A DNA stretch of 52,376 nucleotides, taken from positions 1-52,376 of the IMG/VR virus record IMGVR_UViG_3300002219_000849; one strand, given 5' to 3'. Positions 1 through 52,376 of the stretch are shown in pieces (positions within the stretch are counted from its first letter, which is position 1; every line of letters starts with the position of its first letter). The translations under genes were made by a program, and so were the position numbers. Source of the DNA: a virus. Taxonomy: Duplodnaviria > Caudoviricetes. The notes beneath the pieces are model-generated. The model was given only the letters and a program-made list of their open reading frames with translations, did no database searches and was not told the origin of the DNA.

Positions 1-600
1 ATGAACAACCAACTTAAAACTGATATTGATTTTAATAATCTATTTATCAGTGAGAATTTAAAACGACTTAGACTTCTTAATAATTTGTCAACTGTCCAAA
101 TAGGTAAGGTTATCAATAAATCTAGACAAGGATATGTCAATTATGAAAATGGATCTCGTGAGATATCGATTCATGATCTCATTACATTGTCCGGATTTTA
201 TAATGTCAATGTTGATGAACTCATTGGCAATCCATACAGCAATAGAAACGATAAAAGACTGACCTTTCGGTCGTTTGAATATTTGAACAATGTAATTGAA
301 CCCTCCCAACAGATGGTATTATCTACCATAAATGATGACGTAATTGTTGTTAAAAAGAACGAACTTGAAATTGATTTTTACTGGCGCACACAAACGAATC
401 AACACAATCATGTGATGCTCTTTGAATATTATGACAAAACATATACTTCGAAAGTGTTTTTAAATAAAGATAAAGGTGGAATTTTCTTCATCAATGATGA
501 GCCTAAGTATTTTACAAAAGCAAATGCAGAAAACATGCTCTTTAAAGGAGTCTACATGGCTACATTGAATAAGAATTTTGTAATTGAAAACTTCTTCTAA
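1..600 (+). CDS. XRE-family HTH transcriptional regulator (repressor-like)
   Basis: N-terminal XRE HTH (NLKRLRLLNNLST..SRQGYVNYENGSREI); full-length paralogue of 48350-48946. Confidence 0.85.
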   Translation: MNNQLKTDIDFNNLFISENLKRLRLLNNLSTVQIGKVINKSRQGYVNYENGSREISIHDLITLSGFYNVNVDELIGNPYSNRNDKRLTFRSFEYLNNVIEPSQQMVLSTINDDVIVVKKNELEIDFYWRTQTNQHNHVMLFEYYDKTYTSKVFLNKDKGGIFFINDEPKYFTKANAENMLFKGVYMATLNKNFVIENFF

Positions 601-604
601 TTTT

Positions 605-649
605 TTATGCAACGGGCATATAGTTTTAACATGTCTATTATGCTAAACT
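605..649 (+). promoter_or_regulatory. Promoter TAGTTT-N17-TAAACT with upstream TGCCACTGGCA-like box
   Basis: 15/19 match to the 19-mer at 48961-48979, with the same -35/-10 spacing. Confidence 0.55.
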
Positions 650-715
650 ATGTGTGGTAAATCAGATAAACATTGTCATATCTTTTTTCTTACAGATGAC
701 AAGAATCCTTTCGGT

Positions 716-740
716 GGAATTGCTTAGGCAGTTCCTTTTT
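716..740 (+). terminator. Leader intrinsic terminator upstream of the SHOCT gene
   Basis: GGAATTGC-TTAG-GCAGTTCC followed by a T run; homologue at 49066-49093. Confidence 0.7.
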
Positions 741-773
741 CTTTGCATAAAAAAAGCGTCAAAAATCAATAGC

Positions 774-947
774 ATGAAAACAATTATAACAGATGAAATG
801 AAATATAAAATTTCAAAAACAATTATATTAAATTTGCTACAACAGCAGCTTATTACTGTTGATGAGTTTAATAAAGTTTTATACGCCCTAGCAAAAATAT
901 ACAACGTGACAGATCATAATACTCAAAGCAACACTATAGATGCTTAA
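774..947 (+). CDS. Small SHOCT-like protein upstream of the LSR (candidate recombination accessory factor)
   Basis: MKTIITDEMKY..LLQQQLITVDEFNKV; paralogue at 49120-49302; ATG at 774 chosen by homology. Confidence 0.7.
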   Translation: MKTIITDEMKYKISKTIILNLLQQQLITVDEFNKVLYALAKIYNVTDHNTQSNTIDA

Positions 948-948
948 T

Positions 949-977
949 GACTTGCTATTAATTGCTTTTAGAGTGAT
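949..977 (+). promoter_or_regulatory. CTTGMTAT-N8-TTTAGAGTGAT promoter motif, copy 1
   Basis: Four copies in the window, each just upstream of an RBS and start codon. Confidence 0.7.
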
Positions 978-1006
978 TAATGTAAGTACGAAAGGAGTTC
1001 AAAATT

Positions 1007-2731
1007 ATGCAAAATAAAACTGTAAGAATTATACAACCAAAAGTTCATGTCAACCTAGACGATTTATCAAGACCCATATTAAAGAAGCGTGTCTGTGCAT
1101 ACGTCAGAGTATCAACAGACAATCTAGAGCAAAAAACAAGTTATGAAGCACAAAGAGAGGAATATACCAAAAGAATATCGGAAAATCCTGACTGGGAATT
1201 CTGTGGGATCTATGCTGATGAAGGCATATCAGGAACAAGCACAAAGAATAGAAAACAATTCAACTTGATGATAGCAAGAGCAAAGAAAGGTGAACTTGAT
1301 ATCATCTTAACAAAGTCCATATCACGCTTTGCAAGAAATACAGTTGATGCGCTCAACTTCATTAGAGAGTTACGTAAAGTTAAAGTTGAGATTTTCTTCG
1401 AAAAAGAGAATTTAAGCTCAATTGATCCTAAAGTCGAGTTCTTCTTCACGATGATGGCATCCATGGCTCAGGAAGAGGCAAGAAACGTTTCAGAGAACGT
1501 TAAGTGGAATGTCCAAAGAAGATTTAGAGAAGGTGTTCCGATAATTAATCATGCTAGGTTCTTAGGATACACAAAAGAAAAGCGTGGTGGTAATTTGGTT
1601 ATAGAACCTAAAGAAGCTGAGATAGTTAAACTCATATTTAACTTGTACATTGGTGGCTTAGGTCCTTCTGCTATTGCAGAAAGAATGATGGAACTTAAGT
1701 ATAAAACAGGTGCTGGTAAAAGCCTATGGCGGGTATCGACTGTAGCTTCAGTATTAAAGAATGAAAAGTACATGGGTAACATGCTGCAGCAAAAAACTGT
1801 CAGTACCGATTATTTAAATCATACAAGGGTAAAAAACAAAAATCACGCACCAACATACTATACCGAAAACAGTCATGATGCAATTATTAATAAAGAAACA
1901 TTTGACTTAGCACAACACATCAGAAAAGAACGTGCTCAAGTCAGAGTCGGTGAAAACAAGAACTTATCAAAATATACAAACAAGTATCCATTTTCTGCGA
2001 TGATCATCTGTAGCGAATGTGGTAGAACCCTAAAGAGACGTTATTGGAATTATGGTTCAAAGTCTCAAAGAGTGATGCAACAATGCGGAAACTACATTGA
2101 TGGAAAAGCACACTGCAATGCCAAGGCGAGTTACCAGGAAGTCTTAGAAGGCACAACGATTCAAATGTTGAATGAAGTATTCTTAAAAGATTTAAACATC
2201 ATGGATACAATAAAAAACGTCATCAAATCTACACTTGTTATGGATGACTTACAAAATGAGATTGATGGGATGAATCTGGAACTTCAGGAAACAGAAAACA
2301 TGCTATCAAACTTAATCGACACGAGAGTAAAAACTCCAGGATTTAGCGAATCGATCTTTACCAACAAATATAACGAATACACGAGTAAAATGAATTATCT
2401 ATCAAAAGAGATATCAAAACTTGAACTTGAACTTGAACATGTTAAAACTTTTGATACAAAACAAAGACTCGATACAATCAACACTTTGCTTAAGAATAGA
2501 GATTTAGTCATTGACACGCTAGATTCAGATATCCTTGGATCATTTATCTACAAGATGATTTCGGTTAATCCTGGAGAAGTTGTATTCTGTGTCGCAGGGA
2601 CAAAGAATTATTCAGATACTGAGTTTTCTGATAATAGAAAAAAGTTTTTAAAACTTAAGCCAATCTATACCGGTGCTTATTACAATAAGAAATATGATAA
2701 ATCGATGGATTATAGAGTAGTAATTATCTAA
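1007..2731 (+). CDS. Large serine recombinase (resolvase + recombinase + Zn-ribbon domains)
   Basis: CAYVRVST catalytic Ser motif, YADEGISGT, KSISRFARN, CSECG zinc ribbon, coiled coil. Confidence 0.95.
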   Translation: MQNKTVRIIQPKVHVNLDDLSRPILKKRVCAYVRVSTDNLEQKTSYEAQREEYTKRISENPDWEFCGIYADEGISGTSTKNRKQFNLMIARAKKGELDIILTKSISRFARNTVDALNFIRELRKVKVEIFFEKENLSSIDPKVEFFFTMMASMAQEEARNVSENVKWNVQRRFREGVPIINHARFLGYTKEKRGGNLVIEPKEAEIVKLIFNLYIGGLGPSAIAERMMELKYKTGAGKSLWRVSTVASVLKNEKYMGNMLQQKTVSTDYLNHTRVKNKNHAPTYYTENSHDAIINKETFDLAQHIRKERAQVRVGENKNLSKYTNKYPFSAMIICSECGRTLKRRYWNYGSKSQRVMQQCGNYIDGKAHCNAKASYQEVLEGTTIQMLNEVFLKDLNIMDTIKNVIKSTLVMDDLQNEIDGMNLELQETENMLSNLIDTRVKTPGFSESIFTNKYNEYTSKMNYLSKEISKLELELEHVKTFDTKQRLDTINTLLKNRDLVIDTLDSDILGSFIYKMISVNPGEVVFCVAGTKNYSDTEFSDNRKKFLKLKPIYTGAYYNKKYDKSMDYRVVII

Positions 2732-2778
2732 CATGTTGCCACATACAAGATTTAAAAAATCATCACTATATGTAAGTA

Positions 2779-2822
2779 AAAAGAAGCTAAATCACCTTGA
2801 TAAAGTAGGATAGCTTCTTTTT
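2779..2822. terminator. Bidirectional terminator-like hairpin after LSR1
   Basis: AAAAAGAAGCTA...TAGCTTCTTTTT inverted repeat. Confidence 0.6.
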
Positions 2823-3073
2823 AATTTTTATTACATTTATTTAAAAAACATATGACAATATATAGAAAAAAGGACTAACCAGTCCACAACCTTGTTTGTG
2901 AAAACATAAAGTGTATTTGAGCGCTTTATATAGCAATTTATTAACTTTAAAACTAACGAAAAACATAAAAAATATGTTCCCCCTAACAAACCTCGACTAT
3001 TATTTTTACTATAAATCGCTTAAAAATATGTTGTCACAATAGTTTCGACATGTTCCCACATTGTATCGAAAAC

Positions 3074-3118
3074 AAAAAAAGAAGCGTTTTATACCATTTT
3101 AAGGTAAGAACGCTTCTT
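3074..3118 (-). terminator. Terminator downstream of the rlmD-like 3' replacement
   Basis: GAAGCGTT..AACGCTTC stem preceded by an A7 run (U run on minus strand). Confidence 0.6.
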
Positions 3119-3141
3119 GATTAATTATTACTATGGCTTAA

Positions 3142-3186
3142 CTACGCGGTTTTTAATGAAAGCAATGTGATAGTCTCAACGTGCGT
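3142..3186 (-). pseudogene. rlmD: 3' fragment resembling 23S rRNA m5U methyltransferase (RlmD/RumA), carried in the att arm
   Basis: Minus strand translates THVETITLLSLKTA*, matching the RlmD C-terminal motif (T-x-HVETxxLL). Confidence 0.65.
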
Positions 3187-3325
3187 GCAGTTACTCCCAT
3201 TGCTCGAAAATATGCCAAATAATATGTGTCGGAAACATATTTTTAGGCATTTTATGTTCCCCCATTCCAGACTTCTTTAACATCGGAAACATATTATACC
3301 CGAAAATTTGTTTTATCATCAAACT
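3150..3325. repeat. att-like site 1 plus arm (direct repeat with 6189-6364)
   Basis: AGCAATG(3161)...ACG[TG]CGT...CATTGCT(3204), symmetric about 3182/3183; ~175 bp homologous to the second copy. Confidence 0.8.
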
Positions 3326-3327
3326 CA

Positions 3328-4197
3328 TTATGCCAACTTTATGAAAATAGACCCATTTTTATAGTTTTCAATAAATGATTGATAGTAGTGTTTAACTTCA
3401 TCTATACTGAAAGAAATTACTTCATTAAAATCGATATATTTACATATGTGTTGAATCAGTTTGGCACCTAAATAATAACCGGCGTCTGAATGATTGTTAT
3501 ACAAAGCCCAATCACCAAAGTATCGCTGATTTTGAATATTCATTGTTTCTATGTCTTTTATAAAATCTTTCTTTAACTGGACTAAATGATGATCATAGTA
3601 CTTCTTCCATTTTCCATCATCTTGATGAAAGTATGAAAAATCTCCAACAAGCATTTGTTCGAAGTACATTGCAACCCCTTCAGTAAATAATTGCCATAAG
3701 AATTGATCACTTAAGTTATTAAACGTTCGTTCTAGAATACCGAATTGCTTTTGATATACATGACCCAATTCATGATAAATTAATCCAATCATTTGGTTCA
3801 TATTGTCCCAGTTTAGTTCGATTATTTTTTCAATTCCAAGTAATACCTTTGTTTGACCATTAATATCAGTCACCCATCCAGCTCCGTTACATAAGCCAAG
3901 ATATAAAATGATTTCTACATCTAAGGATCTGTGAAAATGGCTGATTATATTTGATTCAAGGTTTTGTGTAATTTGATCGAATATTTCTCCGACTTTAACA
4001 ATTCTACTTATATTCAAGAAAACATTATTAAGAATAGGAAGACATTTTGAATTGAAATCATAATCCTTGATATCTTCTAGAAACATCGATGAAGCATTAG
4101 GAATTACCGGTTCTATATAACTCTTCCATTTCTCAATAGAAAAAGATCCGTTAACATAAATTTTTTCAATTTGCTCAATCGCTTTATATGTTCTCAT
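3328..4197 (-). CDS. Putative Zn-dependent metalloprotease-like protein (DUF2268-like)
   Basis: HELGH zincin motif, downstream TEGVA and AGYYLG; AAAGGAG RBS favours ATG at 4197. Confidence 0.65.
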   Translation of the reverse strand: MRTYKAIEQIEKIYVNGSFSIEKWKSYIEPVIPNASSMFLEDIKDYDFNSKCLPILNNVFLNISRIVKVGEIFDQITQNLESNIISHFHRSLDVEIILYLGLCNGAGWVTDINGQTKVLLGIEKIIELNWDNMNQMIGLIYHELGHVYQKQFGILERTFNNLSDQFLWQLFTEGVAMYFEQMLVGDFSYFHQDDGKWKKYYDHHLVQLKKDFIKDIETMNIQNQRYFGDWALYNNHSDAGYYLGAKLIQHICKYIDFNEVISFSIDEVKHYYQSFIENYKNGSIFIKLA

Positions 4198-4309
4198 ACA
4201 TACTCCTTTCAATATGGCATACTCCGATATCGTCAAACACGTTAAGTATTAGATCGTTGTATATTTGTGCATCACTCCAATTTAGTACTAAAAAATAGCG
4301 ACTTCATTT

Positions 4310-5614
4310 TTAGTCTTTCAAACAACCAATGGGTACAATCTTCACGCCATCATCTCGCGTATATGCAAGTTCTCCACCGGTTATGACCATCAAGAAATCA
4401 GGTTCTCTTAGTTTGGGAGAGGATTCTTCGAGATTGTAATGCTTAATTAATAAAGAGAGTTTTAATAAATGCTTTGCAGCGTCTTCGATATCCTTGTTCC
4501 CAAGTTTATATTCAATGAGTGCATATCTTCCATCACGTAACCTTAATACTCCATCCGCTTCTAGTCCATAGCGATCATGATAATATGATAACTCAGAGCC
4601 CATGGTTTGTGAATACACTTTTAAATCGCGATTGCATAAGCTTTCGAAAATAAACCCAAATGTATGCAAATCTTGCATGAGCATCTCAGGGGTTAATCGT
4701 AAAGCCGCCACCGCGATAGAGGGGTCAATAAAGCCTTTTTTATTACTAGATCTGATGGTGGTTGCAGATCTGATGGCGGGATTCCAAGCAGGAATATCAT
4801 CGATAACAAAGACTCTATTCAAAGCATTGATATACACATAGAACGTCGATTCAACAATCTCAGTAGAATTGGCATTCATATCTCTTAATATCGTCTTATT
4901 GGTGGCTAATGTAGAAATATTTCTTGCGTACGATTGTAATAATGCCCGAACGCGCTTTGGATCCTTCTTCACTCCATCGACTGTTGAAACATCGGTTTCA
5001 CAGATGGTATCCACATAGGATTGTGCAACAAACAAACTTGCTTTATCACTTTTTTTACCTAGTGTCGATGGCCATCCACCTCTGCATGCAGAAAAAATTA
5101 ATCGTTCAATCGATAGATCAGATTGAATTCCATCGATGTTGAGATTTGTGTTATCAAACAAACTTTTAATGGAAATTTTGCCGTTCGATTCCCTTGATTC
5201 ATACAGACTCATTGGACGCATCATCAAACGAGAAATGCGACCAACACCGGAATGCATGATTTGAGAATCGTCAATAGTCGTTGAACCTGTTAGAATGAAC
5301 TGTCCTTCTGCTGAACGATCATCAACAACTGTTCTCACTGCATCCCAAAGCACTGGTGCAATTTGCCATTCATCAATCAATCTTGGAGTATCGCCAATCA
5401 AAAGTAGTGACGGTTTAGTCCGTGCCGTAGCGAGATATGCTTCTGTTTTATCAGGATCTTGCATCCTCAACACACTCTTTGCCTCTTGCATCGCTGTGGT
5501 CGTCTTGCCACACCACTTTGGTCCGACAATCAAAACAGCTCCCATAGCATCAAGATGGTCTTTTAACTCTGAATCAATAATTCTTTTATAATATTCCGTT
5601 GTCATTTGTTTCAA
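4310..5614 (-). CDS. AAA_14 ATPase with DUF4143 C-terminal domain
   Basis: Walker A GPKWCGKTT, LIDEWQ Walker B, FILTGS, GGWP, C-terminal EADG..LIEYK nuclease-like motif. Confidence 0.9.
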   Translation of the reverse strand: MKQMTTEYYKRIIDSELKDHLDAMGAVLIVGPKWCGKTTTAMQEAKSVLRMQDPDKTEAYLATARTKPSLLLIGDTPRLIDEWQIAPVLWDAVRTVVDDRSAEGQFILTGSTTIDDSQIMHSGVGRISRLMMRPMSLYESRESNGKISIKSLFDNTNLNIDGIQSDLSIERLIFSACRGGWPSTLGKKSDKASLFVAQSYVDTICETDVSTVDGVKKDPKRVRALLQSYARNISTLATNKTILRDMNANSTEIVESTFYVYINALNRVFVIDDIPAWNPAIRSATTIRSSNKKGFIDPSIAVAALRLTPEMLMQDLHTFGFIFESLCNRDLKVYSQTMGSELSYYHDRYGLEADGVLRLRDGRYALIEYKLGNKDIEDAAKHLLKLSLLIKHYNLEESSPKLREPDFLMVITGGELAYTRDDGVKIVPIGCLKD

Positions 5615-5661
5615 CTCTTTGTCTTCATATTATCTTATTTCCTTTCGAATGTCAATCGCAA

Positions 5662-5890
5662 TCGGTGTTTTTTGATTATTAATGACGGAGTACTTTGACA
5701 ATTATAAACGGAGTACTTTGTGATGAAATGCATAAGAATATCATTCAATAATCTTAATAACCTATATCCTTGTGTATTTGATAAAACTCAACTGAAGTAA
5801 ATCGGATAATTACAAAGTACACTTGTTTGTTATCATTGTGCATTTTTTGCTAATGTAATTGTGCATTATATCATGTTAATGTTGTGCAAC
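5662..5890. repeat. Degenerate 23-bp-period direct repeats
   Basis: ACGGAGTACTTTG at 5685 and 5708 (degenerate copy at 5662); TTGTGCA at 5836, 5859 and 5882. Confidence 0.6.
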
Positions 5891-6072
5891 TTGTCAGTAT
5901 TTCAAAAATGCTTTTTGATAGTGATAGAGGACCACTATTGGGAACCAATCCAGGATGATATCTAATTATCTTAGAAATAAATGTGTTTCCACTCACGAGG
6001 ATGGCCTCTGTTTTCGTTGCTTTTTTTGGCTATACTATGTTTCCACAAGGGACAAAATTTGCTCATTTAGAG

Positions 6073-6113
6073 AAAAAAAGCCATCTGACCCTTATTGAAG
6101 GTATCTGATGGCT
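6073..6113 (-). terminator. Hairpin/terminator homologous to 51121-51160
   Basis: AAAAAAAGCCATC...GATGGCT. Confidence 0.6.
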
Positions 6114-6186
6114 GTCTTTATTGGATTCGTTAGATTTTGTTTGATTTAAAAACGTTGTCAAGTATGTGTCAAGTATATAACAAGCG

Positions 6187-6225
6187 CTATTTTAATGAAA
6201 GCAATGATATCGTTTCAACGTGCGT
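6187..6225 (-). pseudogene. rlmD: Second rlmD-like 3' fragment in an att arm
   Basis: Minus strand translates THVETISLLSLK*. Confidence 0.65.
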
Positions 6226-6364
6226 TGAGTTACTGCCATTGCTAGCAAAAATGCAGAATATTGTGCGTGGGAAACATATTTTTCGCCATTTTATGTTCCC
6301 ATTTACAAGACTTTTCGAACATGAGAAACATATTTAACTCAAAAACTAGTTTTTCTTCATACTA
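6189..6364. repeat. att-like site 2 plus arm; left boundary of the prophage
   Basis: AGCAATG(6200)...TCAACG[TG]CGTTGA...CATTGCT(6243), symmetric about 6221/6222. Confidence 0.8.
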
Positions 6365-6394
6365 TCTAGGTCCACTTAATCAACACAGTCTAGA

Positions 6395-6787
6395 TTATTT
6401 TTTTTGAAGATTGTTTTTATGACGTTGTTCATCTTTCGATAAGGAAATTCTTATCAGTGAAATTAATAAAATGGGCAAATTCAAAAATAATAGAATGGCA
6501 CAAAGAACCCACAATACATGTACCTGTGTAATAAGATGTAAAACTAAAGTGGTTACTCCTAATACATTTACTGCATAAAATAACAAAATCATGATAAAAG
6601 AAAACTCAGAGATTGATTTATCTTTTTTCATCCACTTAAAGAATAAAACGTTGGCTTTTTTAAGTTCGATAAATTTGACTTTTCTTATATTTGACTTTTC
6701 TAAAAATCTCAACTCTCTATCGATAAACGAAAGAAATACAAATGTTATTACTGCAAGTATATATAATCCTATTAATAATTCATACAT
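6395..6787 (-). CDS. Hypothetical membrane protein (~3 TM)
   Basis: Three hydrophobic segments; GAGGTG RBS. Confidence 0.7.
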   Translation of the reverse strand: MYELLIGLYILAVITFVFLSFIDRELRFLEKSNIRKVKFIELKKANVLFFKWMKKDKSISEFSFIMILLFYAVNVLGVTTLVLHLITQVHVLWVLCAILLFLNLPILLISLIRISLSKDEQRHKNNLQKK

Positions 6788-6887
6788 TGATCCAACACCT
6801 CTTCACTTTTAAGACATTGCTTGTACTATCAAGTACAAATGATTCAATCAACTTTTTATATCATAAGCTGAAAACAATTGACTAGTA

Positions 6888-7208
6888 TTAACTATTTTTA
6901 TGATAATTCAGCTCAATAATGATCATTTTTTCCCAAACTTCTTTGAGTGTGAGTTTCCCTTTTCGACCAAAATTAAACATCTTCAATTCTTCTTTGAATT
7001 TCCTATAAAAACTAATGCTTTCGGTTAAGTCAGTTACAAGATCCACACGGATAATGACGGCCTCATTTCCATTGCTCAATTTATCAACTATTCTTTTAAT
7101 AATACAATTGTTATAATGCGAATAACCCTCAACTGAGAATCTTATTAACTCAATACTTCCATTGTTAATTCCTGTAATAAACTCACTATAACTGATTTTA
7201 TCAACCAT
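6888..7208 (-). CDS. Hypothetical protein
   Basis: ORF; AAGGAG RBS favours ATG at 7208 (MVDKISY). Confidence 0.65.
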   Translation of the reverse strand: MVDKISYSEFITGINNGSIELIRFSVEGYSHYNNCIIKRIVDKLSNGNEAVIIRVDLVTDLTESISFYRKFKEELKMFNFGRKGKLTLKEVWEKMIIIELNYHKNS

Positions 7209-7278
7209 TATACTCTCCTTTTTCTTTAATAAAATTTTGATTGAATCAAATTTAACGAAACTGTTTGTTTGCATTGTT

Positions 7279-8043
7279 CTATCCTAGTTTAAAATACGCC
7301 TTCGATGGAATTGTGTTCACAAATCGAGGATCATCTTTATCATTCTTTGCTCTATTTAATTCATTAATAATAAAAGGTTTATAGAATGGATTAATCAGAT
7401 TTGATAAGTTAATGACATTTGCTGTTAAGCTATCACTAAATACATTATCCACAATGCATTCGTCAAAATCCTCATATACAAATAACATTCTGTGGTGACT
7501 TACAGCATTTCTAAGTCCCCTTACTGCTCGAAGATTAATCTCTAAATTTTCATTTCCATTAAATAGTATATACAAGTCATCTGGATTTAGTTTTTGAGTG
7601 AGTTGCATCAATTCATTAAAACCTAAATTTTCGAGTTCTTTTGATAAGTTACTACCATCTTCAACAGCATTGTATATCTTCATTGATAAGGATTTGATTT
7701 TATCCATTGAATTATAATGATTTGATATATATCCCCTAATCCCTTCTTCTAAAGCAGATAAGAACTTATATAGAATGTATCTTATTCGTTTATCATAAAC
7801 ATACATGTTTTGAACTTTTTTATATTCGATTTTTCCGTTGTCATCTAGACCAATGTAGTTCGCTAAAACAGCATGATATGCAACACCTTTTAAATCCAGA
7901 TATTGCTCACAACGTTCTAATTCATCTGGGTTATTAAAAATCATTCTTTTTATAAAGTCTGCTTTACTTATATGCAAAAGCAGCTTTTTATCTTTTTTCT
8001 CAGTTCCAATCATATCGATTGTATACATTATTGATAGCCTCAA
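7279..8043 (-). CDS. Abi_2 (AbiD/AbiF-like) HEPN-domain protein
   Basis: MYVYDKRIRYILYKFLSALEEGIR helix and LRNAVSHH RxxxxH motif; true start may be 8013 or 8028. Confidence 0.75.
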   Translation of the reverse strand: MRLSIMYTIDMIGTEKKDKKLLLHISKADFIKRMIFNNPDELERCEQYLDLKGVAYHAVLANYIGLDDNGKIEYKKVQNMYVYDKRIRYILYKFLSALEEGIRGYISNHYNSMDKIKSLSMKIYNAVEDGSNLSKELENLGFNELMQLTQKLNPDDLYILFNGNENLEINLRAVRGLRNAVSHHRMLFVYEDFDECIVDNVFSDSLTANVINLSNLINPFYKPFIINELNRAKNDKDDPRFVNTIPSKAYFKLG

Positions 8044-8659
8044 AGAACAAAGAGAAGGATTTCTTTTCTCTATCCTGATTATTATTTTTTATCTTCAAAT
8101 ACTCATCTTTTACTTCTTGCCATAATCCATTTGCTTTTAAGTTCGACAATTTATCTGAATGATTTTTAGCATATGGTCTCTTGTTCCAGATATACGTGTC
8201 ATCTTCTCTTTGCCAGATCAATATTTCCTGAATTGAGTCACCAACATCATCTACATAGTCATTAACTAAAGCAAAATCACAACTATGAACTATTCTACTG
8301 TTATCATGATCTATAAATTTGAAAGTCATGGATTGCTTTCCTGAAGAGACTGTTGAATACCCAGTACCTTGCAATATCATTTCAAGTTCGCGTTTTACTT
8401 TTAGTCTTAAGTCTTTAGCGGATAGATCTCCATCTTTTTGGATTCCCAAGTTATAATCGAAATCAAAACCAGTATTCCCGTTAATGACTCTAGTTACAAG
8501 ATGTTTACCACCACTGCCTACTAACTTGAAAGTGAATGTCACTCCAAATACACGCATAGAATCTTGAAGCGCATTAATGATTACTTCAACTTGATCTTTG
8601 ACAGGGTTCAATTCAGATTTTGGTACAAATTCATATGTTCTACCTGCATAGTCACTCAT
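8000..8659 (-). CDS. Pol-beta-fold nucleotidyltransferase
   Basis: LVGSG, FDFDYNL (DxD) and a third acidic residue in SCDFAL; GGAGG RBS; overlaps the Abi gene. Confidence 0.7.
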   Translation of the reverse strand: MSDYAGRTYEFVPKSELNPVKDQVEVIINALQDSMRVFGVTFTFKLVGSGGKHLVTRVINGNTGFDFDYNLGIQKDGDLSAKDLRLKVKRELEMILQGTGYSTVSSGKQSMTFKFIDHDNSRIVHSCDFALVNDYVDDVGDSIQEILIWQREDDTYIWNKRPYAKNHSDKLSNLKANGLWQEVKDEYLKIKNNNQDREKKSFSLFFEAINNVYNRYDWN

Positions 8660-8692
8660 AATTTTATCCTCCCTAACAGTCTATTAGATATT

Positions 8693-9850
8693 CTATCTAT
8701 CAAACAATTTTTTCGTTTGGTCAATCGATAAATGATTACTTAACTCAGTTTGAAACCTTGATTCTAATCTCTCCAGTATATCGCGCTTAAAGTCGTGTAC
8801 GTTCTTAAAAGCTTTATTTGATATAAACGCTTTTACTAAAGCCGCTTCTCGCATAGAAGTGACGAGTTTGATATTATTATTGTCAATATAATTAAAGACT
8901 TTTTGGATCGTTTTCCTTACCCATGAATAATCATCAGATAACAATTTAGGCAAATCATTATCACCATTTAAAGGCAGTACTTTTGATATTAGATTACCAT
9001 AAATACTAGCAATATTGTCAGCGAGTTGTACTTCTATTGTTCGCTTACTCTTAACAAAATCTATTTTTGTGGTATTCCAGTAGTGCTTAATATAGTCCTG
9101 CACGACCTCAATCTCATCATGAAAAACAACAATTTCATTATTGGATAAATCCTTTATATTATGCTTCATCATAAGGATGGTTTCACCAAGTGCAGTCAGA
9201 TTAACTATATTGTTTCTGTCGGATTTTTTTATACGTACATTTTCCGAAATTGTATCATATAAATATTCGACAAATTCCCCTCTATGTTCCAATCCTTCAA
9301 CCAATTGTGATATCTCCACAGCAATCATGGCTTCAAAAGGAGATGTAACACATTCTGCAAATTTATGAAGCTTAATATAGGCTACAAACTCTCTCAAATT
9401 TTCTATCGTATTATTTTTAGTAAGATTTATATATCTAGTCAGAAAATAATCATCAACCTTCATCAAAAACAACAAGAATTTATGATACATATTGAAATCA
9501 AAATCTCTGAGACCCATGAAGAACCAATTAAGAAATTGTGATACTAGAAAAAATTTCTTGTCGTATATTGTAACATAAATGTTGTTACCTTTTATAAAAG
9601 TTGAGATAAATTCTTCGAGTGCCGAATTGTTCTTTCGAGTCAACAGATCTGTACCTTTAATCTCATCCATTTCAACGCCATTGTTTACAAACTTATTCCA
9701 CTTATCTTTGAAACTCAAATATGATTGTGTTATCGATTTATCCTCTATATAACCGACTATAACAAAATATCTTTGTCCGAAATAATTAAGTTTATCCCCG
9801 TTAATACCTATTTCACCAGTATTACGAGATTCATCAAAATATATGTTCAT
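8693..9850 (-). CDS. DUF3800-family (RNase H-like fold) protein
   Basis: N-terminal IYFDES, EIKG, HDE and C-terminal VQLADNIAS motifs. Confidence 0.75.
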   Translation of the reverse strand: MNIYFDESRNTGEIGINGDKLNYFGQRYFVIVGYIEDKSITQSYLSFKDKWNKFVNNGVEMDEIKGTDLLTRKNNSALEEFISTFIKGNNIYVTIYDKKFFLVSQFLNWFFMGLRDFDFNMYHKFLLFLMKVDDYFLTRYINLTKNNTIENLREFVAYIKLHKFAECVTSPFEAMIAVEISQLVEGLEHRGEFVEYLYDTISENVRIKKSDRNNIVNLTALGETILMMKHNIKDLSNNEIVVFHDEIEVVQDYIKHYWNTTKIDFVKSKRTIEVQLADNIASIYGNLISKVLPLNGDNDLPKLLSDDYSWVRKTIQKVFNYIDNNNIKLVTSMREAALVKAFISNKAFKNVHDFKRDILERLESRFQTELSNHLSIDQTKKLFDR

Positions 9851-9858
9851 TGAAATAC

Positions 9859-10487
9859 CTACTTGATTATTGACTGAAAGTATATTGACGACAATATATC
9901 TTCCATTCTTCTATATAAAGCTTTATTACCAAAAGATGACGCAAATTGATCAACTGTTATTTTAAAGAAAGCGTATAAGATGGCTACTAATAAAATATAG
10001 ATATCATGAGCTGGAATCTTTCAGATGAGATTGTATTATCATCGAAAGAAAAGGCAACTATTGAAATTATTATAGCGACCAGACTTAGAAAGACTCCAGA
10101 TCCTATAATATTCCTTGGAACCAAAGTTTGATAATGTCTTATTGCTTCTAATACTTTAGGACGAGTATTAATACTATTCTTCTTACATATCTCTGCAAGT
10201 AGTTTAGCATCACGGGATTTTCTCTCATCAATATAGAATTGAATGTTTTTTTTGAATTTCCAATAATTAATTTTAGTATTACAATATTTTTTTACAAGAA
10301 AAAATATGTATGTATATTGGACAGGTACAATAACCAAAGTTAGTCCATAGCTATACCAGATGCTACCAAGAATTCCTGACAATAAAATTGATAGAATCGT
10401 GTAGCTAATTGATAGAAGTAAAATGAATGTCATATCCCTTTTATGCCATGAGTTTTTTTTAAAATCTTTTTCAATAATATAATACAT
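9859..10487 (-). pseudogene. Membrane protein interrupted by a 1-nt frameshift near 9992
   Basis: ORF 9987-10487 stops at MISIFY*; one extra T restores LLVAILYAFFKITVDQF...QSIIK*, ending 8 bp before the DUF3800 start. Confidence 0.65.
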
Positions 10488-10508
10488 AAGTTCACCCCCA
10501 AAAAATTA

Positions 10509-10973
10509 CTATACAAATACCTTATCCTTAATAACACTAGGAACTATTGTTTTTACTTCAAAAAACTCGAAAATCTTGTGATGTGTAAATCCAATCGCAT
10601 CGATTTCAATTTCTTGATTCAAATATGCTATGTCATCGATTTCATTATTATTTCCAGAAGGCTTAATATAGTTCAATGTTTCATACTCCCATTTGTCTAG
10701 AGTATCTGTTGACTCCATGGACTTGGTTCTAATACAATACCCCTGGTAAGCGTGTCTAGTTTCATGAAATGCTGTGATAATGACTTCAATCCATGGTGAT
10801 TTTTCGACCCATTCTTCATTAAATATGATTTCATCAGACTCGAAAAGATACATTCCAGTAATCTCTCTATTTGATACTTCTTCTGGATCAAAGAAGCTGA
10901 TCTGTGGTTCTGGTATATTTAAAATCTTAGCTACTATCTTTACGCCATTAATTGCTACTTCGTAATTATTCAT
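10509..10973 (-). CDS. HExxH metallopeptidase-like protein
   Basis: AFHETRHAYQ and YLNQEIEIDA (third ligand Glu) motifs. Confidence 0.75.
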   Translation of the reverse strand: MNNYEVAINGVKIVAKILNIPEPQISFFDPEEVSNREITGMYLFESDEIIFNEEWVEKSPWIEVIITAFHETRHAYQGYCIRTKSMESTDTLDKWEYETLNYIKPSGNNNEIDDIAYLNQEIEIDAIGFTHHKIFEFFEVKTIVPSVIKDKVFV

Positions 10974-10985
10974 GTTAACCTCGAA

Positions 10986-11046
10986 ATTTGTATAGTTTAA
11001 TTATAACATCACACTTAATAGAATAAAAATGAAAAATGACCACACC
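10986..11046. repeat. 61-bp direct repeat copy 1 (contains minus-strand extended -10 promoter)
   Basis: 59/61 identical to 11985-12045; TGTTATAAT on minus strand. Confidence 0.9.
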
Positions 11047-11296
11047 TTGGACCTCTATGTTGCATATATTGTTAGATTATCTTTTCTTATTTATCTGAGT
11101 TCATCGTCCTGTTTTGTTATGATGTGCCATTAATAAAAACTAGTTCTATGATATCTCCTTATATATTTGTGATATACAAGTTTTCATTGCCATTATAGTT
11201 CATACTTAAAAATGCTCCATCCACATCATAAGTAGAGTGTAACGAGATCCCATTACTTCTACTATCAGCTAAAAAATACAATTAATCAACCAAATC

Positions 11297-11977
11297 TTAA
11301 GAAGATTTATTCTTTATAGAACCACTTTCAATATATTTAGTTATCCATCTTCCAGAAAGTATCTCGTCATTTTTAGCATTCATTAAAATATACATTAAAT
11401 CTGGATCCATATATTCTGCGGTTGTCTGCTGCAACTCATTTTGGTATAGCTCCAACAGTTTTTCTGTATTCTCGTGTAATAACTTCTGACGATCACTTGC
11501 TACTCTATATATAGCATCAGATACCTTAAAAACTTTTTCTACAATATCAAGTAAACTTTTGTTTTCAAGCAACTGTCTATGCCCAACTTGATTGTTCATC
11601 TTCATACTATTTATAGGATTAAAATGACACACATAATTCCTATACTGCTTGATTTCTTCTATAACACTTGAATCACCGTCATAATATTTGTTCAACTCAC
11701 TTCTCGTTATTCCTCCATCATCCAAACATGTAGCTAAAGATACAACAAAATATGAAAAAACCATATAATGTTTGGATGTGTGTCCTTCCATTGTCATAGT
11801 TTTGTAAAAATGCTTATTTTTTTCTTTTTTAAGTTCCGATTCAAACATTTCTTTAAGTTGAAACATCCACACTACATTCCGAATAACTGTTAACATTTTT
11901 GATAGTTCATTAAATAGTCTATTTGATTCATTTTTAACATGTGTTATATACTTCTTGTCGATTTTTTCATCCCCCAT
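11297..11977 (-). CDS. Putative HEPN-domain protein
   Basis: Helical protein with YRNYVCH (RxxxxH). Confidence 0.55.
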   Translation of the reverse strand: MGDEKIDKKYITHVKNESNRLFNELSKMLTVIRNVVWMFQLKEMFESELKKEKNKHFYKTMTMEGHTSKHYMVFSYFVVSLATCLDDGGITRSELNKYYDGDSSVIEEIKQYRNYVCHFNPINSMKMNNQVGHRQLLENKSLLDIVEKVFKVSDAIYRVASDRQKLLHENTEKLLELYQNELQQTTAEYMDPDLMYILMNAKNDEILSGRWITKYIESGSIKNKSS

Positions 11978-11984
11978 CTCGTCG

Positions 11985-12045
11985 ATTTGTATAGTTTAAT
12001 TATAACATCACACTTAATAGAATAAAAATAAAAAATGACCATACC
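11985..12045. repeat. 61-bp direct repeat copy 2 (promoter)
   Basis: 59/61 identical to 10986-11046. Confidence 0.9.
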
Positions 12046-12069
12046 CGATTGAGAAATAAGGTATGGTCA
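12030..12069 (-). terminator. Late-operon terminator
   Basis: TGACCATACC...GGTATGGTCA stem with T run on minus strand, right after the 12074 stop. Confidence 0.75.
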
Positions 12070-12073
12070 ATTA

Positions 12074-12559
12074 CTATTTCTTTAGTTGTTCTTGTATAAT
12101 TTTCTCAGCTGCAGATAAAGTCGCCCTTCCCTGCATCTTATTGCTGAAGGAAATATAGTCATCAATGATCGCTTCTATCTTGGATTGATTGGTCTCGACA
12201 AACTCTACTGCTTTCTCAGTTGAACCTGTCAAATTGCTCACCCACTCGCTTAATCGTGATACAACAGCGAGTTTTTTATCATCTCCAATTAAATAGGCTT
12301 CACCTTTTTCTTTGGCAAGCCTATTCTTTTCCTCGACAATCATAATGAATTCTTTGATGGTTTTTTGAACACTTTCATCAAAGACAACTTCTTTTGCTTT
12401 GGTAACGAGTTCAGAAACATTCTCTGCAGTGTTCTTGAGGTCTTGCTTCACCTCTTTGATCACATCACTCAGTGATTGATCTTTACTCATCTTTGATGTA
12501 ACATAGAGAGCTAGTAACAAGAGTGACGCTATCAGTAATACGATTTCAAGTGTTGTCAT
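12074..12559 (-). CDS. Holin-like membrane-anchored protein
   Basis: Single N-terminal TM, helical body with GDDKK motif reminiscent of LL-H-type holins; lysis-module position. Confidence 0.5.
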   Translation of the reverse strand: MTTLEIVLLIASLLLLALYVTSKMSKDQSLSDVIKEVKQDLKNTAENVSELVTKAKEVVFDESVQKTIKEFIMIVEEKNRLAKEKGEAYLIGDDKKLAVVSRLSEWVSNLTGSTEKAVEFVETNQSKIEAIIDDYISFSNKMQGRATLSAAEKIIQEQLKK

Positions 12560-12872
12560 TTTCTTTTCCTCCTAGGCGTTTATAGATATTGACTTGCGAA
12601 TCCTCTAATCTGGATACCCGATGTTCTAAGACATTGACATCCTTTTTTAACGATTTGATATCTTGTGCGTGCATCTCTAATAGATTTAACATCTTGATGT
12701 TTTGCTTCTCTATCGTCTGAAGATTGGTGAGAATCTCATCGTTATTCGTTTTATTCTTTTGTTCCTGACGATTAAACTGCTTGATTGTCGTCATGATAAC
12801 AACTACCATGGTCACAACCCAATAAACCAGATTTTCCATTCTAAATAGACTGAGTAAGTTATCCCAGTTCAT
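12546..12872 (-). CDS. Holin-like single-TM coiled-coil protein
   Basis: One TM followed by a coiled coil (LEHRVSRLED); lysis-module position. Confidence 0.5.
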   Translation of the reverse strand: MNWDNLLSLFRMENLVYWVVTMVVVIMTTIKQFNRQEQKNKTNNDEILTNLQTIEKQNIKMLNLLEMHAQDIKSLKKDVNVLEHRVSRLEDSQVNIYKRLGGKENDNT

Positions 12873-13527
12873 TGCTAATCACCTTATTCCTGTAGTTTTC
12901 GATGTAATTCAGTGCTTCCCTTAATAGTGGCATGTATTCTTTACCTTTGTTGTTATTCCAGTTTTTCTTATATTCAATCATCATAGTGTACCAGGGCTCA
13001 GGGATAATATGCTCATATTTTCCGACTTGATCCACGTGATCCAATATGCCTCTTACCCTTAGAATGTGATAGTGTGACTTTTGAGGGTCTGGATAATCGA
13101 TACGCATTTGGTAGTGTTCAACAAAGCTTGATAAAAAAAGACCTAACTTGCTTGTTAAGTCTATGTTCTTATAGGCTTCGTATTCATCTTTGTAGTTTTC
13201 ATCTAAATAGATAAGATTATCTTTAGTTGATAAAACCTCATCAATATATGCACGATCATAAAGTGGAACAGATGGATCTAAGTTTTGTTTCTTTAGATAG
13301 ATGTCTCTGCCATAAGCAAAAATATCTAATTCACCCAAACTCAAATGAACGTTACCTTTGAATCCATCAAGTACTACCGTCACATCATCATCGCTATTTT
13401 CATCACTTATTCCAAAGGCTAAAGATCCACAGTAATAGATAAACATCACTATGGTGTTTGGAAACAAGCCTTGAACAATTTCTAGAATACTCTCTTTACT
13501 GCGGATTCTTGGTTTCACTTGGAGCAT
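12859..13527 (-). CDS. Predicted nucleotidyltransferase (pol-beta fold)
   Basis: YCGSLAFGISDENSDDDVTVV = GS..DxD motif, later LDIF. Confidence 0.75.
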   Translation of the reverse strand: MLQVKPRIRSKESILEIVQGLFPNTIVMFIYYCGSLAFGISDENSDDDVTVVLDGFKGNVHLSLGELDIFAYGRDIYLKKQNLDPSVPLYDRAYIDEVLSTKDNLIYLDENYKDEYEAYKNIDLTSKLGLFLSSFVEHYQMRIDYPDPQKSHYHILRVRGILDHVDQVGKYEHIIPEPWYTMMIEYKKNWNNNKGKEYMPLLREALNYIENYRNKVISNELG

Positions 13528-13831
13528 GAGCAGTCCCTTCTACCACATCAAAATCATCGAGTGAGTCATCGAATCCTACTACATTATCTTTTAACCATAA
13601 GTAACCTTGAGCAATTGGATTTGATTCAGCGAATAAACTAAAATCAGACTCCGGAACTTCGATGTCAATTTCTTCTAGAGGTGCATGACGATTGGCACGT
13701 GCTTCTTTGGATAGATAGGAAGCGACACAAACAACTGCTTTTTTTGATACATAGTTGATGTTAAATGCGGTAATACGGTGATAGGATAAAGCGACGCCAA
13801 ACTTAGATTGCATGTCTTTAATGATTGCCAT
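13496..13831 (-). CDS. Phage tail-associated hypothetical protein
   Basis: Position after tail fibre genes; YHRI..VASY motif. Confidence 0.55.
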   Translation of the reverse strand: MAIIKDMQSKFGVALSYHRITAFNINYVSKKAVVCVASYLSKEARANRHAPLEEIDIEVPESDFSLFAESNPIAQGYLWLKDNVVGFDDSLDDFDVVEGTAHAPSETKNPQ

Positions 13832-13837
13832 AATAAC

Positions 13838-14518
13838 CTACTTTCTCGCTGTGCGATAAATGGACACTGAAATGAGATCAGGTGATCCCAAGTCTAGTCC
13901 AGGATTAATTAAAAGATTTTGTGGAACTCCACCAATTGAATGTGCAAACTCAGTCATGGTGATGGATGCATTCGCTTGCCCAGTCACTGTCGTCACACTT
14001 CTACCTGTAGATAACCATTGTCTAACATCAGTAAATCCGGTTGAAAAAATGGGAGTAAGTTGAAAGGTAATCGTTTTAGATATTCCACTTGCAAGGGTTA
14101 TACCACTGGAATAACTATCCGGAATAGCAAGTGAGGTTGAACTGCCATTGAACATTTTTGTGACACCACTTGCCACATCGTTTGCATAGGTAGCAAGTGC
14201 AGAACCACTAATATTTGATAAACCCGATGTTCGATAGTTAATCGTAGTAGATGATGTATCTATTGTGCTTCCATAGGTAGTTGCTATCACCACAATCGTG
14301 TAAATGTATGCTGAGTTAAAAGCATAAGAAACGCTGATTGAGCTTGCTGCTGTTTCAATTGAATACACAAGTTCTAGTTCTCCACCTACCTTCACAACTG
14401 ACGTTGAATTTCGGGCGTAGAGGGCGTTGTTTGTATAGTCAAAGGCTAACTCGCCTACATACGCTAAGTTCGCTGTTGAAGGCTTTGTTGTGCCTCGTTT
14501 CACCCGAAGGATTGCCAT
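13838..14518 (-). CDS. Tail fibre/receptor-binding protein
   Basis: N-terminal ILRVKRG..GELAFD fibre-anchor motif; Ser/Thr-rich. Confidence 0.65.
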   Translation of the reverse strand: MAILRVKRGTTKPSTANLAYVGELAFDYTNNALYARNSTSVVKVGGELELVYSIETAASSISVSYAFNSAYIYTIVVIATTYGSTIDTSSTTINYRTSGLSNISGSALATYANDVASGVTKMFNGSSTSLAIPDSYSSGITLASGISKTITFQLTPIFSTGFTDVRQWLSTGRSVTTVTGQANASITMTEFAHSIGGVPQNLLINPGLDLGSPDLISVSIYRTARK

Positions 14519-15369
14519 TAGTAAGTACCACCATCAATGATGGATGAAGGCTGTAAAACCTTAGTCGTATCGATACCAATTGCATATTTAACAACACTTG
14601 GTGTGTAGTTCGAATCGATGTACTGATAAAGTTTTATCCCACCAGATAATACTGCAGCATCAAAGGCCGCTTGCGAAACCATGAATTCTGAGCCAGCACC
14701 TGAAAGAATTCGAGTATTCAGAACGTTAGCTAATATAGATTTTTGAGTTGTTGTTAAATGCACATCTGCAGCTACGTGAGCATTATACGTAGTTGTTGAA
14801 ACACCACCTAGTCCTGCAAGTGTAATGGTGACTGCACCAGTCGATCCGTTAACGCTTGTAACTGAATCTGTTGGTGTCAGTAATTCTTGCCAGTTAGCCA
14901 GAGTTGCATATCCAGTTGTTTTCAATATGAATGACTTATTAATGTCCGTTCTGACTGCAACGTCACCCTCTTGGGCATTTGACAAAGCTAACATCGCTGC
15001 TTGGCTTGCTACAACCCATGTGTTTGTTATAGCGACTTTCGGAATGACTGAATCTGCTAATTTGCCGTCAGCATCCAAAATCGGAATGTTTCCATTACCA
15101 GTGCCTGTATTCTTAGTTGCTGCAGTTCCTAAACCTAAAGCTGTGATTTTGGTATCGATTTGTGTATCGACTTTTGCTACACCAGGAATCTTTAAGTAAT
15201 CGGATTCAACAAGTGGGGTCCCTACTGATCCTGTCTTATCAGCCTTGGCGATGAATAGATGCTCGCCATTAAAATCGACTAGCGGTTCTCCAGCTTTAAT
15301 CGTTCCAGTACTTCCAGTAAGCGGACCAGTGCCAGCTGTTGTACGTCTTTTTATTTGAATAGTTGCCAT
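14518..15369 (-). CDS. Tail fibre protein
   Basis: MATIQIKR..GEP N-terminus, LGLGTAAT, AQEGDVAVRTD and VTSVNGSTGAVT repeats typical of fibres. Confidence 0.75.
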   Translation of the reverse strand: MATIQIKRRTTAGTGPLTGSTGTIKAGEPLVDFNGEHLFIAKADKTGSVGTPLVESDYLKIPGVAKVDTQIDTKITALGLGTAATKNTGTGNGNIPILDADGKLADSVIPKVAITNTWVVASQAAMLALSNAQEGDVAVRTDINKSFILKTTGYATLANWQELLTPTDSVTSVNGSTGAVTITLAGLGGVSTTTYNAHVAADVHLTTTQKSILANVLNTRILSGAGSEFMVSQAAFDAAVLSGGIKLYQYIDSNYTPSVVKYAIGIDTTKVLQPSSIIDGGTY

Positions 15370-15381
15370 GATAATTCCTCC

Positions 15382-16158
15382 TTATTTTTTAAGATATGCT
15401 TGTGTAACTCGATGTGTTGTATTACCCAATGACAAAGTGACGAGTCCATTTGAATAAGATATACCTAGTGAATAATCAGAGCCCGCGTATCTGTAGCTCA
15501 TGGACGAGTTCGAGCCAACGACAATAAATAGCTGATTAGTCGGTAGGCTCACCACAGTTGTGTTTTCAATGACAACATAGAGTATGCTTTCCATCAAAAT
15601 TGCAGAATTTACGTCACCAAAGCGATAAACACCATTACTAATCTTAGTTATCAACAACTTTTGTGGATAAAATCGATCGTTGACTTTTGCTTCAAGATCA
15701 CTGATTCGTTGTTTGTCTGATGTAATCGCACTTCTTTCAAAACCATTGATAAGGGTTACTGAAGTCGTTGTTTTAGAATATGCAGCTAATGCAAACTCAT
15801 AAAGCCCATCCGCATTCTGTAAATTGTTTTGGGTTAGAACAGGATATGTTCCAACTGCTTCTTTGATATAAATACTTACTGTGTTCGCTTGAGTGTCAAT
15901 CCCAAGAACTACATAGCCAAACTTGTTAGAATCTGGCGTGACTGAAACGGTAGTCATATTTTCCAGATAGATAATACGTCCATGAATGCTAACATAACCA
16001 TCCAAAAAAGTGATGGTATTATTGGCTAACGTGTAACTACATCCTGACTTAACGTTTCGTAAGATTCCAACGTCACTTGAAAATAAAAAATGATACAAGT
16101 CTGCATCGATTTTCGATGTGACATTTGCACCATCAAAGGTAATTTTTTGAACACCCAT
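15382..16158 (-). CDS. Baseplate upper protein-like
   Basis: Position; LTQNNL..GLYEFALA motif. Confidence 0.6.
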   Translation of the reverse strand: MGVQKITFDGANVTSKIDADLYHFLFSSDVGILRNVKSGCSYTLANNTITFLDGYVSIHGRIIYLENMTTVSVTPDSNKFGYVVLGIDTQANTVSIYIKEAVGTYPVLTQNNLQNADGLYEFALAAYSKTTTSVTLINGFERSAITSDKQRISDLEAKVNDRFYPQKLLITKISNGVYRFGDVNSAILMESILYVVIENTTVVSLPTNQLFIVVGSNSSMSYRYAGSDYSLGISYSNGLVTLSLGNTTHRVTQAYLKK

Positions 16159-17282
16159 TAAAATTCTCCTCCATCGAGATCAGTGATCCCAGTTGATTGT
16201 ATTGATATGTGACTCATTGCAGAGTTCACACTTTTGTTTAAAAGCTGGATTTTTTCGGTAAGTTTAATACGGTACTCTCCCAGTGTTACCATCGCCTTGT
16301 GAAAACCTTGACTAAACTTGATGCTTGTAACCACTGAATCATAGGTTTGTTCGTTGTTCACAAACTCTACAAAATCCCCAAGTTCGATATTTTTCATGGG
16401 TTGGAATACATCGTTGTCTGTTTTAATCGTGAAAGTAATGTTATGATCGAGCTTGGATGCGATCATCTCGGATCTTGCTTTAGTAAGTAAAGTCGGATAA
16501 TCATTATCCGTATAATAAAATGCCTTTGGTTTGACGCTCTTATACCTGTTCGGATGATGGATATCTTGTGTCAATTCTCCATTCGTTAACAAGTAATAGA
16601 CAAGTGTGTTTTTGAACAATACATTTTCTACTTTAGGGTAATATGTTAGTTTATTAACCATTTGACTTGAGCTATCATTTACAACTAAGTCTTGAATAGC
16701 TTGGTAATTATTCTTGAGTTTGATTCCTCTTTGAACCTCGCCAATTCGAAAGATTATGCCTGTAACTCTACCTCGTAGATAAACCGCTTCGGTTGTTAAT
16801 CTTAATCCATATGATTTGGTAATTAATTCCATAACCGATGCTAAGGACATGATTTTATCTGGTTCGAATGAAAGTTCACCTTGAACACTGGAACCACGCT
16901 CGATGGTTAGATAGCTTAAATTTTGAAGAGGGTCATTGCTTTGCTTGAAATTCCCAACGAGCATGTTCTCCAAGTATAGGCTTAAATCCCCAGTGTAACT
17001 TTCAACAGGAATATCGATCGAAAACATTTCTTTAAAATCCAAGACATGGACTGTTGTCCGATGCTTGTCAGCAACTTCTAATCTTTCTACAATCCCAATG
17101 TAATGAATTGGTGCATCTTTTAATATTACAATGTCACCAACTGATACGTTCAGCTTTGATTTATTGATTGTGAATAATGACTTTTGAATAATGACTAGGT
17201 CTAATGCAATTTCAAAATCCTTATCAACATAGCCATAGTCTTTGTAAGCCAAATTAAGTCTATCAAGGAATACAAGTTGCAT
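16158..17282 (-). CDS. Tail tip/baseplate hub protein (Tal/Gp37-like)
   Basis: Follows Dit; C-terminal ELGDFV..VTLGE motif. Confidence 0.7.
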   Translation of the reverse strand: MQLVFLDRLNLAYKDYGYVDKDFEIALDLVIIQKSLFTINKSKLNVSVGDIVILKDAPIHYIGIVERLEVADKHRTTVHVLDFKEMFSIDIPVESYTGDLSLYLENMLVGNFKQSNDPLQNLSYLTIERGSSVQGELSFEPDKIMSLASVMELITKSYGLRLTTEAVYLRGRVTGIIFRIGEVQRGIKLKNNYQAIQDLVVNDSSSQMVNKLTYYPKVENVLFKNTLVYYLLTNGELTQDIHHPNRYKSVKPKAFYYTDNDYPTLLTKARSEMIASKLDHNITFTIKTDNDVFQPMKNIELGDFVEFVNNEQTYDSVVTSIKFSQGFHKAMVTLGEYRIKLTEKIQLLNKSVNSAMSHISIQSTGITDLDGGEF

Positions 17283-17284
17283 AC

Positions 17285-18112
17285 TTATACCCCCAGATAG
17301 CCTTCATAAATTGTTATTCTGCATGTGGTGAGATTTGCTACACCTGGCCTAAACTCAATTTCATACTCGCCAGGTTCAACAAATAAAAAATTGTCGCAAG
17401 TGAAATCTTGTAGTCCATAGATGGAAACAATCTCACCGTTGTCTATCTTTCGAATGAATTGTTTATTTGGAACAGCAGACGCATGAATCTCACCACTGTT
17501 TTGACTATGAAACAATCTTAACATAGTGATGATTTTACTGCCTTTTCTGATAATGACTTCAGGCTCATCTACCGCACCCATGATTTCAATCAAAAGTGGC
17601 GCTTTAAAAATACCACGATTAATGATTTGAATTTTACCTTCATAAAATGCTGAATAGGTATATGGATAACTGTATGGATAAACTTTGCCTAAGGTAGACT
17701 CGTTAACCTCAATGGTATATGTCTGTGTTTTGAGCCATAAAGATAATTTTTGAAACACAATCTGACAACTTAATGCACCTGCAATAAGTTCTTGTTTTGA
17801 AACTGATTTAATGTCAATAAAACAAAAAGCGGAATCATCCGCTTCATAGTAAAGTTTGAGTTCTTTTTCTCCAAGTTTTAGATAGTTCATCAGTTCTGTA
17901 TAACCTGGATACCCTTTTAGAAATGTAAGGGTTGCTTGTATTTCTGTCAATCCTTGTGACTGATCAACCCGATCATGGAGATAATCGTATTTCAAATAGG
18001 TGAGTTCTTGAGTAAACCCAAGACCGCTGATGTTATGAATCAGGCAACCACTACGATAATCGAAATAAAACCTATTCCCAGAAGGATTTTCAAGATAGAT
18101 TTTTCTTATCAT
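17285..18112 (-). CDS. Distal tail protein (Dit)
   Basis: Directly after the tape measure gene; YPYSYPYTY and FVEPGEYEI motifs. Confidence 0.75.
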   Translation of the reverse strand: MIRKIYLENPSGNRFYFDYRSGCLIHNISGLGFTQELTYLKYDYLHDRVDQSQGLTEIQATLTFLKGYPGYTELMNYLKLGEKELKLYYEADDSAFCFIDIKSVSKQELIAGALSCQIVFQKLSLWLKTQTYTIEVNESTLGKVYPYSYPYTYSAFYEGKIQIINRGIFKAPLLIEIMGAVDEPEVIIRKGSKIITMLRLFHSQNSGEIHASAVPNKQFIRKIDNGEIVSIYGLQDFTCDNFLFVEPGEYEIEFRPGVANLTTCRITIYEGYLGV

Positions 18113-20121
18113 ATAACCCTTCCTCCTAGAGCCCTATTAATAGAATCGACATCAAAGGTTGGTGATGTAGTATTAATGGTGATGTTATTCGTATTCGCAT
18201 TGGAGCGATTCACATTGCTTGTTGAACTTACACTTTGGTTCTGCTTAAGGTTGAATTTGTCGCCAAACCATCCACCAATCTTACCGAAGAAACCACCAAC
18301 TTTATCAGCTGCGTTACCTACAAAGTCTCCTACTCCTTTAGCCACATTTGATGCAAACTCACCAATGTTCCCTGTAATACTTCCTACCATGTCACCAAAA
18401 TTACCAGCGATATCACCCATTTTCGAGCCTAAATCGCCAATCCATTCAAAAATCTTAGCTAGAAACTCAATAATTTTCTGTACAACCGCCATGACTGGTT
18501 CTAACACTTTTTGAAGCACTTTAATCGCTGGAACTAATATCGCTTGAAGGACTTTTCCAATAATTTCAATCAGTGGTGCTACCATTTCGAGAAGTTCTGC
18601 AATAAATCCAATTTGAGCCATGAGTGGTACCAATAGCACATCAATGATTGGAACTAACATCTCAACCAGCATAATAATCAATTCAATGAGGACATCCAAA
18701 ATGGGTGTGAGTGCAGTCATCAAACTATCCACTATCGTCATGATAGGTGGTAATAAAAGCATGAGTGTTTCACCTAATCGTGATAGTAATGCTCGAAATT
18801 CTTCACTTTGAAAGAGCGCCATCGCAATAATTGCAATCAGTGCACCAATGCCGAGTGTAGCAAAGTTAAGTCCTGCTCCAGCAAATAAACCCGATGTTCC
18901 TACTGCTCTTAAAGCTGTTGAAACAATATTTAGTATCGGACCAACTTTACCAATAATAGATAGTACAGGTCCTACTGCAGTAATCACTGCACCAAGCGTA
19001 AGAATAATTTGCTTAGTGCCTGAATCTAGATTATTCCATTTTTCGATCCAACTTTTAAGTGTAGGAATGACTTCATCTCTAACCTTTTGAAGCATGGCTT
19101 GCATGATGGGTAAGACTTGAACAGAAATATCCATCGCAAGACTAGCGAGTGCTTGTTTCGTTGAATCAATAGCATCGGTAAACTCTCCTGCGATAGCTGC
19201 TTGTTCGTTTGTAATAATTCCTAGTTCTCTTGCTTCATTTCTAAGCCCAGTTATCGCACTTTTTTCTTGTGATAAAATGGGTAGTAATTCTGAACCTATC
19301 TTATCCCCAAAAAACTCATTAGCTATACCCACTCGAAGTGCTTCATCTTCAACACCGGCTAATGCATCTCGAATCAAATTGAACGCTTGATCAGCATTTA
19401 ATCCTTTAAGGTCATCTACTGTGAGTCCAATTTGTGCTAGGCTATCAGCAACCTTATCACCATTACCTGTTGCAATATCGCCAAGAACCCCATTGACCTT
19501 AATAAAGGCCTTATTTAGGCTTTCTGTCGAACTTCCAGAGATCTTCGCAACGTAGTTCCATTCTTGTAAACTCTCGGCACTCAAGCCAATTTTAGCGGCT
19601 GTGTCAGCAATGTTGTCGGCAGCAACAGCAGTCTTTACTGCAAGTGCACTAAGGGCAGATATAGCACCCAATACAGGCACAGTGACTGATTTAGTTAATG
19701 TCGAACCTAGCTTACCTATCTTTTCAAAGTTTGCATTAGAGAGTTCTGTAATTTTCGCTCTTGTGTTTTGCAGTTCTTTATTGAGTTTGGATACTTCAGC
19801 TTCAGTATAAGCAACATTTCGTGCGAGCTTATTAAACTCCGTTTCACTCATCTGGCCAAGCTTGACTGCTTGTTTTGCTTTTTCGAGTTCCTGATTCTGC
19901 GTTTCTAGTTTCTTTTTTGTTGTTTGAAGGATGTCATTCAGTTTAGATTGTTTTTGTTTCCAAAGTTCAACATTTGAGCTATCATACTTAAGGTTTGCAT
20001 TGATGGCTTTGAGATCCTTCTGCTGTTCTTTGAGATCTGATTGAATCTCTTTCAGTTCGTTTTCTAAATCTCTACCATCAAGACTTAATTTTATATTTAA
20101 CCCTTTGACTGTTTCTGCCAT
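18109..20121 (-). CDS. Tape measure protein
   Basis: N-terminal coiled coil, GSTLTKSVTVPV, hydrophobic Pro-periodic repeats. Confidence 0.9.
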   Translation of the reverse strand: MAETVKGLNIKLSLDGRDLENELKEIQSDLKEQQKDLKAINANLKYDSSNVELWKQKQSKLNDILQTTKKKLETQNQELEKAKQAVKLGQMSETEFNKLARNVAYTEAEVSKLNKELQNTRAKITELSNANFEKIGKLGSTLTKSVTVPVLGAISALSALAVKTAVAADNIADTAAKIGLSAESLQEWNYVAKISGSSTESLNKAFIKVNGVLGDIATGNGDKVADSLAQIGLTVDDLKGLNADQAFNLIRDALAGVEDEALRVGIANEFFGDKIGSELLPILSQEKSAITGLRNEARELGIITNEQAAIAGEFTDAIDSTKQALASLAMDISVQVLPIMQAMLQKVRDEVIPTLKSWIEKWNNLDSGTKQIILTLGAVITAVGPVLSIIGKVGPILNIVSTALRAVGTSGLFAGAGLNFATLGIGALIAIIAMALFQSEEFRALLSRLGETLMLLLPPIMTIVDSLMTALTPILDVLIELIIMLVEMLVPIIDVLLVPLMAQIGFIAELLEMVAPLIEIIGKVLQAILVPAIKVLQKVLEPVMAVVQKIIEFLAKIFEWIGDLGSKMGDIAGNFGDMVGSITGNIGEFASNVAKGVGDFVGNAADKVGGFFGKIGGWFGDKFNLKQNQSVSSTSNVNRSNANTNNITINTTSPTFDVDSINRALGGRVI

Positions 20122-20142
20122 CTATACTCACCTCTTTATCTT

Positions 20143-20173
20143 AAAATAAAAAGCACATCGTTTTTTGATGTGC
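20143..20173 (-). terminator. Moron terminator immediately upstream of the tape measure gene
   Basis: GCACATC..GATGTGC stem plus T run on minus strand. Confidence 0.7.
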
Positions 20174-20206
20174 CTAATAAATATATACAATTAACAAACT
20201 CTATCT

Positions 20207-21166
20207 TCATTGATTGTCATCCGGGATTTTATTCAATATTTCATTTTTTGCCAAGTCAAGTAATCCCTCAATATCTTCAGTTTGATGATTCAAATCATCT
20301 TGAATTTCAGTTACTGCTGATGTCACTTTGTCTGCAACCTCCTCAATAATTCCGTTCATAATTGATGAGTTATATAGTTGGGGATCGTATAATTTGTGAA
20401 ACCAATATAATGATGAAAATGTCTTTCTTGCATACTTTTTAACTAGTTTATAATATGTTTCTACTATTTGATTCAGTTCTCTATTATTTGAGAAAAACTC
20501 AAGTTCCTTTTTCCTAGAATCAAATTCCAAACCTTTTTTAAAATAGAAATATTCTTCTGTTGATCTGAACGTATTTTCTTCTGTTTTGATATCAGTTTCA
20601 CTTAAGAAATTATACACTGATTCATAAGGACTTCTACTGTATGAAAACACATCAAGGATTAATTGATATCTTATATCCATTTTACGTTTTTCAACAAAAA
20701 CTTGTTTCATCTCATTAGGCATGTGTTTCTCAACAAGCTCATTAAGTTTTGCTTCATGTTTCATCATCTTCTTTTCATAATTGCGAATGAAATAATTTTC
20801 CCAATCATCATGGAATAACTGTTTCATAATCTCAAGATGTGAAACCAAATGATCATGCATAGATCTAAATAGGATGTTTTTACTAGAGTCATCTTTAGTC
20901 CTTATGTTTTTCTTTAGGTACGATAAGTCTGTACAAGCAAAAAACATCATGCGATACTTCTCATAATATGAACTTTGTGTTTCTATTAATGAAGGAATAA
21001 CTAATGTAAAAACTGCAGATTCAATCGGAATTATAAGGTTAAGTAATATACTTTCAGAATATTTTCCCCACATTAATGATACAAAAACGATAGAAAGCAC
21101 AAAAATAAAAAACATTGCACGATACTTATATCTAAAATAAAATGAAACAAATATCATAATTATCAC
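20207..21166 (-). CDS. Moron: 2-TM protein with large soluble domain
   Basis: Low GC, own promoter and terminator, N-terminal hydrophobic segments. Confidence 0.7.
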   Translation of the reverse strand: MIIMIFVSFYFRYKYRAMFFIFVLSIVFVSLMWGKYSESILLNLIIPIESAVFTLVIPSLIETQSSYYEKYRMMFFACTDLSYLKKNIRTKDDSSKNILFRSMHDHLVSHLEIMKQLFHDDWENYFIRNYEKKMMKHEAKLNELVEKHMPNEMKQVFVEKRKMDIRYQLILDVFSYSRSPYESVYNFLSETDIKTEENTFRSTEEYFYFKKGLEFDSRKKELEFFSNNRELNQIVETYYKLVKKYARKTFSSLYWFHKLYDPQLYNSSIMNGIIEEVADKVTSAVTEIQDDLNHQTEDIEGLLDLAKNEILNKIPDDNQ

Positions 21167-21279
21167 CCCAAAGTCTATTTACATATATTGTATCACTCAT
21201 GTTAAAAAATGTACTAGTGACTTTTAAATAACATTTTATTTCACTTGTGATAATATAAAGTTAATGGAGGCGATTAAAA

Positions 21280-21453
21280 GTGATTGAATATAAAGTAGTT
21301 GCAATTCGTATACCAGCTTTCAAGTCAAAAGAAACTGGTGCTGAAAAAATTCAAGAAGAAATGAACAAACATGCAAAAAATGGTTGGAGAGTTCATAAGG
21401 TTAATATCACAGATCTAACTATGGTCATAATTACATTTGAGAAAGACAACTAA
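21280..21453 (+). CDS. DUF4177-like small protein (57 aa; absent from the ORF track)
   Basis: GGAGG RBS, GTG start; MIEYKVV..MNKHAKNGWRV..ITFEK. Confidence 0.75.
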   Translation: MIEYKVVAIRIPAFKSKETGAEKIQEEMNKHAKNGWRVHKVNITDLTMVIITFEKDN

Positions 21454-21456
21454 GTG

Positions 21457-21690
21457 TTAAATCAAAAATGCATCAATATCAGATTGAGTAGCTAAGCGGC
21501 TACTTTTTTCATTATGAATCACTTTCATTTCAAGCTGAACTAGCTCAAAATAAGTCGTTAAATCGAAATACTTTGAATCTTCTATCGATAGTCCTAGATG
21601 AGCCAAGTTAAATATGATATTTGAAGTCGCACCAAACTCTGGCTCATCATTTAGACTGTGGGGATGGTTTGGTGCTTTTTTGGAGAGTGC
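21457..21690 (-). CDS. Frameshift extension of the tail assembly chaperone (gpGT-like)
   Basis: Open +1 frame overlapping the chaperone end and finishing RLATQSDIDAFLI*. Confidence 0.7.
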   Translation of the reverse strand, partial: ALSKKAPNHPHSLNDEPEFGATSNIIFNLAHLGLSIEDSKYFDLTTYFELVQLEMKVIHNEKSSRLATQSDIDAFLI

Positions 21691-21997
21691 CTAACATCTC
21701 CCCGATGGTCTGAGATAGAATTCCTAATTCTTCTGTATCACTAAGGATACCAAAATCTAGTGCCATTAAGAAATCGTTATAAGATGTCTTGCTAAAAGGA
21801 CGATGAAGTACATAGATAATTCTAAAAATCGTATCAATCACAAGTGAGAAATCTTCTTCTTTGATATTCTTGCCCTTTTCGAGTTTCTTGATGTCGCTAA
21901 ACAATTCAGATCCGAACACATTACGATAATCGATAATCGTAAAGAGTGATGAATGGAGTTTGTACTCCTTATCACCCAGTTTAATCACTTTTTCCAT
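21647..21997 (-). CDS. Tail assembly chaperone (gpG-like)
   Basis: Between major tail and tape measure genes; YRNVFGSELFSDI. Confidence 0.8.
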   Translation of the reverse strand: MEKVIKLGDKEYKLHSSLFTIIDYRNVFGSELFSDIKKLEKGKNIKEEDFSLVIDTIFRIIYVLHRPFSKTSYNDFLMALDFGILSDTEELGILSQTIGEMLGTLQKSTKPSPQSK

Positions 21998-22010
21998 GGT
22001 TCAATCCTCC

Positions 22011-22577
22011 TTAGATGAATGTCGGAAGCACTGGTGCTGTCGACAAGAAATTAATATAATTTGTATCTCCAACACTCGCAATAACACGAAGGATTAGATT
22101 GCTTCCTGATTCGATCGGACGAGCAGTGATGTTAAGAGAGATAGAATTCGCTTCAATGGAGTCAGCTTTCGATTTGCTAGAATCTCCCGAAGGTGTCGCT
22201 GTACAAAGGTAATACCATATACGACGTGCTTTCGCATCGCCTTGAATCTCATATCCCAACGCAAATGTCTTTGTTTCACTATTGACGACTTCAACGAAGT
22301 TACCATTGGTGTCTGTTTTAAATCCAAAGATATCCTTCTTAAATTCATCATCAATCTCTGTGAATTTGAGTGTGACAGTTGAACCTGAATTCGATACAAG
22401 GGTTGCTATGACTTTGTCATCTGCATAGACTTGTGAGCTTCCACCGATGATTTCAGTCGTGATTTCTTGAGCACCTGCTAATCTTTTGGGTGTACCAAAG
22501 GACCAGGAACCATCTGTTCCAATAGTAGCTAGCGCATAATGGACATTCGTTAGTCCGAAAGTGACCTTATTACTCAT
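22011..22577 (-). CDS. Major tail protein (phi13 family-like)
   Basis: NKVTFGLTNVHYA, YADD, FALGYEI..WYYLC. Confidence 0.88.
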   Translation of the reverse strand: MSNKVTFGLTNVHYALATIGTDGSWSFGTPKRLAGAQEITTEIIGGSSQVYADDKVIATLVSNSGSTVTLKFTEIDDEFKKDIFGFKTDTNGNFVEVVNSETKTFALGYEIQGDAKARRIWYYLCTATPSGDSSKSKADSIEANSISLNITARPIESGSNLILRVIASVGDTNYINFLSTAPVLPTFI

Positions 22578-22920
22578 GTTTTATTTCCTCCTGTTTGATT
22601 TCGTAAACACGATTAATCGAGTTATCGTCATTGACGTACTCGGTAATCATTTGATAATTAAGCCCAGATTGATATAGTGCTGATTCTAATTGATCTTCAA
22701 TTGTGGGGTCCTTTGATTCTGTGACAAGTGTGATTTGGTAAGTGATAATTCGAACCAAAGACATGTTATCTGCATATTTCTGAACTCTATCACTGATTTC
22801 TTGATAGACAATAAATGGATAGATATGGAGCTCATTTGCATCGATAATGTTCGTTCCATAGGTGACTCGATTTGGTAAAACACTGTTGAGCACCTGGTAT
22901 ATTAGTTCTAGAACACTCAT
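22570..22920 (-). CDS. Tail terminator/completion protein
   Basis: PFIVY..YADN motif; position. Confidence 0.7.
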   Translation of the reverse strand: MSVLELIYQVLNSVLPNRVTYGTNIIDANELHIYPFIVYQEISDRVQKYADNMSLVRIITYQITLVTESKDPTIEDQLESALYQSGLNYQMITEYVNDDNSINRVYEIKQEEIKHE

Positions 22921-23303
22921 GAGGATCCACCTCTTTCAATTATCGATTTGATTTGCTCCACCATGTCCGGTGCGAATGCATCGAAAGCTGGACGCATGAA
23001 TGGACGTGGTCCCACAAACTTACCACCTCGATGCATAAATCCAAACTCAAGTAGATGCGTCAACCTTCCTTTATTGCTTGAATAAATAGCGATTCGCTTG
23101 TTGATACCTTGCCCTTCTGGGATTGCAACAAATGAGTCTGCAAAACCATAAGACATACCGCTTCTTGGTGCTTTTGATTGAATATAAGTGAGTACTTTCT
23201 CAGCAGTTTCATCCAGCACTTTTGCCATAGCCTTAATAACATCTTCTGCATAAGATTCGACAAGTTCGCTTATCTCAACAGCTAATTCATCCAACGAGAC
23301 CAT
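22917..23303 (-). CDS. HK97 gp10-family protein
   Basis: LTHLLEFG..PRPFMRPAF. Confidence 0.85.
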   Translation of the reverse strand: MVSLDELAVEISELVESYAEDVIKAMAKVLDETAEKVLTYIQSKAPRSGMSYGFADSFVAIPEGQGINKRIAIYSSNKGRLTHLLEFGFMHRGGKFVGPRPFMRPAFDAFAPDMVEQIKSIIERGGSS

Positions 23304-23625
23304 TGATATCACCTATCCTAATTTTGGCTTCTACAAGATAAAGCTCAATGAATTGACCACTGATGTATGTACGTTCAATCTTATAAATCTTTGAATCGAT
23401 CATAGCATTCCTGCTTCCATCGTATAAGAAACTTTGGATTCTAACTGCAACATCAATGCGAATGTCGGTTTTCTTACTTTCATAAAATTCCTTCGATGTT
23501 ACTGAGAAATTAATACCGATAACTTCTTTGGAACTGATGAGTGTTAACTTGCGATTACCAATAGTGTCTTGTACACCATTAATTTTGAGCAATGTAAGTC
23601 TAATATTTGGTGAGCTAGGGAACAT
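23287..23625 (-). CDS. Head closure/head-tail adaptor
   Basis: SVTSKEFY..YKIERTY..IELY; position. Confidence 0.75.
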   Translation of the reverse strand: MFPSSPNIRLTLLKINGVQDTIGNRKLTLISSKEVIGINFSVTSKEFYESKKTDIRIDVAVRIQSFLYDGSRNAMIDSKIYKIERTYISGQFIELYLVEAKIRIGDINGLVG

Positions 23626-23912
23626 TAAGATATACTTCCCTTCGTTAAGGCTAATTGTTTAACGAGCATTTCAAAACTCTTCGGAAGTTCCTTCACAGAT
23701 CCGTCGTTCTTAAAACCAAAAAAAGTCTTGCAGTAGATAAGGATGAGAGAGTCCACAATTGGAACTCCCTCACCACTCACGACTTCATCAGCCACACCGA
23801 CAGAACGTATGAGTTCTTTACACGCTTCAATATGCGATTGTAATTCTTCATCAGCATATGTTTCCGATAGAGGAATCAACAATGCTTTCTTAACCGTATC
23901 CAGTATGGCCAT
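23625..23912 (-). CDS. Head-tail connector (gp6-like)
   Basis: LDTVKKAL..YCKTFFG; directly after the capsid gene. Confidence 0.78.
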   Translation of the reverse strand: MAILDTVKKALLIPLSETYADEELQSHIEACKELIRSVGVADEVVSGEGVPIVDSLILIYCKTFFGFKNDGSVKELPKSFEMLVKQLALTKGSIS

Positions 23913-23932
23913 GTTCAATCATCCTTTCTCTA

Positions 23933-25063
23933 CTAGGCAGCTGCTTTCTTCTTGATGCGAAGGAAGCCTTTATAACCAACAACGTTACCACCAGTAAAGA
24001 CCGAAGCCTTATAGCAGATGATACCGTCTTTAAATTTATAGTCTGTTGACTTACCGATTTCTACTGGTGAGAAGATTGGCACTTCATAGTTCTTAAGCGA
24101 ACCATATGCGATTGCGTATTCACCGGCAGCGGTTGCGTTATCTGCGATTGCTTTGCAATGTGAGTTGATCACATAAGGAATGCCATCGATGGTTTGGTTG
24201 ATATAGTCAACAGTGTGTACTTTTCGTCCTTCTGAAGTACGTAATCCAGCAAATGCACGAAGGTCATTCTTATTCAAAATAAGAACTGCTCCGCCTTCAA
24301 CTTCCTCATCACCACCATAAGCAAAGATAATGTCATCAAGCGTCGTATCAGTGATTGCAGAAATTTCTAGTGGAGTTGTATCCGCTAAAGCAACTGCTTG
24401 ATCACTGAAGATTCCAGTGAAGGTATTCGATGTTCCAGCACCACGAAGGATTTGTTCAGAGATTTTCTTTTTCAAGGACACGTTGATGTTTCTTAATACT
24501 TCTGCTTGATAAGGAATACTTGGAAGTTTTTCGAGTTCTTCGGTGATTTCGGTGTATGCTGTAATCTTTACTTTGGTGATGGTGACATAACCAAATGTTG
24601 GTTCAGTTTCACTGTAAGGTTGACCTTCTACAGTGGTTCCAGCAATACCATTTGATTTCACAAAGGATTTCTTGTAGGTTTCCCCACCATTTAAATTGAT
24701 GATATTGACCTTATCTACCAATGTTGAAACTTGTGCATAAGGAACTGGTGCAAGCTTGTTTGATACGGTTTCTGGAAGCAGTACTTCAGAGCTTGACACT
24801 TGAATCACACGGTTTTCTCTGAGTTGTTTACCGCGAAGTTCTAGGGTTTCCTTGTTATCAATTCGTGTATCAATGACAATCGGTTTGATTTCAACTTTGG
24901 ATGCAATCGTCATCTTTTTATCAATGACTGAGCGTTCCTCTTGTAGGGTATTACATTCTGTATCGAATGCTTCAAGTTTTGCAACATCTGATTCCGCTTC
25001 GACGAGTGAACGGATTTCTGTCAAACGTGCTTCGATTTCTTTACGTCTTTTTTCCAAATTCAT
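23933..25063 (-). CDS. Major capsid protein, HK97 fold
   Basis: N-terminal delta coiled coil, ILRGAG, IDGIPY, AYGSLKNY. Confidence 0.92.
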   Translation of the reverse strand: MNLEKRRKEIEARLTEIRSLVEAESDVAKLEAFDTECNTLQEERSVIDKKMTIASKVEIKPIVIDTRIDNKETLELRGKQLRENRVIQVSSSEVLLPETVSNKLAPVPYAQVSTLVDKVNIINLNGGETYKKSFVKSNGIAGTTVEGQPYSETEPTFGYVTITKVKITAYTEITEELEKLPSIPYQAEVLRNINVSLKKKISEQILRGAGTSNTFTGIFSDQAVALADTTPLEISAITDTTLDDIIFAYGGDEEVEGGAVLILNKNDLRAFAGLRTSEGRKVHTVDYINQTIDGIPYVINSHCKAIADNATAAGEYAIAYGSLKNYEVPIFSPVEIGKSTDYKFKDGIICYKASVFTGGNVVGYKGFLRIKKKAAA

Positions 25064-25081
25064 GATTTTTCTCCTTTTGAA

Positions 25082-25672
25082 TTAGTAATTTGTTTTGATA
25101 CGAATCTTCTTTTTCATCACTTCAACTTGTTTTTTCTGCTCTTCTAATTCCATAGCCTTTAGTTCTACATCCATAGACTCTAAAGAACGAGCATAGATAC
25201 TGGTTGAATCGTAAGCTGGTGTGTCTACCACAGAGACATCATATAGCCTTCCGATTTTAGTGATGGTACGTTTAGGGATTTTGCCTTCTTTATTCCACGA
25301 CTGTTCTTCAACAGTGAAAGCAAAACTCATCTTATCAAGCAGGCCACTTCGGACCATTTTGTAGATGTCTTGATTGGATTGGGTGTCCAGAAGTTCTGCA
25401 TGAACTTTCAATCCATTGTTATCAACCGACAATGTCAGTGATTTATTCTTGGTTCTGGCAATAATTAAAAACGAGTCCATATGGTTATATTTCATAGGAA
25501 CATCCTTCATTAAGGTATTTTCAAGTGCATGACGATCAATCTCTTCCACAAAACCATAAGCTTCATCTCCAATTAGTGTTTCCTGGTTAAAGACAATCGC
25601 ATAGCCTTCTAGCGTCATCTTGCCTTCGGTTTCTTCAAACTTGACATCTGCTAGTCTTGTTTCTTTAATCAT
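25082..25672 (-). CDS. HK97-family prohead protease
   Basis: EGYAIVFN, YNH, MSFAF, LYDVSVVDTPAYDST. Confidence 0.93.
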   Translation of the reverse strand: MIKETRLADVKFEETEGKMTLEGYAIVFNQETLIGDEAYGFVEEIDRHALENTLMKDVPMKYNHMDSFLIIARTKNKSLTLSVDNNGLKVHAELLDTQSNQDIYKMVRSGLLDKMSFAFTVEEQSWNKEGKIPKRTITKIGRLYDVSVVDTPAYDSTSIYARSLESMDVELKAMELEEQKKQVEVMKKKIRIKTNY

Positions 25673-25865
25673 TGGTTCTTACCTCCACTTTTGGTTTTGA
25701 TGGTTTACCTTCGACAAAGTATTCTAGCTCAGAATCTTTGTACTGAAAGTTTGTTATCTTGTTTTCTTTACAAAACTCATCGATAATTTGAGTCTTTGAT
25801 TTTTGTGTTTCTAGAATCACTTTGAGTGCTTCTTTTGATATGGTTCCATTAACTGTTACTTTCAT
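25665..25865 (-). CDS. Small hypothetical phage protein
   Basis: GAGGAGG RBS; overlaps the portal and protease genes. Confidence 0.6.
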   Translation of the reverse strand: MKVTVNGTISKEALKVILETQKSKTQIIDEFCKENKITNFQYKDSELEYFVEGKPSKPKVEVRTND

Positions 25866-27063
25866 GATTATCCTCCTCACCTACTTGATATTTATTTGCC
25901 TTATCTGCATCCACATAGTTGAGCGATTGCAGTCGCTTGTTTCCACCTTCAATAGGTTCTAGTCCAAGCAATGCTCTGGATTCATTTAAGGTCATGATCC
26001 CTAGGCTCATCAGTTTTTCGATGGCACTCACTTTTGTATTCCAACTTGCATACTGCAATCGTTCACTATAGAAAATAATCTCCTCACCACGAGTTAACTC
26101 ATTCTCGGTGAGTAATCCCAAAGAAAAAGCCTCAGATAGCTGAATGGCTAGAGGCTCAATGGTTGATTCATAAAATGAGTTAAAATCTTCTTCACTGTAT
26201 TTGTTAGCGAAGATGGGTGCTGATACTCCAAAATAGTCAAGTATCTTTGACTGTAAGAATTCGAGTGTTTCTTTGTCAATCAACTTTGGGTCGACAGTTA
26301 ATGGAACATACTCGGATTTTAAATCCACTGGTATGATTGAACTGCCTTTGTTGCTAATTGAATCATTGAGTGCTGAGTCAAACAATTCTCTTTGTTTCTT
26401 TTTATCTGCTTCAGAAAGCATACCGTTCATCTTGATGATCCCTTTAATCTGTATCGATGATCTGACTGCGTTGTCTATCCCTTGAAGCACATTCTCATTG
26501 ATTGAGATAGTTTTTAATATGGCTTCATGATCACCTGATGATCCAGTTCCACCAAAGATATCATTCGAGGCAAAGTACTTCCTTAAGTGAATGACATTTT
26601 CATAAGGGAGTGTGAACTGTTGTCCATCCTCAAAATAGAACTTTAAGTAGTATCCATCAGCATTGTCGACTTGCGATTCGACCATAATTGGTCTGAGTGG
26701 ATAAAGTGCTTTGAGTCCTCCATTCACTGAATCAAACATAGGATAAACAAAAGCATTATCATTCAGTAGCAACAGGGTAATCACTTTATAGATGAAATCA
26801 TAAGGTGTCATCAGCGGATTGGGCTTATGCTTTAAAAGAAAAGACAGTCGACCTTGTTTTTCGGTCACTGTCTTATCTGCTTCAGTTTTGATGTATCTTG
26901 GTTTGAGTTTCGCACACTGGCTCGCTACTCGATCAACACATATCTTCACGACATCACTTTTTGAAATGTTGGTTCCAAAAGGAGTAAAGAATGTATTGTT
27001 TTGATTTAATAACTGGAAGGTATTCGATGAGCCTTCCTTTTTCTTTCTAGTGAATATGCCCAT
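25849..27063 (-). CDS. Portal protein, HK97 family
   Basis: KPNPLMTPYDF, LLLNDNAF, VIHLR, MTLNESRALLGLEPIEGG. Confidence 0.93.
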   Translation of the reverse strand: MGIFTRKKKEGSSNTFQLLNQNNTFFTPFGTNISKSDVVKICVDRVASQCAKLKPRYIKTEADKTVTEKQGRLSFLLKHKPNPLMTPYDFIYKVITLLLLNDNAFVYPMFDSVNGGLKALYPLRPIMVESQVDNADGYYLKFYFEDGQQFTLPYENVIHLRKYFASNDIFGGTGSSGDHEAILKTISINENVLQGIDNAVRSSIQIKGIIKMNGMLSEADKKKQRELFDSALNDSISNKGSSIIPVDLKSEYVPLTVDPKLIDKETLEFLQSKILDYFGVSAPIFANKYSEEDFNSFYESTIEPLAIQLSEAFSLGLLTENELTRGEEIIFYSERLQYASWNTKVSAIEKLMSLGIMTLNESRALLGLEPIEGGNKRLQSLNYVDADKANKYQVGEEDNHESNS

Positions 27064-27074
27064 AGATTCCCCAC

Positions 27075-28217
27075 TTATTTCTTGCTTGACATAAACTGCC
27101 AAATCACTCCATCGAGTGTTCTCATATTAAAATCAGGATACCTTTTTTGAACGATTTTAAGTTGCATATTGAACTCAGATTGCAAATTTTGATCATCAAG
27201 ATTTGTTGTCTTCAAATACTTAGTAAAAAAGTTAATGATATGTCGATCTTTCTTGAAAGTTCCTGTATCTCCTGAAAGCATCAATGCATAATCAAAAGTA
27301 AGTAATTTGGATTGCCCTTTGATTTGCTTAAGTGATTTCATGAGTTCCATATTCTCTTTATTTTTTAGTAAGTCATCTTTGGTTTCAATTCCGAATTGAT
27401 GCAATACATTTAAGTATTGAACAACTGCCTCGGCCTTAAGTATCCCATTGGTTGTAGAGGTTCGTTGTTTATTATCAAAGACTGATGCAGCTAGCACTTC
27501 AGGACTTTGAAAACTAAATTCGGATACAAATTGACTGACGGTATATTGATCTGTTATGTTTAATCCGATATATTTAGAAAACCTTTCAACGGTCCTTTTT
27601 GTGCTAGTGTAATTAGCTCCAATTGAAAAAACAGCATCAATAATACAAAACACTAAGCTTTGATATCCATATTCACTCATCTCAGACAATCTTTTTTCAA
27701 ATATTTCGAGGGGGATGATATCCAAAATAGTTTGATCCCTTTTTTCAATTAACCCAATTCTTTCTGTGAACTCAATGGCGTATTGAAGTCCATTACTTAG
27801 AAAGATCGCTCCAATAATCGCTTCAATTGTTGTCGCTCTCTTCTTATCTCCACTTAAATCAGAATTATTCCATAGCATGAATACGTCAATATTAAATTTA
27901 ACCCCAATTTTCTCAAGATTATCATTTGTTTCCACTTTCTGATAAACATTAGATATATCTTTCCGCGAGATAGAATTATTGTACTGATATGTATTTGAAG
28001 TGACTATGAGTTTTATAACATGATCACCAACTATTGCCAATGCATCTTGATTTAATAAATTATGTTCATTGCCATACGAAGAACATGTGATGGATGTTAA
28101 TGCATAATCATCTCTTATCTTATAGCCGATGAAATCATAGAGCATGCATAGTTTATCAGTTATTTCGTTCTTGTTATATTTTTTGGTTGTCATATTAATC
28201 AACTCGCTTTCATACAT
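27075..28217 (-). CDS. Mini-RNase III-like domain fused to an HhH-GPD-like domain
   Basis: LAIVGDHVIKL and ATTIEAIIGAIF RNase III motifs; C-terminal IIDAVFSIG..IKGQS..YALMLSG..KKDRH..LDGVIW. Confidence 0.7.
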   Translation of the reverse strand: MYESELINMTTKKYNKNEITDKLCMLYDFIGYKIRDDYALTSITCSSYGNEHNLLNQDALAIVGDHVIKLIVTSNTYQYNNSISRKDISNVYQKVETNDNLEKIGVKFNIDVFMLWNNSDLSGDKKRATTIEAIIGAIFLSNGLQYAIEFTERIGLIEKRDQTILDIIPLEIFEKRLSEMSEYGYQSLVFCIIDAVFSIGANYTSTKRTVERFSKYIGLNITDQYTVSQFVSEFSFQSPEVLAASVFDNKQRTSTTNGILKAEAVVQYLNVLHQFGIETKDDLLKNKENMELMKSLKQIKGQSKLLTFDYALMLSGDTGTFKKDRHIINFFTKYLKTTNLDDQNLQSEFNMQLKIVQKRYPDFNMRTLDGVIWQFMSSKK

Positions 28218-28221
28218 AAGT

Positions 28222-29868
28222 TTATTTTATCATGTTTTCGTAATCTATCTTATACCTATTTAGAACTGCGTAAGCAATTATTAAAGCAACTGTTCCATCA
28301 ATACGCTTGTATTTTGAATTCAGTTTCGAAGGTTGGATATTACCATTCAAGTCTACTTTTGCTTGTGTGTTAGATAGACACCATTTTAAAATCGGATTAT
28401 TGTTATAGATGATTGTCTTATTCTTTAAGTCAGCTTCAAGTTGTTTCATGGGTTCTGATAGAGAATAAACACCTTGACGAACCTTTTCCATGTTAAACCC
28501 TAAATCTTCCATTTCCTTAATCCAATACTGTGAATTCCATGGATCAAAGCCAACCCATAATGGTCTAATTTGATGTTCTTGAATCATTCTCATAAACCAC
28601 TGTGAAACTAAAGAGAAATCGTTTTGACTACCCTCAGTCAGTGTAATTAATCCTCTTTTAATCCAAATATCATATGGTACGTTATCTTCTTCCATGCGTT
28701 TCTTAACCACTTCACTTGGCATGAAGAACTGTGATAAAATGTATTTCTTGTTGTCATCTTTCCTTTGAATAACAAGGATTGCAGCTGTTAAATCTGTGGT
28801 AGATGATAAATCAACTCCACCTATTGCATATGAGTTCTTGAGTGTACTTAGCTCATACTTGGCTTCATTATTTAGGTCATCAAATGACAGCCATGCACCT
28901 TGATCGACTTGTTTGATATTGAAGTCTTTACATAACATCGTAACTCTTGTTGAATGATCATTCTTCGATTTATTCATGACATCTTCTAGATATGAATTCA
29001 GTTTCACAACACCAATACTTGGATTTGATTTCTGCCAATTTCTGGAGTCATCATATATTTCTTGAGTGTTGTCTTGGGTATATAGCCAAGGAAGTACGCG
29101 CTCATCAGTTATTTCACCTTTTAGCATCTTCCTTGCATAATCCAATTTATTATCTAGAAAACCACCCACAGTAGTCCCTTCAGTTGTAATGATGAAGATT
29201 AAGGGTTCTTTCTTAGTCGATTGGCTTTGTTTTATCGCATCATAAACCTTTGAATCGGTCATTTCGTGAACTTCATCAATACAACCAACCTCAATGTTAT
29301 AACCATCTTTGTTTCTACTCTGAGCTGATAATTTTTTGATTTTATTTTTTGTCCTAGGAGAATAGATAAAGAAGATATTCTTTTTACTGCGCTTCTCATT
29401 AGACAGTGCAGGAGATTGCTCTCGCATATTGTTGATCTCCTCAAAGAGAATATTGGCTTGTTCACTTGTATTGGAAGCACAGACGATATCAACACCACCT
29501 TTTGATAAAAAGAACTCAGCAAGGTCTATACCAGCAATAAAAGTTGTCTTTCCGTTCTTACGTGCAATGAGTAATATCACTTCATTGAATCTACGCAGAC
29601 CAGAATCCTTCAATTTGAATCCATAAGCTACCTGGATAATTGCTTTCTCCCATAGTTCAAGTATAAATGGTTGACCATTAAATGGTGATTTTGTGTGTTT
29701 ACAAAAGGTTTCTATAAAATCAATTCGAAGATTTCCTGGTGCTTCATCAAAAACGTATCTTGGGTTCTCTAGATCTTCGAGTAATATATCTAGTTGTTTT
29801 TTTAGTTCTTCACCAACCAGGATGTTTCCATCTTCTATTTGGCGGTGATATTCAATGAGATAGTTCAT
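28222..29868 (-). CDS. terL: Terminase large subunit
   Basis: IARKNGKT Walker A, IDEVH Walker B, GVDLSSTTDLTA, RIDGTVA nuclease motifs. Confidence 0.95.
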   Translation of the reverse strand: MNYLIEYHRQIEDGNILVGEELKKQLDILLEDLENPRYVFDEAPGNLRIDFIETFCKHTKSPFNGQPFILELWEKAIIQVAYGFKLKDSGLRRFNEVILLIARKNGKTTFIAGIDLAEFFLSKGGVDIVCASNTSEQANILFEEINNMREQSPALSNEKRSKKNIFFIYSPRTKNKIKKLSAQSRNKDGYNIEVGCIDEVHEMTDSKVYDAIKQSQSTKKEPLIFIITTEGTTVGGFLDNKLDYARKMLKGEITDERVLPWLYTQDNTQEIYDDSRNWQKSNPSIGVVKLNSYLEDVMNKSKNDHSTRVTMLCKDFNIKQVDQGAWLSFDDLNNEAKYELSTLKNSYAIGGVDLSSTTDLTAAILVIQRKDDNKKYILSQFFMPSEVVKKRMEEDNVPYDIWIKRGLITLTEGSQNDFSLVSQWFMRMIQEHQIRPLWVGFDPWNSQYWIKEMEDLGFNMEKVRQGVYSLSEPMKQLEADLKNKTIIYNNNPILKWCLSNTQAKVDLNGNIQPSKLNSKYKRIDGTVALIIAYAVLNRYKIDYENMIK

Positions 29869-30203
29869 CAGGTGTTTGCTTTCTTAAGAAACTCATCGAA
29901 TGCATCATCACCATCAATAACATTTTTACCCATGATTGAGTTCAGTGTTTTGATGACTGTCCCATATGAATTAATGAGCTTAGTATAATATTTTGCAGCT
30001 TCTGTCTGTCTTTGAGCACCTTTACTTGAAACTTGAACTGCACCATGCCTTCTAATTTGCTCCTGAAGAATTCCAAGTTCAACCTTCATAAATGCTGCTT
30101 GCTCAAGTAGGTTATCTACTAGTTGAGTTTTGGTTTCGTCAACGGACGAAAAAAGCGACCGTAGTCGCTCTAGTTCTATATTGATATCTTTTAATTTTGA
30201 CAC
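29868..30203 (-). CDS. terS: Terminase small subunit (P27-like)
   Basis: Directly upstream of terL; C-terminal DAFDEFL; GAGGTG RBS with GTG start. Confidence 0.75.
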   Translation of the reverse strand: MSKLKDINIELERLRSLFSSVDETKTQLVDNLLEQAAFMKVELGILQEQIRRHGAVQVSSKGAQRQTEAAKYYTKLINSYGTVIKTLNSIMGKNVIDGDDAFDEFLKKANT

Positions 30204-30212
30204 AACAGCACC

Positions 30213-30608
30213 TCACTCAAATATAGCTTCTGGACATATCATGACCGGTCCTACTGCCTTCATTCCAAAGACTCTACTTGCTAGGTTATTGAACTCCATA
30301 TTATGTATCAAGCCTTCTTCATTAACCAAAACAATATGACGAGGGATTCTCAAAGGGTATACCTCGATGTATCCTTTGACTTGTTCTTGAAGTTCATCCA
30401 GTTCGAATGCTGTACCTCTTGGTTTTATAAAAGCTATTGAATTATCGGGATTTAATACTAATGCTTTGTTTTGATAAATACCACTTAGAAACAATCTAAG
30501 CGGAATCACTCTTGAACTGTTGCATTCTGAACAGCACTCTTCGTTTCCGATTGGGTGTGCGTTGTGTGAGTCACCCAAGATTTCTTTATTACACAAGCTG
30601 CATGTCAT
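30213..30608 (-). CDS. Zn-finger + DUF3846-like protein
   Basis: CSLC/CCSEC; LQEQVKGYIE..VNEEG..N.LAS..VGPVMI. Confidence 0.7.
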   Translation of the reverse strand: MTCSLCNKEILGDSHNAHPIGNEECCSECNSSRVIPLRLFLSGIYQNKALVLNPDNSIAFIKPRGTAFELDELQEQVKGYIEVYPLRIPRHIVLVNEEGLIHNMEFNNLASRVFGMKAVGPVMICPEAIFE

Positions 30609-30774
30609 TGTTAATTACCTCAATTAAGTCTTCCTCTGGGATAATTGCTAAGTCTCCCCAGGTGCCATGTAGTTGATCGAGTCCATCGATGTATTCAATG
30701 ACACCTTCTCTACCGTTATAATGATCTTCACCCTTCATATCGATGATTCTGATTTTGTCTCCAATTTTGAACAT
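30589..30774 (-). CDS. DUF4314-like small protein
   Basis: GDKIRIIDM..GVIEYIDGLDQLHGTWG..IPEED; AGGAGG RBS. Confidence 0.75.
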   Translation of the reverse strand: MFKIGDKIRIIDMKGEDHYNGREGVIEYIDGLDQLHGTWGDLAIIPEEDLIEVINNDMQLV

Positions 30775-30804
30775 GACAAGTACCTCCTAAGGTTAGTAAT
30801 ATAT

Positions 30805-30831
30805 ATCACTCTAAAGAGAGAAAATAGCAAG
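30805..30831 (-). promoter_or_regulatory. CTTGMTAT-N8-TTTAGAGTGAT motif, copy 2
   Basis: Reverse complement reads CTTGCTATTTTCTCTCTTTAGAGTGAT. Confidence 0.7.
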
Positions 30832-30852
30832 AAAAAAACGACCGAAGTCGCC
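30832..30852 (-). terminator. Terminator after DUF2971
   Basis: CGAC-TTCG-GTCG plus T7 on minus strand. Confidence 0.7.
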
Positions 30853-30870
30853 TCTTAGTGATTAGATACT

Positions 30871-31950
30871 TTATTTTGCTTGATTCAAGAAACTCAGCAT
30901 TTGAGCCTTTGTTACTTCACGTTTATTTAATCGGTATTTTTTATTGCGTAAATCTGAAAACATCTGGTATAACTGTATTCCATTTGTGTAGCAATAGTTA
31001 TAGATAATTACTTTAGTAGAAACTTCTGCAAATTCACCAAGGTATACTGCATTAGGATACACTTCAAAGTCAATAGTATAATGTTGCTTTTGAATATTTG
31101 CAAAATCAATTAGTAAGTTGGGGAGGAGCATACGCCATTCATTCTCATAAGACCATGCCTTTTTTTTGGTAAACACAATTGTGTCTGACATGATCTTTAA
31201 ATTCTCAGGAGTGTACAGATTAACATTGTTCTCTTTATATTTTTTCAACAAATCTAGATATGTAGTATTGAAATCGCTCATTCCATTTAATGCTACTTCA
31301 AGTGAGTTTTTCAATAATTCAGTTCCGTCGTATTTTGAGTTTTTATAGATTACTTTGTATATTCCATACTGAGAATAATCTTGCTGATTAAAGTTTTCTA
31401 GTGAATCCGATAATACAGGGAACTGCTTAAGAAGTTCTAAGCTAATATCCTTTACGAATTGATTGTGATAATCTTTAACAGTAATTAGATCCTTATAAAA
31501 GTATTCCAATGAAAATCCTTTACCATTATCTGCATAATGGGCCCACATAACTTCATTATCCACTTTCTCAGAAAAACAAGCTACTATGAAAAGTTGTCTC
31601 AAAAATTTCTGATTTGATTCATATAGATCTTTAATCCAATATTCAGAAATCTTGTATGGGTTTTTGGTATTTAATCCAATACTTTTGGCGTATTCATTTA
31701 AAATATCGGTAGAAAAGTTTTCAACAAAAAATTTAGAAAGTTTTTCAATATCAACTACAAAACTAGTATCATATGGATCATTGAATGCATCTGGTCTAGT
31801 TAGAGTTATCTTGTTTTCTAGAAGTTGCTTGATAGTGTAGTTATTAATTGGTCGATACCGAAAGAGAGTCATTTTTTCATTGATTGTGATTAAATGAGAG
31901 TCGAGTTTATCCTTTTTTGTAATGGTAATATTGTAGTTTTTCTTAGCCAT
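30871..31950 (-). CDS. DUF2971-family protein
   Basis: LFRYR, FNDPYD, CFSE..MWAHYA..GFSLEY, K..WSYENEWR. Confidence 0.88.
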   Translation of the reverse strand: MAKKNYNITITKKDKLDSHLITINEKMTLFRYRPINNYTIKQLLENKITLTRPDAFNDPYDTSFVVDIEKLSKFFVENFSTDILNEYAKSIGLNTKNPYKISEYWIKDLYESNQKFLRQLFIVACFSEKVDNEVMWAHYADNGKGFSLEYFYKDLITVKDYHNQFVKDISLELLKQFPVLSDSLENFNQQDYSQYGIYKVIYKNSKYDGTELLKNSLEVALNGMSDFNTTYLDLLKKYKENNVNLYTPENLKIMSDTIVFTKKKAWSYENEWRMLLPNLLIDFANIQKQHYTIDFEVYPNAVYLGEFAEVSTKVIIYNYCYTNGIQLYQMFSDLRNKKYRLNKREVTKAQMLSFLNQAK

Positions 31951-31984
31951 CTACTATTTTTCACCAACCTTTTTCAGTATTTCA

Positions 31985-32065
31985 AAAAAACTTGCTTCCG
32001 TTTTTTAATTGCCACCCTGTACGGTACCATCATCTGTATAACAACTTGTGGTAGGGGGGATACCA
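31985..32065. other. Candidate cos/packaging initiation site
   Basis: GC-rich patch (minus strand CCCCCC..GGTACCGTACAGGGTGGC) in AT-rich DNA between HNH and terS. Confidence 0.4.
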
Positions 32066-32610
32066 ATTTGATCTCTATAACTATCATTGTATTTCATTAC
32101 ACCTTTTATGGCTCTACCATGAGCGAAATTATTATTTTTATCATAGGTTATAAATAGGTTATCTGATGTAGATAGTTTTTCAAGAATACAACAGAAATCT
32201 TTTGTAAATGCCTTGCTATATTTCGTTTTTGAGTTTCTACCGTAAAAAAGGACGACTCTTAATTTATTAGAAAAAGCTTCATTCAAAATTGAAACCATGA
32301 AACTAACATCCATTTCATTAATTTCATTGTTCTTAAATCCATCAGTTTTCATTATTGGACTGAAATTGGTCAAATAATATCCTTTATAATCTCTCCATAA
32401 ATCTTCACTTAGGATATTTATAAGGTTTACATTTGTGTTATCAAGTCTTGTTCCGTCCGCTTTTGAGGGATTAATACCTACAGCTACAAAGAATTTACCT
32501 TCTCTATCTAAACTAATTCTTTGAAGTGGCTTTTTTGATGAATCTTTCCATGTAATAAACTCAATTTGAGTTTCTGTTTTAGAAAATCCAATAACCTTAT
32601 CTTCGAACAT
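32005..32610 (-). CDS. DUF1643-like protein
   Basis: GINPSKAD..D.T, LTNFSP, VLFYG and late His motifs. Confidence 0.6.
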   Translation of the reverse strand: MFEDKVIGFSKTETQIEFITWKDSSKKPLQRISLDREGKFFVAVGINPSKADGTRLDNTNVNLINILSEDLWRDYKGYYLTNFSPIMKTDGFKNNEINEMDVSFMVSILNEAFSNKLRVVLFYGRNSKTKYSKAFTKDFCCILEKLSTSDNLFITYDKNNNFAHGRAIKGVMKYNDSYRDQIGIPPTTSCYTDDGTVQGGN

Positions 32611-32653
32611 AAATATACCTCTTTTATAAACATTATATCAAACAATGCTTATT

Positions 32654-32950
32654 TTACTGAGGTTTTTTAGGATTGATTGGATTTCCATCTTTATCGAATC
32701 TATCTTCTTTACTAAAGCGCTTGTGCTCTTTGTTGTGACAATCCCTACAGAGTAGTTCTAAGTTGTCTTGATTTAGACTAATAGATGTATCATTTACATT
32801 ATCGATTGAAAGTCTCACCTTATGGTGAACTTCAATACCGATTGCTCCACATCGCTCACATAGACTATCAACTGTCATTATCTTTAACTCTCGAGCAGTT
32901 CTCCATGAGTCCGACTTATAAAAATTATGCAGAACCTTTGGCTTTTTCAT
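32654..32950 (-). CDS. Phage HNH endonuclease (terminase-associated)
   Basis: FYKSDSW, CERC, VHH, NLELLCRDCHNKEH. Confidence 0.9.
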   Translation of the reverse strand: MKKPKVLHNFYKSDSWRTARELKIMTVDSLCERCGAIGIEVHHKVRLSIDNVNDTSISLNQDNLELLCRDCHNKEHKRFSKEDRFDKDGNPINPKKPQ

Positions 32951-34064
32951 ATGCAACCTTAAGCTCAGCTGCTTTTGCTTCAACATGTTCCCAACGAACA
33001 GGTAAATCTTCTCTGCCCATGTGTCCATACTTTGCAAGCTCCTGGAATTTCACATTTTCAAATTCTAATTCTTTACGAATGTTTCCAGGAGTGAAATCAA
33101 AGTGTTGATTCACCAAATCAAACAATTGATCATCTGATAGTTTACCAGTACCAAAGGAATCAATTGACACTGCCACTGGATTTGCTACACCGATGGAATA
33201 GGACACACAGACTTCGCACGTGTCGGCCAATTCTGCCTCCACAAGGGCTTTTGCTACGAATCTGGCATAATAACTCGCACTGCGGTCAACCTTGCTTACG
33301 TCCTTGCCAGAAAAGGCTCCACCACCATGTTTTGCATAACCTCCATAGGTGTCTACAATAATCTTTCTACCAGTTAACCCAGAATCTCCATAAGATCCAC
33401 CGATGACAAATGCTCCAGTTGGATTGATTAAAATATTGATACCACTTAGGTCTTTACCTATCAGTGGTTTAAGTACTTCTTCGATAATGATTTCTTTTGC
33501 TAATAACAATGATGCTTCTGGTCTAGTTTGAGCAGAAACAATAATTGTATCGTATGCGAATGGTTGTCCATCTACATACCTTACAGATACTTGACATTTA
33601 CCATCTGGACCAAAGATGTAATTATACTTAGCTTTTCTAAGTGTATCTATTTCTTTGGATATTTCATGCGCAACCATAATCGGTAGTGGCATGAGTTCTG
33701 GTGTTTCATTACATGCAAATCCATACATCATCCCCTGATCACCAGCACCTTGTTGATGATCTAGGGTTTCATTAACACCTTGTGCAATGTCTGGAGATTG
33801 TTTGGATATCTTTTCTAATATACAAAACTCTTCCATGTACCCTATTTCTTTGAGTACTCGTTTTGCGATATCTGAGAATTGAACGCTTGCAGTAGTTGTC
33901 ACCTCACCAAAGATAACGACTAAGTCATCCTTGATTGCTGTTTCAACTGCTACTCTTGCTGCCTGGTCTTGTTCCAGGATTGCGTCAAGTATCGCATCAC
34001 TGATTTGGTCACAGATTTTATCCGGATGTCCACTAAAGACTGATTCGCTTGTTATGATTTTCAT
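32925..34064 (-). CDS. metK: S-adenosylmethionine synthetase
   Basis: SESVFSGHPDKICDQISD, GAGDQG, GLTGRKIIVDTYGG, HGGGAFSGKD. Confidence 0.97.
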   Translation of the reverse strand: MKIITSESVFSGHPDKICDQISDAILDAILEQDQAARVAVETAIKDDLVVIFGEVTTTASVQFSDIAKRVLKEIGYMEEFCILEKISKQSPDIAQGVNETLDHQQGAGDQGMMYGFACNETPELMPLPIMVAHEISKEIDTLRKAKYNYIFGPDGKCQVSVRYVDGQPFAYDTIIVSAQTRPEASLLLAKEIIIEEVLKPLIGKDLSGINILINPTGAFVIGGSYGDSGLTGRKIIVDTYGGYAKHGGGAFSGKDVSKVDRSASYYARFVAKALVEAELADTCEVCVSYSIGVANPVAVSIDSFGTGKLSDDQLFDLVNQHFDFTPGNIRKELEFENVKFQELAKYGHMGREDLPVRWEHVEAKAAELKVAYEKAKGSA

Positions 34065-34084
34065 GTTGTCCTCTTTCTAGCAAG

Positions 34085-34107
34085 AAAAAGGAAGCTGATG
34101 AGCTTCC
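34085..34107 (-). terminator. Terminator upstream of metK
   Basis: GGAAGCT..AGCTTCC plus T5. Confidence 0.65.
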
Positions 34108-34131
34108 CTAGTTTGCTTTGAATGTTATTAC

Positions 34132-34428
34132 CTATTTAAGTGCTGCTTTTGGTAAATAAGCTGTATATCTTGCATAATGATATCCTTCGCTTTCAACCAG
34201 GATACCAAAATCGTGTGAATCGGATGTTACAAAGATACAGTGGAACACTTCATCTTGGTCACAATACATGTGTTCAAGATTCTCTTTGATAAAATCATAG
34301 TCATTGAGTGGATCTTTGATGAAACATTCGAATAGGTCTTTATCAATGATGACTTGTTTTTCAATGAGAAATTCATCATGTGGTATCAGTTCTGATGAGG
34401 TTGCTTTGCGTATAAAATTTGTTTTCAT
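34132..34428 (-). CDS. DUF6329-like phage protein
   Basis: DYDFI..HCIFV..GILVESEGYHYARY. Confidence 0.7.
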   Translation of the reverse strand: MKTNFIRKATSSELIPHDEFLIEKQVIIDKDLFECFIKDPLNDYDFIKENLEHMYCDQDEVFHCIFVTSDSHDFGILVESEGYHYARYTAYLPKAALK

Positions 34429-34439
34429 GTTTTTATCCT

Positions 34440-34814
34440 TTAGTCAATCTTCCATGCTGTATAGACGCTTCTGTATGTGCAGTCCCAAGTATCCATGATA
34501 ACGCCATCTTTACATACTGTAACATGTCCAGTCATTTTTAGGATGTAAGTTCCTTCTGGATGTAAACCAGTAAAATCAGAACCTTTGATTCTTGGTTCAC
34601 CTTTTACTGCTTTGAATATGAGTCTAGGTTTTCCTTCAAAATACTTGTATAAGAACTCAGTATCTTTGTAGCTCTTAAACTTCCAATCTCGTTTGAGTTG
34701 ATTCAGTTCACGTCTGCATTCCATATAATCTTTGTTTAAAGCGGTGCTAACTGCTCTAACGACACAGTCTGTTGTTTTGATCCCTTTAGGATGCGCATTG
34801 TATTCAATAAACAT
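34440..34814 (-). CDS. Conserved phage hypothetical protein
   Basis: YNAHP..DCVVRA..GHVT..DTWD; TAATG coupling with the upstream gene. Confidence 0.7.
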   Translation of the reverse strand: MFIEYNAHPKGIKTTDCVVRAVSTALNKDYMECRRELNQLKRDWKFKSYKDTEFLYKYFEGKPRLIFKAVKGEPRIKGSDFTGLHPEGTYILKMTGHVTVCKDGVIMDTWDCTYRSVYTAWKID

Positions 34815-35242
34815 TACTTTGCCCATCCTTTGTTGAACCATTTCACTAGTTCTCTGGATGAGTCTGTTTGAAAGACTGGTTTTTCAAATCCATCAAGTCT
34901 TTCGAATACTGTGTATCTTGAATCGTTCCACACACAATCGATTTGAACCACAAAGAGGTTATTGTTGCTATCAATGTCTGCAATTCTGAAATCATCATAA
35001 AGTGGACCGTTAAGTGGGCAGTTGTTTTTGAACCAGACATAACTAGTTTCAAGGTCAACCTTTCCTCCTGTTTTGATTTGCTTGATGATGTTTCCCATCT
35101 TCTTTGTTTTGTTTGCTAGACTTGAATCTCTACAAAACCAATCGAACCACCCAGCTTCAATTTGAGCTTTGCTATCAGTCTTATCAAATTCACCTGTATT
35201 AAATCTTTGAATCCATTCTGATAACTTGATTTGTTTATCCAT
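34814..35242 (-). CDS. Conserved phage hypothetical protein
   Basis: GWFDWFC..YVWFKNNCP..YDDFR. Confidence 0.7.
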   Translation of the reverse strand: MDKQIKLSEWIQRFNTGEFDKTDSKAQIEAGWFDWFCRDSSLANKTKKMGNIIKQIKTGGKVDLETSYVWFKNNCPLNGPLYDDFRIADIDSNNNLFVVQIDCVWNDSRYTVFERLDGFEKPVFQTDSSRELVKWFNKGWAK

Positions 35243-35281
35243 TTTGTGACCTACTTTCTACCTTTTGGTATATATATATAT

Positions 35282-35310
35282 ATCACTCTAAAGACCTTTT
35301 ATATCAAGTC
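35282..35310 (-). promoter_or_regulatory. CTTGMTAT-N8-TTTAGAGTGAT motif, copy 3
   Basis: Reverse complement GACTTGATATAAAAGGTCTTTAGAGTGAT followed by a (TA)7 tract. Confidence 0.7.
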
Positions 35311-35330
35311 ATTTCGACACTAAATGCTCA

Positions 35331-36542
35331 CTATAGTGATAAATTTTGAAAGTCATTAATCGTATCCAGTGATATCTTCTTACCCTTACGGATCAGATAG
35401 CAGTTTTCACTTGATCCTTTATGTCTGATGTATCTTTTCACAATGACATCAACAAACCTTTCATCTAGCTCCATTAGGTATGCTTTTCTTTGAAGCTGAT
35501 CTGATGCGATCATTGTTGATCCTGAACCACCAAACAAATCTAAGACATGCTCATTTACTCTTGATGAGTTCGCTATTGCTCTACCACATAGTTCTAGTGG
35601 TTTCATCGTTGGATGAACATCATTCCGTTTTGGTTTGTTGTATTCCCAGATAGTATCCTGTGTGCGGTCATCAATAAAGTAATGAGCTGCACCTTCTTTC
35701 CATCCATAAAGAATAGGCTCGTGTCGCCAGTGATAGTCTTGTCTACCTAATACCAACGCATTTTTAACCCAGATCAATTGTTCTGCGTATTTGAACCCAG
35801 CTTCTAGATATGCAAGTAAAAAATTCTTCAGCTCAGTCGCAGCGTGACAAACATAGATTGCTCCACCTTCTTTGGTTGCTTCAAACATGTTTGTAAAAGC
35901 ATCTAATAAAAAAAGATAGAAGCTATTGTCTTCCATCTTGTCATTCTTAATCTTTCCAGCTGAACCTTCATAGTCCACATTGTATGGTGGATCCGTGAAG
36001 ATCATATCGATTTTTTGTCCTTCCAGGAGTTTGTGAACATCTTGTTTCTTAGTGGAATCGCCACACATGACTTTATGATTACCTAAATGATAGATATCCC
36101 CAAGTTCAGAGTAAGGTGTTTCACTGATTTCATCCGAAGGGTCAAAGTCATCATCACTTGCATTATCTGGAACATCTGAGTGTAAATCTTCAAATCCGAA
36201 TTGAAGCATGTCCATATCGATATGTTCAAGTTCCTCTTCAAGCTTGCTAAAGTCCCATGTCGCAAGTTCTGCTGTCTTGTTATCTGCCAAACGAAAGGCC
36301 TTGATTTGCCCTTCTGTGAGGTCATCAGCAACAATACAAGGAACAGTTGCTAATCCAAGTTTGAGGCTTGCTTTGAGCCTAGTGTGGCCAGCAATAATAA
36401 CCAGATCCTTGGTAATCACAATCGGAACCTTGAATCCAAACTCTTTGATACTATTGGCTACAGCATCAACTGCAGCATCATTATTTCTTGGGTTGTTTTC
36501 GTATATTGACAACTCCGAGGGTTTCTTCATCACTATGTTCAT
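35331..36542 (-). CDS. ParB-like domain + N6/N4 DNA methyltransferase
   Basis: YENNPR..IIAGHTR..LADNK; TDPPYNV; HPTMKP; DLFGGSGST. Confidence 0.92.
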   Translation of the reverse strand: MNIVMKKPSELSIYENNPRNNDAAVDAVANSIKEFGFKVPIVITKDLVIIAGHTRLKASLKLGLATVPCIVADDLTEGQIKAFRLADNKTAELATWDFSKLEEELEHIDMDMLQFGFEDLHSDVPDNASDDDFDPSDEISETPYSELGDIYHLGNHKVMCGDSTKKQDVHKLLEGQKIDMIFTDPPYNVDYEGSAGKIKNDKMEDNSFYLFLLDAFTNMFEATKEGGAIYVCHAATELKNFLLAYLEAGFKYAEQLIWVKNALVLGRQDYHWRHEPILYGWKEGAAHYFIDDRTQDTIWEYNKPKRNDVHPTMKPLELCGRAIANSSRVNEHVLDLFGGSGSTMIASDQLQRKAYLMELDERFVDVIVKRYIRHKGSSENCYLIRKGKKISLDTINDFQNLSL

Positions 36543-36999
36543 TAATCCAGGTTTCCTCGCCTTTTTCTATGCGTTTTAGCATGATGTCTATTTCTTCTTT
36601 ACGTTCGTTGAACTCACGTCCGAATTTGATAATTAATAAGTATTTGAGTGCATTAAAATCGGGGAGTGATTTCTTCTTGGTTTTCACAAGACGTTTTTTC
36701 GTTCCCGATGATGTTTCTTCAATGATGGTTTGTACTTCCTCATATTCCATACCAACAGCTCGTTGAAAGAGTGCATCCATGAGTTTATACTTCAGTTCAT
36801 CATCGCCATTAATAAATGCTTGATTTAACCTGGGATGAGAACGTTTCAATTTGATAAGAGTGTTCTCACTTACGTTCATGGCTTTGGCGATATCCTTTTG
36901 GATAATCCGCCTTGCTACCATGTCTTGAATACTTTTTATTCGTTCATCAAGTACTCCATCAGCCTCCCATTGCTGATATGTATCCAGTACCTTTGGCAC
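36481..36999 (-). CDS. HTH phage DNA-binding protein (terminase-small-subunit-like)
   Basis: DIAKAMNVSENTL HTH; ALFQRAVGMEYEE..PDFNA; start codon uncertain. Confidence 0.65.
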   Translation of the reverse strand: MPKVLDTYQQWEADGVLDERIKSIQDMVARRIIQKDIAKAMNVSENTLIKLKRSHPRLNQAFINGDDELKYKLMDALFQRAVGMEYEEVQTIIEETSSGTKKRLVKTKKKSLPDFNALKYLLIIKFGREFNERKEEIDIMLKRIEKGEETWINEHSDEETLGVVNIRKQPKK

Positions 37000-37080
37000 A
37001 TCGATTCCAACCTTTCAGGGTTCAGTAAATTTATCAAAAACTGAAGTTATCCAAGGGTTGAATACTACATTTTTTTCTGC

Positions 37081-37113
37081 AAAAGAAAAGAAACTCCCAT
37101 ATTTGAGAGTTTC
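37081..37113 (-). terminator. Leader terminator of the late operon
   Basis: GAAACTCTCA-AATA-TGGGAGTTTC followed by TTTTCTTTT. Confidence 0.7.
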
Positions 37114-37157
37114 TATCTTCTAGGCCTTATTGAAAGCCAGTATTCCACGCTATTTGT

Positions 37158-37202
37158 AGTATATGCAATAAGTCAATTTTTGTCTACATGCCAGTGGCAC
37201 AA
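37158..37202 (-). promoter_or_regulatory. Putative late promoter TAGACA-N17-TATACT with TGCCACTGGCA box
   Basis: 19-bp TTGTGCCACTGGCATGTAG identical to 48961-48979. Confidence 0.7.
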
Positions 37203-37243
37203 TAATTCATTAAAACCTTGGTTTCCCTCGATTTTTACCCTAT

Positions 37244-37332
37244 CACTTGATAACCACTTGCCGACCACTTGAACGCTAGTTGTTGCTTAATTGACAACCA
37301 CTTGGCGTTACTGTTCACAAGTATTATCGGTA
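37244..37332. repeat. Six 11-bp-period YACTTG repeats + CTGTTCACAAGYATTATCGGTA, copy 1
   Basis: Hexamers at 37244, 37255, 37266, 37277, 37288 and 37299; 22-mer at 37311. Confidence 0.85.
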
Positions 37333-37363
37333 GCAACAATGATTTTTACTTTTTTATTCTCGA

Positions 37364-37645
37364 TTAATTCCCTTGAACGTTTTGAGTTTTTATAAAATCA
37401 GCCAACTCAATTACTTTAAGGTTGTAATCAGCAACTAGAGCAGTTAATAGATTAACCAATTCATTTTCAGCCTCTGATGGATCATTTATTGTGTTTTTTA
37501 ATGCTATCTCTTCTTTTAGATTCAAGCTGAGTAAAAGTTCAATGAATTTAGAAAATGTTATAGATTCATCCATTTTGTATACTTCAATTATTTCTTGATT
37601 CACAATTGCAATTCCTTCGGCTACTCTAGATATTATTATTTCCAT
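37364..37645 (-). CDS. Small hypothetical protein coupled to the PHP-ATPase
   Basis: Overlaps the 3' end of 37626-40100; AGGAG RBS. Confidence 0.7.
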   Translation of the reverse strand: MEIIISRVAEGIAIVNQEIIEVYKMDESITFSKFIELLLSLNLKEEIALKNTINDPSEAENELVNLLTALVADYNLKVIELADFIKTQNVQGN

Positions 37646-40100
37646 ATTCTTCTTCTCCTAAGATATTTCCATATTTTTTGTTTCTGTTTGAAAATGATGG
37701 TTTCCCACCGTCTAATATTTTCATGATATTGAGTTTATCTTCAGTGTTTTCAATAAAATAATTAGTATATATGATATTGCCATCATTTTCAGCATAAATA
37801 TAATTGAATGCGTCACCATAAACTGCTACAGATGGGTTATGTGTTACAAAAATCAGTTGCTTGTCTCGTTTTTTCGACTTAATTAATGGAACGAGGTAAT
37901 TACTTATGTAATCATTGTCAATATTATCTTCTGGTTGATCAAACATAAGAATGCTTTCAGAAAGATCAAAAATTAAATCGAGATAGGCAACGCTTTGCAT
38001 ACCTAAGGATGCGTTAGATAAGTTGGTGATTAACCCCTCTTCTAATAGTTTCAAAATATCATTATAATTGTTAATCTCTAAATTCGGAACAGACTTGCTG
38101 TTCATTTGATAAAATTCTTTCTTTGGTAAAAAAATATCACTGTTTATGAACTTTTTCAAACCATCTGTCATATTCGACACTGTAGATTTTAAATTTTTTT
38201 CTCCATTAACATACCTTTCGAGTAACGCTATAGAGTTCGTATCGTTCTTTAGTTTTGATATTGAGTTTGTTAATTCTTCAACAAGCAGATCCGTAATGTT
38301 ATCTGGAATTTTATATGTAGTAACAAACATATATTTATTCACGATGGCTTTACCTATTTGTGGAGCATCTAAAGTGAAATTATCCAGCAGATGTTTTAAT
38401 TTATTAAACTCAAGCAAAATTGAAAAGTTATTTTTTAGATTGGTTAATATTTGACTAATCTCACGTCTTAGATCTGTCATAACTCTCTGCAATTCAGTTT
38501 TCCCCTTATTTACTACACCAATTCTTGTATTATGTTTATCAAAAATGGAATTATAGAGTTCATATAATTTCTTAAAATATCCGTGACTATTTCTCAAGTC
38601 TGAAAGTTGAGTACTTATACGTTCACTGTTTATTCCTGTTGAAGAAATATCCGTCTTTATTTTACTCAACATTGTTTCTGCATTATTGAAATATCCATCA
38701 ATTGTGTTGAAATTGAGTTTATTGCGACTAGTAAAGGTGTAGAAATCCAGTCTCCTGATTTGCTTTATTATTGAAGTTATGCTCTTGTAGTTTTTATCAT
38801 ATGGCTTAACACCTTGAGCGATTGATAATACTAGTTCCAACTTTGATTTGTCATAAGGTGCAAGTATCGGAAACTTACTTGAAATTGTTTGTAATGCTCT
38901 ATCTGGGTTCTCGTAAACCTCTTTAATTTTATCCTGCTTTATTATTGCAATTGATGATAATTGTCCCTCTGAAAGTGGGATTCCATCATAGTAATTACCA
39001 GAAATATTCTTAATATCAAATGCTTTATATTCTTTAATGTCCAAGCTCTCGCGATTACTTAATCTTTCTATGACAGATAGTAAAAGCGATTTACCACTAC
39101 CTCGTTTCCCTACTATTACATTTAAACCTGGTGAAAATCGGATGGGATGTTGAACACCTTTCATGCTAAACTGTACGGAACCAAGTATATTACCAGGAAT
39201 GACCACTTCGTTATCAGTAGTTCTTATGATTCTTGACTTAGGATCAAGAACAGCCATTTCAAACGAATCAAAATATGTATCGTAAGATCCAAAAATGAAG
39301 TTATTCAAAACGGGTGAGTAAGGTTCGGAGTTGTGCCAATCACTAAAAGTAAAATATGAGAAATATGAACCGTAGTTAACAATATACTCATACAATGCCT
39401 TCTCGTCTTCTTCAAGCTGGAAGTTTTCATCATGGATTCTTTTTCTGATATTATCGAGCAATGTTCTTCTATCTTGTCCTGTCTTATCTCTAAGAATCTC
39501 ATCAGCTCTTACTGAATGTGTATAAAAGTTAGCTGCCCATTCATTTTGGCTTATTTCATTAAAGCTCGGTCTAACGTCATATGCGCTAAAAATTTTATAC
39601 ATCGCAAATTTATATATATCATCTTTAGAAATATCGTCGAGATGCTTTAAAACATCAACAATTCCTTTCGCTTTATTACCTTCGGGTATAAGTATAAACT
39701 TTGTTTTTAACTGAAATAATCTCGCAATTATCTCACTTAACAATGGTTTTTTTCCGTCTTTGTATAGTTCAGTTATAATAGGATCTATTTTTGTCATATC
39801 GACATTTGGAGAAAAATATGCTCCCATTTGAAAAAAGTTATTACTGTCTACATAAACATCTAGTTCAATCCCGTAAATCAGCCTAATATTTTTATCCTTT
39901 ATATAATCTGTCAGTTTCGAATAAAAATCACTATCGAAAACATTATGATCAGTCACACTAAAAACTTCAACACCAGCATTGATCAATATGTCAGCAAAAG
40001 ACTGTGCATCCATTTCTTTGACCCTACCATTGTCCTTGTGTTTTGAAGCAAATGAATGCATATGTAAATCATACTTAAGCCATTTCGAATTGCTCATCAT
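37626..40100 (-). CDS. PHP phosphoesterase-ABC ATPase fusion (Ppl/TrlF-like)
   Basis: DLHMHS, TDHN, GIEL, SDWH; GKRGSGKS, SLG, FDQPEDNIDN, VTHN. Confidence 0.85.
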   Translation of the reverse strand: MMSNSKWLKYDLHMHSFASKHKDNGRVKEMDAQSFADILINAGVEVFSVTDHNVFDSDFYSKLTDYIKDKNIRLIYGIELDVYVDSNNFFQMGAYFSPNVDMTKIDPIITELYKDGKKPLLSEIIARLFQLKTKFILIPEGNKAKGIVDVLKHLDDISKDDIYKFAMYKIFSAYDVRPSFNEISQNEWAANFYTHSVRADEILRDKTGQDRRTLLDNIRKRIHDENFQLEEDEKALYEYIVNYGSYFSYFTFSDWHNSEPYSPVLNNFIFGSYDTYFDSFEMAVLDPKSRIIRTTDNEVVIPGNILGSVQFSMKGVQHPIRFSPGLNVIVGKRGSGKSLLLSVIERLSNRESLDIKEYKAFDIKNISGNYYDGIPLSEGQLSSIAIIKQDKIKEVYENPDRALQTISSKFPILAPYDKSKLELVLSIAQGVKPYDKNYKSITSIIKQIRRLDFYTFTSRNKLNFNTIDGYFNNAETMLSKIKTDISSTGINSERISTQLSDLRNSHGYFKKLYELYNSIFDKHNTRIGVVNKGKTELQRVMTDLRREISQILTNLKNNFSILLEFNKLKHLLDNFTLDAPQIGKAIVNKYMFVTTYKIPDNITDLLVEELTNSISKLKNDTNSIALLERYVNGEKNLKSTVSNMTDGLKKFINSDIFLPKKEFYQMNSKSVPNLEINNYNDILKLLEEGLITNLSNASLGMQSVAYLDLIFDLSESILMFDQPEDNIDNDYISNYLVPLIKSKKRDKQLIFVTHNPSVAVYGDAFNYIYAENDGNIIYTNYFIENTEDKLNIMKILDGGKPSFSNRNKKYGNILGEEEYGNNNI

Positions 40101-40281
40101 ACTATCCCCCTCCGTAATTCAATCTTATTATATAAAAAAACTCTATAAGATTATTATAGAGCTAGTAGATGATAAATACAAATTCTATTTATATTTATTA
40201 CATTTCAATATTGAACTTTAACGATTTAGCCAAAAATAAAATGATCAAAACTATTGTACGAACACTAACACATAACATAAA

Positions 40282-42240
40282 TCAATAGTTTGTTATTAAT
40301 ACTTCTTGAGTCTTTCCGTTTTTATCTTTAATCTGATAATTTGAGTTATTGTAGTTTGCGTTTAAATAAATAATATTATATCTATTATTCAAAGCCCAGT
40401 GCAGTAGTTCATGATGAACCTCACCTTTATGTTCAACGACATTAGATAAGGCAAATTTATGTCCCGCTAATGATGCTTTGCTTAAAAAATCGAGCAAATC
40501 ATTTTCATCTTTATGTGACCACCCATTGTTCTCATTATAACTTGCATTACCAAGTATATATGGTGGGTCACAGTATATGAATGCGTTTGCGTATTCATCA
40601 ATTTTTATCTCTTTAAAGTCTTTAGAATAAACAATTAAATTGTGATTTTTAATCATGGAAGCAAAATCTTTAATATTTCTTCTTGTCGATGAATTTAAAT
40701 CTCTCTTTCCAACTGGCATATTAAACTCTTTACTTGAATTAAATCGAATCTGATTATTAAACGCAAAAATTATGAGTGTTAAAAGAACAAAATCTTTAAC
40801 TTCAGAGCTCTTTAAGGAATTGTAATATTGTCTTAATTTTGAATAACCTTCTTTATTGAATGAACCAACCCCATTATCGCTACTGCAGCCATAATACTCG
40901 TAACCATTCAAATTAGTGTCGCTTAACCCGTATTTTTTGATAATGCTCTCTATTTTTCCAATAATATAATCAGAATCATACTTATAAAACAGCTTTACTA
41001 GTCTTGCAACTTCTTTCTGTTTATCGTTATATATCGTTGTTAGTGAACTAACATTAACCCCGACGTTAAACCCTCCGCCAAATAAATCAATGAAAACATC
41101 ATGTTTTTTCGGCATCCGTTCAAAAAGTTGTGGTATTAATTTGTACTTTCCACCTGTATAATTGAGCGGAGACTTTGCATAACCATTTATTTTCTCTACT
41201 GTACTATATTCCTGTTCATCACCAACAATACAGAGAAACAACCGTTCTTTGTGGTCTAAAACCTTTGATTTACCTGTAGTAAACTGATTAAATTCTTTTT
41301 CGAATATTTTTACTTCTCCTCTTTTTGAAAGAGCATTAATAATATCCGCATCAGAGATTTTTGCTTGTGAACGTCCAGCACCATTTGTCCCCATGTTGTT
41401 GTATGAGACCAATATGTACTTAGCCTTTATATTGCTGATTAAATCTGAGAAATGACGAGGTGCTGAACTAAGACAGTACTTGCTCTTTATTGAGTCATCA
41501 CGTTTCATTTTCTTTGCTACACCAAAGACTTCGGGTTTATCCCACTTAGCAACATTTTCTAATAGGTGATAAGCATCCGAATATTGACGTGAATTGTAAG
41601 GCGGATCGATATATACTAAATCGGCTTCAATTGTTTTCACCAATTCATTTGCATCACTGTTAAATATCAGATTATTTCTATTTACTTCATTCAATGGTAA
41701 GTCCAACATTAGCATCTTAATTCGATCACTCTTAGCCTTACCTATAATATATGCATCATAATGTCCTACAGTATTAGCAATACGATCCATCGCATAAATT
41801 AATGATGTTATCAAAATTGATTTTTCTCTTTTATTGATTTCATTGTTATTAAATTTTGATTCAATATCTTCCCTGATGTAACCAATCAGTCGAGAATTTA
41901 TTGTATTAAAATACGTTTCTTTAAAATTGATAGAGAAATAATTATCTGTTTCACATTCAATCAAATTATAGTTGTTTATCAAATTTTGAATTTTTTCATG
42001 ATCAAATTCTTCTGCAGAGAACCACGAATGATATGCAATATAATTTGATTGAAGAATATCATTAACGATTATCGATGTATGAAAATCATTAAATGTCGCT
42101 GCCACATTACCCGTTCCAGCAAAAATATCTGCAAAGCTGTTGATTCCAACACATTCATCCAAAACAACTTTCTTTATAAAATCAATCAGTTTGGTTTTAC
42201 TCCCTAAATATCTTCTATTTCTAATTGCTATCGTTTCCAT
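40282..42240 (-). CDS. Double-domain Dam/FokI-type adenine methyltransferase
   Basis: Two sets of motifs: YLGSK/DIFAGTG/DPPY and YTGGK/DLFGGG/DPPY. Confidence 0.92.
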   Translation of the reverse strand: METIAIRNRRYLGSKTKLIDFIKKVVLDECVGINSFADIFAGTGNVAATFNDFHTSIIVNDILQSNYIAYHSWFSAEEFDHEKIQNLINNYNLIECETDNYFSINFKETYFNTINSRLIGYIREDIESKFNNNEINKREKSILITSLIYAMDRIANTVGHYDAYIIGKAKSDRIKMLMLDLPLNEVNRNNLIFNSDANELVKTIEADLVYIDPPYNSRQYSDAYHLLENVAKWDKPEVFGVAKKMKRDDSIKSKYCLSSAPRHFSDLISNIKAKYILVSYNNMGTNGAGRSQAKISDADIINALSKRGEVKIFEKEFNQFTTGKSKVLDHKERLFLCIVGDEQEYSTVEKINGYAKSPLNYTGGKYKLIPQLFERMPKKHDVFIDLFGGGFNVGVNVSSLTTIYNDKQKEVARLVKLFYKYDSDYIIGKIESIIKKYGLSDTNLNGYEYYGCSSDNGVGSFNKEGYSKLRQYYNSLKSSEVKDFVLLTLIIFAFNNQIRFNSSKEFNMPVGKRDLNSSTRRNIKDFASMIKNHNLIVYSKDFKEIKIDEYANAFIYCDPPYILGNASYNENNGWSHKDENDLLDFLSKASLAGHKFALSNVVEHKGEVHHELLHWALNNRYNIIYLNANYNNSNYQIKDKNGKTQEVLITNY

Positions 42241-42316
42241 ACTGACTCCATTTCCATTTTAGGCATCTAATGCATCTATTATAACTTATGATATACCTAA
42301 ATGAAAGCATAAAAAA

Positions 42317-44308
42317 CTATAAAGTTGTTACAATATCTTTTTGATACCATTCATTGCTAATTCTGGGTGACAAAAACGCATTTTCAAAAATAGAGTAAAG
42401 TGAAGCATAATCTCGATTGTTTAGAATGATTTGTTTTATATCTCTTCCATCTAAAGTGATTATTTTTATTCTTGCATCTTCAAACCCATCAATTTCATAA
42501 TCTTTTTGTAGTCTAAATGTTTGCATGGTCTTCTTGCTCAGTACAGAAGCAACGAAGACACAATAGTCATTGACATTCCTAGATTTCAGAAGTTGTGATT
42601 CAAGATGTCTGGTTACTGGTTCCCATTCCATTTGTCTTTGCGAATCTCTTTCACTAAGTGTAACCTCTAGAAGCATGTTATGCTTGGGATACGTATCAGT
42701 GCCTTCGTAAGTAAACACTAAATCTGCATTACCGCCAATGGCATGTGATTTAGGAAGATAATTCGCATCCAATGAAAGTTTGAGAAAATCTTCTATAAAA
42801 CCGATTCTTCCGCTCTGCTTATACCAGATAATACCTATGATATACTCGAAGCATGTCGATGGAGTTGCATCGTCTGTAACTAATTCCTTAATCCGTTCAT
42901 CATTTCTATCAATAAATGAATCCATCAACTCTAATAGCACTTCTTCAGGAAATTTTAGATCAATAAGCTCATTAAACTCTTGATTTCTCTTATTCTTTAA
43001 AAACAGCTCAATGTCTGTAATCTCAGGATCAATACCAAGCTTAATCTGAACACTACGATAAACATCATTCTTGCTTTTATCTAAAACAGGATTAATATCC
43101 ACCAATGATATGTCTTTCAGGTACTTAATTATGTACTCATCCTGATTTAGTAATGGTTCTTGTAGTAAATCATCAACTAAATCTTCAAAAAAAGCTGAAG
43201 CTAAAGTTGTTAATGAAAATTGTTCTTGATTATACTTAATTATGTCTGTAAGCAAAAAATATCTTCTATTTAAATCAAAATAATCCTCGAGAGTACTCTC
43301 CCATTTCATCGTATGCCATGCATAAAAGAACTTTTCCTTAAATGCATTATCCGTTGAACAACTAAAAAGTTCATTCTCATAAATTCTAACAATAGAATCT
43401 GAATTGATTTTTCTGTTGTTAACTTTTAAATATTTTCTCCATGAAACCTGTTGATTACTATTAATTTTTTTCAACATTAAATGTAATCTCTTAGCTTTTG
43501 AAATTTTTGCTTCGACTGAGTCAATATCTTTGTTTTCGAACATATCAAAAAGACATAGATATACTGGAAATATAGGTTTGTCATATGAAGTGGATTTACG
43601 ATTAAACCCAATTGCTGTAATTGTATCTTCAGAAACATCAGGAGAACTAAGCAGCAATTCTAAAGCTTCGTTATAATTTGACATGCTTGAGATTTTGTTA
43701 GCGATTATGGATTCGATAGAAACTTCACCATTTCGTAGTTGCACTATGGTTTCTGAAGTATCAATAACATCAGATACGTTTAGACAAGTTGGTAACAAAT
43801 ATGTGAACTCTTGTCTACTGAGATATTCATGTTTTGTTACTAGGTATAGAAATGCCAGAAAGGGTTTAATTTTTATGTCTTCTTCGTATATTTGCGTTTT
43901 AAGAAGTTGTTTTAAATAGACAAAGCTGTCTTTATCAATCTCAAAAAACTCATCATTTTGCCCTGCTTCTAGTTCACGAATAGATAGGATTTTATTCCCT
44001 ATTTCAGTGAGTTTTCTAGAATCTCTATCAACTAAACCTAGGTCCGCTAACGCAGATGTTAATTGTCGTGCATCCTTTGCTTTGTTCGGAGCAGTTCCTC
44101 TAATAAAAGGTTTACCGTCAATACTTTTAGTAGACAGCAGATCATAATACTTATTTTGAAGATTAGGAGCCCACTGTTCATCAGGATATTGCAAAAATAG
44201 TTCTTTTAGTGCATTTAGCTGAATTTCAATTTTGAGATTAAGATTACTTTCTCTAAATGTGGTGTTCCCAATTGTCCAAACATATTTCTTAAATGTCATA
44301 TTAATCAA
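42317..44308 (-). CDS. AlwI-family type IIS restriction endonuclease
   Basis: WTIGNTTFR, KDARQ, P..HAIGGNAD, EVTL..Q..ME.EPVTRH; adjacent fused MTase. Confidence 0.85.
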   Translation of the reverse strand: MINMTFKKYVWTIGNTTFRESNLNLKIEIQLNALKELFLQYPDEQWAPNLQNKYYDLLSTKSIDGKPFIRGTAPNKAKDARQLTSALADLGLVDRDSRKLTEIGNKILSIRELEAGQNDEFFEIDKDSFVYLKQLLKTQIYEEDIKIKPFLAFLYLVTKHEYLSRQEFTYLLPTCLNVSDVIDTSETIVQLRNGEVSIESIIANKISSMSNYNEALELLLSSPDVSEDTITAIGFNRKSTSYDKPIFPVYLCLFDMFENKDIDSVEAKISKAKRLHLMLKKINSNQQVSWRKYLKVNNRKINSDSIVRIYENELFSCSTDNAFKEKFFYAWHTMKWESTLEDYFDLNRRYFLLTDIIKYNQEQFSLTTLASAFFEDLVDDLLQEPLLNQDEYIIKYLKDISLVDINPVLDKSKNDVYRSVQIKLGIDPEITDIELFLKNKRNQEFNELIDLKFPEEVLLELMDSFIDRNDERIKELVTDDATPSTCFEYIIGIIWYKQSGRIGFIEDFLKLSLDANYLPKSHAIGGNADLVFTYEGTDTYPKHNMLLEVTLSERDSQRQMEWEPVTRHLESQLLKSRNVNDYCVFVASVLSKKTMQTFRLQKDYEIDGFEDARIKIITLDGRDIKQIILNNRDYASLYSIFENAFLSPRISNEWYQKDIVTTL

Positions 44309-44405
44309 CTCCCATTATGAAAATTATATCAAATTCTTGCTTAAATCGAACATAAATAAGGGAATCAATCATTTAATTTTACATTTTTTTAGAAAGGGGC
44401 AGTTC

Positions 44406-44840
44406 TTATACCTTGTAATTCATCCATTTTCTAATCATGATATTTATTTTATTGTACTTTTCTGATTTAGAAAAGATATTCACTTTATTTTCTATTATTA
44501 ACTGTTTGAGAAGCAAAATCTCATCACATGTTATTTTTGAAAGAAAAGAATAATAACTGCTTATTATTTTGTTGTTATTTAAAACTTGTTTCTCAATTAT
44601 GTCCATCTTATCTAACCAATACAACAACTCACCATCTCCAGAAGAACGTGAACCAGAAGATCCAATGCGATCATAAGATACACCTTTGTATCCAATAAGC
44701 TTCATGTTATAGAACTCCAATTTTTCCTGGAGTTCTTTTTCTTTCCTCATCGCTCTTCTAACATCATCAATCCACTTGTAGAAGGGTTCGTTTAATCCAC
44801 GATTCGAATGACTCATTTGACATCTTCCTCCTATGTTCAA
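44406..44840 (-). CDS. Putative late transcription regulator (RinA/ArpU-like position)
   Basis: Last early gene after the initiator; KGVSYD..S motif; C-terminus looks AT-rich and possibly replaced. Confidence 0.45.
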   Translation of the reverse strand: MNIGGRCQMSHSNRGLNEPFYKWIDDVRRAMRKEKELQEKLEFYNMKLIGYKGVSYDRIGSSGSRSSGDGELLYWLDKMDIIEKQVLNNNKIISSYYSFLSKITCDEILLLKQLIIENKVNIFSKSEKYNKINIMIRKWMNYKV

Positions 44841-45690
44841 ATTGTTTTAAATTGTTTTGAAGTGAATCCCTCATGAATGCGAATTTATCTTCTATAGGTG
44901 GATTAGGATTCTTTGAGTATTTAACGACATAGTCCACAGCTGATAGAACGTCTTCAAACCCATAACCTCGTATGGTTTCTTCAAAGAGAATGTTATATTT
45001 GATGACATCAAGAGAGGTTTCATCGATGTATTTGTTTTTGATTAAAGAATTGGTAATAAAATGTAATTTAGGGAGGCCGTACGGCCCTTTATCTTCTTTA
45101 TCCTCTTTATCATTTTTTCTTTCTTTTTTCTTTTCTTTTTCTTTTTGTGTACTTTTGTTTACATTAACTCGGTTATTGTCAGCATTAACTTGATTATTGT
45201 TATCACTAACGCCATTTGTGTCTACATTAATCAGATTATTGTCGACAGTAATGTTTTTGTTTGTTTTATTGAAAATGCTTAATTCTAGCATCGTTTTTTC
45301 ATCGAGTAACCAGTACTTATCAGCACCAGTGTTTTTTCGTCTTCGGGTAGATAGGATGAACTGTTTTTGAATCGATTTTGATGTGATCACATCGTCCTTC
45401 AATAGATCATTGTTGAAAAGACCAACCTTCCCACAGTACACAATCACCTCTTCAATATCGACTGGATTTGGAGCCCAGTTCGCACCGATGCTTTTCACAA
45501 GCGTCTTTGCTAATGATGAGATTGATTTTTCTAGAAAGTAGCCGTTCGCATAAATCATCGCTAAAAGTCTGATATAGATAATCTCACCAAAATAACCGAA
45601 AGCAAGATTAAGGTCTTGAATCTTTTCATCTTCAAAAATGTTCACGTCCAGAGGAAAGTATTGTAAGCCTTGTTTGAATGGTCGTGCCAT
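44767..45690 (-). CDS. Replication initiator (DUF4373/Lin1244-like N-terminus)
   Basis: MARP.KQGLQYFPLDV, IYANGYF, ITSKSIQKQF. Confidence 0.85.
   Translation of the reverse strand: MARPFKQGLQYFPLDVNIFEDEKIQDLNLAFGYFGEIIYIRLLAMIYANGYFLEKSISSLAKTLVKSIGANWAPNPVDIEEVIVYCGKVGLFNNDLLKDDVITSKSIQKQFILSTRRRKNTGADKYWLLDEKTMLELSIFNKTNKNITVDNNLINVDTNGVSDNNNQVNADNNRVNVNKSTQKEKEKKKERKNDKEDKEDKGPYGLPKLHFITNSLIKNKYIDETSLDVIKYNILFEETIRGYGFEDVLSAVDYVVKYSKNPNPPIEDKFAFMRDSLQNNLKQFEHRRKMSNESFESWIKRTLLQVD
45090..45252. repeat. Putative phage origin: five 21-bp-period iterons plus AT-rich tract
   Basis: CA(T/C/G)TAA(C/T) at 45162, 45183, 45204, 45225 and 45246, next to a T/C-rich tract. Confidence 0.65.
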
Positions 45691-45749
45691 AAGTTTTCCC
45701 TTTCGTGAGTATAGTTAAAAACCGCCCATTTCGGGCATTTACTAAATGA

Positions 45750-45838
45750 CACTTGAACGCCACTTCACGCCTACTTGATAACCACTTGAACACTACTTGA
45801 TGTATAGTTCACGTTTCTGTTCACAAGCATTATCGGTA
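45750..45838. repeat. Six 11-bp-period YACTTG repeats + CTGTTCACAAGYATTATCGGTA, copy 2
   Basis: Hexamers at 45750, 45761, 45772, 45783, 45794 and 45805; 22-mer at 45817. Confidence 0.85.
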
Positions 45839-45863
45839 AGTGTGAAGCAGCAAACAGTTGTCC

Positions 45864-46055
45864 TTACTTCATGTTTCGTAGAATGAATTCATCTAAGTGT
45901 TCTTGAGTTACTCTCCATTGGTTCCCAACCTTGAAAGCTTTGATTTTCTTTGTCTTGATATACTTTAAAAGTGTCGGTCTCTTGACTTGAAGTATCTCTT
46001 GAAGCTCATTCACGCTATAGACATTCTCATTTTTCTTTACGTTGTTTGTTTCCAT
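45864..46055 (-). CDS. Excisionase-like HTH_17 DNA-binding protein
   Basis: YSVNELQEILQV..TLLKYIK..IKAFKVGNQWRV. Confidence 0.88.
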   Translation of the reverse strand: METNNVKKNENVYSVNELQEILQVKRPTLLKYIKTKKIKAFKVGNQWRVTQEHLDEFILRNMK

Positions 46056-46770
46056 CGTATTCTTTTAGGATCCTTTCGATGAATGTAATTCCGCCTTTAT
46101 AGACGTATGTTTTGGTTGACTTGATAACTGTTCCACTCGATACCACTTTCGCTTCAACGACTCTGAAATACTTCTTATCACAGAAGTCTTGAAACGGTAT
46201 GTTCTGTTCATCTAAAACATGAGCAGTTCTTAGAATCTTTAACAGGACGTCTCGACCGATATTCTTGAAGCGTATCACTTCATGAACCATATCTAGATCC
46301 ACACAACTCGTAGTTCCTAATAAGTTATCTATGGCTTTAATCTTTGGTGTATTCATTTTGAGTGTAGTTTCTAGGACATTTGCTCTAACTTTTAATTCTT
46401 GAAACTCATCCAGGAATTCGATAATCTTATCCGGATTCTCAAAATCCTCAATCTGATAGATGCCATAACGGATGAGTTGAGGTAATACGGTGCGATATAA
46501 CCAATCTCCAATTACTTCTGCGTCTTTGCGCTTAGATTGGAAGAATATGGTGGATAGGTGGTCTGCGGTAACAAAGAACATATTTTGATGTGTTTTATCG
46601 TGGGGAACGCTCACAAGCTTTATACTGGTGTCGTTCAGTTTGGTCCGGACTTCTGATACGCTTTTAATCTCAAACATGCGACAGAGATCCTTCAGGTTGA
46701 AGCAAGGTTCATCATCCACTATCGTGGCACGAACTTTGCCATAGGCATTGTGTTCAAACTCTCTAATCAT
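46027..46770 (-). CDS. BRO-N / KilA-C antirepressor
   Basis: GKVR..EPCFNLKDLC, WLYRTVLPQL..G.Y, IGR..L..PFQ..YF..T.V..GG..FI. Confidence 0.85.
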   Translation of the reverse strand: MIREFEHNAYGKVRATIVDDEPCFNLKDLCRMFEIKSVSEVRTKLNDTSIKLVSVPHDKTHQNMFFVTADHLSTIFFQSKRKDAEVIGDWLYRTVLPQLIRYGIYQIEDFENPDKIIEFLDEFQELKVRANVLETTLKMNTPKIKAIDNLLGTTSCVDLDMVHEVIRFKNIGRDVLLKILRTAHVLDEQNIPFQDFCDKKYFRVVEAKVVSSGTVIKSTKTYVYKGGITFIERILKEYDGNKQRKEK

Positions 46771-46781
46771 AGGTTTTCCCT

Positions 46782-47702
46782 TCACTTTTTCTTTTTGGTA
46801 GTTTGGAATAGCGCTGTGCTTATCTGCCACTCAAGATGATTCTTAGCTTTGCTCAATCGGTGAGCATAAATCTTCGTGGTAGATATGTCTTTATGGCGCA
46901 TTAATTGCTGTGCTGCATCTAAATCTCCACCCAAGTCCAGCGCTAAAGAAGCTGCTGTATGCCTAAGGCTATGGGCAGAATACTTGGGATCATCGATCCC
47001 GATATCTCTAAGCATTTCTTTAACCACCATACTAATCATTCGTGTCCTCAGTCTGGTTCCCTGATAGGGTTTCGTATGATTAATGAAGAGTGGTTTATAT
47101 TCATCTTGTCGCTCGATCAAATATTCTTCAATCAAGCCATACACTTCTGGAGAGAGTTTGACATACGCATCTTTCTCATCGTGACCTTTACCCATGATGT
47201 ATAACACCTTGGTTTCATCAACGAAGCTGATATCATCCACATCTGCTCTTTCCACTTCAATTGTTCTTAATCCGGTTGTTAATAATAGCGCAATCAGAGC
47301 ATGATCTCTTTTTCCAATGATGCTCTTACTCGAATAGCGTTTCGCTCTGTTTAATAGTTTAATAGCCGCTTCAAGAGATAATGATTCCCTCTTAAAGTCG
47401 GATTCAATCTTCATACCTTTTACACCTTCAGCTGCATTGGGTCCGAAACCTTCAATGTAGTACCATCGATAAAATCCCCTTATGACTACAATGTGTTTTT
47501 GAACGGATGCAGCTCTTAGCCTGGACTTCAGTTGTTCACGATAAGCCATGACATCTTGCCTAGTTGGTAGGTTAGGCAAGCCATCAGCGAACTCAGCGAA
47601 CTGGGCAAGCATCTTCCCGTAGGAACGCTTGGTGTTTTCTTTGATATCGAATCTTTGGATATAAATATCGATAATCTCTCGAAAAAAGCCCTTGTCGTCC
47701 AT
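46782..47702 (-). CDS. Tyrosine recombinase (Xer-like)
   Basis: TGLR, GKG, HSLRH, MRH and TKIY catalytic residues intact. Confidence 0.92.
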   Translation of the reverse strand: MDDKGFFREIIDIYIQRFDIKENTKRSYGKMLAQFAEFADGLPNLPTRQDVMAYREQLKSRLRAASVQKHIVVIRGFYRWYYIEGFGPNAAEGVKGMKIESDFKRESLSLEAAIKLLNRAKRYSSKSIIGKRDHALIALLLTTGLRTIEVERADVDDISFVDETKVLYIMGKGHDEKDAYVKLSPEVYGLIEEYLIERQDEYKPLFINHTKPYQGTRLRTRMISMVVKEMLRDIGIDDPKYSAHSLRHTAASLALDLGGDLDAAQQLMRHKDISTTKIYAHRLSKAKNHLEWQISTALFQTTKKKK

Positions 47703-47820
47703 TTTTATCCTTTCAATGGTTTGTTATTTTAGTAATGAGTTGTATAATCGGAATTGTAGAAGGGCGGTCGCTTTTCTACTGGCCAGGTTTGTACCCCAAA
47801 TACAAGCTTGGCGTCTTTTT

Positions 47821-48114
47821 TTACTTCATCCGATTGAATTCGTTGTGTTTCTTTACATGTTCACTCTCGAGCTCTAGAAATTTGATCGCATCGATCTGCA
47901 AAACTTTGATGAGCTCTAACACGAGTGGAATCGGTAATTTCTGACCCCTTCGACCACTTTCTATTTGGTAATAGTAATAGTGCGAGAGATTCAACATCCT
48001 TGATACTTCTTCAACCGATAAACCCAAATTGTTTCTATGCTCGATTAGATAAAACCTTGGTAGTGGTGTGGCTTTGTCGCGATTCTGAACTTTCCCTGTT
48101 CCGTTGACAGGCAT
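47821..48114 (-). CDS. Cro-like XRE HTH regulator
   Basis: RNNLGLSVEEVSRML..YYQIESGRR; AAAGGAGG RBS; divergent from the repressor. Confidence 0.82.
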   Translation of the reverse strand: MPVNGTGKVQNRDKATPLPRFYLIEHRNNLGLSVEEVSRMLNLSHYYYYQIESGRRGQKLPIPLVLELIKVLQIDAIKFLELESEHVKKHNEFNRMK

Positions 48115-48218
48115 GTACTTTCCTCCTTTCGCTAAATTCGATGGTGCCTTGATTATATGAGAAAGCAATCCGTCAAAAAATAACTTGGAGAAGCGAAATC
48201 ACAACAGCAACAAAAAGA

Positions 48219-48238
48219 GTTTTCATATGGATGAAAAC
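48219..48238. promoter_or_regulatory. Inverted repeat in the cI/cro intergenic region (operator or leader terminator)
   Basis: GTTTTCAT-ATGG-ATGAAAAC. Confidence 0.45.
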
Positions 48239-48349
48239 CCTTGTTTTTACGATAGAATTGATAGTTAATGTCATCAGTAACATTGACTTGTAAACATTTG
48301 TTGTGGTATCATTCTTGCGAAAATATACGAATGTGAAGAGGTGACCTCC

Positions 48350-48946
48350 ATGGTTAAATTAAACACCGAAGATGATTTCAATAATTTGTTTATCTGTGAG
48401 AATTTGAAACGTTTGCGTGTCTCACACAACTTATCAACAACCCAAGTAGCTAGCGTCATAAAAAAATCCCGCCAAGGCTATCTCAATTACGAGAATGGCT
48501 CCAGGGAGATTGGAATACACGATTTAATTAAGCTATCACAGTTCTATGGTGTTTCGATTGATCACATAACCGGTAATCCATTCTCGAACAGGATTAGTCA
48601 CACGCTCGCATTTAGGACCTACGAGATGGTAGATAATGAACTCAAGCAAGTCCTGCCTTATAATATCAATGCAGAGAACGATGATGTCATCCTGGTGAGA
48701 TATAGCGAGCATAAAATTGACTTCTTCTGGCGCACTCAAACCTATCACAAGAATCAAGTGATGCTCTTTTCATACTATAACCGGCACTATATCTCTAAGA
48801 TATTTTACAACATAGATGGCGGAGGTTGTTTCTTTATTCTTGATGAAATGTTTAACTTTACAAAAGCACAGTCAGAAAACCTTATTATACATGGTATTCA
48901 TGCAGGTACAATTTCAAAGAATTTTCAAATTCCTAACTTCTTATAA
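48350..48946 (+). CDS. XRE-family repressor
   Basis: XRE HTH; paralogue of 1-600; GAGGTG RBS. Confidence 0.85.
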   Translation: MVKLNTEDDFNNLFICENLKRLRVSHNLSTTQVASVIKKSRQGYLNYENGSREIGIHDLIKLSQFYGVSIDHITGNPFSNRISHTLAFRTYEMVDNELKQVLPYNINAENDDVILVRYSEHKIDFFWRTQTYHKNQVMLFSYYNRHYISKIFYNIDGGGCFFILDEMFNFTKAQSENLIIHGIHAGTISKNFQIPNFL

Positions 48947-48960
48947 ACCTTACAATACGT

Positions 48961-49005
48961 TTGTGCCACTGGCATGTAGTTTTAAATTTTAGTTAGTGAT
49001 AAACT
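48961..49005 (+). promoter_or_regulatory. Promoter TAGTTT-N17-TAAACT with TGCCACTGGCA box
   Basis: 19-mer identical to the reverse complement of 37184-37202. Confidence 0.65.
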
Positions 49006-49065
49006 ACTGTTGGTAGGTTAGGCAGCGTCACAAACTCAGTGCTCATAAGGCACGCACTTTCCCTA

Positions 49066-49093
49066 GGGATTGCTATGGCAATTCCTTTTTTTT
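49066..49093 (+). terminator. Leader terminator upstream of the SHOCT gene
   Basis: GGGATTGC-TATG-GCAATTCC plus T8. Confidence 0.75.
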
Positions 49094-49119
49094 CTTTTTA
49101 TCCTTTAGAAAGGATACCA

Positions 49120-49302
49120 ATGAATAAGACTACGATCGTTACCGATCAAATGAAATACGATTACTCAGTTAGGATAGCTTTTAACCTTTATATGGAAAAG
49201 CTTCTCACTGAAAGTGAATACAAAGAAATACTGTCCAGATTGAAACAACAATACAACATAACCTTTATTACATCAGAAAGCAATGAAATAGTTGGGAATT
49301 GA
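49120..49302 (+). CDS. Small SHOCT-like protein
   Basis: AAAGGA RBS; LYMEKLLTESEYKEI; paralogue of 774-947. Confidence 0.72.
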   Translation: MNKTTIVTDQMKYDYSVRIAFNLYMEKLLTESEYKEILSRLKQQYNITFITSESNEIVGN

Positions 49303-49329
49303 CTTGCTATTCATTGCTTTTAGAGTGAT
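49301..49329 (+). promoter_or_regulatory. CTTGMTAT-N8-TTTAGAGTGAT motif, copy 4
   Basis: 28/29 identical to 949-977. Confidence 0.7.
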
Positions 49330-49359
49330 GTATATGTACTAACCAAGGAGGTAATATTA

Positions 49360-51078
49360 ATGCAAAACAAACAAGTCAGAGTCATACAACCAAAACCTGT
49401 ATTCGATTTATCAGGAACCCTACCTAAGAACCTCAAAAAACGCGTGTGTGCATACGTTAGAGTGTCCACCGATAATGAGGAACAGAAAACGAGTTACATC
49501 GCTCAAACGGACGAATACACCGAAAGGATTCAAAATAACCCTGAATGGACATTCTGTGGTATCTATGCAGATGAAGGCATCAGCGGTACTTCCACTAAGC
49601 ACAGGAAGCAGTTCAATAATATGATGGATGCTGCAAAGCGTGGTGAAATCGATTTGATTATGACAAAGTCAATCTCGCGTTTCGCTAGAAACACCGTCGA
49701 TTGCTTAAACTACATCAGAGAGATGCGAGCAATCAATGTTGAGATATTCTTCGAAAAAGAAAACATCTACTCCTCAGATCCAAAGGTGGACTTCTTATTA
49801 ACTATCATGTCATCCATCGCCCAAGAGGAAGCAAGAAATGTGAGTGAGAACGTCAAATGGAATGTTCAAAAGCGTTTCAATAATAGCGTTCCAATTGTGA
49901 ATCACAATCGGTTCTTAGGTTATACCAAAGACAAACGAGGTGGCAACTTAATCGTTGTACCTGAAGAAGCAAAAATCGTCCGTGAAATCTTCCAAATGTA
50001 TGTGAGTGGTATCGGTCCGATGAAGATTGCAAAACACATGGAATCCTTAGGTGCTACCACAGGTGCTGGTGCAACCAAATGGAGTATGTCCACAGTTGCA
50101 GTAATCCTTAAGAACGAAAAATACATCGGTGATTTGGTTCAACAGAAAACGCTGACGGTTGATTACCTTTCACATAAGAAAGTTAAGAATAAAGAACTCG
50201 CTCCGATGTATCACACCGAGAATGCACACGAAGCAATCATCGATAGAGAAACATTCCTCCTCGCACAAAGGATCAGAGAGGATCGTAGCAAGGTAAAAGT
50301 TGGTAAGGATAAGAACCTGGCCAAGTACAATGTCACTTATCCATTCTCAGCATTTATCGTTTGCTCAGAATGCGGTCGAACCTTGAAAAGACGCTATTGG
50401 AATTACGGCACACCAGCTCAAAGAGTCATGCAACAATGTGGTGGCTACATCGACGGTAAAGCTCACTGTAAGGCTAAAGCAACATACCAAGAAATGATTG
50501 AAGGTGCAACTGTGAAAATGCTAAACGAGGTGTTTTTACAGGAAAGGGATATCATTCCAAACATTCAGAAAATCATCAAGTCAACCATTCGAATTAGTGA
50601 TGTTGAAATCAAGATTCAAAAGCTTCAAACACAAGGCGATGAGCTTGAAAGAATGATATCAAACTTAATTGATGTTCAAGTGAAGAATCCTAATCTTTCC
50701 CAGGAGGATTTCAACAGCAAATACCAATCATTGACCTTGCAGCTACACAATAACAAAACCGAGATTAGAAAGCTTGAAGGTGAGTACTTAACGAACTACG
50801 ATACACGTTCAAGACTTGCAAAGATTGAAACTACACTCAACAATTTACTAGAGCCCATCCAGGAAGTTGATAGTGATACATTGCGTTCATTCATCTACAA
50901 GATCATCTCAGTTACACCTGAAAACATTGTCTTCTGTGTAGCAGGAACCAAGAATTATACAGATAAAGAATTCTCAGAAAATCGACATACTTTTGAAGCA
51001 CTAAAACCTTTAGCAACAGGTACTTATCATAACGAAAAGTACGATAAGATTATGAATTATAAGGTCGTTATTATCTAA
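49360..51078 (+). CDS. Large serine recombinase (prophage integrase)
   Basis: CAYVRVST, YADEGISGT, KSISRFARN, CSECG; full-length paralogue of 1007-2731. Confidence 0.95.
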   Translation: MQNKQVRVIQPKPVFDLSGTLPKNLKKRVCAYVRVSTDNEEQKTSYIAQTDEYTERIQNNPEWTFCGIYADEGISGTSTKHRKQFNNMMDAAKRGEIDLIMTKSISRFARNTVDCLNYIREMRAINVEIFFEKENIYSSDPKVDFLLTIMSSIAQEEARNVSENVKWNVQKRFNNSVPIVNHNRFLGYTKDKRGGNLIVVPEEAKIVREIFQMYVSGIGPMKIAKHMESLGATTGAGATKWSMSTVAVILKNEKYIGDLVQQKTLTVDYLSHKKVKNKELAPMYHTENAHEAIIDRETFLLAQRIREDRSKVKVGKDKNLAKYNVTYPFSAFIVCSECGRTLKRRYWNYGTPAQRVMQQCGGYIDGKAHCKAKATYQEMIEGATVKMLNEVFLQERDIIPNIQKIIKSTIRISDVEIKIQKLQTQGDELERMISNLIDVQVKNPNLSQEDFNSKYQSLTLQLHNNKTEIRKLEGEYLTNYDTRSRLAKIETTLNNLLEPIQEVDSDTLRSFIYKIISVTPENIVFCVAGTKNYTDKEFSENRHTFEALKPLATGTYHNEKYDKIMNYKVVII

Positions 51079-51120
51079 TTTTTTTTGAAGCTAAATATGT
51101 TGCGTAAGACACTAATTTGG

Positions 51121-51160
51121 AAAAAAGCCATCGGATACCTTTATAGGTCACCTGATGGCT
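51121..51160. terminator. Hairpin terminator between convergent LSR2 and GT4 genes
   Basis: AGCCATC...GATGGCT stem preceded by an A run. Confidence 0.65.
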
Positions 51161-51209
51161 GATAAATATACATGGTAATACTACTTACTCAGTATTCCAC
51201 TGTCCAACA

Positions 51210-52376
51210 CTATTTTCGACTATCTTCAATCAATTCTTGGTAGTGAATTATTAGTTCTGTGACTATTTGATCCCATGTCAAGTATAGATCTCTAAATGCA
51301 TTATCACATATTTGCTCATGGCTTTTTTCATCATTAAAAATACTGATTATCTTTTCTGCGTACTTTATATGTGAGTTGTGCGAAATGTATCCGTTGACGC
51401 CATCAACAATTGTACTTGCTGTTACCGCTTTTTCAAGAAACAATGTGGGTGTACGTTGACTAGCAGCTTCAACTTGAACAAGGGATGAAGAATCATATAG
51501 TGATGGTAGTAAGAAGAGATCGGACAATTTATAGTATGCAGACAGTTCAAGTCTGTTTGTAATTCGACCTGTAAAAATCGTGTTCTCATACAGTCCATTT
51601 TCATCAATTTTTTTTCTCATAAATTCTTCATATGGTCCTGATCCAATAAAAACCATTTTAAACTTGAAATCTCTTTTTTTTAAAATAATCAGGGAGTCAA
51701 TTATAAAATCAATATTTTTAATTTTATCCAAACGACCGACATATAATAGAACTTTATGTTCAATTTGAATTTGATGTTTTTTTCTCAAATCATTAGAATG
51801 TTGTTCATCAGCCAAAGGTAATAAATCCGTTGCGTTATGTAGGACGCTTGGCATTCTTTCTGTCCCGTATTCATAAAACACTTTTGCAACTTCGTCATTT
51901 ACTGCTATTAGTCGGTCACATTTATTAAATCTTCTCATTAATTCAGTTGTCGCCATGTCACTGATAAATTTGTTTTTGGTATGCTCATAGAAATCTTTCT
52001 TATATTGGCTATGCAATGTTGCAACAACTGGAATGTTATTTTTCTTTGCGTAACTAATTCCATAATTACCTACAGCAAATGGACTATGTATATGAGCAAT
52101 ATCAAATTTTATGTCTTTTATGTTCTTACGGAAAAATGCATCAAAGCCTGGAAACGATATTCGATAATCTAATTTGTGAATTTTGATCGACTTTGTTCTG
52201 ATGACCTTATATGGGAAACAATTAATATTTTCAATTTTTCCGTAATCAGGTGCAATAACATACACTTCAGCAGTCTTAGACAATGTTTTTGCATAATTAT
52301 CTACAACATTAACTACGCCATCGATCATCGGGAAAAACACATCTGTAAAAAAGCCAATTACTAGTTTTTTTTCCAT
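51210..52376 (-). CDS. GT4 glycosyltransferase (diacylglycerol glucosyltransferase-like)
   Basis: FTDVFFPMIDGV, HIHSPF, YVGRLDKIKN, DLFLLPSLYD..LVQVEA. Confidence 0.9.
   Translation of the reverse strand: MEKKLVIGFFTDVFFPMIDGVVNVVDNYAKTLSKTAEVYVIAPDYGKIENINCFPYKVIRTKSIKIHKLDYRISFPGFDAFFRKNIKDIKFDIAHIHSPFAVGNYGISYAKKNNIPVVATLHSQYKKDFYEHTKNKFISDMATTELMRRFNKCDRLIAVNDEVAKVFYEYGTERMPSVLHNATDLLPLADEQHSNDLRKKHQIQIEHKVLLYVGRLDKIKNIDFIIDSLIILKKRDFKFKMVFIGSGPYEEFMRKKIDENGLYENTIFTGRITNRLELSAYYKLSDLFLLPSLYDSSSLVQVEAASQRTPTLFLEKAVTASTIVDGVNGYISHNSHIKYAEKIISIFNDEKSHEQICDNAFRDLYLTWDQIVTELIIHYQELIEDSRK

Follow-up and report, generated by a model that had tools for sequence, protein, structure and literature searches.

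Staphylococcal SCC islands at the 3' end of rlmH (orfX) are arrays formed by large serine recombinases (LSRs), in which units with and without a recombinase occur together with repeats that carry the gene end. Canonical LSRs recombine attP with attB only. In islands of the ICESt1/ICESt3 type, an element integrates beside a resident one and the older one decays to an integrase-less unit with both att sites, according to PMC5704250. Streptococcal ICEs and IMEs include elements with a single serine integrase specific for rumA, and PMC4701971 places their att site inside int, with the 3' parts of rumA and int swapped and frame and length changed. Temperate phages with serine integrases have att sites of 40-50 bp and a 2-nt crossover (PMC3783163 and PMC12286644). 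Large catalogues of predicted LSRs also exist (PMC10083194), and they may already list the att sites described here; by titles, no literature on Acholeplasma serine-recombinase elements or on prophage integration at rlmD was found. In this work, the window is the whole 52,376-nt stretch of the viral record IMGVR_UViG_3300002219_000849, whose positions are used throughout, and C36 and C10 are contigs of genome G000. Two symmetric sites in the left part of the window, A and B, are very probably two internal junctions of a tandem array of about 67 kb, built by LSRs at the 3' end of rlmD.

The first-pass annotation had described two homologous segments of about 175 bp. The repeat search returned a single direct-repeat family at 3151-3314 and 6190-6353, 164 nt long with 79% identity, which is far beyond chance. 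The shared 11-mer is weak evidence when taken alone, with two matches in the window versus 0.52 expected and two reached in 11 of 100 shuffles. The dyad symmetry around a TG, also part of that annotation, can be read directly from the letters. Site A (3161..3204), the junction of unit 3 on its left with unit 4 on its right, is a 44-bp dyad with AGCAATG at 3161-3167, the central TG at 3182-3183, and CATTGCT at 3198-3204. Site B (6200..6243), the junction of unit 4 with the prophage on its right, has the same length and the same elements at 6200-6206, 6221-6222, and 6237-6243, and at both sites the spacing from heptamer to TG is 14 nt per side. From the core onward, the minus strand encodes spare RlmD C-termini, each closed by a stop codon, as had been proposed. 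These are HVETITLLSLKTA at site A (3142..3183), which is borne by the P arm and matches the intact rlmD tail at 29 of 33 nt, and HVETISLLSLK at site B (6187..6222). The terminator expected after each tail was recovered by folding as a minus-strand hairpin with a U-run 3' of the tail (–16.6 kcal/mol, z –3.3 at site A; –18.5 kcal/mol, z –3.4 at site B); folding was used instead of a simple terminator scan, which missed both hairpins at a loop limit of 8. The 9-mer core occurs only four times in the 1.59-Mb genome, all inside 15 kb of C36. Furthermore, the full 44-bp pattern was found again in 16 genome-contig stretches and four viral contigs, and the cultured relatives Paracholeplasma vituli and Liberiplasma polymorphum have the same site pattern.

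An intact rlmD had been predicted on the minus strand to the right, and there it lies, at C36:240118-241467, encoding 449 aa with a TIGR00479 match of 416 bits versus a cut-off of 183.55. The minus-strand ORF at 51210..52376 was first taken as rlmD and was ruled out, as it encodes a GT4 glycosyltransferase. Homology to the left arms of the array sites covers the last 33 coding nt of rlmD and continues for about 180 nt downstream; this downstream stretch is 78% identical to the left flank of site B (180 nt; C36:239976-240142). Over 40 nt, the left arm of the rlmD junction shares 70-75% identity with the left arms that elements brought to S2, S3, A, and B, and 52% with the native-like arm of S1, the leftmost junction of the array. 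This homology ends at the TG, beyond which the right arm is just 15-32% identical. A host rlmD 3' end unlike the arms had been named in advance as evidence against the proposal; similarity is present up to the TG. In G008, the rlmD tail equals that of S3 at 33 of 33 nt, though the RlmD protein is only 76% identical. By these alignments, the RlmD tails are apparently element-borne. Both occupied and empty-looking sites are seen among the 14 rlmD loci of the same genus: three are empty-looking (G012, G010, and G011), LSR remnants follow rlmD directly in G013 and G008, and the contig ends ≤315 nt past rlmD in six.

At least six junctions in one orientation were located on the same contig, at C36 positions 172882, 175482, 178296, 184651, 187690, and 240152, which correspond in order to S1, S2, S3, A, B, and rlmD. 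The first three precede the window start by 8.6, 6.0, and 3.2 kb, and the sixth is inside the intact rlmD 3' end, 6.3 kb right of the window end. From left to right, the order is S1, unit 1, unit 2, unit 3, site A, unit 4, site B, the LSR2 prophage, a block of eight genes with an LSR 3' remnant, and rlmD. The first-pass annotation had proposed at least three units, namely a sibling LSR element, a 3-kb cassette, and a prophage; all are present as separate units, but the array is larger, with at least six junctions and not two. Unit 1 carries a transglutaminase-like protein, SoFic, and an LSR remnant, and unit 2 carries an unknown protein, a PDC-S01 ATPase, and LSR fragments. Unit 3 is a 6.4-kb element with LSR1, including an HTH_3 (Xre-type) regulator (1..600, plus strand; PF01381, E 3.3e-10), which is a homologue of the prophage regulator, and, upstream of LSR1, a small SHOCT-domain protein (654..947, plus strand; PF20612, E 2.8e-5). 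The cargo of unit 4 consists of two minus-strand genes. The ORF at 3328..4236 encodes a 302-aa protein of unknown family with no match in Pfam, PHROG, PADLOC, or NCBIfam, and 4310..5614 encodes an AAA_14/DUF4143 ATPase by Pfam, the PADLOC candidate PDC-S01 (PDLC04790, 4.2e-58). The partners of the two PDC-S01 ATPases (302 aa versus 223 aa) show just a faint mutual match (E 0.065). Units 1, 2, and 4 are LSR-less cassettes of 2.6-3.0 kb with SoFic or PDC-S01 defence cargo that keep att sites on both flanks. LSR remnants adjoin the left side of S2, S3, and the rlmD junction; the C-terminal remnant is 89 aa in unit 1 (left of S2) and about 70 aa in unit 2 (left of S3), and in unit 4 the terminator only is left. 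Its position and the absence of arm homology suggest that S1 is a displaced native-like rlmD end. Tail similarity did not support S1 as a native end: its tail matches those of empty-looking relatives at 17-22 of 33 nt versus 21-24 of 33 nt for element tails.

The siphovirus-like prophage with LSR2 comprises 45 kb. Its body (6395..48168, minus strand) has PHROG matches for tape measure, major tail, major head, protease, portal, TerL, TerS, replication initiator, and anti-repressor proteins, and is followed by the HTH_3 regulator (48341..48946, plus strand; Pfam, PHROG 8). Recognisable element sequence stops at the terminator after LSR2 (51121..51161), and P arm and core are absent beyond it: a search for the att site that would close the prophage on the right gave neither a core with ≤1 mismatch nor arm homology (blastn, word size 9). 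With this junction missing, not every step can have been clean site-specific recombination. Nor does rlmD abut the prophage, because eight chromosomal-type genes and the LSR 3' remnant intervene; the GT4 glycosyltransferase gene (51210..52376, minus strand) is the first of this block. Among 16 genomes compared, the block matches G001 (89% identity), G007 (71%), G006 (72%), and G014 (68%), and it is syntenic to the C10 locus in G001. No att arms were detected in the G001 stretches examined (bases 1-20000 and 13000-27876).

Both recombinase genes are intact. LSR1 (1007..2731, plus strand, 574 aa) has the Pfam domains Resolvase, Recombinase, and Zn_ribbon_recom, and matches the PHROG 95 integrase (1.4e-124) and PDB 3g13 (1.1e-35). 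LSR2 (49360..51078, plus strand, 572 aa), assigned by Pfam and PHROGs, is 61.7% identical to LSR1. The catalytic domain PF00239 was found with E values of 2.6e-32 (LSR1) and 9.3e-31 (LSR2), and both proteins have PF07508, PF13408, and the serine motif AYVRVSTD. Moreover, the repeat search pairs the leader before LSR1 (899-1042) with a homologous stretch ahead of LSR2 (49251-49395). The stop of LSR1 lies 450 nt ahead of the site A core, and this distance is about 240 nt in LSR2-type ends. In other genomes, a type I arm follows LSR1-like genes (70% identical) at a distance of 195 nt (L042 and L044), and a type II arm follows an LSR2-like gene (77% identical) at 240 nt (L072). The putative att sites look as LSR sites should, having a 44-bp dyad with TG and, in the C10 junctions and loose contig ends, flanks that switch at the TG only, and LSR1 and LSR2 would be expected to act on them.

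Left of the site A core, the type I P arm (2950..3181) forms the right end of unit 3, with GGRAACAT-type repeats and a folded terminator hairpin at about 3080-3119, and is 72-75% identical over 165-169 nt to the S2 and S3 left flanks. On the other side lies the P' arm (type a) of unit 4 (3184..3314), 78% identical to the site B right arm. Left of the site B core, the type II P arm (5957..6220), with a terminator at 6074-6114 by folding, lines up collinearly with both the rlmD junction and the sequence behind the LSR gene in L072, and is the right end of an LSR2-type element without the LSR gene. The P' arm (type a) of the prophage (6223..6353) shares 98% identity over 40 nt with the left junction of a small insert in C10. 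Sites A and B had been expected to give the crossover dinucleotide and the arms for two LSRs. The LSR1 P arm and the prophage P' arm are indeed obtained, but since the site B left arm belongs to an LSR-less LSR2-type remnant and not to LSR2, each LSR gets one arm only and neither a full attP. The small insert in C10 is flanked by two further junctions. At the left one, the right arm is 98% identical to that of site B and the left arm only 28%, and at the right one, the left arm is 88% identical and the right arm only 32%. Left and right arms therefore assort independently with homology breaking at the TG, which fits junctions made by LSRs and supports the earlier proposal of attP-like hybrid junctions from successive integrations. 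The two flanks of the C10 insert are joined as an empty site in none of 16 same-genus genomes.

We hypothesize that the left half of attP, the P arm, of each element encodes a replacement RlmD C-terminus with its terminator. The crossover would take place at the TG within the His codon of the ...SHVE... tail, so that rlmD stays intact when the P arm supplies the tail, and each integration would push the earlier gene end leftwards. A later element would enter the rlmD-proximal junction, whose side towards rlmD is attB-like and whose opposite side encodes the same tail. The product would be a full, symmetric, attP-like junction made of the P arm of the older unit and the P' arm of the newer one. 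We infer the order of events from this scheme, and units 1, 2, and 4 may be decayed elements that are still usable in trans. It would also mean integration into an attR-like junction, which raises the mechanistic question of how an LSR strict for attP x attB repeatedly enters half-P-type junctions.

It is rather unlikely that the island came en bloc, or mainly by homologous recombination between repeated arms, with the internal sites as inherited relics. The depth in run X3 is flat (about 365) over 18 kb, and homologous exchange could act on the arms (130-230 nt, 72-79% identity) and on the LSR ends (81-91% identity). Over 2071 nt, the SoFic cargo matches that of L045 with 85% identity, yet it is flanked by another type of P' arm, and the homology does not stop at the cores, so homologous recombination shuffles the array as well. 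However, three right-arm and two left-arm types are mixed, with breaks at the TG wherever the partner is unrelated, and accretion somewhere is still required, so this alternative changes the place and time and not the nature of the sites. Far less credible still is that the dyads are operators or terminator modules of cassettes and not recombination sites. The sites are palindromic, HTH regulators are encoded close by, and the GGRAACAT repeats are concentrated around the cores (15 in 2.4 kb versus 47 in the whole 409 kb), but the in-frame RlmD tails from the core, the flank switch at the TG in eight junctions, and the constant pairing with LSR genes or remnants would be left unexplained.

There is also a slight chance that the unit order is partly an assembly artefact of the metagenome bin, with repeated arms misjoined, the joint between prophage and eight-gene block included. 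G000 consists of 38 contigs with 90.7% completeness, the block is chromosomal, with synteny to the C10 locus in G001, and contigs of 6 of 14 relatives end at the rlmD locus. Four of 21 sequencing runs (X1, X3, X4, and X6) were compared as assembled Logan contigs, and among the contig pieces listed, these break near S2, S3, and site B, which none of them spans, and bridge S1 and site A. The bridges are single contigs in both X1 and X3, which argues against misjoining, as does the position of the prophage/block joint in unique sequence, 46 nt past a terminator. Moreover, the two LSR-end copies are only 81-91% alike and thus too diverged for k-mer collapse. In support of the accretion reading, loose contig ends in X3 and X4 switch partner beside the site B TG (before 16190 and after 16191 of L059), and one X4 contig has a type I arm joined via the TG to the rlmD body. 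Joints such as 3968>16182 and 6070>15940 on L059 lie within repeated arms, with sides of just 20-46 nt, and may reflect cross-mapping from one homologous unit to another. Neither an excised circle nor an empty-site joint turned up among the assembled contigs of these four runs, in which the joints were short-sided only.

The locus may tentatively be seen as an integron-like array run by serine recombinases, a possibility that we put forward with reserve. LSR-less, two-armed defence cassettes (SoFic, PDC-S01) would be excised and re-inserted in trans by the LSRs of neighbouring phages or elements, and excision at an outer site would let them leave together with the phage; chromosomal genes could be carried off from secondary sites, with the eight-gene block and the C10 insert as examples. 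The GGRAACAT motifs of the arms, which copy the rlmD DMFP codons beside the crossover, would then be extra protein-binding sites choosing the junction. For two uncharacterised serine integrases, the locus yields sequence-level predictions of target gene, 44-bp dyad, TG crossover, and arm types. The rlmD end in wall-less Acholeplasma-like bacteria is a hotspot collecting phage-defence genes, and it is a frequent assembly break point.

The locus is a tandem accretion of a known kind, related to CIMEs, SCC-like arrays, and rumA-targeting LSR elements, here in a new lineage, an Acholeplasma-like bacterium with defence cargo. As in the ICESt1/ICESt3 accretions and CIMEs reviewed in PMC5704250, the element supplies the target gene end, tandem units lie at one gene in one orientation, and integrase-less units occur. 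Those systems have tyrosine integrases and conjugative elements, whereas here LSRs are found with a prophage, a small element, and defence cassettes, known from sequence; among the proteins scanned with Pfam and PHROGs, no conjugation genes were detected. Like SCC islands, this is an LSR array at the 3' end of an rRNA methyltransferase gene with mixed units and gene-end repeats. It differs in the target, rlmD (TIGR00479) and not rlmH, and in having a single LSR per element in place of a CcrAB pair, and the best SCC/Ccr equivalog, the CcrB model, scored 146.6 bits (LSR1) and 134.6 bits (LSR2) versus its cut-off of 900. The serine integrase and the rumA/rlmD target are shared with the streptococcal ICEs and IMEs, but, unlike in the elements of PMC4701971, the core here lies 240-450 nt past the LSR stop and the RlmD tail is in frame. 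With serine-integrase phages (PMC3783163 and PMC12286644), the array shares the domain architecture, a dyad of about 44 bp, and the non-palindromic central dinucleotide, but its arms are conserved 130-230 nt past the dyad with GGRAACAT, and its internal junctions consist of two P-type halves.

The first-pass annotation had proposed two homologous segments, and a repeat search recovered them as a 164-nt direct repeat with 79% identity (window 3151-3314 and 6190-6353). Each segment holds a dyad around TG, as had been described, which spans 44 bp. In site A, AGCAATG (3161-3167) and CATTGCT (3198-3204) enclose the TG at 3182-3183, and in site B the same heptamers (6200-6206 and 6237-6243) enclose the TG at 6221-6222, so read from the sequence with a heptamer-to-TG spacing of 14 nt on each side at both sites. 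Translated from the core, the minus strand gives HVETITLLSLKTA (site A) and HVETISLLSLK (site B), each followed by a stop. The terminators claimed after these tails were also borne out by folding, with a hairpin and U-run 3' of each (−16.6 kcal/mol, z about −3.3, at site A; −18.5 kcal/mol, z about −3.4, at site B).

The two sites belong to a larger array at rlmD. The 9-mer core occurs four times in the 1.59-Mb source genome, every copy on contig C36, and the arms used as blastn query add a fifth site, the junction with its core inside the rlmD 3' end, and two junctions on contig C10. Sites A and B of the annotated array stand, but their number does not: besides the C10 junctions, six core TG positions lie on C36, at 172882 (S1), 175482 (S2), 178296 (S3), 184651 (site A), 187690 (site B) and 240152 (rlmD junction). 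The rlmD gene predicted on the minus strand to the right was found at C36:240118-241467, 6.3 kb past the end of the window, which corresponds to C36:181470-233845. It is one of two RumA-family genes in this genome, both on the C36 minus strand (the other at 140550-141908), matches NCBIfam TIGR00479 with 416 bits vs a cut-off of 183.55, and its product ends in SHVESITLLSLK before the stop. The ORF at the right end of the window was ruled out as rlmD, being a GT4 glycosyltransferase gene.

A convergent H+-pyrophosphatase gene lies left of S1, with CsoR and CopA genes farther out. Unit 1 (S1 to S2) carries a transglutaminase-like protein, a Fic protein (PADLOC SoFic, 1.1e-96) and an 89-aa C-terminal remnant of a large serine recombinase (LSR). 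Unit 2 (S2 to S3) encodes a 223-aa protein without assigned family, an AAA_14/DUF4143 ATPase (PDC-S01, 4.9e-63) and broken LSR C-terminal fragments. Unit 3 (S3 to site A) includes an ABC ATPase, three small unknown proteins, HTH_3 and SHOCT proteins and LSR1, and unit 4 (site A to site B) a 302-aa unknown protein and a second PDC-S01 ATPase (4.2e-58). The partners of the PDC-S01 ATPases (window 3328-4236; C36:175616-176287) resemble each other only faintly, in a stretch that bears an HExxH-like motif (E 0.065). Unit 5, right of site B, is a siphovirus-like prophage with HTH_3 and LSR2 at its end. Profile matches identified its tape measure, major tail, major head, protease, portal and terminase genes. 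LSR1 and LSR2 share 61.7% identity, and each contains the serine motif as well as all three LSR domains.

The 44-bp pattern is held by four viral contigs and 16 genome stretches, the latter labelled Acholeplasmataceae MAGs, Paracholeplasma vituli and Liberiplasma polymorphum, with one each labelled Erysipelotrichaceae, Izemoplasmatales and Bacillota. Left arms of type I occur in the source genome at S2, S3 and site A, and those of type II at site B and the rlmD junction. At the compared loci L042 and L044, LSR1-like genes (70% identical) lie 195 nt ahead of a type I left arm, and at L072 an LSR2-like gene (77% identical) lies 240 nt ahead of a type II left arm. Arm type goes with recombinase type in these sequences. 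Because the left flank of site B is collinear with the entire post-LSR region of L072, from about the LSR stop codon, unit 4 is probably an LSR2-type element that has lost its LSR. The 8-mer GGRAACAT (either strand) has 15 copies within 200 nt of the six cores vs 47 in the whole 409-kb contig, around sites A and B (window 2972-3294 and 5981-6333) and around every core on C36. Its fixed offsets are −154 and −132 in left arms of type I, and +49, +72 and +103 in right arms of type a; it also forms the DMFP codons of rlmD, 12 nt off the crossover.

The rlmD junction left arm is 70-75% identical to those of S2, S3, A and B vs 52% to the native-like S1 arm, and its right arm, made up of rlmD coding sequence, has only 15-32% identity to other junctions. 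Compared with site B, the C10 left junction is 98% identical in the right arm and only 28% in the left, and the C10 right junction 88% in the left arm and only 32% in the right. Left and right arms assort independently. The non-palindromic TG is centred on the axis of the dyad. The base preceding it in the C10 left junction is unlike that of every left (P) arm, and the base following it in the C10 right junction is unlike that of every right (P') arm; if both junctions came from one conservative exchange, the overlap would be TG. In assembled contigs from two sequencing runs, a different left flank is joined directly before position 16190 of locus L059 (X4), the right flank changes after position 16191 (X3), and a type I arm passes through TG into an rlmD body (X4), each in a single contig. 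These loose ends hint at a crossover confined to TG.

Between the C10 junctions, at 6810 and 7955 (L005, L085), lies 1.1 kb of sequence containing a single membrane-protein gene. The arms that flank it, a prophage-type right arm of 66 nt and a type II left arm of about 41 nt, both stop at a TG. This gene is syntenic with G001:C54 in a same-genus relative, where no arms were found, and no empty site for the insert was found among 16 relatives. Three more loci of the source genome have paired LSR genes (C10 60695-63858, C3 22010-25217, C14 76928-79109), 35-40% identical to LSR1 and LSR2.

At the right end of the prophage, LSR2-type homology goes no farther than the terminator that follows LSR2 (window 51121-51161), and the glycosyltransferase gene starts 46 nt beyond. 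It belongs to an eight-gene block (window 51210-52376 on to C36:239811; GT4, patatin, TetR, DegV, HAD, ABC permease and two ABC ATPases) that separates the prophage from the rlmD junction. After the block comes a second copy of an LSR 3' end with its terminator (C36:239844-240056; 81-91% identity to that of LSR2), and then the type II arm, followed by rlmD. In G001, a chromosomal locus has six of the eight genes at 89% identity and is syntenic with the part of contig C10 that in the source genome holds the two att junctions; the G001 stretches examined contained no att arms that could be found. We infer that the block may be cargo or the remains of a sixth, decayed LSR2-type unit with its prophage junction deleted. 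Other prophage products are a XerC/XerD-like tyrosine recombinase (window 46785-47702, minus strand; PHROG 1, 1e-43; NCBIfam XerA/XerC-like, below cut-off) and, at 37626-44308 (minus strand), a type II restriction enzyme-like protein (PADLOC REase_II, 5.9e-36), a DNA methyltransferase of 652 aa and an 824-aa ATPase whose matches to defence families are weak. In its left part, 61-nt direct repeats 999 nt apart (10986-11046 and 11985-12045; 97% identical) surround a 226-aa ORF. Iterons ACTTGA...CCACTTG, 11-nt-spaced (window 45751-45809 and 37245-37281), adjoin the replication-initiator gene, and similar short repeats recur downstream of rlmD in G001 and within left arms of type II.

Among 14 same-genus rlmD loci, in 6 of which the contig ends within 315 nt after rlmD, G012, G010 and G011 have a plain rlmD tail followed by unrelated sequence, with no LSR in the 6-13 kb next to rlmD examined for G012 and G010. 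A C-terminal LSR remnant directly follows rlmD in G013 and G008, element-type tails occur in G009, G015, G016 and G002, and the G001 rlmD end is type II-like. The G008 tail matches that of S3 in 33/33 nt despite an RlmD protein identity of only 76%, and thus the tail travels with elements. L045 and L065 each encode the SoFic protein at 94.6% identity. In L045 its cassette lies between two full sites, with homologues of prophage left-end genes after the second. The cassette matches L045 at 85% nucleotide identity over 2071 nt; the limits of this homology do not coincide with the cores, and the two P' arms are of different types, so homologous exchange also plays a part in the array.

SCC arrays sit at rlmH and are the closest analogue in logic; LSR1 and LSR2 are not Ccr proteins (NCBIfam). 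PMC5704250 describes integrative elements that accrete in tandem and include decayed units lacking an integrase (CIMEs), and PMC4701971 reports streptococcal serine integrases that target rumA, with the att site within the integrase gene and altered protein ends. This kind of array is already known, and the rlmD array is a further example.
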